Shown piece after piece: positions 1 through 64,000 of a stretch of 64,000 nt of DNA. This DNA is from Raillietiella orientalis (lineage: Eukaryota): contig JAYWIR010000024.1 of NCBI GenBank assembly GCA_036172245.1, forward strand, positions 2,790,001 to 2,854,000, read 5' to 3'. Positions within the stretch are counted from its first letter, which is position 1; every line of letters starts with the position of its first letter. The position numbers and the translations under genes are program-made. The notes under the pieces are model-generated. The model was not told where the DNA came from. It saw only the letters and a list, made by a program, of their open reading frames with translations, and did no database searches.

Positions 1-239
1 GCTGAGAAGTCTTAGTCACAAGAGCAGATCGCACTGGATGATGGAGGTGCTGACAATTGAAGAATTTTCATAGAGGAGGCAGGAAAAATGAAGCCTTCAG
101 GAGATATGGAAGACTTGTCGGTTAGCACTGTGGCTGGGCACCGAGGCGCTCATCTTCGCATGATGTGCGATCAGAGACTGTTGAACTTCACCTTGCAGTG
201 CAATGCAACCGACAACTTGACAGCTGTTCAGGCATAAAG

Positions 240-790
240 ATTTTTTTCTTTCTCTTTTTGGTTCGCTAAGTGCAGAAGAACCGTTCGCACACTCAAAGAG
301 GGCTCACGGAGCTCTTTAACACTGTCCACGTCACCCGAGGGTGCGAGTTCACTCTCCAAGTTAGGGGGGATACCCCGGGAGGAGACGACCCTATGAATCC
401 AGAGAGACCTCCTCAAGAAGGAGTCCGTTCGTCTCACGCTTGGGAGGCAACCCCGAAGGGAACCCTCGCCCTGGTTGTCGCTGAAGGGAATCTCGAAGGG
501 ATACCTCCAAATTTCTCTGAAGGGATGGTTCTGGGAAGCGCGAGTGACGAGCAAGCAGGCTGCAACAAGCTGGAGGAGGATGTGCTGTGAGCAGATCAAC
601 TCAAAGCCGTAAACGTGGGACGGTCTTCGAGACAACCGTCTTCCCGGCTCGCGACTGCCTTCGGAAAAGAAGCACCATCCGAGATAGTCCTCTCGGAGGA
701 TGGGAATCTCCGGCTTTCCTTGCGAAGGGGGCCAAGAAAAAATTCCAGGAAGAGTGGATCGGATCTGAAACTCCCACAAGGAAGAAACTC
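240..790 (-). mobile_element. tSINE copy (body and A-rich tail, head missing), site 2 empty
   Basis: Shares CCCTATGAATCCAG..GGAGTCCGTT..CCTGGTTGTC and GTTCGC blocks with 18880-19090, 25280-25483 and 45763-45960 (reverse complement). No credible ORF. Confidence 0.7.
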
Positions 791-829
791 CATCTAAGAA
801 GAAGGAAAATTAGAGGAGTGGTACCGCCT

Positions 830-1160
830 ATCGAAACTGAAACGAGCCAGCGGTGGATCAGAAAGTTCCATAAGACCAGGAGGCAATGGAGCAGCTCCAT
901 GTGGAATCCCATCCTGTGACAAATCGACCATCAGTGAACACCAAGATACGCATCAAGTGCTGCTGCCGATCGTCCTTTGCTTTTTGCGGATCACAACGAC
1001 GTGGACCTGGCACAGCGTGGAACGTTCCAGATCCTTGAGAATATGCAGAAGACACCAGGGAGTTTTCTGTGATCCACCCTAACCCCTTCTTAAAGAGACG
1101 AGCTTTTTCGTTTTTCGTTTTTATTTATTCGTTTTCTTCTTTTCGACTTCCACTTTTTTC
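830..1160 (+). pseudogene. L1/Tx1-like LINE 3' remnant
   Basis: Translates to ..GTFQILENMQKTPGSFL, resembling the C-terminus ELASILRRTRRTPGSVP of the copy at 63139-63708. A T-rich 3' UTR follows. Confidence 0.4.
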
Positions 1161-1339
1161 CCTGGTTGGACCTCGCGACGAGAGCAAGCTGCTCGCTGTA
1201 ACTGGCGCAAGCGGGCGACAGAACACCCACGCGTGTTCCTCCATGAGCGACGCAGTTGTGCGGGGCAGGTGACACGCACTTCGCCCGCGGAAGTGGACGC
1301 AGAGAGGATAGAAGGAAGTCCTTAGCGCTTTGCTGCATT

Positions 1340-3156
1340 CATCATCAGAATGGGGACTCCCGTGACTCCTCTCCAGGAGGGCCAATGTCTGGAACGATGC
1401 TTGCATCTGCATCCGTTCAGAGAACCAGTTCGGTCCCGCATCCCGGTGAGGAGGAACCAGGTACTTCAGTCGCTCCCATGGATCTGGAGAACCCCCACAG
1501 GGTTTGCTGCATCGGGCTGATGACCGACAGCGCACCGACACTTTCAGGGACAAACAAAAAGGAAGGACACGAAAAGAGGCTAGGCAGAGGTGCTTCCCCT
1601 CGTGGGACGAAAGTTCGCTGTCAGGAAAGGGGGCTGATGGATCAGCCCGGGGAGAACGAACCCATGGGTACTCCAGGTAAGTAAGGGAAGCTGCCACGGA
1701 GGAATAGACCGAATGCCACCGATTTTCGACCCCTGACCCGGGAGCCGGCACCCTTGCGCGCGAATTCGAAAACGTCCAGGGCGAGGCTGCAGTTGTGTCC
1801 TCAGGCAGTGGAAGAAGCAATCTGTCGGCACGGGAGAGTCTCTCCTGGAGTGTCATCGGGGCTCGACAGGAGGCAGGCTGGAGTGAGCCGGTGAGAGTGC
1901 AGTTCAAGTGCGAGGGAAAGGATGAAGGGCTCAAACCGCCTCCCTGTCGAATCTTTCCTGTGACCTCAATGCCCCCGGCTAGAGGGGCATCGAAGTAGAT
2001 TTTTCTCTTTGCTCCACAGCGAGTTAGGGTAACGCAGAAGACTGTCTGGAAATCCACGCCGTGGGGACAGCAGCTTGACAAGAGTCGGTGCTCCTTTCTG
2101 GAGCGCTGTCTTGAGCGAAACTCCCTCACAGCTTGCACTGCTTCTGCAGGTGGGCTATGGCCTCTTCCTCGCACTCGGAACCACTCACAGGAACAGAGCA
2201 TGTTGGCATCCACGGTCTGGTCCGGCCCCGCGTAGGCCTGCTCCGAGATCATCCCGGATTTGGCCACCTGCCTACTCGCGCTCTCCACACACCTCCGTGG
2301 GGCAATTTGACATCCGCACTGACAGGTGTGACGGAACGCCACTGCAGTGCGAGTCCCTCCCTCTTTCGGTAGAAGGGGACCTCCAGTTGGTCTGGCGGAG
2401 ACAGACAGGTTCTTGGTCTGTCTCCTGGATCAGCAGTGCCAGCCTGCGCACCGAGAACGCGGGTTCTGCAGCAGAGTTGGCAGGACTTGGTAGGCAGGCC
2501 GTCTGGAACCTAGTGCAGTTCTTCCGAGACCTCCGACAGCAGCCTTGATTCTGCTGATGGTGTGGGGGTTCATTGAGCTAGTTCCTGGGAGCTACTCTTT
2601 TGACGACCCTGTGCTCAGTGTCCTCGAGGAGCTGTCGCCAGGAGGCTACCGCGCGTCGTCCTTACTATCGATATCCCTAACTGCGTGCGTCTCCCGTGCT
2701 TCGGCGCAGCACACACTCGGACTTCAGATCTCAGCAGATCTTCCACACCCGACTGCTAAGTTCTTCCTCCGGCAGCGCAGCGCACTTCACCGGGAGCGTG
2801 GTAGCAGGCTGCCTGCAGAAAGGGAAGGCTTGGAGGAAGACTTCGTTCCTGCTCTACGGCAAAGCCTGCCGGGAGAAGACGCGGAGAATGCCACTCACAA
2901 AAGCGGCATGTGGAATCTTTAACGGAGTTCCGGTCTCTCTCCCTGTGGATGGAGCAGCCCTCGAGAAAGGTTCGCAAGGATCTCCGGAGCGCGCGCGCAC
3001 CGAGATCTTGGAGCAGTTCAACAAACTCCACGTATGCAGACTTGGGAACTTGCCCAAACTGACAAATAAAGGTGGTATAATGCCGCTGAGCGCCGCAAGA
3101 CCTGGTACCTATGCCCACTGTTGACTCGGAGGTGGCCAGTGTCCCGAAGGAGTGGC
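1340..3156 (-). pseudogene. Degenerate L1/Tx1-like ORF2 (linker plus reverse transcriptase)
   Basis: RT motifs occur in order across frames: WRSVTPVSADVK (~WRPITLLNxDxK), VDFQTVF (~DFxKAFD), EVTGKIRQGGGLSP (~RQGCPLSP), PEDTT (~YADD), TYLEY (~YLG), WERLKYLVPPHRDAG (~LxxPxxxGG). Confidence 0.8.
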
Positions 3157-3198
3157 CCGAAGCATCTTTCAGTTCAGGGACGCTGATCCCCCGAGCCT

Positions 3199-3844
3199 GC
3201 CTGCGTCGGAGACCATGCGGCTGCGGTCTTCGCGCGACAGCAGCAAGAGTCTCAGGCTCGAATACTCGACAAAAAGCGATGCCGAGAGATGGGGGGGGGG
3301 CGTCGTGGGTTCGAGTTCCTCCTCAAGATGACGCTAGTTGACCTCTATTCGGGTGCAGCACCGGTAGCGGTTCAAACCGGATGCCCCCGATGAAGACAGG
3401 AACAATAGGAGTCGACCTCTGGGTCCTTCTAGGAAGCAGAATCAAAGAGTGGGAGTTTCCCTCCGGTCGTGCAAAGGAGCGAAGGAGCGGACCTTCCCTT
3501 CGGGGGCTCTCCGTCTCGTACCATGGAGTAGGTGTGGCACCTCTCCAGAGTGCAGAGAAGTGTTCCTGCTCCCTTCGGGGAGCGCCGTTCTGAGAAATTT
3601 CGTAAGCATCCCTTCGGGATTCTCTTCAGAGGAGCGAAGAGGGAGCGGACCCTTCAGAGTCTTGTCTCCGAAGGGACCCCTTAGAGTTCCCTTCGGAGAC
3701 AACCAGGGTGGAGCTTCTATTCGGGGATCTCTCCCCAGGCTGGAGAGAAACGGACTCCCTTCATAGTGCTCTCCTCCAGGGGTACTCTTATTTTGAAGAC
3801 CTGGTCCCTATGTCCATTGCTGAGTCGCAGGTGTCCGCCGCCGT
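3199..3844 (+). mobile_element. tSINE copy without LINE insertions (tRNA-like head continuous with body)
   Basis: The head (GGGTTCGAGTTCCTCCTCAAGATGAC..TTCGGGTGCAGCACCGG) runs directly into the body (AAACCGGATGCCCCC..GTCCTTCTAGGAA..CCCTTCGGG repeats). GGAGACAACCAG occurs once at 3695-3706. Flanked by ~41-bp imperfect direct repeats. Confidence 0.75.
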
Positions 3845-5099
3845 CCGAAGCAGTTTTTAGTTCAGGGACACCGTCATCCCCAAAGCCGGCCTGCTATAGG
3901 AGAATCACTTCACGTCCGGGGGTTTGCCGAGGGCTCTTCATCTTATACTCTCTTGACCAAGCTTCACCGGCGAGAAGCGCCAACTTTGCTGACCACTGCC
4001 TCCGTGAGAGTCGAGCCGGTTTTCGCCATTACGAAAATGGCGATTGCAGGGAGTCCGTCCGCACTCCACGGCCGAGGACTCTGTGCGAACGAGAAAAGGT
4101 TGCTGCGATGACCGCGGAAAAGGAAAAGGCGGCGACGATGCCCTCGGGTGTCTGCTTCGAGACGGCTCGCGGAAGCGAGGTTTCCAGAGCGCGTGGCGCT
4201 CTGAAATCACCTCGTGTTGTCCAGTGACTGCAGTTACCGGGAGCGATTTCTCAGTCCGAGTCGGACCCTGGGATGCCGAACAGCTCGGAGTTGACTTCGT
4301 CAAAGGAGCATTTGAGCGGTTCAGGGAACACAACCAAACGAGGCAGTGAGGAAGGGTGGTTGCCACTTCAACGCAGGAGAGTCAAAACTTCGTGTTCTCT
4401 CCACGCTGGAGAGGGTCGTCCGCACCTCCGCTGCAAGGCGGATGCTTCCGTGAGAGACTCACAGGCCAGAAGAGTTTTCAAGATCTCCAAGCCGAAGAGT
4501 ACGTTGCCAGGCAGTTTTCTGTACTTCCTAGCAAAGAGTCGGATGACAAGCAGCAGCCGAAGAGAACCGAAAGAACAGTGTCGTTGCGCAACTCGAGTGG
4601 GTCAAAGACAGCTAGCCACGAAGGAGTTTTCAGCTTTGATCCATCGAGCGTTTCGTTTTCCTGATGCATGGAAGATCATTCAGTGTCTCCTAGCAACGAT
4701 CCGCATTGATTTACCGGTTCTGCCCGTCTCAACGCTGACCCAACGAATTCCCTCAATTTTTCAGACAAGACGGATGCTGTCCATTCTTTAGAACCCATCC
4801 ACAGACCCACCGGTCGGATTCCCATCTCCGCAACCATTCGTCTCGACAGCCCGTCAAGAGAAAGTTTGGTGGAGAACTATTCCGCCGAGAGTTCGCAGAC
4901 GACCTCGCCGAAGGAAGGGGTTAGGAGGGGGGGGGAGGCATTGGCTGCAATCAGAGAGCTCCCCCCACAGCAGAAGAACAGAGTGAACAAGGATGGACTC
5001 CTGGTCTTGAGAGATGCCAAAAGTCTCTAAAGTCCCACCGACTCGCAGATCTGGTCCTACCGAGGTCTGCAGCGGAGTTCAGCGGAGTTCTGTCAGCGG

Positions 5100-5210
5100 A
5101 GGCTCTTCAGATTAGAGGGTGCTCCGGAGGAACGTAGCATCGCATCCAAACCCTAACTCTTCAGGCGAGCCGAGTCACCACTTTCCCACCACCCGCATTT
5201 CATCCCAGTA
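5100..5210 (+). repeat. Repeat matching 6370-6500 (tSINE-related variant end)
   Basis: CTCTTCAGATTAGRGGGTGCTCCGG..AACGTAGCATCGCATCCAA and CCCGCATTTCATCCCAGTA occur at both positions. Confidence 0.7.
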
Positions 5211-6269
5211 AAACAGTCAGCAAGCCAAAAAGGAAACATGGAGCGCCACCAGTTGCTCCTGGACATGCTCTGAGCGTCCCTCTGGAGATGCGCGTTTGCT
5301 CCCCCCTCTTTCCCTAGTGCTAGACCGGAAACATGAGTTTGTTGTTTCGGAGAGGCATAAGCGCGTGCTCCGAGCAGCTGGTCGGAGGTCTGCAGACCCA
5401 TGGTCAAGAGTGGGGAGTTCGGAGTTCTTCCCACGTGCGCTCTTGGGAGTTGGAGGAGTGGCTTCTCCCCCTATCGAGGAGGACAGGGCAAGTGGAAGGC
5501 GAAAACGGATCTTCCGCATGTTGGCGTCATCCCTCGGGGGAGAGGGTGGCAACCGCCATCCGAGCTGAACATCCGCAGATAAGCCGGAGCAATCCCGAGG
5601 TCTGTATTTTGAAACTTCCGGCTCCGGTTTCAGAGGAGGACGTCAGAGAATCAGAGCTCGAGCTACGGCCGGGCTTGCCGTTACGAAAGTCCAGCGGCTG
5701 GGAGAGGAGCTGTTGCCTGGCAACCCGACTGTCGCGCTGACGTCACTAGAAGAAAACTACGGAGACTGGACATTCCGGGTGACCCAGGCGGCGCTTTTAG
5801 GGAGGATGGAACCAGGGAAGGATGGGAGGTCGGTCCAGAAACCTCTCCTTCGGTGACGAAGATTCAGTACAATCACCATTCGTCTTCTGAATCGAGGCCG
5901 CCGGCGCGAAGTTCGCATTCAATCTACGAGATGCTTTCGCGAGAGGAGCGTCCGTCTCATATCTCACGGTGGAGGAAGGAGAGATGCTCCCGTCGTTCCT
6001 TCAGCGCGCTGATCTCGAGTGAAGGCACGGGCGTGCTCACGCATTCCACTGAGAGCACCCTCCTCGGTGGTCAAGAAGGTTTCCAGGACAAGGATCTCTA
6101 TGACTCTTGCCGCTTTTTCGGCCCCTGGGGTCATCGCAGTGCTCGGAGGCGTGCAGAGCTTTTTCGTGCAAGAATGTCGGACGCTCTCCTCTCTCCCCCC
6201 CCTCCTCGCCGTCGCCGCCACCATCGAACCCTTCTACTGCGTGACCGCATTCCAGGACCAGCTTCCATG

Positions 6270-6500
6270 ACTCCATTCCAGGTCGGACTGGAGTCTCCCA
6301 GGCATAGGAAGAACGGACTCCTTCCTCCGGACCCTTCCTGGATTCGTGGAGTGGTTCCTTCCCGGACTGACTCTTCAGATTAGGGGGTGCTCCGGGGTAA
6401 CGTAGCATCGCATCCAACCCCCCGCTAACCCTTAGGCTAACTCCTCTAAGGACTAACTCTTAGGTCTCCTCTAAGGACCCCCGCATTTCATCCCAGTAGC
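6270..6500 (+). repeat. tSINE body fragment with variant 3' end
   Basis: GAACGGACTCCTTCCTCCGG..CTGGATTCGTGG matches the tSINE body at 45800-45860. The distal part is shared with 5100-5210. Confidence 0.6.
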
Positions 6501-7047
6501 AGTAGCGCCATCGAGGATAGAAGAATCTGAGAGAGTTCTCTACGAGGCGACTCTCCTGGATGTCTCGCTAATCCACTATTCCTCCTCTTCCACCTCCTTC
6601 GTTCTTGCCCATCGCTGCCTGTCCATCACTAGGAGAGCAGGCAGCTGAAGTAACCGCAAAGGTCGGAGACTCCTACGCGAATCACCCGCCTCCGGATGCT
6701 TCGCGACAGATCTGGATGATCCCCTACAGAGGGAAGGCGCTACTGGGACTCAAAGAAACACAGGAAAATTTCCTACTGCTGCATGAGATGAGGGCCCAAC
6801 CCTAAGAGCCTGTTATGAGAACGGCCATCCATCTCTCGAGACAGTCCACGAGAGCAGGAGCGACCCTTGCGCGGTGGCAGACGCTTCTGTCAAGGTCTCA
6901 AGGTCATCCGAATGGAGCGGATGACCTCGATATCTTCGGTCCTCTCAGCCCTCTACTCCGCAGAGGAGGGGTCGGGAGCACTTGCCAGCACTCCCGTCTT
7001 TTGCGCGGGATGAGAGCAGGGACAGCCCTGTCGCCCTTCGAGCGAAG

Positions 7048-8975
7048 GCCCGCGTTGGCGGCCGTGTGGGTGCTGCTTCCGCGCGTGGCATCGAGCATCG
7101 TGGGTTCGAATCCCCGAGTGGTGGATCCACTCCAAGAACGAGGCGCGTCTTGGGTTTCGAGTTCTCCCCGCAAGATGACACTGGTTGGCCAGTAGACTTC
7201 GGGTGCGGCATTGGTTGACGCCCGGTCACTCCGGAGCATTTATTTATAAAATCAACAAACACGTCTGTGACACGACATTTGATCCTGCCACGTTACTCAT
7301 AACTACGAGAAGGAACCTGCCGGGAACCGACACGCAGGCCAGCGGGGTGCGCAACGTTCGCCTCGGCAGCACATGGGAAGGGGAGACAAGCAAAAAGAAA
7401 ACAAAAATAAAACAGTCAAAAAAGGAGGGAGAGGAGCGTGATTCGAGAAGAGATCGCTGTCTGCTGGAGGGCGTTCTCTGCATTCTTGTAAGGATGCCAG
7501 CAAGTTCCTGTTTCTATGGTTCCCAGATGGGGCCATCTTAACGCTGACCTCATGAAGAGGACAGCCAAAAAAATGGCGTCCCTGTCGTGTTGGTCTCTTC
7601 TCCATGCGGCCACGGTCCCGCTGCGTGGGCAGCAAAGTGCTACTAGGGATGCGGCCGGCGTGAGGGCGTCGCTCAGGAAAAGGCACTTTCAAACATCTCT
7701 GGCGTTGCTGCCGGGGGTTCCAAGGGTGACGGTAAAGCCCCCAAAGGGGCTGGAGGGCAACACAGTCCACTAGGAGGTGCGGGAAGGATTCCTCCTCCCC
7801 GCACGTTGCACAGTTTGGGTTCACACACACCCGCGTCCACAGATGCCGGTGGGCGTTGCACGGGAGGCCCCAGTGCAGCGGCATCAATGCCGACTCCTGC
7901 CACTTTGAGGGGAGGGTGCGGGTGTTCATGAGCACCGGGAGCCACCGCAGGTCTTCCTCTGGAATACCCAGCTGCAAAAGTCCACGAAGTCGAGCACTCG
8001 GGGTCGCAGCGTGGGTGAGCTGGTCCGTCGTCCACTCGCCCAGTCCTCTTCTCCTTCCGAAGATTTCCGCAGTAACCTCTCCCATTTTTCCCCGAGGTTC
8101 CTGTCCATGTGTTGCCTAAGGGAGGATAGTGAGGTGGCGAAGAAGATTCTGCTTGCCCACACACTCTTCGCGGGATCTTTCAGGATCTCCCGGAGCGTGC
8201 AGTTGCGCGCGTACAGGAAACGTCGCACCTGTTCCGCTCTTGGCTCCCCGCCCACTTGCGGACGGTTTTTTCTAGCCAGGCACTTCCATTCTCGGGGCAG
8301 CACGAGAGCCATCCGTTTTTCCTCGCCAGAGTGGTCAGCTGCCGCAGGTGCAGTCCGCAGTGGATGAGTCTGCATGGAAGGCGCGCAAGGAAGGACGCGA
8401 GTACCACGCTGCTGGTGGTTTGCTGGAAGAGAAGACGTGCAGGTTGGCACCAGGTGGGTGAGGCCTCAGTGGATGCCGGAAACCGGATGTCCCCGTCGAC
8501 TGGATGGGATTGGCAGTGGATCCCCCGGAGTCCTTCCAGGAATCGAGGGGCACCAGGATTCCCCTTCAGTAGTGAAACTGGGGTCGCCCCCTTCCCTCGG
8601 TGAGGATACTCCATCGATGGGATGGTTGATGGATACCTCTTCAGAAGAAGAGCGCTGTGCCCTTAGTGAAGCGTTCTTCAGACAAATCGGGAAGCGTCCC
8701 TTCGGAGTTCTCTTCAGAGGAGGAAACTAGGAGCGGATCCTTTCCAGGGAGTCCTCCCGGAGAAGAAATTCCAGGAGCGGATTCTTTCCAGGTTCCCTTC
8801 GGAGAAGAAATGAGGGACTCCCTCCGAAGGTCCCTCCGAAGAGAACAAGAAAGAAATTCCCTTCAGCATTCCCTCCCAAGCGTAAGAGGGAACGAACTCC
8901 TTCCCATCGGAGCCTTCCTGTATTCGGGGGGTGATCCCCTCCCGGACTCTACGGGGCTGCACTCCCGGGTTGCCC
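7048..8975 (+). mobile_element. tSINE copy interrupted at site 1 by LINE-A
   Basis: Head at 7048-7214 with B-box GGGTTCGAATCCCC at 7102 and a second box at 7152. The body resumes at ~8471 (AAACCGGATGTCCCC) after the LINE. Confidence 0.75.
7215..8470 (-). pseudogene. LINE subfamily A, 5'-truncated (~1.25 kb), zf-RVT/CCHC C-terminus and 3' UTR
   Basis: ORF 7303-8085 encodes LHWGLPCN..NPNCATCGEEESFPHLLVDC, the CxxC..HxxxxC motif typical of the L1/Tx1 ORF2 C-terminus. Terminal AATAAA-hairpin at 7221-7244. Confidence 0.85.
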
Positions 8976-9049
8976 GCCCCGAGGTCTTCCGTCGCACTGA
9001 TTTTTCGGAGGAACTCTCGGAGCCAGTTCCTTCCCAGAAGGAAAGGGGA

Positions 9050-10620
9050 AAGGGTGGATAGCGTAGGGTGGAAGTTCGCAGCCGGGTTCTCTGCTTCAAC
9101 CCACACGCCCCGAGAGGAGGAGGGCACGCGGGAGAACACCGGAGTCAGGATGCTGCGAACCTCACACCTGCATCCACAGCGCTTGCCGGGAGAACCGGTG
9201 ACCGTCGGCGGCATCTCTCTGGTCATCGAACGCTGCACACAGCCATCCTCAAGGTTCGCGCATGGCCATGATCTTTCAGATCTCGTGAAAGGCGGCGGCA
9301 GCACTTGTAGCGGATTTTCTCAGAGTTCCTTCGAAATGTGGAACTGCTCTTCTCTCCGCTAGATGGTAGGCGAATGCCCACCTGCAGAGCAAGACGTATT
9401 CACGATGTAGAAAAGGACTCTCCAGGGTATGGCATCCACTGATAAATAAGAATACAATCAATTTGGTGATAGGAGAAACTTCCGGTTACATTTCGCACGA
9501 GGTTCTTATCGAGGCGGCGCAAGACGGAGGACACCACAGCCTTAAAATGCCGGTGGCTCCTCTGAATCGGAAGGGGAGGAAGGAGAGGATTCGAATTCCA
9601 AGCCCCAGTTAGCCACAAGCACGTGCGTGTGGGAGTTAAAAACAAAAGAAGAAAACCGAAAGGATCGAAACTGAGGCGCAGAAAGCGTTGAGCAGCACGT
9701 GCGTTGCCTGGGAGAGGCCGCGATAAGAGCTCTCTCTGCCACCGCCGTGCACCTTCTCTCGAGTCTGATAATTTTTTTTTTCCTTCTTCTTCTTCTTTAT
9801 CTCTCGCCACTTCCTGCGAAAAGACGCAAAGCGTGTGATCAGCACCGACAGCTGCTGCTGCTGCTGCAGCAGCAAACCGTCCGCCGCGCAACCCGAATCC
9901 CGCCGCCGTTGTGGGAAGGTTAGTCTACAATGCTGCGAAGGGCTGGATCGGGCACTCCCGGAAGCTCCTGCTCCTTACCCCGGGCTTCCTCCACCACTGG
10001 ATTCAGAGCGGAAGGAGAGGACGATGGAGCGGGCTGGCGCACGGGAGCGGAGAGGGGGTGGGAGGTGAGGGGAGGGGCGCAAGGCGCCGAGGAGGAAGCG
10101 GCTGGCAACGGTGAGCGCGGTGCTCCTCCGTTGCCGCCCGCGCCACCGGAAGTGCGTCGAGAAGGGCCCGCACGGGACGCTGAGATTTGAGGGAGGTCCG
10201 GGAAGGGCGCAACACTCTCGTAACCCCTGGCTCGCAGAACAGCGCAGAACTTCCGGGCGCCTAAAAGATCTGCTCCACTCAGGGAGCGACGGGCAGGTCT
10301 CTCCGAGTCGGCGAAGCACATATCCCGACCAGTCTCTGGAGGAGGTCATCCACTGTGGCTCGTGGCAGGTTCCCCCCAACCGGGGGTAGCCCAGGAATCC
10401 GTCGGAAGGTGTTCCATCTCTCCAGAGTGACCTTTGCGGTGTTGGTCCATTCATTTCTGATGAACGGATGAAATTCACGGTAAGAAAAGGCCTGAAACGA
10501 AGGGGGCAGAGCCTCACTAGGGACAGGAATAGGGGAGCAGTTGGGAGTGAGGAGGCACCGACAACAGGCACATGGCAGCTTCACTGTGACGGTCGTGATT
10601 CTCGAAGGCATCGGAAGAAA
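9050..10620 (-). pseudogene. Older degenerate L1-like ORF2 (end of endonuclease, linker, RT)
   Basis: Weak ordered motif remnants: TTVTVKL..FHPFIRNEW..ERWNTFRR (post-endonuclease linker), HFKAV (~DFxKA), AAAFHEI (~AYADD). Confidence 0.45.
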
Positions 10621-11069
10621 TGGGGCGCCGCTACTATCCCGCCGGTAAGCTCCAGTTCGCCCCGCAATCGTCCTCGTGTCGTCTTTCAGCTCGGGCAGTG
10701 CCGTCGTAGTAGGGATGGCGCCTAAGCCCTACGGCGTTCTTCCACTTTGGCAGCCACCTCGACCACACGTGACAGAAGGTAGCTGATAAGCGGGAGTTCC
10801 TCCCTTCCAGCTTCGCTGAGGCCGTTGGTGCGCCAGGGGAAGGCTTCCTGCCATTCTGCAGTGCGCGTCACCCCCTGAGGATCTTTCTCTCCGAGGGATG
10901 TGGCTCTCCTCTTTCCGAGGGAGATCCCAGCTCACCAGCAAGATACTGGTGTGCTGATGCGGATCCCGAATTTTCCTCCGAGAAATCAAACACCCCACGG
11001 AACCACCTTTCCAGGTCTCAGCAAGTCCTGGCGTGATCTCCCCATCCTGGAATTCTCAGAGGAATTTCG

Positions 11070-12400
11070 AAGGATCGGTCATCCGACCTAACGCACAACG
11101 GTGAGATGAAGAAGGGAACTGCACGCTGTTCGGACCGCTTTTGCTCCGTGAAGCTCGTGCGACGAGCCCCTCCTCATCCGGAGGGAGCAAGGAATCTGCT
11201 CTATCAGTTGCGGGGAGGGAGGGGATGAGTCGTTATGGACGATTGCGACAGCTCGATTCACGAAATCGCCCTGAGCGATTGGAGACAGGTGACGAGGACA
11301 GGTCACGCAGACTTCCGGGAGCCGTTCCGCTCGCTACCCTGCTGAGTTCAAGGAAGAAAATTCTTCCTTCGACTTCTTTTGCACCAGGAAGATCTCGCCC
11401 TCATCAATTACGGAGGTCACTGCATCCCGGATCCTGTTTTTCCCTTCTTCAGAAAGATCTCCGTATCCTCCCCACTCGCATGCTGTGCTTCCGCACCTCT
11501 TTTCGCCCATGCTGCTGTCTGGTTGTGCATGCGCCCGTGGCGCCGTTGCTGGAAGACCACTGCGAGATGAGCTCGATGACGGCATTTTGCGGTGGCCGAG
11601 CTTGAAAATCAGACCTGAGTCGCTCACCTGCTCTTCACAGCGAGGTGGAAGCAGCAGCACTCCTGGGTTCGGAGGTGAGTTCTGGCACTTCTTAGTCCAA
11701 CGCTGCCTACAGACCGGCGTCCCTGCCAAGTCATTTTTTCTTCGCATGGGCACTCCAAAAGAAGGGGAGATTTTCGGTCCAGTCCTCGAAGGATTCGAAA
11801 GCCTCCGGTCTGCGGGGATTGTGGGGAGATGAAGAAGGATGACGGAATGGCGATGTTGGAGTGGCCGTCTCCGGGTGATGAGCGCTCTCGTCTTCCAATT
11901 GGCATGGAGCTGGTGTGCAAGGGAGAAGATTCTCGTGGTGAAATCCCCACGATTCCAAGTTTCCGTGAAGACTACTGGAAGCAAAGGGATCAGGATGGAG
12001 GGATGGCGTGCTTCTTGTTCCGTTTCGTCCTCCAGCGAACTGACTGGACCATCAATAAGCATAAGCAGATCACTTGTATCCATGTGTAGGAGGGTGCGGA
12101 TTCTGTGAAGCCACGGGTTCGCTTCCAGACACTTCACAGAGAGCGCTTAGACAGTGTCCGGTTAGAGGGATCGTTTACCCTGAAACTCGTAGGGTCGAAC
12201 GCATGGCTCAGGAACTAGACGATTGGTTGGAATGTAATGGTGGCGGAAGGAAGAGAAAGCAGGCTTAGCTGGCATTGGGTTACACCGAACAGCCTGCTCG
12301 GATGCTGTGATGCGGAAGGAAGTGGTATCAAGAGAGTATACCGGGAAGGACAAGTAGAAGGGAGTGGGATAGCAACAAGGGAGCATAATGAAAGCTCTGA
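11070..12400 (+). pseudogene. Probable RLE-type (CRE/R2-like) non-LTR retrotransposon relic
   Basis: IRPNA-NGE (~IRPIAIGE), QLDSRNRPERL (~LDxxNAFNS), ELDDGIL (~YLDD), WKQRDQDGGM and CGFC..RALRQCP (zinc knuckle) occur in the expected order with frameshifts. Confidence 0.5.
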
Positions 12401-13029
12401 GGGTAGGGATAGAATTTCGAGGTTAAAGCAAAAGTGAGCTTGGCATATCCTCGTGGATTTTGGCTGTATCGGAGGAAAGAGAACAGAAAGAATCCGAACT
12501 CACAGATTAGCTCCAGCAGCTGTGTAACAGAAGCGGGAACAGAACGCTCTGCAAATGTTTTTTGTTCCTCGAGAATCTTACGTTAGATGGCGTTCGAAAG
12601 GAGGACTCCCAACACAAGAGAGGATACTGCGGAAGAAACCGCTTTTCTTGCAAACTCAAGGAACTTGAAGGAAGAAAAAACAAAAAACAAATCTGCATCA
12701 GCTAAATTCTTTGTGAATCGTGAAAACGGCGGTCACGTGGGTCGACCAATCAAGAAACGAGAAGTCCGAGCACACACGGAGAAAACGAATGCGCGCGAGT
12801 TCGCGGGAGAAAGGAAAGATGGCAGGGCCTTCGCAGATGAGGGCAGGAGAAACCAACGCAGAATCCGGTCCGCCTGCATGCCAAAACCTCTGCGCTGCAA
12901 ATTTGGTGCTGCGGCTTTGCGGCCTCTCTTTATTCCCTTGGTATTCCATCAGCAGATAAATTCCCTAGGGGCTCTTATCTGATTAGAGAGATCCATGCCT
13001 TTTTTCTTTTATAAAATGCTGCCTGGCTA

Positions 13030-13350
13030 CTAGACAAACCATCGATTTATCATCACGATCCATCCTTTTCGATGAAGGGCTGTTCTGTTTAATTTCCAGC
13101 CACTGGCATCATCAAGGTACTTCTTCTTCCACTTCATGCGTTGGGCAGAGCTCTGATTGGCACTTTGTCCACCTCCTCTTCCATGTACAGGAATCTCGTT
13201 CTTTGTTTGATGCTTGTGGGCTGTGATGAATGATGTTGTTTCTTGCACGTTTTCCAAGGGATTCTTTGTTTGCAACGAACCCTTCTTCCTCCCGTACCTC
13301 CTGAACCTTATGAATGTTGAAAACCCCTGCTTGAAACCCCCTGCTTCCAC
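13030..13350 (-). pseudogene. APE endonuclease N-terminal remnant of a LINE ORF2
   Basis: ORF contains NVQET and GRGGG, resembling the LQET and GGV motifs. Confidence 0.45.
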
Positions 13351-14129
13351 TCATCTTCTCTCGACCTTTGTCCCCTGCAACCACACGAAGGACTCTTGCA
13401 AGACTCTATGAAATCTCACCAAGGAGTTGACATTGCTGGATTCCACGATTCGACCCTTTCGGTCAGCACGCGAAAAGACTGACCGTTAGACCCAGGAATG
13501 AACTGTTTCCCTCTGCCGCCGCTAGAACCTCTAGATGGCTGCGGCCTTTGGTAGTTCTAGAGCTGGCAGTTCTGGATTTGAGTTTTTTTTTGTAGTCGAG
13601 TGACAGTTTTTAGTTTTCTTTGACACTTGGTCTTTTCGGACCAGTCATGTGACCTATGCTGGAATCGACCGGGAAGAAGAAAAGGGAGAAGCGATCCCTG
13701 ATGGAGGTTGTGAAATCCAGGAGGATGAAGTCTCCTGAGTTGCTGAGCTTTGCAGCAGAACCAAACTGGTTGCTTAGAATGGAGCTCGACCTGACTGTCT
13801 GCGTAGATTTGTTCCCGGGATTTCCCCCTACTGGCTGCCGGGAGCTGAGCACCCCTTACTGGCCTCTTTCGGCGGTAGATAACGACCAGTTTCTTTCGCC
13901 ATCGGACCTAAGCAAAGGGACGCGTCCTGTCCTGGAAGCAGAGGAAGGAGAAGAGAATCATCTCAACCATGAACTTTGACTCCCCGTGACGATACGCTTG
14001 CAACTTCAAACTCATCCTTGGTCCGCAGAAAGGTTTTGCATGCATGAAAGACTTTCCTGAGGGCCGATACAGCAACAACCTTCGAACACGGAACGGTTCT
14101 TAGTTCGCCTCCACTTCCATGTTAGGCCA

Positions 14130-14292
14130 GCCTCCATGTTGGCGGCCTCGCGGCTGAGGTCTCCGCGCGTGGCACCGCGCGTTGAGGGTTCGAATGCCCA
14201 CGTGAAAATGGCTGAGAAAGGGGTGAGTCGGTGGGTTTCGAGTCTCCCCCGCAAGATGATGCTGGTTCGCCAGTAGGTTTTGGGGGAGGCGC
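14130..14292 (+). mobile_element. tSINE head
   Basis: TTGGCGGCC..GGCTGAGG..GAGGGTTCGAATGCCC..GGGTTTCGAGTCTCCCCCGCAAGATGATGCTGG, homologous to 7048-7214. Confidence 0.8.
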
Positions 14293-14910
14293 TCAGGTCA
14301 CGCCGGGGCGTTTATTTATAAAAAATAAACGTCTGTGTCAGGACGTGTGATCCTGCTACGTTACTTACGAATACGAAAAGGTACCTGCCAGGATCTGGCA
14401 CGCAGGTCAGCGGGGTTCGCCTCGGCAGCACAGGGGATGGGGACACAAACAAAAAGAAAAGAATAAAACAAAAAACATACAGGCAGAAAAAAAAGGGAGG
14501 GGGGTTCAGAAAGGGATCACTGTGTTCTGGAGAGTGTCCTCTGCATCCTTGTAAGGATTCCGGCCAGTTCCTGTTTCAAGACTCCCAGATGGGACATCTT
14601 GACGCCATCCACATGAAGAGGACAGCAGAATAATAGATGGAGTTCCTGTAGTTCTGGCCTCTTCTGGAGTTGCTCCATGCAGCCATGGTCCCACAGTATA
14701 GGCAGCGCAGTGCTGCTGGGGATGCAGCCAGCGTGAGGGCGTCGCGCAGGAAGAGGTGCTTGGCAACGTCTCTGGGGTTGTCGCCGGGGATTCCAAGGAT
14801 GGCGTCAAAGCGTCCTCAAAGGGGTCGGAGGGTCACTAGGAGGTGCAGGAGGAGTTCCCGCTCCCCACACCTTACGCAGTTTGGGTCCACATACACCCAT
14901 GTCCACTGAT
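14293..14910 (-). pseudogene. LINE subfamily A 3' fragment at site 1
   Basis: WTWVYVDPNCVRCGERELLLHLLV. The 3' UTR is colinear with 7221-7560. Confidence 0.85.
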
Positions 14911-15664
14911 GCGCTCTGGAGCGTTCGTCGCGGACCAGGCCCTCTCCAGGAACGGCGGAGCTGGGCAGATGGCGTACGGCGGTCGCCGACCGCAATCGCG
15001 GAAGAGCACTGCAGCGGCCACTGATCTCAAGCGTTCTGCAAGTGGGGGGTGCGTAGGACGCAGGCGGAGCCGACGCGTGGTGTCTGGAGCTGCTTTTCTG
15101 CAAGGAAGGAAGGAGAGCGATTCGACTCTCGAACCCTTCCGTCCTCTATCTGTTGCTGCGCTGTTCCTCTGAGGACGAGGAACCAACACGTCGGAAGAGC
15201 GCTCCTTCGGATGCGCACAGCTCTCTGCACGTCCTTCTTGTTGTGCTGCAGGTGCAGCGGTTCCTTCGTCTCGCTGACCGCGTATACAAAGTATTGCATG
15301 CAGCCTCCTCGAGGCCGATCCGCTGGATCGCACGACGCGACCAAGGAGCAGGAAATGCAGCGTGACTATCAAATGCCAGGGAGGGAAAAGAAAACCACGT
15401 CCAGTATGGTCGGTGAGCGCTTCGAGGCTCTCACCGATCTCACCTCTCTTTGATGCTTGCAGCTCGATGAAGAAACTCCCGTTTATTCTCTGCTGAATCT
15501 TTCTCAGATTTCCACCACACAATCGGAGCGCAAAGGTTGCTGCTCCTCCGGGATTTGACTCCCTTTTCGCTTGCCATCTCTTTTGGCCGGAATCCTCCTC
15601 CATGCTTTCCTTCCAGAGTTTTTTTTTTTTTTTCGGTGGAGTTTGCCAAGTACGGAAACCACCG

Positions 15665-16720
15665 TTCACTACGAATCCAGGAAGGTTCAGGAGGAAGGAA
15701 ACGGACTCCTTTACGGACCAGGACGAGGGCTCCCTACGCTTGGTAGGGAATCCTCGCCTTGGTTGGCCCCGATTTCCACCCGGACACTCCAGGGTGTTTT
15801 TGAATATCAAAATAACCTCACATATTATGGTAGGACACGTGGTCTTACCACACTCAGTTTCTCCATGGACCTGGCGGGTCGCCAGTAGGCAGGCCGGAGG
15901 GGCTCACCTCGGCAGCGGAGGGGGATGGGAGGAGACAAAAGGAAAGGGTAAATAAAAATAAATAAAAAATCTTTGGGAGGGTCGGGGAGGGACCACTGTT
16001 CGCTGAAAGGAGTCCTCCGCATCCTTTCCAGGATTCCAGCTGGCTCCTTCAGAATAGGTCCCAAGGGAGGCCATCCAGCCGCCATCCGCAGAAAATGAAC
16101 TGCAGACTGGACGGCGTCCCTCCCGTTTCTTTCTCCGTCGGCTTCTCTCCAGGACGACGCAATCCCGCGTAGGCAGCAAAGACCCGCTGCGGCTGCGGCT
16201 GGCTGCAGGGTGTCCCGCACGAAGAGGAGCCGTCAAACGTCCCTGGGGGTGCCATCCGGGATCCGGAGGGTCGTCTCGAAACGTTCCCACACGGGCCGGA
16301 GGACTGCACAGCCCGCAAGAAAATGCGTGAAGGGGGATTCGCGTTCCCTGCACCTGCGACAGTTCGGGCTCGCTCTCCCGGGCGTCCAGTGGTGTCGGCG
16401 TGCATTGCAGGGAAGACCCCAGTGCAACAGCAGGACTGCTGCTGTTGCACTGGTTGTCTCCAAAGGGAGCCTCTTCTTTATCTTCTCCAAACGGGTCCCC
16501 TGGAAGAGGCCACGCCTGAATTTCTTCTTCAGAGGGATCCCCGTAGCTTGTGGAGATTCACTCCTCATTTCTTCTCTAAAGGGAACCCGGGAAACATGCT
16601 TTTCTGGAATTTCTTGTTCGGAGGGAACCTGCAAGGGATCCGCTCCTTGTTCCTCCTCTGAAGTGACCCCCCGAAGGAATGCTTCCAAATTTCTCTAAAG
16701 GGTCGCTCCCCGAAGGGAGC
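15665..16720 (-). mobile_element. tSINE body interrupted at site 2 by LINE-C
   Basis: Body subrepeats at 16462-16720 and distal body at 15665-15770, in the same orientation. Duplicated target at 16450-16461 and 15759-15770. Confidence 0.75.
15771..16449 (-). pseudogene. LINE subfamily C, 5'-truncated (~0.68 kb)
   Basis: LLHWGLPCNARRHHW..PNCRRCRERESPFTHFLAGC. Nearly identical to 45100-45762 on the opposite strand. Confidence 0.85.
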
Positions 16721-16885
16721 TTGTGCCCGAAGAATCGAAGAGGAACGGTGTTCGATTGTTCGTCAGGAGCGGTTTCGGTGACGAACACCCACGAGCCGGC
16801 GAGTATCGTCTGCCGTGAGGGTTCACGTTTTCCTCGCGTTGCTGCTGCTCTTGTTCCTAGGGACGGACGGACGGAAGGGATTTTA

Positions 16886-18870
16886 CCCGGTGACGCCGGG
16901 ACGGTTATTCTTTTTTAAAAAACAAAAACAAAAACTACAAGGAAGAGGGGAAGAAGAGTCCCCCCTTAAAAACGAAAAATGCCAAAAAAAGTCTTTCCGG
17001 GATAACCACCGGAACGCAGACCGGCTTCCAAAAAGTTGGTAACGGAGGGAGGGGGCAGTAAATAAATAAATAAAGACGAGAGGGTGGTGGCAGGTGTCTT
17101 TGGTTGAAGACGTTCCTTTCCTTCTAGAAGCGGTCCTGGATGGTGGTGATCTTCCTGGCGACTTCTGGCAGATCAGGCCATCCCCTTGCTGTTCTCATGA
17201 GGGCTGCTGTCATGCTGCTCTCCGCTGTGAAGCTGACTCGAACACGTGGCGGGCTGTCACCATGGCTGCCGACGCAACAGATGGTTGCGATCACAGCGCC
17301 CTTCTTCAGCTCGCCTCCGCTGAGAAGCGTCGCAGCAGGTCCAAAGCGGTGTCCTGCGGCTGTCGGTCCTCCGAAGGGAGTCTCCGCCGCAAGTCCTCCA
17401 CGGCAGTGCAGTCCAACAGGAGCTGCAGGAACGATTCCATCGTCTGGAACAGTTCGGGGCGGTTCAACTCCCCCGGAAGCCAGGTGTCCGTGCTGATTGC
17501 ACCGGGATTCCCAGTGCAGAAACAGCAGAACGTCCCGTGTCCACAGGAGCGAGAACACGCAAGTGTCCACACACGGAGGAGGGATCGCGAGTTCTTCTTC
17601 GGGAGGCACACCAAGCAGGTCACCCCATTGAAGAAGTCCTTTCTTACAGGAACGAGGTGTGGCGGCATTCACCAACTCGCTCGTCTTGCAGCTGGCCAGG
17701 AGTTCCTGGACTCCTGCAGTGTTGCAGGCCAACTCCCACCCCGCCGGCTGGCTGCTGCCACTACTTGCCCTGAGGATAGACAGCGCTGTGGCAAGGGTGT
17801 GACGGCTATCCGGGACCACTGCGTCCAATCCTTCAGGAGATCTCCCAGCGGTTTGCGTAGGAGACTCTGCAGCGGTCACAGTTCATCTGGGCGCACTTTC
17901 AGGGTGACAATCCAGGACTCCAGTGCCTCCTCCGGCCGAGCGTTCCAGTTTATGCGGTGATAGGAGACCTATGGGTGGGCTACCAGTAGTGAGGACAGAT
18001 GCCTCAGACAAATCCGGTCCTCCGACGTAGGTTGCGCGGCAGCAGAGAAAGAAGTCCTGCGCTCCCAACGCATCTCCGGAGGATGTGGCGTGCCGGAGCA
18101 CACCAATGGGAAGACCACAATTTCCCACACAAGGAGAGAAGTCGGAACTGCATCTGAAGTTCGATCTTCTCGATGGTCAGGATGCCCAAGCCATCGTCCT
18201 GGCGCGGCGCCATTAGGTCTTTCAGGAGGATCCGGGACCTTGCAGAGCCCCACAAGGCTTTACGTAGGGAGAGCGGCGTTCGGATCTTTACCGAATGAGG
18301 GGGTGGCCAGCGAACAAAGAATAAGGGGTGTTAGAAGAGGGAAACAGAAGTGTTCCAGATGGATGCTTGCTTCGGACTCGACGGAAGGGGGGGAGAGAAT
18401 CCACACGGACTGCTTCCGGTGCAACAGGGAAGCGAGAGAAGCTGGTGGTGCGGGTATCGAGACCAGAAGCAACGGGACTCTTGTGGTACGAAGCGCCGCC
18501 TACACCTGGTGGGCTGTTTGTCTTGCCTTGCATGCTTAAGGAGTTCCGGGTGGACCTAACTGAGGAGGGAGATTCGGTCCTCCACAGGGAACGAGCAGGA
18601 GACGCAGACAGAGCTCCGCACGTGCCGGCCGACGCGGAACCGTAGGGCGTGTGATCCCAGGAAGAAGCTCACTGCCGGAAGGACGTGGAGATGGGCTGAC
18701 GGTGGGTTCTGTCACCAGCTTGGGTTTGGCTGGAGGTTCATGCACACGAGTGCGTGGACCAGAGCTGTGCTCTCGCAAGAGAGGAATGGCCGCCCGTTCG
18801 CTCCCCGTTCGAAACTGCCATGCGCAGGCGCTGGAGGAGGACCGTCCAGCCCTCTGATCGATCAGGGGCA
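16886..18870 (-). pseudogene. LINE subfamily F: RT C-terminal part to 3' end
   Basis: FLG, SLSMQGK (~LSxxGK), LMAPRQDDGLGILTI (~PxxxGGLG). Terminal hairpin CCCGG-TGACG-CCGGG at 16886-16900. Confidence 0.7.
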
Positions 18871-18879
18871 TCGTCACTT

Positions 18880-20201
18880 CACCTCCTTAGAGGGAGTCCA
18901 CGAAAACCTTTGATGCTGTCCACCCGAGGGTGCGAGTTGACTCTTCAAGTTACGGGGGTATCCTGGGAGAAACCACCCTATGAATCCAGAAACGCTCTGG
19001 AAGAAGGAGTCCGTTCCCTTTTACTCTTGGGAGGGAACCCTCGAAAGAAACCTCTTCTTTGTTCTCTCTGGAGGGATCCTCCACAAGATCCCTCAGGAAG
19101 GTCCACTTCCAATCCCGACCAGTCAACGGGGGCAACCGGATTCCAGCTCTCACCAGGATCGCAGCCGAACCTATCAGCCGACATGCTTCATCTAGCGGGA
19201 GGACTGGAAACCACAACGCACCGCTCATTCTCGGAGGCGATCCTTTATTTTCACGCGGTCACTCCGGGTCGTTTATTGCCAAAAAATAAAATAGGATATT
19301 TACAAAAAAAAGGCAGTCATATAAAATATAAGAGCGTCTCCGTAGTGGCTTCACATGACCACTTACGCAGGGAAATGCCTCGGAGGCGCTGCTTCTCGTG
19401 AGCGGCTCCCCGATGAGGTCCGCACAGGAGTGGGGGTCGGGGCAAACAAAAACAAAAACACACACACGAAAGTTCAGTTGGAAAAATCTTTGGGAGGGGG
19501 GGGGGGGGAGAGGTCGCAGATTTCTTCCCAGCGTCCTCTGGAGGATGCTGGCAACTTCCTCCTTTTGCTGACAGTGATGTGGCCATCTTGTCGCCCTGAA
19601 GGAGCAGACGATTGGGGATGACCTCACCGTCCGACCGGCCTCTTCCGGCATGGCTTCCGGCCGCCACGATCCCACGAAGGCAGCCCGGGGCTGCAAGGGA
19701 GGAAGCTGCAGGCAACAGCGAGTCCTGCACCAAGAGGCGCCGCTAGGCGCTGACGGGCGGGACTGCCTCTACGCCGCTGCCCACCGGGAGGGGAAGGGCA
19801 GCAGCGAGGAGTTCCCGGACACTCAGAAGGGCAACAACACAATCCAGCAACAGGTGCGGGAAGGTTTCCCTTTCTTCGCACCGGGCGCGGTCCGGAGTCG
19901 CATTCCCTCTCGTCCACTGGTGGTGGACTCGCGCGTTGCATGGAATTGCCCAGCTCTGCAGCTGCGATGCCGAGTCCCTCCACTTCAGGGGAAGTGTCCC
20001 GAATTGGGGGAGTCTCTGCCTCTCCTAAGGGGATGTCCTGAAGTTCCACCCAGCGGAGAATTCCTTTGGGGAGGGCGGTGGGGGTCAGCCAGTTGACGAG
20101 CCGTCCCCCATCCCAGCTGTTTTCCCGCAATCCTTTGCTGGCATTCTAACCCGCAGCGCTCGGTGCCACGGCCGTTGCCACGCGACCACCAGCGCGGGGG
20201 C
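18880..20201 (-). mobile_element. tSINE copy interrupted at site 3 by LINE-E, head directly behind the 5S terminator
   Basis: Head 20201-20137 (GCCCCCGCGCTGGTGGTCGCGTGG..GCGGGTTAGAATGCC). It continues at 19246 with AGGATCG..GAGAATGAG..GGTTTCCAGTCCTCCCGCTAGATGA, then an empty site 1 and the body. Confidence 0.7.
19247..20126 (-). pseudogene. LINE subfamily E, 5'-truncated (~0.88 kb)
   Basis: Degenerate zf-RVT region (LGNSMQRA..HLLL), ELASIL-type C-terminus (EVASILQR) and terminal motif at 19254-19277. 10-bp TSD at 19237-19246 and 20127-20136. Confidence 0.75.
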
Positions 20202-20206
20202 AAAAA
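20202..20206 (-). terminator. Pol III oligo-T terminator of the 5S gene
   Basis: TTTTT lies 4 nt downstream of the 5S 3' end on the minus strand. Confidence 0.8.
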
Positions 20207-20210
20207 GGGA

Positions 20211-20329
20211 GGTCCACGGCACCCGGGGTTCCCAGGCGGTCGCCCATCCAAGTACTGACCGGGCCCGACGCTGCTTAACTTTGCCGATCGAACGAGAGAC
20301 GGTGCTCTCAGCATGGTTTGGCCGTGAAC
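20211..20329 (-). rRNA. 5S ribosomal RNA (119 nt, animal-like)
   Basis: GTTCACGGCCAAACC..AGTTAAGC..GTACTTGGATGGGCGACCGCCTGGGAACCCCGGGTGCCGTGGAC. Helix I (GTTCACGGC/GCCGTGGAC) pairs fully and boxes A and C are intact. Confidence 0.97.
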
Positions 20330-21837
20330 GACACAGCAAGCGCGTTGCCAAGGCACAGTGGTGTTGCTTAAAGTCCCTAAGAACGGGATACGCAGCAGCT
20401 GGAGGAGACACGTCAGCCGAACCTTGCTGGAACGCCCGGCCCCCCCGCCTTTCGTCATGAAAGAGCGCCACCCACGGATGCTCCCTCCCCTCCCTTGCGT
20501 CACTGTTTTTATCCCTATGAAGAGGGCTTTCGATTGGGGTTCCATTCCTCAAGATTTCAATCTCCACGATTATCCTCCCATCAGCTACCGCTTGGGCACA
20601 AATTGCTGAAATTATGGATGTTTATTTTTGAAATAATTGCCTTTATTTTCATTACGACTTAGAGTGGAATAATGATTTATGGGTAAGGGTCAGCGGGTCA
20701 TACTGTGGAAAGGACGACTCTTGTACCAATGATAAATCGTCATTCTGCTCACGATCACCGTCAAGGAGGTGATGGCCCGGATTTTCGGAACATGGAAATT
20801 TCCCGTGAAGATTCCTGTGAGGCGCGCGCGCATTCCCGGCGGCCGGGCCGGTGGCGGATTGCTGCCCTTTCGGCAAGGCGGTTCGGAAGCCGGGCAGCCG
20901 GATGCGCGCGCGCAGCTCCGAATCCATCCCCCTCCCTCCCTTGCCGCAGCTTTGCCCTCGATCGGCTCCAAGGTGGACTGCATGCGCCGTGACCCACCTT
21001 GGAGCCTGGGAGGCGACATCGCGCCAACTCGGCCGCCTTGCCCCCTTCCTCGGAGGCGCATGCGTCTCAGCTTCCCTTTTCCCATTTCCGCGCACCTTGT
21101 TCCTCCTCCTCCTGAGAGAATCCCGGCGCCGCGTGCGAGGAACCTGCGGGGGTGCGCTGGCTGCTCGCGGCATTCGCCGATCCTCGCATTTCGTCCCGCG
21201 GAGCCCAAGTTTTTCCGATGGGTCCTCCCTCCCTCATGCGCTTCAGAATGCTTGGGGGGGGGAGGGGGGGACTGTGTCTGGAATCTCGAACTGATTGTAC
21301 CCACTTGAGATGCATGTTTGGTGTGGGGGGGAGGGAAGTCGAGCATCCATGCTTTGGATGATGATGACTCCGCACTTTGCACGTGAAGAGCCGTTGAAGC
21401 CGCTGCCCTCTTTGATGAGTCACCTCCTCTGATAAGCCTTTAAATGGAAGGAGCAGAGACTGAAGTCCCATCGGAATGCCCCGCCCGGAAGTGGTCGGAG
21501 CGTCCACGCGAAAGGCGTGTTTGGCTTCCCGTGGACGGAGGCCCGGAGCTCTAAGGAAGGTCAACGCAGCAGGAGGAGAACGGGGAGAGACGCTAGCGAA
21601 AAAGGAAGAGAGTGGTCGGCCGGCGCGAAACGGTCGAACCACTTCCCGGGATAGGTGGCTTCCGGGAGCATTCGGCGACCCGTCTGCGCTTCCAGGACCG
21701 CACCATCTCCGTGGAGTTCGTACGAGCAGCTCCTCCAGTGGAGGGAGGGTCGATGCTTTCTGCTGCTCCTGGGATTTTTTTCCCTCTCTCCCCCTCTCTC
21801 ATAGTATGCGCAAGACGCCACCTGCAAGTCGTTCCAG

Positions 21838-21981
21838 AGCAGGTGGTCGTGTGGCCACGGCGAACGCGCGCAACACCTAGCGTCGCGGGGTTGGGATATC
21901 CACGAAAGATCGACGACGGATGGGTTTGGATTCCCCCCGCGAGAGGACTCGGGGAGGCTCCACGCCTGGGGTGTGCATTGG
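21838..21981 (+). mobile_element. Diverged tSINE head
   Basis: GTGGTCGTGTGG..GCGGGGTTGGGAT..GATCGACG..GGGTTTGGATTCCCCCCGCGAGA..GGGGTGTGCATTGG, colinear with the other heads. Confidence 0.6.
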
Positions 21982-24420
21982 TTGACCAGCCGCTACGACG
22001 GACGTCTGTTGTGAAGATAAACATAGAAAATAGTAGTGGTAGGGCTCTTGGCCTAATCACATTCAAAGGAAACGGAATTTGCCGAGGTGCCGGTACGCAG
22101 ACTGGCTAGGTATGCCTCAAGGCAACGAAGGGGGGGGGAACAAAAGGAAAACAAAATAAATGATAACAGATGAATACACGAAACTTCCCTTGGAAAGGTT
22201 CGGGAAGGGATCGCATCCCGTTGCGGACATCCTCTGCATCCTCTCAAGGATTCTGGCAAGTTCCATCCATACATTATTATCAAATGGGGCGGCGGCCGTC
22301 CCTTCGAAGTCCTCATGAAGAGATCCGTCCATTCGATGGCGTGTTCCTTCCGTTCTGGCATCTTCTTGCCGAGTTCCAGGTCGCCACTGTCCCGCGAAGA
22401 CAGAGACAACCGCTGAGAACGTGGCTGACGGCAGTGCAGCACGCGCGTCCCGTTGAACGGGCGCCGAGAATCGGCAGTGGCCACTTCGGAGTCGTCTTCC
22501 TGCGTTCCACACTCAACTTGGGTTCATGGCAGTGGAGGAGGACCCACGCATGGATCCCCCCCCCTCCCCAATCCTCCAAATCCGGAGAGGAGAAGTTTGA
22601 AAGGGAACCCAAGCCCGACCATTCCAACTCGAAGGGCAAAACACCCCATCTTTCTTCTCCCCATAACAGCCGTTCTTACAATCGACTTTGCCCTCTGCCC
22701 ATCGCTTTGAGTGCTCTCTGCAGCATCTCTTGATGTTGCGCTGATGCCGATGAAAACTCTGCTCCGCCGAAGCTCGGGAAAGCGAGCAGGCGATGGGGCA
22801 CACGGAAAACCTCTGAGTACTGCTCGAATTTTCCCGGAATCTCCGGTTGTGCTAGACGTGTTCGTTGCAGCCTCCAGAGCCGCTGGCATTCGCAACAAGG
22901 GCGTGACGGACCCACGCGGCAGTCCGTTGGTCATTCCCGGCAGATGGTCCTCGAAAAGGGCGGCAGTTCAAGCACGCGAATAACCTTCAAATGGAGCCGA
23001 AGCTCAGGGTGAAGCCGGAACACGTGCTGCTCCACGCTCCGGAGCGGTTGTGTGACCTCCGAAGCGAACCTCACGTTGCCCGTGGTAGAGCAGGAGGCGA
23101 GCTCTTGCTTCTTACCACGAGAAACGTGAGGTTCGCAGCGACGTCGAGAACGCTGGGGTGGCTGCGAACCCACGTGAGTTTTCCGCGCCATCCAGCGCTC
23201 TCGGATTCCTCCGAAGTGACTTGGCCGAGGTCGGCGCGTCGTCGGTGCAGAGGTTCTGGTGGTGAGTGGACACGAGGCGATGGAGCAGCATGGCCGCGGC
23301 GCTCCTGGACTGCGGCCAAGTTTCTGTTTGGCCGCAGCGCATTCCTTCCTCGCTTGCTCTATTACAAACACCACACAGACGGGCTGCCAGCACAGTGACC
23401 GCGGCAGTAAGCGTTTCGATGATTAACGCCATCGCCACATCCGAATGGATGCTTTCCTTTTATTTCGGAATGTCCGCGTACTGTAAAGGTGGAAAGGAAA
23501 ACAAAGAGATGGACTGACGCGGTTTCGCCCGCCTTTCCCGTTGGAGCTTCTGCAGAGCACACATACGTACGCTCTGTGACCTCCCACGTGTGTGGGAGGT
23601 CAGCCGAGCGGCAAGTGGAAATATCACCATCCAAGAAACTCACGTTTCCGCTTTCCTAGTGGGTGGAAAGCCCGACGGCTCTTTCAGCTCCTATTCAAAC
23701 AGTCCAAACTTCTTCGGGTCCAAATCTGGGTGGGAAACAGGGTCCGTCTGAGAATGACGTAACGAAGCATCAAGTTGACCTGCCTGCAGTGGTCTGCAAG
23801 GGTTTCCTGTGAAGCGAGAGATCTCTTTCGCTACGAGCATTCCGAAGGTAACGGAAGCATCAGCAAAGGAATGTAACGTCTCGGAGGGAGCTGGAAAGAT
23901 CAGAGCGACCCAGTTTACATCTTGAAGACCGCCTTTCATTTACTTTCCCGTGAGCTTCCTGGCGGCACGCCCTTCTATTCATCCCAGTGAATTTCACCTT
24001 TTGCGTTCGCTGCCTTGCCGGTGGTCTCTCAGAAAGCCGCCCACCATCGACCTCGAAAGCTCTGGAGCTAGGACTGCTTCTGAAGAAATGCAAGGGGGGA
24101 ATCTGCGGAAAGATGCAGGAGGAGCGGAAGTGTTTCACTTCCTCGATATAGGAGCACCGCCGAAAGGCTAAGCAGCCCATCCGCAGGGATCGCCGCTCGG
24201 ATGCCAAACCCAATCTGGCGCAGAGCCCTGCCGTCTGCTCCAACTTCCTCAGGGAAACCTCGCATCTTCCGGCCGCGGTGCGGTTTGGAGCACGGAGGAG
24301 CGCTCGCGGCAGGGTGCTGCTGTGTGAGATCGGCGGACCCGAGCTCGCAGCGTTGAAAGTCATCCGACTGGGATCCGTTTCCACTCGGGTGCGCACGCAG
24401 GTCTGCGGAGCTCTCTCCTG
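21982..24420 (-). pseudogene. LINE subfamily G, degenerate RT to 3' end, at site 1
   Basis: KGGLQDVNW (~KGDxxxxxNWRP), FTVRGHSEIKGKHP (~RGVRQGCP) and HAIEWTDLFMRTS (compare DAIHWAWIFLKGT). 3' UTR stem-loop at 22075-22130. Confidence 0.6.
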
Positions 24421-25159
24421 GCACGCCGCTCCTGCTCCCTGGTTGCGTTCCCGGAGCGAATGGGGTCGCTTTGACTTCCGGGATGGCGCACGTCGTGCTG
24501 GTCGAACCGCCCCAACTTTGATCATTTCGCCCGGCGATTCGGGATGGGCAGGTCGCACGCGCTCGCGTGGAATCCACTACGCGAGCTGGTGCGTCTCTCT
24601 CGCGAGACACCAGCGCATCCATTTCAGATATCTGGCACACCACCTGTGATTATCCTCAGGTGTCTCTCCTTTGAATCTGACCTTTCACGCGATGCGTGGT
24701 CAGGAAGCCCATCCCCGGCACTGAACGCGCCTCACTGTTCGGGTGCACAGAGTTCCTTTTTTTTTTTTCTTCTTCTTCGGAGTTCTTCACACGCACGGTG
24801 GTGTTTTGTGCGCGCGCGCGCGCGCGAGCTCGTGTGCCATTCACGCGCATGCGCTTTCGACGATTGCATTTTGCGCAAGCAGTCCTGTGCGTGCCCGCCA
24901 CGAATACCTGTCGAATGGGAATCCCTTTGAAACGCGCACAATGGATAAATCATCCACTCCGTGCGTGGACACGTGTTCGTGCGTAAGACGCATGCATCCT
25001 TTGCGTGGAACGCGGTCCTGAAGATGTGTCAACAGCTCTGACGTGACGCCGCTGCATTCACTACCATGCAATAAATTATTTACTAATTTTGTTTGACCGC
25101 GCGTGCTCTTGTTGCGGTCACGACGCAGGCAGCTCATCTGCTGCGTTTTGTAATCAGGG

Positions 25160-26169
25160 TCATCCTTTTGGGTTCTTCTGTGTCGCTCCTTTTCTTCCTG
25201 CTTTTTATTTTTGTAAATTTTTTTTTGAGGGTTTCCTTTTTTTTGAGGGGGGGGAGGGCAGGGGGGGCTGCTAAGTACTTAAGAAACGTTCGCCTAGGGG
25301 CTCATCGAGCTCCTTCACGCTGTCCCCTCCACCCGAGGTTACATGTGACTCTTCAAGTTATAGGAGGTATCCCTGGGAGGGACCACCCTATGAATCCAGA
25401 AAGGTTCCGGAGGAAGGGGTCCATTCCTTGCTTACTCCTGGTAAGCAACCTCGAAGGGAACACCCCCCGCCCTGGTTGTCTCCGATTTCCACCCGGACAC
25501 TCCTTGAAATTCAAAATAACCTCACATATTGTGTAGGACACTATTGTTACCACACTCAGTTTCTCCATGGACCTGCCAGTAGGCAGGCCGGAGGGGCTCA
25601 CCTCGGCAGGGGAGGGGAATGGGAGGAGACAAAAGGATAGCGTAAATAAAAATAAATAAAAAAATCTTTGGGAGGATCGGGGAGGGACCACTGTTCGCTG
25701 GAAGGAGTCCTCTGCATCCTTTCCAGGATTCCAGCTGGCTTCTTCAGAATAGGTCTCAAGGGGGACATCTGGCCGCCATCCGCAGAAAATGAACTGCGGA
25801 CTGGACGGCGTCCCTCCCGCTTCTTCCTCCGTCGGCTTCTCTCCAGGACGGCGCAGTCCCCTCTGCTGCTGAGGCGAACCCCGCCGGCCTGCCTGCCAGT
25901 TCGCGGCAGGTTCTTCTCTCAGTTGTAATTAACGTGGCAGGATCGAACGGCCTGCCACAGACGTTAATTTTTTATAAATAAACGTCCCGGCGTGACCGCG
26001 TGTCAACCAGTGCCGCACCCGACTAGGCCAACCGGCATCATCTTGCGGGGGGACTCGAAACCCACGACGCAACCCTCGTTCTCGGCGTCGATCCTCCACG
26101 CGGGGATTCGAACCCTCGACGCGCGTCTCCAAGCACGGACTCCTCAGCCACGCGGGCACCAACGCGGGC
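25160..26169 (-). mobile_element. Collapsed composite: tSINE head (26169-26007), LINE-A 3' end (25857-26006, +), LINE-C 3' part (25856-25484, -), tSINE distal body and tail (25483-25160)
   Basis: Same order and orientations as 43722-46022 with the centre deleted. Confidence 0.8.
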
Positions 26170-26339
26170 ACGAGGAATAGCGACCCATGTCAGTCACGCC
26201 TTCTTTTGTTTTCCGCTGTTCTCAGCGTCCGCTGCACGCGCAGAGGTTTCATCCTGTCGCCTTCATTCATCTTTTGTTGTTGAAAGAATAGGTGGAGGAG
26301 GGATGCGTGATTCCTCGCAGCAGAACAGCGTGAGGAGAG

Positions 26340-27420
26340 AGCATCGCAGCCCTCCCTGCAGACCCGAGTGGAAATTGGCCCAGCCGGGTGGCTTTCAGAG
26401 CGGCAAACTCGGGTCCGACGATCTCGGACAACAGCATCTTGCCGCGAGCACTGGAGTGCGCAAGTGGCGCAGCGGCCGGAGGACGCGAGGTGTCCCTGAG
26501 GAATTTTGTCTTCGGGAGGCTCGACGGGACGACGAGTCCTGCCCGAGAAGCCGAATGCCGTCGTCTCCCGAGCCGTGCAAGTGTCATCGATGGGGAACCG
26601 AAGGAGGAAAGGGGCTCTGGAGCAGATGGCAGGGCTCCGCGCCCGATTAGACTTTGCGTCCGGGCTCTCCCGTGCAGACGACCGTCGCTTTCCGACACGT
26701 GGGTGGTGGTAGTGGGGTGGTGGCTGCCAACCCTTGGTTCGGAAGTCGCCGGGCTGAAAGCCGGGCGTCCTGCCTAGCAGTCCCGGGTCAGCTGTGTCCT
26801 GCCGGGAGCTCGAAAAGCGTGCCCGGACCCAGACTCCCCTCCGGAAGAGAATCAATCCCGTGTCCTCGAGGGACGATCAACGAACGAGTGGGCAGGGGTG
26901 GGATGAGCCACCCCCTTTGCACTCGGCATGGTCCCCGAAGACCTGCGTCGGGCGGGGAGCAGACTGGGGTTCGTCCGCACACAATCGCCAAGAGGTTCTT
27001 CTGCACCTTGCATCCCAGATCGGAAGCCGCATCCCCCTCGCCCCTTCGCGTGCAGGTGACGGCCGCACCTGACCACGCCCTTCCTCTGGTTTGGCGGTCT
27101 CCGCTGCTCGGGTGCGTGTCAGGGAATCGCCGGAGAAGGACGACCGGTACACCTGGAGAAGTGACCGTTGCAGGTGTGTGGGCGGAGTAGAGGAGGAGGA
27201 AGAGGCGATCATCTGGCGCAGCCTTCCGCATCCGAGAAGGACGTGCACATCATCCCGCGCTCCTCACCGAAGCGCGGTGGCATTCCTTGTTCCCGGGAAG
27301 AGTCCAGCGTTCCAGCAACGTGCAAGAAGGACGGATCGGGAGGCGGGTGCAGCCCGGGAAGAAGGAAGAGGGGAGGAGGGAGGATATCTGCCTTCGGCCT
27401 TATCTGAGCAGCGGTGCCTC
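26340..27420 (+). pseudogene. LINE ORF2 linker remnant
   Basis: 26360-26460 is homologous to 24300-24395 (reverse complement). PGKSP motif near 27295 (~GKSPGxDG). Confidence 0.5.
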
Positions 27421-30400
27421 ACGGAAGACGGTGCCAGATAAATGGGGCGGACCGATAGCAGCAGCTTGGAGTACATCTCGACGGCCGCGTCGTTTGGAGA
27501 GGGGCGCGCGCGCGCGCGCGATAAAACGGGAAGCCGCGGAGGGCCGCAGCAGATTGCGCGAATTCCGCAGTCCCCGGGCGCCGATGCGCGCCGCCAGCTC
27601 CAAGTCCGAGCTCTAGAGCCCTCGTGGAAAAACGGCAGCCCTCAGCGGGTCTCTTGACGGACGGCGGCTGCATCAGGGAGTGCCCGCTTCCCCGTTCTGG
27701 AATCGCGCCCTCTCCATGCTACCCCGCATCAAGGATCCTGAGGATGCTTTTTTTTTTTTTTTTTCTGGCGATCGCGCGCTTTTCGCTCCCGAGAGAAAAC
27801 GATGGCCGGCTGCCAGGGGGCTTGCACTCGGGATCCTTGGAGTCTTTTGCTCGCGTCCCTTGAGAATGATTCCTGCAAGGAGGAAGACCTCCGAACTTCC
27901 ATGGGACGCGCCCGCGTCCTGTTCGAGCGGAGCTATCCATCCCCTCTTCCCCCCATCCTTGTCTGGGAAACGGTCCCGCGTTCCCCCAAGGACTCTCGAT
28001 GATGACTTCTGCAGCGCGCGCGCGTACGTGCATGCGTGTGTTTATCTATTGCCCCTCCCCCCTCGCATCTTAAATCACCTCTGACAAGGAATGGACTCGG
28101 AGCGCGTTGCCGAGCATTTGCAGTGCTCCAGGGAAAGAGGACGATAAATCTCTCACGGGTACAGCGCGCTCGGGAAAGTATCCTTGAGATGATGCTCGGA
28201 GAAGAACAGCGAGGTTCGAGATCGTTCCGAGCAATGATCCCACCCCCAATCAAGTGTCGCAGCATTTAACTAGTTGATTTCATGGACCCATTTTTTTTTC
28301 TCTCTCTCTTGGTTTTCACGACGACTTCCTCCGGTGAGCAGGCAGGACGCGCCTAAAGAGCGGGTTGAAGACTCGGGTTCTCCGCCCCCGCCGCGAGCTT
28401 CCGCCTTGTGCACGCGTCTTTGGGATGGTGAGGTTTCTCTCCTCCCACCACGCGATCAGCGAGGAAGCACCGTCGAGATGTCTTTGAGAGCAGGCGCACA
28501 ACTCCGGCGCGCGAGAGTTCGGGAGCAGAGCAGCCGTCGGGTTTTCACAGCTTGCTGGCTTTTCCTCGTCGGTCAGCGCTCAAGGCACCGCCTTCCCGGC
28601 TCTCCACCGTCGGCGCCTCCATTGCGAGGTGATTCTGGCACCTCCCAGCTGGCTCCCTCTAACAAAGTCTCCCCGCTCGGAAGAGGTGGCTTAAGGAGAG
28701 GAAACTCCGTCGGCCGCCCCCACCTAACCCGAGCAAGCTCCGCGGCGTTACTGCCACCTCATCTTCAGGCGGTAACCATGAGAAACGAGGTGACAGTGGA
28801 TGAGAACCTGGGATAACCTGGGAGTAGGGGCAAAGGGAGCGAGGTACCCTTGAACCATCCTGTCGGCTTCCCTGCCGCAGCTGTCGGCATGGATGTGGAC
28901 GCCGCTGACTGCTCCTGCTATCTCTTTCGCTCCCATGATCGCCGGATCTTCTCCTCGCCGTTTCCTAGGCTACGGAGGCTACCCATTCTTGTCGCTACTG
29001 CCATCCTTGCCAGCTGCAGCCACCGTTACTGTTGGATGCTTGGGTTGGTCGGGAGGCCACGAACTTTCTTTTTCCAGAGTCGTTCTTCGAAGGCACTAGA
29101 TGTTGTGGCTGCTGTGATTAAGCGACCGAAACAGGGACACCTCTCGGTTCCAGATAAGATCCAGAATTCTTCCTTGAGCACTTGTCGGCTGGAAGGCGCA
29201 CTTTCGATAGCATCGGCGGTCGTCGGTTTTGCCGGTGCGAGCCTCGCGCACGGAGGGCGGAGCTGGTCATCGCCTCGAGCAGCAGTTTCCCCATTCTTCG
29301 CCTGCTGACCATTTCACTGCTCACACGAGTGTGCGTGCCCGCTACCTGCGATCACCGTTCCTGGAAAACCATCCCCAGAGACTCGAGCTGTCCGAGTGCT
29401 CGGCTTCTGGCGTTGCGAAACACATTTGCCATGGGAACGGAATTGCAAGTTTTGTGGTAGGGAGGAACTGGATTTTTCGATCGTCACATCATCTGCATCG
29501 TCGTCACGTCCAGAAACGGCAATTATTAAAGATTAAAAAACCGTTCCACGGGTCGCTCTCTCTTGGTACTTTCCACTAATAAATCGAAAAACATCCTAAA
29601 TGACTGTGGTAAGAAGCGATCGTTCGTAGGAGGCTTTCGAAGAGGATGATTTCGTTTCCGAGGGTCCGTGTCCGAGCTGCGCAAGAACGGATATAAACGC
29701 ACTGATGGGCATGGTCGCTGACAAGGGCAATCAAGTTTCTTTGTGCTGAAAGCAGGCTGCGGTTCGTCGAGAAAGGAAGAAAGGAAAGAAGCCAATTAAA
29801 GGAGAGAAAATGTTAAGCAGATTCCTCGGAAGATCACATGCTTTGATGCAGACAAGGCGTGTGTTTCGTTTCGGAGGCTACATCGGATGGAAGTCGTTGA
29901 GAGGACTCTTTGCGCAGTTGGCTTTCTAATGAGAAACCAAGAGAACGGAATGGAAGAGAACGCGGGAAGCGAAGAGCTCCGAGGGAAGAGAATTGTACCA
30001 CGTTGTTTGCGTGGTCATCCGACGGGTTCGCGAGGAAAGTTTGCGTCCACTCTGGGCCTGATGAACAGCGACTACACGTCCTGAGAACGGAACACGATCT
30101 TTGGCCACGGATTGGTTTCAGCATCACCCGAAGCAATCGAAATGGCCTGGATCTTCTCAGATTATCTTCGGGACCAATTTAAAGAACACATCGACAAGAA
30201 ATGGCACAGAGTTTGCCGGTTCCCCGCCGTTTCCTTGGAAACAAAATATGGGAGTCTAGTCTAGTCTGCTTATTTTCTCTGATGTTCGATTCACGGAGTT
30301 TCTTCTTCCGCAGGTGGAAATGATGAGATTTCCTTCTAGTTTTTCGAAGGGGCAAGAAGACCAATCAGGTCTAAGGTCTTCGAGTGTTTTGAGACAAAAT

Positions 30401-30799
30401 TTTCCAAGTCTGCAGTACGATAACTATTGATGACTGCATCTCTTACCTCCGTTCCCATCCTCCTCCAGTGCAGCAAGCTCTCAGAGTGGACACGTCATTT
30501 ATCGAGATTGAGCATCTAGGGGTAGACATGCATTTCCTCCTAGCAAATGGAAACTCTAAGATTCTTTGTAGAGATGGAGCGACTTTGAAACCCACTTGCC
30601 TGATATCTTCTGTGCTTTGGAGACCTTTGTCTTTCCTCCCTCTTGTGAGAAATTTCCGGAAGTAGCACTCTGAGGAACGTTTTCAACTCCAGTTTGGTCC
30701 GTGGAACCAAGTCAGAAGAAGAGGGACAGAAGTATGGAAGAGTAAAAGCTTACAATTCTAGCAGACAACTCCACCATGATGACAAAGCCTTTTGTGGAT

Positions 30800-32000
30800 C
30801 CTTCCAAGTGAAAGCGTTGGAAGATGGGCAAACGAGCTCTCTTTATTTGGTGAACGAAGAGATTAGATAGAGCGAAGGGACTCTTTTCGATCTTCACCAC
30901 CTTCCTTTTCTGGGTTATAGCAGCATTCCCAAAAACCCTCAGTCCACATCCTCATTGGTTGGGACCAGTTTCTCTCGGACCTCGATGTTCCGGGTGTTTC
31001 CTTCATCTGGAAGAAGTCCAGTAGATCGTCGCGGTCAAATTGGATGCTGGAGAGGTCACGAGGCGCTTCATTTTATCGAGTTGTGGTCTCAGGATCTTCA
31101 GTTCTCGCATCACGTCTTCGTCTGGAGGAACCTAGGATCCCGAAATTCAGCCACTGGGTCTCGGACGATCACCTGAACATCTACAGTCTGCAGGGAGGCA
31201 ACAAGGTCTCTGCGTTTCTTTCTCGAGTCTCTGATGGTAAGGTCATCGAAGCAGACAGCACGGTTGAATCTGTGATCCGAAAATCAAATGTACCTTCTTG
31301 TGTGTCTTCCAACGAGAAGCGTCGCTTTTCCTTGCTGCCTGTGATTTTCCATCAAGGAATAGCCACGCCTGAGTATGCGGAAGATTATGGACAACAAGAG
31401 GATGGTATCGTTCAGTATTAAACAAAGCCAGGTACATTAAGTGGACACATCGGTTAAAACACCTTCCCAACGATCGAACGAAGACCTGCCTATTTTGGTC
31501 GCCAATCTTTAGACCCTGTCAACGCCAGGATTCCAGCAAGCTGGTTTGTCCCAACAACGAGGAATCCCGATGCTGAGAGAAAGGTTAAGGATTCGAACGG
31601 CAGAGATCAATCCGTAGCGCTCACCTCTACAAGCAACACCCACCGCACTCTTCGCTCATCAGTCCTTATCCAGCAGTGACGGAGCTGAACTGGTGGAAGT
31701 TCAAGAGTAGATCCAAGAAGAATGCTCGAGTTGCAGCGGGCGTCTCTCTCATGGAAAAAGGCCACGTGCACTGGAACTTAAAACAGATCCCAGCCAGCAG
31801 CCGTCATGGAGATCGAAAGGGTTCGAAGGGAATACGAAGGCTCGACGAAATCATTTGCCTCAGAGCTTCTCTAGAGTGGCTCGGACGAGAGATGAAGATT
31901 GCGTAGAGATCTTGCCCTTGTTTCCAGAATCTCCGCAGTTTTGCTGCCATTCCTCAGCTTTGTCTCGAAGTGGGAAACAGATACCCGTGCGAACACCGAC
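30800..32000 (+). pseudogene. Highly degenerate L1-like RT remnant
   Basis: SRTIT, LSMRKIMD, GFQQAGLS, SLMEKG and VARTRDEDCVEI occur in the expected motif order. Many stop codons. Confidence 0.4.
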
Positions 32001-32279
32001 AGATAGGCAAAGAGGAGTCCATCAGGAGACCTCCGATCGAAGGAGATCAAAAGCTGTCGTTGCCTTCACATTTCGCAACGGCACGACGGTCGGGAAGAGA
32101 ACAAATCTGAATCAATCGATGCTCCCTGCGTCCGCCTAGATAAGATTTCGATAGTAGCACCAGAGACCTCCCGACGAATACAGAGTGGGGATTCCCACCA
32201 TTACAGGAAAGAAAATAAAAAACCTTGTGAAAAGGCAAGCTTGGAAAGTAGCACGTGTTCCACCTTGCAGCTCTGATGT

Positions 32280-34650
32280 TGACCAGCAAGCTTAAATTCA
32301 TGGCATGCCTCAGGAAGTCGTCCACCTTGAGATGGGAACAGAGGCCTTCAGAGTGATGGAACAAGCACGAGGGAATCGAAAGTCTTAAAAAAAAATCGAA
32401 ACCCAGGATTCTGTGCATTTCTTTGAAAAAGAATGTTGAACTCTTTGAACTTTCCATACTCGCCGATCCCATGTTAGACCTAAATCTGAAGCACCTTCAC
32501 AGAGACTTACATCCTCCACTGCCTCAACAAGGGTTCCACCCCCTGACAAAGTAATTTGGTACCTATATCTCCCAAGGAATTGGCCGCAGATCCATCTTGA
32601 GCTCATACCTCTCTACCTCTAGCACTAGTAAAAGAGCTTCCCCTCTCTGCTCTTGCAAGAATTTGGAGGCAGCTCAATCCTCACAGGAACAAGACGATCA
32701 TATGAGAGAGAAGCGACCCAGTGGGGACCCCATTTCCTCTCGTTGTTTGCAGAGGATCCGAGCAGCACGGTCAAGGCTCGGGCTGTGCTTCAGGACGAAT
32801 CCAGCAGTGCCTCTGGTCATGACATCAAGCCAGGGATGGAAGCGAAGGTAGAGTTAAAATCCCTCCTCCCTCTAAACGCAGAAAGCCAAGGGTCCAGAGA
32901 CGTAAGCAAGGGCGTCTTTCCGGTGCTTGGCCGAGAGGCCTCGGTTGCTAGCGACAGGGAGGAAATTGCAACTTGAAGCTCACCCCGGCTGAACTCGAGT
33001 CAGGAGACCACTTTTCATCACACGAGTATTCTAGTACGACACAACATCCCCCCTACCTGGGACACAATCAGGGTACTCTGCCTCCGAGAGGCATCCCAGT
33101 CGTTGCGAAAGAGTCCATGAAGCAGAAAGGCTGCTGAGGGTTCCAGAAAACGGCGCGCATCCAGTTGTACTTTTCAATGTTCCAGCCGGACGACTTCTCG
33201 GAGCTCTCCAGGCATCGACATATCTCCTGGGATGAGGCCAATCGGGAAGTGCTCGGCGAATTTCAATTAAGCAGGCAAGTGAGCGAGGAACCGAAAACAT
33301 CATTATCCCCGGAAGCGGCGGCAGACAAATAAATCACACAAGAAGATGGATGTGAGCGCAGAGGAAAGAAGTTTTTTTTTTCCCTAGCACTCCGAAGTAT
33401 CGAACGGAAGATGCGAGACAAATCCGTTGAGAGAGAAAGATGAATATGTCGGGATGAGAAGTTTTCCTCAAGAGAATTTAGTGATCTATAAATAGTTTTA
33501 TGGTTTCCTTGCTTTCCAAGAAACATCGGTGCGCTAAATGTTAGGCATTTGCGCCTCTTCCTTTCGCTCCCAAAGCAAGTCTTTCCTCGGAAACGTTTAC
33601 GACTTGAGGCGTTTCCTGGGACGAGGAAGATTCAGGTGCACATGGGGGGATGGCGAACAGGAAGCCGTCGAGGATGAGCAAGCTCCACTGCCGATTTTCG
33701 CGCTGGTGCTGCTGCAACCAACCAGACTGACAGAGCAGCGGGTTGCTCACCGCAACGCACCCCCTGTAGCCTTCGCCCGCCAGAGTGGGAAGAGACACTG
33801 CCGACGAGACGTGGAAGCGAGTCACTTGGGAAATCCGGCGACCCAGAAAGACTAGCTGTGGTGGTATTGAGTTCTGTGGCTGGAGAGGAGCAAGGGGGAG
33901 GACAGTCCGCCGACCACCGGCAGCAACTGCCGGAAGAAATGTGAGTCTCTCCATCCCAAAATGGTGGTTCTTGAGCCGGATCTGCTGGCTAAAGTGAGCT
34001 GCAGACGTTGACTAGCATCGTGTTGAGTTTTCGAGAGGAACCTCAGCTCACATCAAAGTGACCGGCAACCCCTTCTTATCGATGAGGATGAAAGGTAGGC
34101 AAGGAAGCCAAATCTGGAGCTGGTAGCTCTGACCAGTCCATCTAAGGAGTGCATTCCAGACTTTGAGAAGAGCTGGCTTACCAGTGAGACGCACAAGCAC
34201 TGGAATGTCTCCTGTCCCTTCAGGAACTCAGTGGCGGCTGTAGGACAGGCAAGGCAGCTAAAGGAGAAACATGCTGAGCACTGGTTCTTCACTTTGCCTC
34301 GGAAGGATTCCCGGTCCCGACGTTAGGAAGAGCTAGTGTCTCAGGATCCTTGGGGATACCGGACCTAGCAAACGACCAATTCATGAAAGAATTGACGAAT
34401 CCGGAGCTCGAAGATCTCCAAGGTGACGGGCGGAGCACACCAGGAGAGAAACAGTGCGTTGGAAGGTTCAATACTTACGGCAAGGAAGCATCGGCTGGAC
34501 CACTGGCTGTGATGCAGTGACTTGCGGGAACAGAAGCTTCGCAAGGAGCATGAAATGGAGGACGTGGCTTGATTATGGAAATGGGCAAAACCTCATCCCC
34601 GTCTTCTCCTTTGTGATCCCTGTCAACAACAAACGGAATGCTAACTCTGG
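32280..34650 (+). pseudogene. Degenerate L1-like RT and C-terminal remnant, probably interrupted
   Basis: RPSGDPISS (~RQGDPLSP) at ~32705, PYLG at ~33050 and RWKVQY..CDAVTCG at ~34460. Confidence 0.5.
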
Positions 34651-35649
34651 TCCAGAATAATTTAGTCCTCCCAACAAGCAGCCCGACATCCAATGCCAAA
34701 GCGTCTCAGCTGAGGAGTCTTCAGCTGAGCGAAACCTGGAGCAAGGGGATTTCCTTTCTCCAAGAGCTCGGTCCCGTGTTTGGTGTGCCGGCGGTTCACA
34801 TAGGGCACTGCTCTTCGGTCGTTCCTCCGACCAGCGACAGCGCTCGTTGCTACTTTCTGCCGAGGTCGCAGCAGCAAAGTCAGTAGCGTAACCGCCTTAA
34901 CGAGAGTTTCTGAAGCGTTTTGTTCTTTTCGAGTCCGCGCGACTTCTCTTCCCTCTTCCGCTCATCCCTTCCTGCTGAGCCTTCTTCGAGAGCCCTCCCT
35001 TCGTTCCTGTCCTAAATCTTGCGGACCTGTGAAAGTAAGCGGATGACTGGTCCAGCATTGCCAGGTACCCGAGCTTCACAGGCGATGCCCGAACCACATC
35101 GCCGTCGCGAAGGTCTTCTGGCTCCTCATCTGACACCTGAGGTACCAGTTCGTTTCTTTTACCACAAGCCCCGAGTGCATGGGGAAGGAAGGACGGGTAT
35201 CCGCGTCCCGGAAACCGATGCGCTGTTGCGAAGGAAAAGCCAGCAACAACCAGGAGAGGCAAGGGACCGCATTCAGAACTTCGATCTCGAGTACCTGAAA
35301 GAGAAGAGGCTGCTTCCGAAAGATGGACAGGGCATCCGATCGTGGTCTCCTTGCCGCGCAGTCATCCTGGGAGCCTAGAGGCCCCGGCAAGGTTAGGGAC
35401 CTATTCGCTTCGCTTTGAGGAAGACAACTGAGTGGGACTTCGAGAGCAGTTGGCCTCAGCGCTGAGCTTTCCGGGGAGCGCCGGCAACGAAACGGAAGCA
35501 ACCGAAAGTCTCCCTGCGGCAACACGGAGCTTCGGAGCCGGCCAGCAATCCAGATGAAGAACGAAAGAGGAACCTATCCTCTCCTAGGAAACCTCGCGCT
35601 CTAGCTTCCGGAATCTCGAAGAGAATCCCAAGAAGCCGATGGAGGTTTT

Positions 35650-36360
35650 GTGCTTACCCTTGCACACGACCAACTCTTCGGGTCGAGCTCGATGACGGGG
35701 ACTTGCCCACGAAGAACAGCTCGTCCGATGGTAGACACCATCCCCGTCGCCCTCTTGAGACGGTCTGCAGCTCCCTATCAGACCGGCGCAAGATGGCGAT
35801 ACAAGGGGGGCGATTCAGACGGCCGGGATCCAAGAACCTCGCAGCCCGCCAGCGGCTCGGCAGCTCTTGGAAGAAAGCAGACTCTGGATCCGAGCGAGGC
35901 GCCGGATCTGGCAGCGGACTGAAGAGTCCGGGGAACACCGCCAGAGAACTTGCCGCGGCGATTCTTCGCGCGCGGTGGGCTTTCCCCGGAGCGACGACGT
36001 CCTCTCGCGCTATCGTGACGGCCCTCCTTCAGATGGAACTTCCTGCGCACAGCGACGGAAGGTCACCCGACTGACAGCCGCCTTAGTGAGGACCGCAGTG
36101 AAGTTCTTCCTGGCTGAGAGTGGAAGTGGCTACGGAGCTCACTTGCATCTCGCGGCGGCTGCGGAGGAGAAGGCGTCACCAACTGAAGACCCCTTCAGAT
36201 CCTTTTGCATTTTTTGACGGTCTCCCCGCTCCCGCTCCGGGCTTCCTGCGAGTTCCTCCCCGGAGAACTTCTGGTGGTTTGCTCTGGGAACTCTGTGTTC
36301 CCACGCTGTGTGTTTTTTTTTTTTTTTTTAATGAAATAAACGCCCGTGAGTAACCAGTTG
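35650..36360 (+). pseudogene. LINE 3' fragment with terminal AATAAA motif
   Basis: ELAAAILRARW-type C-terminus, T-rich UTR and AATAAACGCCCGTGAGTAACCAG at 36335-36357. Confidence 0.5.
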
Positions 36361-36844
36361 AAAAGCCGAGCGAAAGGAGACCTCTGACCCATCGACCAAC
36401 TCGTCAGATGTCTCTCTCGTCTCCGTGCAACGGAAGGGGACCGCCGTCTTACGTCACTGAAGTCACTGAGGAAGAAAGAGGAGGAGGAGGAAGAGGAGGA
36501 CCTGGAGGGAGGGAGGATGGGGGAGGAAGAAAAGAAAAGAGGTAATTGCCTTGCTTAATTGCTTGGTTTCGGAATGCGTTTCCCGTTTCCAACACGCAAA
36601 TTCTCCGTTCTTCTTCCGTCGGTAATTACTCGAGACAGTTGAGCTTTTCATACGGCACGACAACCGTCGAGCGCGGTAATTGTCTATTTTTCCATGAAGC
36701 TGCCTTCTTTTAAAATAATTACCATTAATTATCCCGAAGGATGTCGAAGGTTCCCATGATCTTTTACGAGACTTACCGGACAATGCGATGCAGCTTCCGA
36801 TTTGATTGATAACAAGCTCGGTGCATTCCACCGCTTGGGGTCAC

Positions 36845-36875
<31 letters not shown>

Positions 36876-39800
36876 CCAGAACGTTTCAACAAATTTTTTC
36901 CTAATTGCACGAGATCATGGACCAATAAATCAGTTTCTCAAGGTTCGCTTCTCCCCCCCCCCCCTCCTCACTTCCCAACATTGAAAAAAAAAAAAAATAC
37001 ACTGAAAAAATGAAATAATAAATTCGGACCGATGGCCGACAAACAAGAATTAGCCACCGGCACTCTGGGAACATCCGAAGCGGGGCGGAAGTGGCGCCTG
37101 CGAGGCGTCCGGGAGCCGTCCGAGGTCGATACGAGCGGCAGCAAGCGGATTCGACCGGCGCGTCTTCGGACGGATGGGGATGCCCCACCCTGTTCTCTCT
37201 CTTTTTCGTCTCCTTTCTTCCTTCGCCTCGGAACAGCCTGTCCGGTCTCGACCTGGAGTCCACCCACTCCTGGGCTGGTCCGGGCGGAAACCGCCGCTTC
37301 GCATCGCCGGAGGGCGGTCCTGCGGATCTGCTCCCTTTCGTGTTCCTTCTCGTTCGGTTGCGGAGGGGGGGGGGGGCTCCATGGAGACGCCACAGGGCGC
37401 CCGGCATCCCTTCGTCCGGCCAACACGACCGTGGAGCGAGCAAGCACCCTCACTCCCCCGCCACGTCCCCTGGCAGCGGCAGCGCTTGCGGGGGAAGAAC
37501 ACGTGCCGAGAGAGCGACGAGGGAAAAGGGGGTGGGAGAAGGGAGTGAGGGTTGGCCCTCGCCGAGCGCCGTGAGCAGGCAGGTCAGCTCTCCTCCCCGT
37601 TCTTCTTGGGCGGGCGCGCGGCCGCGCACTCCTCCCCCCACCTTCCGAAGCTCTTGCATACGGTCCGGAGGGAAAGAAGCCGCAGGGGGAAGGGGGAACC
37701 TGGGGTGCTCCTGCGCAGTTCGATGCAGCTTCCGGACCGCTCTGGACCGGGAAGACTTCTCGCCCAGTCCTGGCCGCTCCCAGGTTCACTTCCGCGGGAG
37801 GGAGGTGCACATCTTTTCATTCCATCTTTCCTCTCCGAGGCGGAGGACGTCGTTAGGGAACGAGCTTTCGATCCTTTCCGCTCCCGGAGAAGATGCGCGG
37901 GCACCCGAGCACCGCTTCCGCCTGCCGTGGGATCCTGAGCTTTCGGCATTCGCGGCGTTCCACGCCCGACAAACAAGCGCAACGTCCTTCTCTAGAGCTG
38001 GGTTTGGGAAGGGGTGCATGTGAGGGGAGGGGATGGACCGCTGAGAGAGTGCCTGAGTTCCCGGGGAGGAAAGAAATGGAGGCCGGAGTTTCCTCTCGGC
38101 GGCGCCACGACCTCGGGAGTTGGTCCAGGACTCGCTCCCGTGGGCATTCCTCGAGACGCGCGGAGGGGCTACTGTTGCCGCGGCAACCGAGATCCTCCGG
38201 GGGAATTCCTCGAGCGGGGGGGGAGGAGGAATCTCCGCCGTCCCTCGAAGGTGCTACGCACTCCGTTCTCTGCCACGTCGCGTATCCGCGCGCCCGCAGA
38301 ACAAACGACTCCTGGACGACGCGCCGGGGCAACAGCTGTTGGCACAGCCTTCGTCACCGGAAGCCGGAGAGAGGGGGAAGTTGCCGGTCCCACGCTGCAG
38401 TTCCCTGCGAGGAAGAACGGAGGACCAGGTGGTGGAGTCGGACGAGGAATGGAGAGCCAGGCGGCGGCGGAGAGTCCTTGCGCGTCTGTGCCGCCGGGCG
38501 ACCGGGTGACCGCGCGCAGGAAGGCGGGAAAAGACGCCTCGCCGCCACCCTAGTCCTTCCGCGACTCGCCGAACGCCGCCGCCGCTCCCGCCTTCCTCCG
38601 CAGAGCGCGGCGGAGGAGCAGGAGGGAGCAATTACCGCGTCCCTCTTAGAAGGAACCAAATGCAGCCTCTCTGCAAAGTTAAACAATAAAAATAAACAAT
38701 AAAAAAAGGGGGAGGGGGAAACGTCCGCGGGCAGCTTCCGAGCGGACCCTCGTGGTTTCGAGTTCCCGGTGAAATATGCGCCCTCTGGACGGCAGGCGTA
38801 ATTAGCAAGAGCAATGGTTCCGCGCTTTGCTTCGGGAGGAAAAAAGATGAAGGGCTCCGGGCTGCAGGAAAAAAGGAAAGAAAAAAAAAAAAAAAAGGCA
38901 CCGAAGGTCAATTAGCGATCGCAGCCGATTCCGCTGGAAAAAATTTCTATTTGTTCTGTGGGGGAGGCGGCGGCAGGAAGCTCCCCCCGCGAGAGTGCCA
39001 TCTGGAATCGTACCGTCTGTTCTCTCCCTGCCCTGCGAGGGTGAGGGGGGGGTTCCCGAGGTTTGTGTTTGTCCCTGGACGAGGCAGTGCGCGCTCTGCA
39101 AGAACAGTGGCAGGTTCAGGAGCCAAAGGTCGTCGCCCCAGGAGGCCGGACGACCTTCGCTCTCGGTGTCCGTTCGCGATCGAGCTCGGGTGCTCAGCGC
39201 CTCTGCCTCTGCCCACTCCTGCGTGCTTCCTCCTTCTCCTCCTCTTACATTCCCGCATACCTCCTCCTCCATTCTTCCATTCCTCCTCCTCTTCGTTTTC
39301 CCCACCTCCCCGACGGTGTGTCTTTCCTGATTTTGAGACTGCGGCAGGAAAGGGAAAAACGGGAGGCCACGAGCCACAGAGAACACGCCTTCGGTGGACG
39401 AGCTCCAGGAGTCGCTCTGTTGCGCGCGTCTTGTTTCCAATCTTCGAAGGCAGGGAGGACCCAGCCTCCAGTCCAGTTCGGGTGTGGAACCGCCCCGGCC
39501 ATCATCCTCGGCGAGGTGGAAGGGATTCTCGAAAGCGAATCATGCTTCCCCCTCCCGGAAGCTGGAGACGTCGAAGGGAGAGAAGCTTCAGGTCTGCAGT
39601 TTCCCGAGAGGAAAAAGCTCTCTCAGTGCCTGCAACCCACGCATTCCCTAGGGGCTGGACTGCCTGATCTTCGCTCTTTCCCTGAGGGGATCCCAGGAGC
39701 CTGATGCCGGTACACTCTCCACCTTCTGCCCGACTAATCCTTCTCCTCCCCGAGAGCACGCTTGCCTCCTTCCTTCTTAGCTCGGTTCCTGGCCTTCGGG

Positions 39801-42800
39801 CGCTCCGCGGTCCTCCATGGAGACGGCAAAGGCAGGTGAGTGGGTTCCAGCTTCATGGAGACCTCGCCTCCTCGCCTTCCAAGCGGAAGCCTCCGTCGGT
39901 GCCGACGAGGGCGAGAGAATGCACTCCTCGGTCCTGAATCTGAAAGAGGCGGTACCCACGGAGGGAAAGGGCAGCGGTCGAATCCTTTCTCTTCCGGCAG
40001 CTGACTTGCCGCGCGGGAAGGACATCCCTCCTGCTCGTGCACCTTGCGGAGAAATCATCCCTTCCGATTTCCCAACGTTTCCGTTGCCCGATGGTCACTC
40101 CGAAGGTCATGGAAGTGATCTCGCTGCTGAAAAAACTACCGGCAGTGCTCACGATGAAACCCACCAGCAACATGCAAAAGGCGTGCGAAAGGAAAGAGCC
40201 ACACCCTTCCTTTTTCACTCACGCAAGGGATCCAAGCCGTCGGTTGGCGCCGATCGCCATCGGCTCGTTGGGATCCTGGCGCCTTGAGAACAACGGTGCG
40301 TTGCAAGAGCTGGAGATTCCAAAGAACGTGCCCAGCGAACCAGTGGTGTCTTCCCGAATCCAGCAAGACTGAGTCGCCTAGGACACCCTCCAAACGGTGA
40401 CACGGAGACCTACCTGATGGAGGGAGTCCCTGGAAGAAGACCTCCGGACCTAATCAACGCCGAAGCCGGGTGCCGAAACCCAGACAGCAAGCAGACTCGG
40501 CCCGGCAGGGAAAAATCCTGTGTCGAGAGCAAGGTCGAGGGTCCGAATTGCAGCCGTGAACCCTTCCCTTAAAGGCCCCACCTCGAACATGAACGAAATA
40601 CTGCAGGTGGCTTCCTCAGCGTCCCTTCTCTTGAAACTTCTTCGACGATGCTTTTTGAGTGGACTTCAAAGGACTGCTGTGCGCTCTCTGGCTGCTGAAA
40701 GCAGGGAGATCTTCGGCTGGAAGCATCGTCTGTACAACAAATTGCGAGGAACGCCTTGGCGATGGCCCTGCTGCTCCCGGCGGACAACCCCACAGACGTG
40801 TTAAAGCCTTTAGGTCAGCGGCCAGCGCAGCGACGACCGCAACAACCCTCTGCTGACTCTGCGGCACGTTCGCGGCAGGAAGCTCCGACGGAAGGGCGCA
40901 ACTCGACGGGAGCACCGCCACCATGATGGCCTTCTTCTTGGAGAGGACAAAGAGACGGTCCCACCTAGTGGATTCGAGGGTGGGACTTGCCAGCATCCTG
41001 CACAGGATGCACGGGATGAAGAGGAGTCCAGCAGATCAGCGGTGACCTTTTCTTTGTCTTTCCCTCCGCATAAAAAAATGCCCATTTTGGGGGGTACTTT
41101 TTCCAAGAAGCGCTTTTCGCCGACAATTCATCTGGCTTCTCTCGGAAGAATTATTCAGACCCGTAAGACCTCATGTCCTAAACAACATGGGAAGCTACAG
41201 CTACGGCCCCAGCGTAACCGGTAGTCAAAGGAGCACCAGGTCTTTGGAGGGAGAACCAAACACCAAGGACACCAAGGTGGCGCAGTCTGGACACCTGGGA
41301 GGACCCCAGCGCACGACGTCCCGACTGGAGGGCACGTGGCTCAGATGACGAGTGACGAAGAACGTCCGAGCTTCTAGGATGGTGGCTACAGGTGACCCCG
41401 ACGGAGACCAGGGCGCCGTGCCAGCTGTTCCGAACCAAGAGAGGCCTCTGTGCAGGAACGAAGGGAGCAGCGAAACGGAGGCAGGCCGTACCGAAGAAGA
41501 TCTACGCATGCCCCCCTTGACCCTCCGCCCTCGAAGACGGCCACTTCTCTGTCTGCCAAGCACGCAGGAAATTTGTCCGAAACGAAGAAAGGACTCTTTG
41601 ACAGAGGAAGAATAGCTCTGGGGCCGGACCGTACTTCTTCTTCCATGGCGAAGTGGGACCTTTCCTGCACAGAGAGAAGATACACTCCCCTGATCGATTA
41701 GCAGTGATTATGGACCAGCGATTTTTAAAGAGAAGATCTGGAGGCTACCTTTCCTTCTCTCTGGAAGTGCATCAGGTGAAACCTCCAGGCAAACTCCTGC
41801 CCTCAGAAACTCAGTGGCAGGGAAACGAAACTCCTCTGGGATCCCCCGGAGAGGAAAGCACTTGAGATTGCTTCTGCAGTAGCTCCGTCGCAGGATAAAA
41901 GGGCATTCCTCTCTCGTCGAATGGAAGAGAATTTGATTTCCCTGGAGACCCGTGGTCCGTGCAATCTTCGGCGGAGAAGATGCCCAGGCGTAGGGATGGC
42001 CGAACGAATTTGCAGACCGTGCGTCTCCTGCTTGCCCTGTTTGCTCGACAGGGAGCTGCTGCCCCTGCTGACGGGCGTGTGGACCCGTTCCGGCCTTCCG
42101 TAAATCTTCCGGAGCTGCCCGGCGACGGAAAACTTACTCTTTGCGGACCTTGAGGGACGACCGTGCCGACGGAGCGACGCGCGCGTTCTGCTCCTCCTCC
42201 TCTCCAGAGCGTGTTCGCTCGCAAAAGTGTTGGCTGACTTGGAGGAAGAGAAAGGGAAGAAAGGCAAGCCGGGAAGGGGGGGGCGTTCGGTCTTTCCCCA
42301 CCTTTTTGACTTCGGGCGCCAGTGGCGGCGGTGGCTTTCCGCGCGTTGCCAGGCAGCGCCGGATCCTCTCGTTTCCAATCGTTGAAGGCAGGGAGGAGAA
42401 AGCAGGCGAAATTCCAATTAAGAGATGCAGTGCGGCGCGCGATCGGTGTGGTCTCCAAGCTCCGGCTGACCGGCGGAATGCATCCCGAGGATCACACAGC
42501 TTTCTCCTTCTCCGCGGCTTCGCAGACCTTCCCGATAACAAATCATGATGAATCCCAGTCCCAACAAATGAGTTTCAATAATTCATCAAGTAGACGACGA
42601 AACTTCAGCAAAAATCCGTTAGAAGATTTATGGTACTTTCTATAATTCCTAAAATAATAACCTGCGTTCTGGATCGTATCTCCTCGTGTTCTTCCGTGGT
42701 CTACGATTCCATCTCGAGATCTTTTTATCTGGAGCTTTCATCCCCAATCGAGAACAAGAGAAACCACAAATCTCTTCCCCATTTAAGCAACAGCACCCGC

Positions 42801-43877
42801 CCTATCGGGCAAGTCCGGCCTCACGCATCGACCGACGCGCGTTCTGGATGGAGCGCGAAATGCGTCCGGGGTGGACTTTGGTCGTCCCCGACCGAACGTT
42901 GCCAGCTTCCCGCGCGAAACGGGACGACGACCACGTGCATTTCTCGGGGGGGAGGAAACGGCGCTCCCTCTGCGTTTCATTCCAAAGGGGAAGGGGGAAG
43001 AAGGTCGTAAACCAGGGAATGGGGACGGACGCAGGTGCTTCTTCCCCTTCCCAAGCGCCGTGCGGAGGAACGCGTTTGGTCGCGCTCCTCCGCTGACGTG
43101 ACGCAAAAGTGGCGCCTCGACGCAGAGAAAGAGTCACTTGGCGAAATCTTGGCACGTTCGCAGCAGCCGCAAGGCGCTTCCGGAATATCCCCCTGCAGCA
43201 GCAGCTGCCTCGGATGATGATGATTCTCCAAACGCCTCGCTCTTTCAAAGCCAGAGAAGACCGGAGAAGCATCCCTCATTTCACTTCCGCATCCTCCTCT
43301 TCCTTCCTCTCTCCTCTCCGTAATGACATTCCAGATATGTGTGTGCATACACACACGCGCGCGCACACACATATGTATGTTTGTATTTGAGGCGAGGAAA
43401 GAACTTCAGTCGTTGCCCATGGAAACGATCCAATAGAACGGTTCCGCTTCATTGGGTGGTGAGCGCAAAAGAGCAGCGTGATTGACGTGCGATTGTCAAT
43501 CACCACTTTCCAGCTCTCCCTCCTCCTTTTTTTTTCTTTTTTTTTATCCCACATCAGGGATCTCTGCATGTCGCGCTCATGATGGCTGCCATTAGCGAAA
43601 ATCACTTCTTTGGGTTTGCGACCCAGGTCGGCGTTCACTTCCGGCGAACTGATCCCTGTCCATCCCGGTCGACCGACAGCAGGACAGGACTTTTGAGCGT
43701 GGAACGCGTGTGAAGAAGAAAGCCCGCCCTCGGCGGCCGCGTGGCTGCGGTCTCCGCACGTGTTACCTAATCGTTGCGGGTTCGGATCCCACCCGGGTGA
43801 GTGTCGTGGGTTTCAAGCCCCCCCTCCCCTGCATCCCGCAGGACGACGTTGGTTGGCCTATTCGGGCGCGGCACTGG

Positions 43878-44377
43878 TTGACGGTCGGTTACGCCGGGGC
43901 ATTTATTTATTAAAAATAAACACAGAGGTCAGTGGCAAGATGCGTGATCCTGCCACGTTACTTATAAATACGACGGAAGGAACTTGCAGGGATCTGGCAG
44001 GCAAGCCAGCGGGGTCTCCTCGGCAGCACAGGGGAAAGGGAGACAAACAAAAAGAAAAACATAAAACAAAAAATATACAAAAAAATGGGAGATTTGGGAA
44101 GGGATCACTGTGTGCTGTAGGGTGTCCTCTGCATCCTTGTAAGGATGCCCGCAAGTTCTTGTTTCAAGACTCCCAGATGGGATGACGCTGTCCTCATGAA
44201 GAGGACAGCAGAATAGATGGCGTCCCTGTTGTTTTGGCTTCCTCTGGCGTTACTGTTGCTGCTACATGCAGCCACGATCCCGCGTAGGCAGCAAAGTGCT
44301 GCTAGGGATGCGGCCTGCCGCGCAGGAAGAGGCTCTTTAAAACGTCTCTGGCGTTGTCTCCGGGGGCTTCCAAGGGT
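43878..44377 (-). pseudogene. LINE subfamily A, 5'-truncated (~0.5 kb)
   Basis: Colinear with 7215-7730. Perfect 11-bp TSD CGCGGCACTGG at 43867-43877 and 44378-44388. Confidence 0.85.
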
Positions 44378-44841
44378 CGCGGCACTGGATGTCCCCGGTG
44401 ATTGGAAGTATACCCTCTAGGGTCCTTCCAGGAATCAAGGAACACCGGGATTTTCCTCCGGTCGTGAAGGTGGGGTCGTCCATTCCCCTCGGGGGGACTC
44501 TCCACCGCGCAGCATACTTACCCGGCTTCGAGGTGTTCAATTGTGATCATGAAGCTGGCTGGTACCCCCCTCTGGGGTACCAACCAGTATCAACCTCCAG
44601 AGGGGGTTGCATATCAACCCCCTCTGGAGGTTGCATCTTCAGACTGTCAGCAGAGCTCTGCTCCCTTCGGGGAAGCGCCGTTCAGAGAAATCGGGAAGTA
44701 ACCCTTCGGGGTTCTCTTAAGAGGAGGAAAATAAGAGATGTTTCCCTGAAGGTTCCTTCGGAGAAGAAATGAGCAGTGGTTCCTCATACGGGGGGTCTCT
44801 CTGGAGAGCATAAGGAAGAGGTTCCCCTCGGAGGCAACCAG

Positions 44842-45762
44842 AGACTCGTCATCTGCACCCGCTGCTCACTGCGGAAGATCCTCGAGAATCCCAGCATGAG
44901 CGCGGAGGCAGAGCGGACCTTCTTCGAGGCGACGATGTTCTTTCCTGAGGGATGAGTGGATGCTGCGACCACGAGTGCCTTTTTACGAGAACTGAAACGC
45001 AGGGACGAGCTGCCTGGCATTTCTAGCGGAGCCTGGAGTGGCCCCCAGCTTTAAAGAACAGCAGCGCCCTCCCCCTGAGGCGGCAGGAGCCAGAACTTCT
45101 GCTGTTTCGCTGGAGTCTTCCCTGCAATGCACGCCGACACTACTGGATGCCGGGGAAGGCGAGTCCAGACTGTCGCAGGTCCAGGGAACGCGAATCCCCC
45201 TTCCCGCACCTGCTTGTGCGCTGTGCTGGCCTCCGGCCACTGTGGAAACGTTCCGGGACGACCTTCCAGATCCCGGATGGCACCCCCAGGGACTTTTGAC
45301 GGCTCCTCTTCATGCGGGACGCCCTGCAGCCAGCCGCAGCCGCAGCAGGTCTTTGCTGCCTACTCGGGATTGCGTCGTCCTGGAGAGAAGCCGACGGAGG
45401 AAGAAACGGGAGGGACGCCGTCCAGTCCGCAGTTCATTTTCTGCGGATGGCGGCTGGATGGCCTCCCTTGGGACCTATTCTGAAGGAGCCAGCTGGAATC
45501 CTGGAAAGGATGCGGAGGACTCCTTTCAGCGAACAGTGGTCCCTCCCCGACCCTCCCAAATATTTTTTATTTATTTTTATTTACCCTTTCCTTTTGTCTC
45601 CTCCCATCCCCCTCCGCTGCCGAGGTGAGCCCCTCCGGCCTGCCTACTGGCGACCCGCCAGGTCCATGGAGAGAATGAGTGTGGTAAGACCACGTGTCCT
45701 ACCACAATATGTGAGGTTATTTTGAATTTCAAGAAACGCCCTGGAGTGTCCGAGTGGAAATG
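44842..45762 (+). pseudogene. LINE subfamily C, 5'-truncated (~0.92 kb)
   Basis: CSLRKILENP (compare CTLREILKDP in LINE-A) and a zf-RVT region. TSD GGAGRCAACCAG at 44830-44841 and 45763-45774. Confidence 0.85.
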
Positions 45763-48199
45763 GGAGACAACCAGGGCGAGGATTCCTTACCAAGCGTAGG
45801 AGAAACGGACTCTTTCCTCCGGAACCTTTCTGGATTCATAGGGTGGTCCCCTCCCGGGATACCCCTTGTCTTGAAGCGTAATGTATACCTCCGGATAGCG
45901 TGGATAATGTCAAAGAGTTTCCTTGCCCCCTAGGCGAACGGTCTTTCAGTACTTGGCGAACCAAAAAAAAAAAGGATACCCGAAAAAAAGGTTGAAAGCG
46001 AACAGCAAAACAGATGAACCCAATCCATCGCTCATCTACTGATGCTATTACCACGGCACTACAGAAAAGGTTCTGAAGCAAGCTGCGGGGGGCACACGAA
46101 GCCAACTGCGAGCAAACGGAATCGGGATAAACTTCCAAAATGGCAGACGAGCTGGGAAATGCTAGATGAAGCCACAGTGATGTGGCCATGACGTGATGGG
46201 AGGGCAAGAATTTCGTGGAAAATTAGTGGAAGGTGGTAGTAAATGTTACTACGTGCGTATTGGAATCAGGGTGGGAGCGCTGAGTGGGAAAGTGGGGTGG
46301 GTACCACAGATATCATTCCAGTGAGTTGGATGATGGGATGCTGGCTGTCTGCTGATTCAGCTTCCCAGGATAGTGAATGCGAGTGGAAGTGGTAGGGTCT
46401 TCAAGTGTGCCGATCCAGAAGAAAATAATGCCGGAGGTCTCGGTCGGTCGGATGGGCAAGCAGACGGTGCCGTCTCGGGCAGTTGCCCGCCGGAAGGACC
46501 AGAAAGCGGGTGTTTCAGGTGAGCGCTCGGTGCGGCTTTGCCCCAGAAATTCCGGTGGGAGGTTCGATCTCGACGGGGCAGAATTTGCTACAGGGGTGGG
46601 CTTGTGGGAGGCGAATGTCGTCTTGGTCGCTGCCTCGGCTGCTGCATCAATCTGCCTATGCCTGCGAAACGGAAGGGAAGCTGCCCTGTGTCATCTCACC
46701 TCGAAAATATCTAGATTTATGCTCCAGGCATCCAATGCTTTCCGTGGGATGAGGAATCACTGCAGAGTGTTCCAGACGGGATCTTGAACGTCACCCTGGA
46801 GATCAGAGCGCGGAGCAGCCAGGGACAACTCGCCTCAAGGGCCGATAAATAGAAACCTTTCGTCGCCGAGGGGGGGGGGGACTCAGCAAGCGAACATGAA
46901 TGGTAAGAAGGAGCGGGGAGATGCACGTGTCTCCTCCCCCCCGCCCCCTGTTTTCGAAATCAGTTCCTTCATCGCAGATCCTCGCTGCGTCCTTCTTCGC
47001 CGATCCAATGTCCACCCGGCCCGAACCTCGATTTGGAAATCTCGCGCGGCTGCTCTCATACATTCGCAGCCGGCCAGCCCCTCCGCGACTATTGCTGCTG
47101 ATCTTGGCCGATCGGTCCCTCGCTTTCGTCCGGACCGGGGCAGCACCTGGGCGATGTCGATGTCTTCTGGAGGGGACCAACGAGGCGAAATCGGGAGTGG
47201 TGGTCGCCCGCATTCCCCCTCCCCTCCCTTCCCCACCATCGCAGATGTGTTTTCAAGTGACTCGAGTGGTATTTAAATACTGGGAGGCTCCCGCCGTGGG
47301 TGAACCACTCGAGCGCAGACGCGAGGATCGTGACCGGCGCACGCGTGACGCCGAGGGATCACGAACTCGGGTTCGCCCGAGCTGCTGCGAAGCTCACAGA
47401 AGAGGTCTTCCCCCGCGGAGCGCGAGACACGCAGATCCGACAAGGGAGGTGGACAGGGGGCGAAAGCAGAGAGCAATCATTCGGTAGAAACGTCGGCAAT
47501 ACGGCCAATTCTGCGCAGCACCCTCCTTTCAGGAAGGGAAAGGGGAGGGGAGGAAGAAGGGAAGGAGCCCCTGATCACGGAAGCGTTCTCGGGAAAGCAT
47601 GGCACGCGCGGCTCGGATCCCATCCCTCCGGGAACGCGAACATCTTCTGTTTTGTGCTCCGCTAGCCCAGGGGCTGCGGAGGGTGTTCTCTTCTCAACGC
47701 CCACCGTGACCCAAGTCAGATGGTCGGATGATGGGCGGCCTTTGTTTCGAAGTGGCGTTTCTCCTCCTCCCCATTGGAAAATTCTCCCGAGGAAGGGAAC
47801 AAAACGCGCGCGCACACGCAAAGGGAGACGGAAAACCTCCGAATGGACTGCCTGCCCCTCCTTCGCATCCCCGTCCCCGTCTGCCTGTTGCCCGCTTACC
47901 TGCCTGCTTGGTGCTGACAGGCGCAGACAGGAGAACACGCATCGATCAGGGCCAGCTGCTTAGGGAGATGGGAGGATGAAAACGGTTGCTTCGAGGGGGC
48001 GAGCCGGAACCTTGGTTACCGGCAACAAGAAGCGACATTTGCAAAAAAAAAAAAATCTGCCGTCGCGAGAACGGCAGGCCGAGAATCCCGAAATCGTTTC
48101 GGGAACGCCTCCCAGAGGGACGCAGTCCGAGTCTCGCAAACGGGAGAGCTCATCCGTCGTGGGGACTTGACTGTCCTCAACCAAAAGTTCCCCAGTGGG

Positions 48200-48650
48200 A
48201 GAATGGTCGGCAAAAGACAAAGACGAAATCCGCTTGGAACAGAAAGGTGAAAGGAATCGAAAACGAAAGGGGAAGCATTCTGCCGAAGAATTCCAGGAAG
48301 GGAATAGGGGCGGGATGAAAATCCGACCAAACAACAGGCAGGAAAGACGTAGGCTGAGCCGTCTTGGAAACGAACCGTCAACGATAACCCTGGGAGAAAC
48401 TGCCAATGCGTTGATCACAGGAGGACTGGCTCCTTCCTTCCTGGCAACGAGGAGCCATGTTGTTGCTCCAGAAAAGAGCAACCGAGCAAGAAGAGATGGG
48501 GAGGTCCAAGACCTCTCTTGCACGAAAGTGGACTTTCGAGGAAGATCTCCCTGGCGAATGCTCTTTTCAAGGAAGGCCGGACTGGAGATGCGAACCATGA
48601 GGGAGGGATCCACGGGCAAACCTGGACTGACCGAATGACTGCGGGCGCGG
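48200..48650 (+). pseudogene. APE endonuclease remnant
   Basis: ALITGGL (~IIGGDFN) and VDFRGRSPWRMLFS (~DxxRxxxPxxxxFT). Confidence 0.4.
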
Positions 48651-50467
48651 AAACAAAATTTCCGAACGGCGCCGCCCGCTTGCTCCAAAGCTGCTAATCA
48701 ACCGAAATGCCGATGGAGACTGAAATCCATCCAAGATGCAAAATTTAGTTAGCTCATCTCTTGATGCCTTCCTCAGAAAACAGGGCTACCCCCCCAAAAA
48801 AAAGCCAGCAATCAATCTGGAATCTCAGCACAGAGGTAAATCAATCAACCAACGCGACCACTCTGACTCTCATCCGAACACCTCGGGCTCCAAGGTTAAG
48901 AATTAATCAGATGAGAATCTGGGCTGTTCGATGATTCAGGAGCACTCGAGGGCAGAGAGGCGGCAACCATCAGTTGTGACTCTCCTCGTGAAGACAAGCA
49001 GTGGTCAGGACCCCGAGAAGAGATGCTTGCAACTGAGTCGGATTTCAGAGTGCGGTGGCGTGAACAGCACTCAGGCTGTTATGCGAGAAAAACATGAAAC
49101 ACTCCTCAGAGACGATGGAATGGTTGCCAAGTAGCTCACTCGCCTGCATGAACGCTCTCATTCTGAAAAACGAATTTCCTTTTTTCCACAAGCAGACGGA
49201 AGCAGCTGAGTTTCCTTCATCTCTGCGTAGGCCGACGAAGTTTGGGACGAAGACATCCTTTGCCTAAGATCTTCAAGCATTTTCCACGGATGCACCTGTA
49301 CTTATCGTTAGCAACAGTTAGTATCAGCATCCCTAAAGGGAGGGCTACAGCTGACGAGAAAGCTGATCGCTTGCACTGAGGTCTTCAAAGTCCAACCATA
49401 CGTGCCGATAGGCGATCCGATGTGTCGGAAGAAATAGAAGAAAAAGCGAAGCCACGGATTGCGTCAACAGACAATTATCGCCCGAGTGTGTTTCCCACAC
49501 TCCCGAAACAAATTAGTGAGTGTTCCAAACGACCCGTTTCGTGTTGACGGATAGGAGCGCCGGACTGCCATAAAAAAAAAAGGAGGAGCGCCTGTCCGTG
49601 GCAACCGTAACTGCGGCCCTCGGCCTGGAGGTGCAAAAACGGCTTGGAAACGGCGGGGCTGCCTTGGAACGTCCTCAGACGGAGCGGTCGTTTGCATGCT
49701 CTGTGTCATTGACATGTCTCCTCACTGTCAAATCATGACGGCGGGTGTTCCGAAGCATGAGAAGCGAACGAGGGTGTGCACCTCCAAGTGGGTTCCTCCT
49801 GCGTGCCCGCCGCCGCCTGGGTGTCGGTTACGAGGGCAGCCACCCCTCTAATAGAAGAGGCACACCTCCTGCTCGAAAGTGCCACTGCTGGGAGAGCCGA
49901 TCATCAGAGATGGCAGCGCCGAAGCGCGTGCGCTGCGGCGAGCGAGCCGGTAAAACACGGGCAGCGTGCACCAACACGAATCTGTTGGCGCGTGACCGAA
50001 GTTACGACATCGCTCCCGTCCCAGAGGCAGGCGGTGCGGATTTCTCGTCCATCCCAGACCGAGCCCTCGCAGAAAATGGGGGCGGAGGACTCCGGAGACG
50101 AAATCAGCGCGATCTTCGCTTGCAGTCTGCAAGGCACGAGAGCGACCCGGAATACTGCTTTCCGCTTTCCAGAGCACGACCAACACAGAAGGCGATCAGG
50201 GGACACGGGGAGGAAGGGGGTTACCGGCAGCTCTCCCATTCCAGGGGCTGAGGAGGCGCCGACGCATGTGCGGCCGACACTCGAGCAGCCTCACCTCACG
50301 GGTCGGTCTCTTCTCCGCACGGCGGCGAGAACTCCATCCCGTCAGCCCCGTTGATCTGAAGGAGACAAAACTTTCCACCCCGACCCACCGTGGAGTCCCC
50401 ATAGCTGGTTAGCCCGGTGCCAAACATTATCAATTCTTTTCCTCCTGGAAAGTGCGTTTATGTATCA

Positions 50468-50575
50468 CCCGGATATGCCGGGGCATTTATTATTAAATTT
50501 TTTATAAAAAAAATTTCATAATAAAGTCTCCTTTTGTTAAATAAATGCAGGCAGAACACGAGGTTCTGCCTATCT
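50468..50575 (-). mobile_element. Isolated LINE 3' terminus
   Basis: CCCGG-ATATG-CCGGG-GCATTTATT motif plus a 9-bp stem AGGCAGAAC/GTTCTGCCT at 50549-50571. Confidence 0.55.
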
Positions 50576-50609
50576 GGACACACTTGCCGCTGCAGGTTCG
50601 TAGGCCGTT

Positions 50610-50756
50610 TATACAGATGTGGACAAAGAGTTATACACAGATCCATGTAGACAGATAATACATATACATAAATGTAGATAGATATAAACGGATATACACA
50701 AGTGTAGACAGATGCAGATGGATATAGATAAATGTAGAGAGTCGTCGATATAGATA
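50610..50756. repeat. Degenerate TAGATR/TACA simple repeat
   Basis: Repeated tagata/cagatg/tacaca units. Confidence 0.7.
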
Positions 50757-51105
50757 CAGTGGTACTCGGTACTCGTCGGTAATTCGTTCCGGAACTCATG
50801 ACGAGTGCCGAAACTGACGAGTACCGAACGGGTCCCTTTCTATGCTTCATGGTTATCATTTTTAACCATTTTAGGATCCATGGTCCACGCGTAAAATGCA
50901 CAAAGGAACGATTCAGGATGCATTTCATGGAAGTGTTCGGCACTGTTCGCGAGCTACCGAGAGATTGAAGCCTCTCACTTGTTTCATCATGAGTGGAGTG
51001 TCGAGTTCCGAGCATGAGCCGAGTGTCGAAACATTTTTTTTCTCGTCAAAATGCAGCAACTGAGTTCGAAGGGTTCCGATACTGTCGAGTACCGAGGTAC
51101 CACTG
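50757..51105. mobile_element. MITE, Tc1/mariner superfamily (pogo/Tigger-like TIR)
   Basis: TIRs CAGTGGTAC(C)TCGGTACTCG..GAACTCA at both ends. TA on the left and CA on the right. No ORF, 349 bp. Confidence 0.8.
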
Positions 51106-53129
51106 CACTTTGGATGCAGATTGAGACGTAGACGGGTATCGTTCCGTTGCGTTGTGCGTTTACATCAAGGTCACCGGAGCTGTGGAAACGGAAACTCTCT
51201 GACGAGATCGTATCCCTGCGGAAAGTGTCCCTCAGCAACATCGTGTCGTGGCAAGTCACAGCACTGCCCTTTGTCACAGAGATCGCGGAATGGTAAGAGC
51301 GTTTTCCTTCTGCTGCTGCTGTCCCCTTCGGTCTTGGTGAGCTCGCCGACTTTGCGCGCTGCGTTTCGCGAGCCAGACAGACTGACACGGCCTTGGAGAT
51401 CTTCCGAAGTCTTCCGAAGGAGGTGAAAAGGAGGATCCTGGACTTTCGGGCAACCAGAAGGCAGCTTCGCAAAGCAGCACACTCCTCTGCAGACAAAGAA
51501 CACTGGAGAGAAAGAGGATCCCTACCTCCACGTGGACATCACAGAGACCTCTCGACATGATAAGACGCGGTCCTTCACTTGCTCTGGATAACCGGAACCC
51601 ACCTCGAAGCATCTCACGAAACGAGAGAAGACTGCAAAGGACGGAGGGTGCGGCACCTTTGCCACTTTCGGGTACTCCTGACTCTGTTATCCTGTCCTTT
51701 TGTTTTGCTTTCTGAAGAGAGTGTGGGAGCAAAGCGTTTGCCAAAAAAAAAGATGGAAAGAAAAAAAAAGCTGACAGCACTCGTCTTGCCTGCGTTGCCA
51801 GGTTACGAAACCATCGACCCACTCATTAAACCGGAACCCGACTTTCTCTGTGCCCTCCCCTTCCCAATTCTCTCCCTCTGTTCCCCCTCTCGCACTACAC
51901 ACAAACACACACACCACGATGTGTGTTTTGTTTCCCAGGAAACGACCGTTCGTAACCGGCCAAAGCAAACGACGAAATCGGATACGCGGCCGCTCGCAAT
52001 AAATCGCCACCCACAAACGGCTCCCCTTTTCTTGCAAGCAGGGAAAAGGCGAAGCGATGCCGCGTTCCCGAGGTAGCGGAGCGGAGAGCGCAGATGCCTC
52101 GCATCTTCGGCCCGCAAAGCAGCCTGGAGACCAGCGGACGGCATGCACGCGACCAGCGCCAAGGAAGAGGACACGCAGCATTCCCACCATGCGTTCTCCG
52201 CATGGGCTTCCTGTTTGCTTTTTATTCAGCGAAGCCAAGGCAACAGCGAGGGACATCCATCAGGTCTCCTTACAATTACTTCTTTCCGGGAAGCGTAGGG
52301 AAGTGCGCTGCTCCAGGACGCGAGAACCCGCTGCAGGCAGCTCGACGGTCACTATCAGGCAACGGAGGTGTGCGGAACGCACTTCAGCGCGCGCAAGCAG
52401 GGAGAAGAAGGGGAGGAGGGACGCCCCGCGTGGACACGTGGCAAAAAGAGGTTGCTGCCGGCAGAGCGGTCCCGCGCGCTCCTGCAACCACACCCGTTGC
52501 AGCCAGGTGCCGGCGCAGGGACCACCAACCCTCCGTTCCGTCCTTCCGTACCCTGCCCTTCTTCGCCTTCCCTTCCGACGTCTCCAGTTTCCTTCGGTAC
52601 GTGACGACGACCTCCCTCGCTCCCTCCCCAGCTCTGCAACCATCAGCGGTGGATTCCTCAACTTTCAAGGCTCCTCTTGCACGCTCGCAGAGAACCAACC
52701 TCTCGGGTGATTATTCTTGCGCTTCTGACGGTAATCCTTGGTTGATTTAGGTGTTTTAATCATTTTGCAGAAATTAATCACCAGATTTGTTTCCGTGATG
52801 ATATTAAAAGCTGACCCATGCTCACGGAGTCTTCCTCGTTTGTAATTTATTTCTGCGACGGACTTTTTTTTTCCCCCTCTCTCTCTCTTTCTTTCTTTTT
52901 TTTTCTTTCCAGGAAGAGAGCCGCCGCCTGTATTAATTTCGATCGTGGCGTCACGGCTTCTTTAGCGAAGCGGCAGTGGAATTCATGGGGTTCCCCAGTT
53001 TTTGTGGGTTGCGTTAATTAATTCATCCGCCCGTGAACCTGCTGGTGCTTCCCGCAGAGGTGCATCCTTTCCCGGCAGCTGTCCCGCTGCCGCCGGCCTC
53101 CTCCGAACTTGATGATCCGCTGAACCGGG

Positions 53130-54400
53130 TAACCTCTTGACGCTCATCTCCGCTCGCTTCATAACGGGAACCTGGAAGAATCTCACGCCCAAAACGAGAT
53201 CACCTCTGCCTGCTTTCCGCTGGCACGGCACCTGGAAGCTGGCGGCGCCGGAATGGCTGTATGGAGGAGGAGGAAGAGAAGGAGGAGATGTTGTTGGCCT
53301 GAGGCAAGACAAACTGGCGTGGACCCATCGCTCCGTCGAGTACCAGAGGTTGGCGGCTAACAGCAAGTGGCAAGAAGTTTGGAGACATATGACTCCCGGA
53401 GCTTTCCTGAGCCTCCTCGAAAGTCAGCATCGAGCGGGAGCTTGATCTACCAGAGGCCCAGGGTTACCTTGCAAAGAATCCAAGAATTGAGACGAGGAGG
53501 ATACTAAAATTAGTACTCTAAGAGTACTAATTTTAGTATATGTACAGCCGAAGCGTGTACATATAGTGTACTAAGGTACATTGAGATGGTGACAGGAAAA
53601 TTCACTTACAGGACCCGAGAAGTGTGGAAAAAACACAATAACTTCGCGTGGTCCAGAGTGAACAAGCAAAACCTCCGAAGAATAATCATTGAAGAAGAAA
53701 AGGACACCAGTGCCCTCCAAGAAGCCTCCATCGCTACGGGAGCAACAGGATCAACCTGTTGGCGATCGGAACGAAGCTCTCAGGGAGTGATATACCGCCA
53801 GACTCCCAGGATAACCTCCTGATGTTTTATCACGGAGGAATCCTGAGCAGTTTTAAAATGAAGCACTTCACGGGAAGAAGAGAAGACGAGGACTGCAAGG
53901 CATGTGGGGACATCGATACGAGATTTCACGTCTTGACATGTCCCACATTGCATCACGACTGGCAAGCCCTGGAAAGGATTATAGGGCTGCCCACCAATTC
54001 AGTCATGGGAACTTTAGCAGGGATGTTCCAAGGAAATGGGAACGTTCACAACTATAATCCCATGATGAGGATGACCATAGCCCTCTTCATCACCGCCATC
54101 CTAGTGCGGTGGTGGAAGATGGAGACCTCCAAGACGGCCGTATCTCCAATGGAAATCCTGAAAGGGTTTATCCAGAAGGAGATAGGCATAAGAAATTGCG
54201 GAAGAGTGCAGGTCTGGACGTATCGATACATCCTAAAGAGGATTGAGGACAACGTCCGGACACAGGGGACACCCAATTTCCCATAATTGCAGAACCTTAG
54301 TGAAAACCCCAAGAAGGTGAATTCAAAGTGACTTTGGTGGTCTGATTGAGATAATAGAGTGAATGAACATGTAGTGTGAATATTAAGAAAATAAATTTAC
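53130..54400 (+). pseudogene. L1/Tx1-like ORF2 C-terminal fragment, distinct family
   Basis: FRWHG..EWLY..GGDVVG. ORF 53759-54286 has FYHGGI..DCKACGDIDTRFHVLTC. AATAAA at ~54389. Confidence 0.8.
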
Positions 54401-56849
54401 CCACTTCTTGTGGGATTGAGAAAATTGAACATCACCAGGAGGAGTACAAAAACCGAACACAGAGTAAAGATCCTCCAAGAGTCACGGGGATCAAGGAGAT
54501 CTACCGAGGTCTCCGGAGGCGGCCATGTGCAAAGCCCTCCCGTTCCTCAAAAACGAGCAGCATCAGAAAGCGAAACTGGCGTTTCCTGGTCCTGGGATTT
54601 CTCTCCGAAGCCCTGAAGACATGTCCAGGTCTCTTCAACGTAAAGCAGCCACCTCAGACACGTCGGATAGAAGCAGCAGGAAGGATAGTGAAAGGAGCGC
54701 GGGAAGGTAGGGTGGAAGGGAGGTAGAGGAACTGAAGAACACTGAACCAGCCCTGGTCAGGGTGTGCTCGTTCCACCCTCCCTCTGTGATGTGGCAGCGA
54801 CCACAGGGCGCCAGATGTCCCGGGAATCCCTCGCTCTCAACCGAGATTTTCGATCTCGTCTGAGAGTGCTCCAACTGCAAAGAGTCCATGCAGCCTGCAG
54901 CGAATTCTCCGACTGGTCACGCCGAAAGTGTGCGTCCGGGGAGAGCCGGAAGGGGGCAGAAGGCGGTCCGCAGAGGCCATCCGGAAAGGTAAGGGACCCT
55001 GGGAAGGGTGTCTGGAAAGGCTGGTGGGACACGCCCCTGGCTCTGCCGACCGCTCTTCGCGCCGTTCGAAATCCCAGTGGACCCGGGGGAAACCTCGGGC
55101 CGGATAATGCGGGGATAAGGAGTTTCCAGGATGCGTTGTCCTCCCGGAACTCGGGACGACGAAGAGGCGCAAGGACGGAGCAGGAAGAGGAGACAAGGGA
55201 AACACGGGAGCCCTGGGCAGCCGGAATGTTTCTGGAGCCACAACTCGGTACACAGCGTTCGTATCCTCATCCCCGATGAGGCTCTGCGCATCTTCTTCAG
55301 AAGGAGCGAGCAGCCTCTCTGTTGCGCCCAGAGGGCGACAGAAAGGCTGCTCGGTCTTTCCTGCTTTGGTGTCCATTCGGAAGACGCTACCCCTCGGATG
55401 GAGAGTGTGCCAGACAGGATTGCACTTGACCATTGTGGTCTTGGTTTGGCTTTCTCGGTTGCGCAGGCGTATCTTCCTAGGGCTGACCGACTGGTCTTCC
55501 GGGATTTTGCCTCCCGAGCGGACGGAAGCTTTGGTAAAAAAACAAAAAACCTTTCCGCGTAGACAGCACGTACATCAGAGTCGGGAGCGGCACTTTGATC
55601 AGAGTCGCGAAACGGGAACTGCAGATCGAACCTGGATCTGACGAGGACGTTGCTTCCTGGAGAACAGGCGGCGCCCTGAGAGCGCCGAGCAGTTCTTCCG
55701 CGGGTCGGAAGCACTGGGGCGATGGCGAGGTGCAGAGCGGCAGGAAGGTTCTGGCACCGAGATCGAACGCTGATGTACGGATCGGGATGCTCAAGTGAAG
55801 CTGTTTCCCTGACCCCACCGCGGAGGGGGCAGGAAGAAAAAATTAATCGGCGTTCGCGTCAGGGGCATGCGAGGAATGGGAGAAGCCAAAGAAGGAGACA
55901 CCGTCTTGGCGCAGGCGTAGCGAGGAGGCTGCAGCGTGGGACGAACGATGAGGCCATCAGGATTCGTTTCGAAGTCAGATTCTCAATCAGATCTGATACG
56001 TATCTGCATCAGATACGGAACTCGACGAGCGTGGACCGTGGGCGAGCAGACGCCCCTCGCTTTCCTATCTGCAGAGCTGGCACAGAGAGAGATCCGCGGG
56101 AACGAGGAGGAGCCGCACGGATGTTCAAATTCATCCCTCGCGACGTTTGCTCTTGGAGGCGGAAGGCACGATCCGGTAAACGGAGCACCGCGAAATCCTC
56201 TCCAAGAGCTCCGCACGGAGGAAGCAGAAGGGCATCGCACCGTGGTCGAAGGTGGACCGTCTTCAGCACTTCATCTTCCTCGAGATTGTCGTGTGGAGGC
56301 GGACTGGGCAAACTTCCATCAAGAGTCTCCTCGAATGGAGAAAGCGCTACCTCCGCACCCAGGAAAGGAGGAGAAGAGGAGGAGAAAGAGGAAGATGAAA
56401 GGAAAAAAGGCCGAGCTTCGATCTCGGAAAGGTTGAATCTGAGGTCGGCAGAGCACCGGTCCTGCTCGGGAGTGCTCGTCCCTTGAGCGCGCGCGTCGGC
56501 TACTTCCAGACGGAGGTCAGTCGTCCTTCGAGTGACACAATCTCCCTCGGGGTTCGTCCCGGAAAACGAAGAATCTCGTCTCCTTCCCGATTCTTGGCTA
56601 CGGGAGGTCAAGAATGTGCGCGCGGGATGTTCGTCTCGAGGACTCGACGCTCACCATCAAATGATGGAACGGCTCGTCTTCATCCGGCTCCAAGCGGTGC
56701 CGTTAGCAGCCGTAATTTGAGGGAAGTGTTGATGCTGGGATGTAACAGTGATGTAGAGACTGAGCAAACCTGAGTGGCACCGTTTTCTACGGTGCCGATA
56801 GCGCGCCCGGATGGCAGGAATGTCGAACGACCCATCAGCTGATGCCCAG

Positions 56850-59800
56850 CTTCTCCCTTGAAAGCTGTTTCGAAGATTTTTAAAATTTTTTACAAATTAT
56901 TCCCCAAATTATTGAACTGTGTTCGTGTTTGTGGGGCAAAATTTTCATCGCAACAATTGACCATTTTTCAAACCGCTTTTCTTGGGGGATGGGGGTCGCA
57001 CTGTTGTCTTCGCCTGTCTCTGAAGGTCCTCGCCTGCGCCTTTGGTTGCAGCTGCAGGCATGCCAACCTTGCAAGGGGCCAAGGTGAACGATGTTTCCGC
57101 AGATGCGCAAACGCGCCGTTCGAAAAAGTAATCGTTTCATTGGCTGCAGCATCTCGGAAGGAAAACCTTGGCGCAACTCCCTCGATCACCCTCAATATTG
57201 ACACTGGAGGTTCCTGCACAAATCCGTCAACAACGAACAGGACTATCTTGTGAACTGCCGCCTTTTATAGATGACTGACTGCTCCCTCCCGCGATGCCGG
57301 AACTGTTTGCACTGCTGGAGGAGTGAAAGTATCGATCCCCGCGATTAAATCATTTTTATTGCCTTCGGGGCTGCGTCCCTATTTATTTTTGGAGTTGGAG
57401 CTTCGTTGCGTTTTAGCCTGGAATGGAGAAATTGCTGAGAAGACGAGGAACTGCCGGGTCGTTAGTGGACACAGAAGCCGCTCGCAGTTTTCGAAGAAGA
57501 TTCAGGTTGGCTGCTCTTACGTTCATTCCCACCGCTTCCGTTTCTCCTTCGGCATTTCGTCCCCGCCCGTCCTGACCTATCTCCTGTTCTGACCAACACC
57601 GTTTACCTGGTTTTCCTCTTGGACTCATGCGCAACACGGACCTCAGTGCACGCAGCACACGAAAATGAAAGATCATCATCGTCTCCCCCCGCAAAGTCTT
57701 TCAGGAAGTTCTCGGTAATGACGAGGGTAGAACCCTAGCAAGCGATCTTTCGATGCTACACGGATGATGATGCTTGAAGCCGGCCCACCTCCAGCCTCGC
57801 CACATTTCGCAAGGCTCGAAGCGAAATAGTTTTCACTCGCTTGCCCTATGGGGTACGTTCATCTCCTTGTCGAGAGCAAACCTCGGGACAGACGGCAGCC
57901 CCTCAGGAATACATTCGGGAACGAAACCAACGCGTCTTCTCTTAGAATCCAACGGTGTCTTCTTAATTCTGTGCTAATTCACTTTGGCAAACTAGCCGTC
58001 AGCTAAAATGTGGCTAGCTGAACGGAGGTGATGTGTGCGTGACGTCACCCTACCCCACTACGTTCATATGCCTTCCTTCCGCCGTTGCATGCATGAGCTG
58101 GATTCTCCTATCAGCAGCATGCAGTTTCGAAACTGGAGCCCTCTGGAAACCTCGGTGCCCTGTGCGGTCAAGATGGTATTCGGTTTCAACAAGTACGGAT
58201 GTAGTAACCTGATGCTGCGTTGCCAAGCCAGCTCAGAATGTCTTGAGGTGATCCGTTGTTACGGCTCCTCAGGCCGATCTCCGCTCACCTTTCAGTGTGA
58301 GGAAACGTTTACTTGCCGAGTAAACAGATCTGCTTCGTTCTTTCGGGAACCCTGCGGCTGCATCTCACTGCGTTGTCAGGGAGACGGCCATGGATAACTT
58401 TCCTGTCTCCATGCACCATGGGAAACCGCCGAATCTCTCGTATCGAACATTAGTGACGCTGATCACCATCGATTTTTCTGGTTTGAGCTTTTCTGTCACC
58501 ACTCTTCAAGACTGCTTGTTTCAGCAGATGAATCCCACTCGATTGAAGTGACTCCTGAAAAACGGGAACCGAGCTGAAATGCTGGATGGTTTCTGCCATT
58601 AGAAAGGGCAGAGGCAGAGTTCAGGAAGGCAGTGAACTATCTGTTCGCACCTGCGTTTTACGAATAATGTGCCGGAGGGTATTACTGATGACTAGACATG
58701 GTACTCTCCATGATTTCCACTGTCTGGATGTCCTTTCCATCACATCCCCCCACCGAAGGTTTCTTTATCTCGGCCGGTGGCGTCAGCCTGTGCCTCCAGG
58801 ACACTTCCCTAGAGCTGAGCATCTTGGATGCCTCATCTCCCTCATGTTTTCCATCTACCGCTTTGGGAGCGTCCGTTCTCTTGGAACGTGGTGGCTTCCA
58901 TGATCTTGCGATCCTAGGGGATTTTACGAAGGTCTCTCTGGAGAACGCTGGTACTCCTTTGACATCAGAGAGGAGTGCTTGTTATCCTTCCTTCGCCTTG
59001 CCTCCTCAAGTGCTTCAGCAGGAGATTGGCTGATGTCCACTATCATCACGCTCTCGTCTCCATGGAGCACCAACTGCATTCGCGGTTTGGAATCTGTTCC
59101 AGGAATGCTCTGAGGTCATCAGCTCCCGCTTTTCTTGGGGAACCCTCCTAGTCCGGGCTACCGACTCCTCCTCCTGCATCTCAAAAAGAGGGGCAATATT
59201 GCAACCGTGAGCACTCTGGAGATCATCTGGAAGCAGCTTCCGTTTCTCCTTCAACATTTTGATCGTTGGACTGTATGCAAAGGGTATTACTGATGGCTAG
59301 ACATGGTACTCTCCATGATTTCCACTGTCTGGATGTCCTCTCCATCTAGCCCTGCAAGCCAGTTCAACAACCTGATGGCGTCGCCCAGCATCCAACATGG
59401 CCCGTGCACCTACTGAACGCGTCGTCTAGGGCATCCTCGGAACCACCAAGAGCAGACCTACCGCGTCGAGTCTGAAGAAGAAGCCCATAAAAACTCCAGA
59501 ACTGTGCAGCGCCGAAACACAAGCAAGCAGGCGTGGCTCAGCAGCACCGAAGCCTTCGTTGCCGTGCGAAAGACTGAGGGTTCGAACCGGGGAGGTGAGA
59601 ATGAGCAACTCTGAGCTCTTAAACAGGAGTCTCCTCATCCTTAAACACCCCCTTCGGACCAGCCCTTTGTCCATAATGGAGAACCCTAGGAAACGGCGCA
59701 GGCTGTAGAAAAAAAAGAAACAGCCCCCCTCCCAAACATTTACTTATGCGTGCCCCAATCTTTTTCAGAATCCTGCTGAAGGTGTGTCTACTGTCAGCAG

Positions 59801-59900
59801 TCAAAAAGGTCCCTGTGGCTTGTGTCATCCTGCGCACTTGACGAGCACTTCTTCTGAACGAGGCTAAGGAAGAGGTGGTCATTCGAGAAACCATCGTCGG
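56850..59900 (-). pseudogene. Degenerate L1-like ORF2 (endonuclease end, linker, RT)
   Basis: HTFSRI..ARIS, AVSLT, ETEYHLDR (~EKAFDR), IPEGLPS (~QGxPLS), FA..TMMIF and LQPKAQART (~LPKxxGG) occur in order. Confidence 0.6.
58676..59346. repeat. 66-bp direct repeat pair (58676-58741 and 59281-59346)
   Basis: AGGGTATTACTGATGRCTAGACATGG..GATGTCCTYTCCATC, 2 mismatches. Confidence 0.95.
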
Positions 59901-62900
59901 AGGGTTTCCTGTTCGTCAAGGAAGGAACGAAGCAGTGAAGACGGCTCTTTGGTCCCCATGTGACCGAAGCCGTCCCACGCTGCCTCTAGAAGCACCCAAA
60001 CATGAAGGGGGGTCGGACAGGAACGCCGAGTTGGGAAGAGCGCCGGGTGTACTCTCTGGAGACACTGAGCTCCCTCGGATGGGTGGAAGATTCGGGCGAA
60101 GTGCGGAGACCCACCGCCGGCGAGCAGAGCACGTGGTGGTGGCCCTTGGAAGAGACCACGAAAGCAGGAAACTCGAGAGCTCCAAGAGCTGCTGCGCCTC
60201 TTCCCGTTCTGCCTCGGTACGGAGGAAAGTTGCGGGCGAACGGTACTGTTTTTCACCCAGTGATTTCTTCGAGCTATCCGCGCCACGCGACCAATGCTTG
60301 GTTCGGGCGGTGCCATTTACAGCCCCTCTTCCCTCCTCCTCCGATGGCTTCGAGGAAGAATGCACCGTCGCTGCCCACGACGCATGCCCGGGACGCGTTT
60401 TCCGCGTTTCACGCAAGCCCCCTCCGAACGCGGTGCTAATTGGTCGTGCGGTGGCCGGGCTGCTGAAGTGCAAGGATCCTCGCGTCTTTATTTGGAAAGC
60501 CGAAGAACCGAATTTTTCCAAATTCGTGAAGAAAAGCCGTCAGCGCTCTCCATTGTGCTCCCTGACACGTACACACGGGGGCGCACAATGAAAGTGCTGA
60601 CAACATCGAACTCGTCCAGAGCTCCGCACACAAAGGAACTCGTGCAGCCGCGGTCACCCTTGGCTCAAGATGAGCTGGAAAATATAAAGCGACTGCTTTC
60701 GTGCTGGCGACGTGCCTTAATTGGACATGCGCGCTCCCCTGACTCATCGAAAAGAACGCGCAATTTAATAACAATAATAGTAGTAGTGGTGGTGGAAAAA
60801 AAAAAAGAAGAAGAAGAAAAGCAGTTATTCCTGCAACGGCGTCCGGCATACCCGCCCCGGGAGCGCGACGGACTTTCTGCGTGGCGCGCGAAAAGAGGCG
60901 ATCGCGAATACGGACGCGATATCCTGGATCCCACGGGGAACGGGGAAGAAAAAAAAAAAAGAAAGGAAGGAAGGAAGGAACGAAGGAAGCAGCCTGCGCG
61001 CTCGCTTCCCTCTTGCCGGAGGGACGCATCCGGTCTGCCAGGCTCCCTCCATTCCGCTCGACTTCCCAGGTAGTCCCTGCAGCATTTTTCCCCAGAAGTC
61101 GCCGCCGCTTCCGACCAAGGTCTCCGCAGGACGAACGCGGCGAGAAGCGGGCGGCGGTGCGGCGCGGGTGGTGCGGCAGGGGAACCTCGGGGAAGGCCGG
61201 CCGTGGTCGCCACGGCTGCCACGGTAAGTTCCATCCCCTCCCCCGGGCGCGTGCGCATCGCGAAAGTGGACGCGCGCGCGCTGGAACCGCGCGACGGTTG
61301 GCGCGCGTCTTGCCGCGGACGTGCGCGCGCGCCTCCCTCGCCCGTAACGGTACCACCGTTTAACAGACCAGGTGTACGGCGAAGAGCGAAAGAATGGCGC
61401 TCGTCACGTCAAAGTGAAGAGTCGACGACGCAGGCGTCGCACGCGGACCCGTGGACCCGCCTCACGTCAGGCCGGACGGAGGGACGGCTCGAAGGTGCAT
61501 TAGCTCCGCGGTTGCCACGGGTTGCGTCCGGAGGGCGAGGAGGGGAGGGGGGGCGAGCGAAGTCGCCTTGGAGCAGCCGCCGCCACATCGCCCGCACGTA
61601 GTGCGCGCGAATCACCGTGCGTAAGTGAGGCGGGATTCCCGGGGTACGCTAAAAGCGCGGTCACGTTCGGGATGGAGAGACGCGGGCACCGCGCGTCTCC
61701 TTAACGCGGGATTCCGGTCGACGGAGCGACGGTCCGACAGAACGGAAGGAGCTCCCTAAATGAAGCGAGCGAGCCAAACAGGAAAAAAAAGCGGGAGGGG
61801 GGGGGAGGGAGGTACCGTCCTGGGATTCGGCGAGTGGGGAAGTGACCCGTGCGCGCGCGTTGGCGTTACGACTTCGCGGGTGAGAAACCCCCCAAAAGTT
61901 GGGGTTTGTTCTTCTTCGCCTGGATGCTGGAAGACGATGCTGAAGCGGCGGTGGCCTCGCCCCGGAGCGGCTCACGAGGAAGCGGCGATGGGCAGCGTCC
62001 TTCTTTGAAGGGGATGGGGGGCTTCGAAACAAAGAAACCCGCAGCAATCCTCTCCGATCGGAAAATAAAACGAGAGAGGGATGGGAACGTTGCAGCTTCC
62101 AGGGATGCCAGATCGAACGAGGGATGACCTCGGAGTCCGACAAGACGGTCGTTCGCGCTCACCTCCAGAGGGCGCGCGATTCATCAAGGCGTCTTCTTCC
62201 CGCTAACGAGCCTGCAACGAAAAGTGCACGGGGAAGTGCACACCGGAGATGCACCCCAACTTCCTGTTGACAAAGCGGAATTCAACCCACGAGAATTATC
62301 AGATCAAACGAAATTGTGCGGGATGCTGAGGGAGAGCGCGGAACATCGAGCTCGCGGGAGCAAGACGGAAACAACGAAGTGGCGTCTCGTGCACGCAACC
62401 AGGCAAATCACTTCTCCCGGAAAGATGTAATCTCGGGGAAAACCGACGCGTTTTCTGTGTAGCTGGAGGAGGAGGATATCCCGGTGCCGTGAGACGGCGC
62501 GCGAGGGACCATACGGAAAGCCACGACGAAATAACAGAGTGCAGTCAGAGCGAGTAATTAGTCCCGAGATTAACTCGAGACAAAGGATTTGGACGCCACT
62601 TATCTGTCACAAAATTCTCGTTAACGAAGCAGGGCAGACGATCATTAAAAAAAAAAAAAAAAAAAAAAAAAGAGAACATGAAATTTCAGACTGGTGATTG
62701 GGAAGAAGACAGTTTGTCTGCTCTCGTATGACTGATGAGTCACCAGCTCCAGAGTTGCAGAATGCAGATTATGGTGTTTGTTGCTAGAGAAAGAGTGTGG
62801 TCCTCGTTTCGCGAGGAGGAGGCCTGCAACGCCGCGAAGCGTTTTCTAGAGAAATGGGATCGCGGTCATTCCGGACGTTTGGTCTGGGTAGTCAGATTTC

Positions 62901-62920
62901 GCGGACCCCGATGATTAGCA

Positions 62921-63720
62921 CCAGGTTATGCCGGGGGCGTTTATTACATGGAGGAATAAAAATATACCTGTGTAAAAATATACCTGCACGCAATGGACCT
63001 TCCGAAGAACGGTTCGCAGACCGGCGACATCCGCTTCGGCAGCGTGGGGGAAGGGGAAACAAAAACACACCAAAAAAAGAAACACACGAAAAAGGGGAGG
63101 GGAAATTATACACGGGGAGGGGGGGATCAAAGAAGGGATCACGGTACGCTGCCAGGCGTTCTCCGCGTCCTCCTCAGAATGCTGGCAAGTTCCGTCCGTG
63201 TAGCGCACAGGTGGGGCCATCTAGGGGTGCCCTTCAGGAAGATCCATGCCCAGTGGATGGCATCCCTGCCATTTCGGTCTCTTCTTCTGGCGTTCCAGAC
63301 CGCTGCAATCCCGCGGAGGCAGGAGGAAGAAACTGCGAGGGACGTGGCCGGCTGCAGTGCAGCACCACGCACGAAGAGGCGTTTCAAAATGTCCCTGGGG
63401 CTGCATGCCCCCGGGGTCCCTAGGATTGTCTCGAGGAGATTCCAAAGTGGTCGGAAGGCAGCACAGTCCAACAGCAGGTGCGAGGGGTTTACTTCCTCCC
63501 GCACCTGCTGCACTGAGCATCCACGTGTCCAGTGGCGAAGGCGCTCTTTGCACTGCATTCCCCCATGCACCACCAGCAACATCAACTCCTGCCACTTGCG
63601 GAGGAGGGTGCCAGTTTCCGGCGCGCTGGAGGCCACTTCGCCTCCTCTGGAGGGATGCCGGGCAGCTCTCCCTTGGGGTGGGACACTCGAAATCGCAGAG
63701 CCCGTCACCTCCCGAGTTGT
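62921..63720 (-). pseudogene. LINE subfamily D 3' fragment
   Basis: ORF 63139-63708: KWQELMLLVVHGGMQC..HLLLDCAAFRPLW..AVWNARR. Terminal motif at 62921-62945. Confidence 0.85.
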
Positions 63721-63879
63721 CCACGCCCCCAGAAAGTTTCCTCTTTGCTGCTATGCATCACGTCACTTCCCACTTTGCCGGGATTACGCTGTCCCTTGCG
63801 GCCCTTAGGGAAGGCAGCACTAAGGCAAGGGGAGGGGGGTAGACGAGGCCCATCCCTTCTGGAGCTTAGGATGATGGAA

Positions 63880-64000
63880 ATCCTTTTTTAGGGTTCTTCT
63901 GTTTCTCTGCTTTCCTTTCAGCTTTTTTTTTTTTTTTTTTCGAGGGTTTCTTTGTTTGGTTCTGCAAGTGCTGAAGAACTGTTCGCCTAGGAGCTCACAA
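63880..64000 (-). mobile_element. tSINE A-rich tail (continues beyond the window)
   Basis: GGGTTCTTCTGT..(T)n CGAGGGTTTC..AAGTGCTGAAGAACTGTTCGCCTAGG matches 25165-25300 and 45930-46022 (reverse complement). Confidence 0.75.

Follow-up and report, generated by a model that had tools for sequence, protein, structure and literature searches.

A SINE-like repeat as the probable integration target of several related LINE lineages in Raillietiella orientalis

A dispersed repeat of ~830 bp is probably the target into which several related LINE lineages preferentially integrate, each with its own site and orientation within it. At the level of the sequence, this reading is carried by the fixed positions and orientations of the insertions, target-site duplications, differing truncation points, empty sites, and LINEs younger than their host copies, all found in one window (the whole 64-kb stretch of DNA that was analysed).

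Repeat copies and the LINEs inserted in them

The repeat begins sharply at its 5′ end, is A-rich at its 3′ end and is present in the window in about 11 copies, in both orientations and separated by unrelated sequence. In total it covers 4119 bp, or 6.4% of the window; the original prediction had put its length at ~0.9 kb, somewhat above the measured value. The main copies (c) and LINE fragments (L) are as follows.

43718..43878, plus strand: c43, head (5′ part); aligns with six other heads; nhmmer match to the target profile, E 2.1e-30
43864-43878: left site-1 duplication, closing the c43 head
43879..44374, minus strand: L43, clade A, site 1, 496 bp, antisense to the repeat; 3′ end ...GTCAA at 43879
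44375..44843, plus strand: c43, middle part; aligns with 8469-8800, 3369-3680 and 16451-16721; nhmmer E 7.4e-80; features: site-1 duplication, right copy (44375-44389); short repeats of the CCCTTCGG type and hairpins; site-2 duplication, left copy (44828-44843)
44844..45760, plus strand: L45, clade C, site 2, 917 bp, sense; ORF2 end with a decayed zinc knuckle (45147-45299) and 3′ UTR terminus ...GTGGAAA
45761..45990, plus strand: c43, tail; opens with the right site-2 duplication (45761-45776); terminus ...GCGAACC A11 GGATACCCG A7; aligns with tails 25215-25484 (minus), 18886-19075 (minus), 241-480 (minus), 8800-8948, 15620-15756 (minus) and 63891-63991 (minus)
241..543, minus strand: c0, 3′ half alone; site 2 empty; A-rich terminus
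3177..3799, plus strand: c3, uninterrupted at sites 1, 2 and 3; tail truncated; nhmmer E 7.5e-129, profile positions 1-576
7043..8949, plus strand: c7, head 7043-7215, L7, remainder 8455-8949 with site 2 empty
7216-8454, minus strand: L7, clade A, site 1, 1239 bp
14134..15000, plus strand: c14, head 14134-14293, then L14 (minus strand, from ~14288)
15620..16721, minus strand: c15, middle 16721-16451, L15, tail 15772-15620
16450-15773, minus strand: L15, clade C, site 2, 678 bp, sense
18886..20201, minus strand: c19, head start 20201-20128, L19, remainder 19247-18886 with sites 1 and 2 empty
20127-19248, minus strand: L19, site 3, 880 bp, sense
21830..22472, plus strand: c22, head 21830-21982, then L22 (minus strand)
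25222..26186, minus strand: c25, head 26186-26006; L25b (clade A, site 1) 26005-25857; L25a (clade C, site 2) 25860-25485; tail 25484-25222

The insertions lie at three positions of the repeat. Site 1, at ~position 161, is filled in five of the seven copies holding it, always antisense (5/5), with LINE 3′ ends at 7216, ~14288-14294 (the L14 junction, where a few bases are deleted), 21983, 26005 and 43879. Site 2, at ~position 615, is filled in three of the seven copies holding it, always in sense (3/3), with 3′ ends at 15773, 25485 and 45760. Site 3, at ~position 90, carries a single sense insertion (1/1) ending at 19248. All nine junctions of the original prediction were present, each displaced by 0-15 bp; its claim of three reproducible sites held for sites 1 and 2, while site 3 was seen once in the window. 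Each site has an empty counterpart in other copies, as had also been claimed: the copy at 3177-3775 is empty at all three sites, that at 18886-19246 at sites 1 and 2, and those at 241-543 and 8439-8949 at site 2.

The clades recovered in the tree match the sites: all four members of clade A are at site 1 and all three of clade C at site 2, that is, 7/7 at their own site and orientation, which agrees with the predicted partition of sites among LINE subfamilies as far as the window extends. L43 is 80-87% identical to L7, L14 and L25b (clade A support 96/95), and the last ~350-370 bp of L45 show 98% identity with L15 and 93% with L25a (clade C support 100/100). The divergent L22, with 65-68% identity to L7, L14 and L43 over 190-255 bp, occupies the same site-1 position as clade A and has the same junction, between ...CATTGG and TTGAC. 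Site-1 specificity common to lineages that are now 65-68% identical would, on a more tentative reading, imply its long retention.

The window has 14 LINE-like 3′ ends, and nine of them fall inside the repeat (binomial P = 2.8e-8 for 6.4% coverage). The expectation that the LINE ends lie in the repeat was borne out for these nine, and not for the other five (L63, L40, L36, L50 and L17), which are outside recognisable target sequence. L17, with its 3′ end at ~16883, was considered as a second site-3 case and left unassigned; its 160-bp flank is not significantly head-like, the score being attained by 26-164 of 200 shuffles.

Independence of the insertions

Both junctions are preserved in five insertions (L43, L7, L45, L15 and L19), and all five are flanked by target-site duplications of 10-16 bp, in line with what had been predicted for filled sites.

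L43, 43864-78 and 44375-89: CCAGTGCCGCGACC / CCAGTGCCGCGCCC, 13 of 14 bases match
L7: ~11 of 14 bases match, with one indel
L45: TCGGAGGCAACCAGAG / TGGGAGACAACCAGGG, 13 of 16 bases match
L15: TTGGAGACAACCAG / TCGGGGCCAACCAA
L19: AAAGGATTGC / AAAGGATCGC

The same insertions differ in length (496, 1239, 917, 678 and 880 bp, respectively), and the predicted variation in 5′ truncation was thereby confirmed. Together, the duplications and the different lengths indicate five independent events. The segment 43879-45760 was also considered as one element with long inverted ends; it consists of two LINE fragments with their own duplications and with target sequence between them.

The insertions could instead derive from one ancestral composite of repeat and LINE, spread by segmental duplication or gene conversion with no site-specific integration. 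We regard this as very unlikely, even if the copies cluster in the first 26 kb and four of the nine in-repeat insertions (L14, L22, L25a and L25b) present their 3′ junction only. Copies of one composite should share their 5′ breakpoints, and these were found to differ at both sites, 496 vs. 1239 bp at site 1 and 917 vs. 678 bp at site 2, each insertion having its own duplication. Empty copies are present as well, and the divergent L22 sits at exactly the site-1 position of clade A.

Ages of LINEs and hosts bear on the same point. The site-2 LINEs are 93-98% identical (over ~350 bp), whereas their host copies are 77% (180 bp) and 81% (109 bp) identical; younger LINEs in older hosts rule out the copying of one composite at this site. 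At site 1 the LINEs, with 80-87% identity, are hardly younger than the host heads, with 74-84%. This similar divergence would also fit a copied composite, so independence at site 1 is argued from L7 and L43.

In c25 the fragments L25a and L25b abut at a GGGA overlap and the middle of the repeat is absent, which we read as an internal deletion. Twin priming was dismissed as an explanation by reasoning, as a 3′ terminus is present on each piece. A search for the remainder of the repeat beyond L14 and L22, and for the heads of c15 and c0, detected none of them.

Nature of the repeat and of the LINEs

By its sequence, the repeat looks like a mobile retroposon. Seven heads could be aligned and have a common 5′ start, GCCCGCG(T)TGG, the copies have unrelated flanks, the 3′ terminus is A-rich, and both orientations occur. 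In these respects the predicted mobile, SINE-like target was recovered: a short, dispersed, non-coding retroposon whose 5′ end is defined and whose 3′ end is A-rich. Most SINEs are shorter than ~830 bp. Target-site duplications flanking the repeat itself were sought in the window and none was recoverable, so its mobility is deduced from its ends and dispersal. The copies are diverged (70-84% identity) and bear no sign of function.

The tRNA head of the original prediction was not found. ARAGORN reported 0 genes at default settings, Rfam scans of the whole window, of 43500-46200 and of 7020-7230 yielded no tRNA at E ≤ 10, and RNAalifold produced no cloverleaf from the seven heads. Relaxed ARAGORN settings made 320 calls in the window and were therefore uninformative. 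A B-box-like motif, GGTTCGANNCC, is exact in two of the seven heads, with three matches in the window vs. 0.9 expected.

It seems improbable that the target is a degenerate multicopy unit associated with small-RNA genes, such as a 5S rDNA spacer, with the LINEs being specialists of RNA-gene arrays like Mutsu and Dewa. Such a unit would be compatible with the presence of ~11 copies inside 64 kb, with a 110-bp direct repeat (period ~700 bp) flanking c3, and with the position of c19, whose start comes 1-6 bp after a 5S rRNA gene with its TTTTT terminator (gene at 20211-20329, minus strand, full length, 96.2 bits). We take this gene to be unlike the vertebrate 5S sequence. Yet it is the single 5S in the window by Rfam at E ≤ 10, and a decayed 5S gene before every head was rejected, since one of seven heads follows a 5S and the sequences upstream of the remaining six show no alignment to 5S. 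The sharp 5′ start, the A-rich 3′ end, both orientations and the unrelated sequence between copies also speak against a small-RNA unit and for a retroposon.

The inserted segments have the features of LINEs, namely 5′ truncation to varying extents, a shared 3′ end and duplications, with neither LTRs nor terminal inverted repeats. Their 3′ UTR is alignable among all copies, with a predicted short hairpin that has one CG-to-UA compensated pair and negligible fold energy, and their termini read ...GTGNNAA and not poly(A). The ORF2 end shows a candidate C-terminal CCHC zinc-binding motif, CxxCx8Hx4C, followed by LxPLW. The CxxCx8Hx4C motif is seen in L7 (ORF 7306-8115, minus strand; motif at 7762-7812) and L15, while L45 and L63 have decayed versions of it.

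The L1/Tx1-like assignment made in the original prediction was not upheld: what speaks for it in the window is a match to Pfam zf-RVT (PF13966) with E=0.018 and 16.2 bits, below the gathering score of 27.5. No reverse transcriptase (RT) or APE endonuclease domain was found in the window, where 0 of 252 ORFs of at least 110 aa match Pfam at E ≤ 0.001. All LINE copies in the window are 5′-truncated and at most 1239 bp long, and an RT domain may simply fall outside the preserved part. A phmmer search against 1.84 billion representatives returned three weak matches, two of them low-complexity repeat proteins and one carrying zf-RVT (E 9.6e-4), and 26 of 30 ESM Atlas neighbours belong to the zf-RVT set (score 0.96), which we treat as a lead only. 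A protein homology search gave no longer homologues of the L7 ORF. Metagenome matches to the 19-base LINE-C terminus were attributed to chance, as the two loci (GC 35% and 48%) are otherwise dissimilar to the window. Long ORFs elsewhere in the window resemble random GC-rich frames and were for this reason left out of the protein searches. Sequence-specific insertion, seen here for clades A and C, is a trait of many Tx1 families and does not define the clade.

The original prediction further proposed that the LINEs mobilise the repeat besides landing in it, which would make it a self-made safe harbour. LINEs and repeat co-occur in the window, and a precedent may be seen in SINEU, which shares targets with Tx1-Mar, its presumed mobiliser, according to the parts of Kojima 2015 (PMC4494074) that treat it. 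However, a sensitive self-comparison gave no similarity between target and LINE segments, and the poly(A) terminus of the repeat contrasts with that of the LINEs, which is ...GTGNNAA and follows a conserved 3′ UTR. The differing 3′ ends point to a different mobilising partner for the repeat, and we consider mobilisation by these LINEs highly improbable.

In the preferred reading, the ~830-bp repeat would be an old, dispersed, non-coding, poly(A)-ended, SINE-like retroposon in which each LINE lineage recognises its own short sequence and integrates in fixed orientation by target-primed reverse transcription. Clade A and its divergent relative L22 would insert ~161 bp from the repeat 5′ end in antisense, clade C at ~615 bp in sense, and one further lineage (L19) at ~90 bp in sense. 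The first nick would coincide with the left boundary of the duplication, reverse transcription would begin at the non-poly(A) 3′ end (...GTGNNAA) that follows the conserved 3′ UTR, the second nick would fall 10-16 bp downstream, and most LINE copies would end up 5′-truncated. Specificity presumably resides in the ORF2 endonuclease, which is absent from the window, and the site pattern, observed in 64 kb, may extend genome-wide. More tentatively, and with less confidence than in the targeting itself, three or more related LINE lineages might form a guild that uses one SINE-like, poly(A)-ended retroposon as a dedicated landing pad, each at its own site, with the target renewing itself by retroposition.

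Comparison with known systems

R1, R2 and other R elements sit in rDNA, and Mutsu (5S rDNA) and Dewa (tRNA arrays) were reportedly described by Kojima and Fujiwara in 2004 as LINEs of small-RNA-gene arrays. Keno is likewise a LINE in small-RNA gene arrays in the available portions of PMC4494074 and PMC4640811. As here, several LINE lineages use one multicopy target at different fixed positions. In those systems, however, the targets are host genes whose uniformity is maintained by selection or concerted evolution, whereas the target copies described here are 70-84% identical and without sign of function.

Other transposable elements serve as specific targets of APE-type LINEs, retroelements included. 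Excerpts of PMC4494074 cite Tx1L in Tx1D (Xenopus), Tx1-8_Crp and Tx1-4_AMi in LTR retrotransposons, and Tx1-9_AMi in Harbinger transposons; as cited there, these differ from our case in that a single family uses a single site and the targets are not SINE-like.

The arrangement had been thought undescribed, but its architecture is shared by the Tx1-Mar families of crocodilians, which target the DNA transposon Mariner-N4_AMi (Kojima 2015, Genome Biol Evol, PMC4494074). As far as the excerpts of that paper go, the transposon has two hot regions without mutual similarity, with insertion at ~position 240 in the opposite direction and at ~830 in the same direction; different families prefer different sites, and 5′-truncated copies are taken as evidence of independent insertion. 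In both systems, by that partial account, related LINEs insert into another mobile element at family-specific antisense and sense sites, and partitioned-site targeting of this type was found here within one 64-kb window. The differences, judged against the same excerpts, are that our target is a poly(A)-ended retroposon and not a DNA transposon, that there is a third site (seen once), that the duplicated sequences differ, that no co-targeted SINE was seen here, and that the LINEs here, in a window without RT, are not placed in a clade.

Site-specific LINEs are natural models of harmless targeted DNA integration and of the evolution of endonuclease specificity. Here, three target sites of 10-16 bp are defined within a single short repeat, and the LINE lineages that go with them can be told apart; should the genome contain full-length elements elsewhere, these would be a compact set in which changes of specificity could be compared among close relatives. 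In the literature searched, mostly at the level of abstracts, no SINE-like target of such LINEs is described. The theme of LINEs hiding inside other transposons is already known, and our case extends it to a retroposon target without opening a new one.

The target repeat and its surroundings

Sensitive self-comparison, alignments and an nhmmer profile delimited a dispersed SINE-like target repeat of ~830 bp, with about 11 copies in the window, whole or partial and in both orientations (c0 to c63, named by approximate window kb).

Copies of the target repeat in the window
241-543, minus strand: copy c0
3177-3799, plus strand: copy c3
6295-6370, plus strand: tail fragment c6
7043-8949, plus strand: copy c7
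from 14134, plus strand: copy c14
16721-15620, minus strand: copy c15
20201-18886, minus strand: copy c19
from 21830, plus strand: copy c22
26186-25222, minus strand: copy c25
43718-45990, plus strand: copy c43, the locus of the finding itself
63991-63891, minus strand: tail c63

Over stretches of at least 100 bp the copies are 68-85% identical in pairwise comparison. The 5' start is sharp (GCCCGCG(T)TGGCGGCCGCGTGG), the 3' end reads ...TACTTGGCGAACC and then A-runs around a GGAAACCCTCG-like insert, and flanks on both sides are unrelated between copies. Target-site duplications of the repeat itself were looked for around the copies in the window, and none were recovered. With a defined 5' end, an A-rich 3' end and copies dispersed in either orientation, the repeat fits an old non-coding retroposon. 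The middle of c43 carries two adjacent hairpins (44550-44633; 19-nt arms, 100% and 84% complementary) that are absent from the other copies.

A tRNA-derived head, as in the original prediction, was not borne out. ARAGORN with default settings found no tRNA gene in the whole window; Rfam, scanned over the whole window and separately over 43500-46200 and 7020-7230, returned no tRNA match at E≤10; and RNAalifold prediction on seven heads gave no cloverleaf. Relaxed ARAGORN settings did match the heads, yet 320 places in the window matched too, which makes the result uninformative. The B-box-like GGTTCGAATCC is exact in two of the seven heads, and GGTTCGANNCC has 3 matches in the window vs. 0.9 expected, a number reached in 6 of 100 shuffles.

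A full-length 5S rRNA gene (20211-20329, minus strand, 96.2 bits) was the sole Rfam match in the window at gathering thresholds, and c19 begins 1-6 bp past the TTTTT terminator that follows it. This adjacency would favor a minor alternative, in which the target repeat is a 5S rDNA unit; however, none of the other six heads has 5S-like sequence upstream.

All results refer to one repeat-rich 64-kb window, with a G+C content of 48-63%. It appears gene-poor: none of 252 stop-free frames of at least 110 aa in the whole window matched Pfam at E≤0.001, and the longest frames, found on both strands in GC-rich stretches, resemble random GC-rich translation or non-coding sequence. Several further repeats were seen. 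A 110-bp direct repeat (3097-3212 and 3796-3903, ~70% identical, period ~700 bp) brackets c3 and takes in the first bases of the repeat head, a pattern suggestive of tandem duplication at this locus. Members of a second, unrelated family (5103-5210 and 6371-6497, 85% identical over ~65 bp) have CCCGCATTTCATCCCAGTA in common; one abuts c6 at ~6370 and may represent a further insertion into the target repeat. Inverted repeats of ~190 bp (24242-24436 and 26319-26506, 76% identical) flank the region with c25. Unrelated to the LINE/target-repeat finding are short near-perfect palindromes at 53501-53539 and 55300-55360 (97% and 79%), a 66-bp direct repeat pair (58676-58741 and 59281-59346, 97%) and a weak 230-bp palindrome (22985-23216).

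LINE-like fragments at three fixed positions

Nine LINE-like fragments (L7 to L45, named by approximate window kb) interrupt the target repeat at three positions. Site 1 lies ~161 bp into the repeat and holds LINEs in antisense; sites 2 (~615 bp) and 3 (~90 bp) hold them in sense. The nine junctions of the original prediction were correct to within 0-15 bp.

Fragments inserted in the target repeat
7216-8454: L7, site 1
from ~14288: L14, site 1
from 21983: L22, site 1
26005-25857: L25b, site 1
43879-44374: L43, site 1
16450-15773: L15, site 2
25860-25485: L25a, site 2
44844-45760: L45, site 2
20127-19248: L19, site 3

Both junctions are preserved in five insertions, and each of these has a duplication, matching at 13/14 bases in L43, ~11/14 with an indel in L7, 13/16 in L45, 10/14 in L15 and 9/10 in L19. 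Site 1 is occupied in five of seven copies (empty in c3 and c19), site 2 in three of seven (empty in c0, c3, c7 and c19) and site 3 in one of the six copies that keep the region; it is empty in five heads, and c43 lacks the region. No similarity among the three target sequences was visible on comparison. L25a and L25b meet in c25 with four bases of overlap, and the repeat middle is missing; we read this as a later deletion.

The interrupting segments are mutually alignable: an ORF end comes first, then a ~450-bp 3' UTR, and all finish in the same terminus, ...CCCGGNGTGACCG..GTGNNAA, which lacks poly(A). Their frame contains CxxCx8Hx4C followed by LxPLW (CATCGEEESFPHLLVDC in L7 and CRRCRERESPFTHFLAGC in L15), against which Pfam zf-RVT ('zinc-binding in reverse transcriptase') scored E=0.018 and 16.2 bits, below its 27.5 cut-off. 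Three matches at E≤0.001 came from phmmer run against 1.84 billion representatives, namely a 157-aa protein that itself has zf-RVT and two repeat proteins. The zf-RVT set also made up 26 of 30 ESM Atlas neighbours (score 0.96), which is a lead rather than a test. The window contains neither reverse transcriptase nor endonuclease sequence, since every LINE copy is truncated to at most 1239 bp. The assignment of the segments to LINEs rests on four features: a putative ORF2-end motif, a 3' end in common, 5' truncation of variable extent and the duplications at the junctions. The narrower L1/Tx1 assignment in the original prediction is not supported by the window. RNAalifold predicted a short 3' UTR hairpin ~50-80 nt upstream of the LINE terminus (GTGGCA...TGCCAC vs. 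GTGGTA...TACCAC; for example 43915-43945, minus strand, and 45680-45710, plus strand); its fold energy is weak, and one pair is compensated, CG to UA, between the two lineages described below, clades A and C.

The LINEs had also been proposed to mobilise their own target. This is not supported, as a sensitive self-comparison of the window reported no alignment between the repeat and the LINEs, and the 3' ends differ in kind: poly(A) in the repeat vs. GTGNNAA after a conserved UTR in the LINEs.

Lineage partition and independence of the insertions

Maximum-likelihood trees of the 3' regions grouped L7, L14, L43 and L25b as clade A (support 96/95), all at site 1, and L15, L25a and L45 as clade C (support 100/100), all at site 2; the other copies form long single branches. 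The original claim that LINE lineages integrate site-specifically into a mobile repeat, each at its own position, was upheld. Outside recognisable target sequence, a profile search recovered five additional LINE-like 3' ends of this group, which are more divergent, and there is an internal LINE fragment at 1018-1153.

LINE-like 3' ends outside the target repeat
62918-63743, minus strand: L63, ~130 bp from the c63 tail
40748-41227, plus strand: L40
~36165-36365, plus strand: L36, ending at ~36365
50463-~50660, minus strand: L50, ending at ~50463
16883-17637, minus strand: L17, 160 bp from the c15 middle

The L17 flank beside the c15 middle has no significant head likeness, and the flanks of the five ends show no obvious common motif. 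These ends count against strict specificity. Across the window, nine of 14 LINE-like 3' ends fall inside the target repeat, which covers 6.4% of the sequence (binomial P = 2.8e-8), and for clades A and C alone the figure is seven of seven. The association is real and well above chance.

Several observations speak for independent insertions, as opposed to a composite copied as a unit. The 5' truncation differs at site 1 (496 vs. 1239 bp) and at site 2 (917 vs. 678 bp), and each of these insertions has its own duplication. At site 2 the three LINEs share 93-98% identity over ~350 bp, whereas their hosts are only 77% (180 bp) and 81% (109 bp) identical; the hosts had already diverged when the LINEs arrived. 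L22 uses exactly the same site-1 junction despite being only 65-68% identical to the clade A members L7, L14 and L43. Weaker points are that four of the nine insertions offer the 3' junction alone, and that a younger age of the LINEs relative to their host heads is not evident at site 1 (80-87% vs. 74-84% identity).

Comparison with known systems

The arrangement had been thought undescribed; partitioned LINE insertion into another mobile element is, however, already known from Kojima 2015 (PMC4494074). There, crocodilian Tx1-Mar elements insert into Mariner-N4_AMi in two regions, near position 240 in the opposite direction and near position 830 in the same direction, and the families split in their preference between them. 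The same article reports LTR retrotransposons or Harbinger transposons as targets of other Tx1 families, and the non-autonomous transposon Tx1D as the target of Xenopus Tx1. At the level of abstracts, we found no published description of a SINE-like element as a dedicated LINE target. The LINEs and repeat of the present window share the architecture of Tx1-Mar and Mariner-N4_AMi, and differ in that the target here is a putative poly(A)-ended retroposon and a third site is used.
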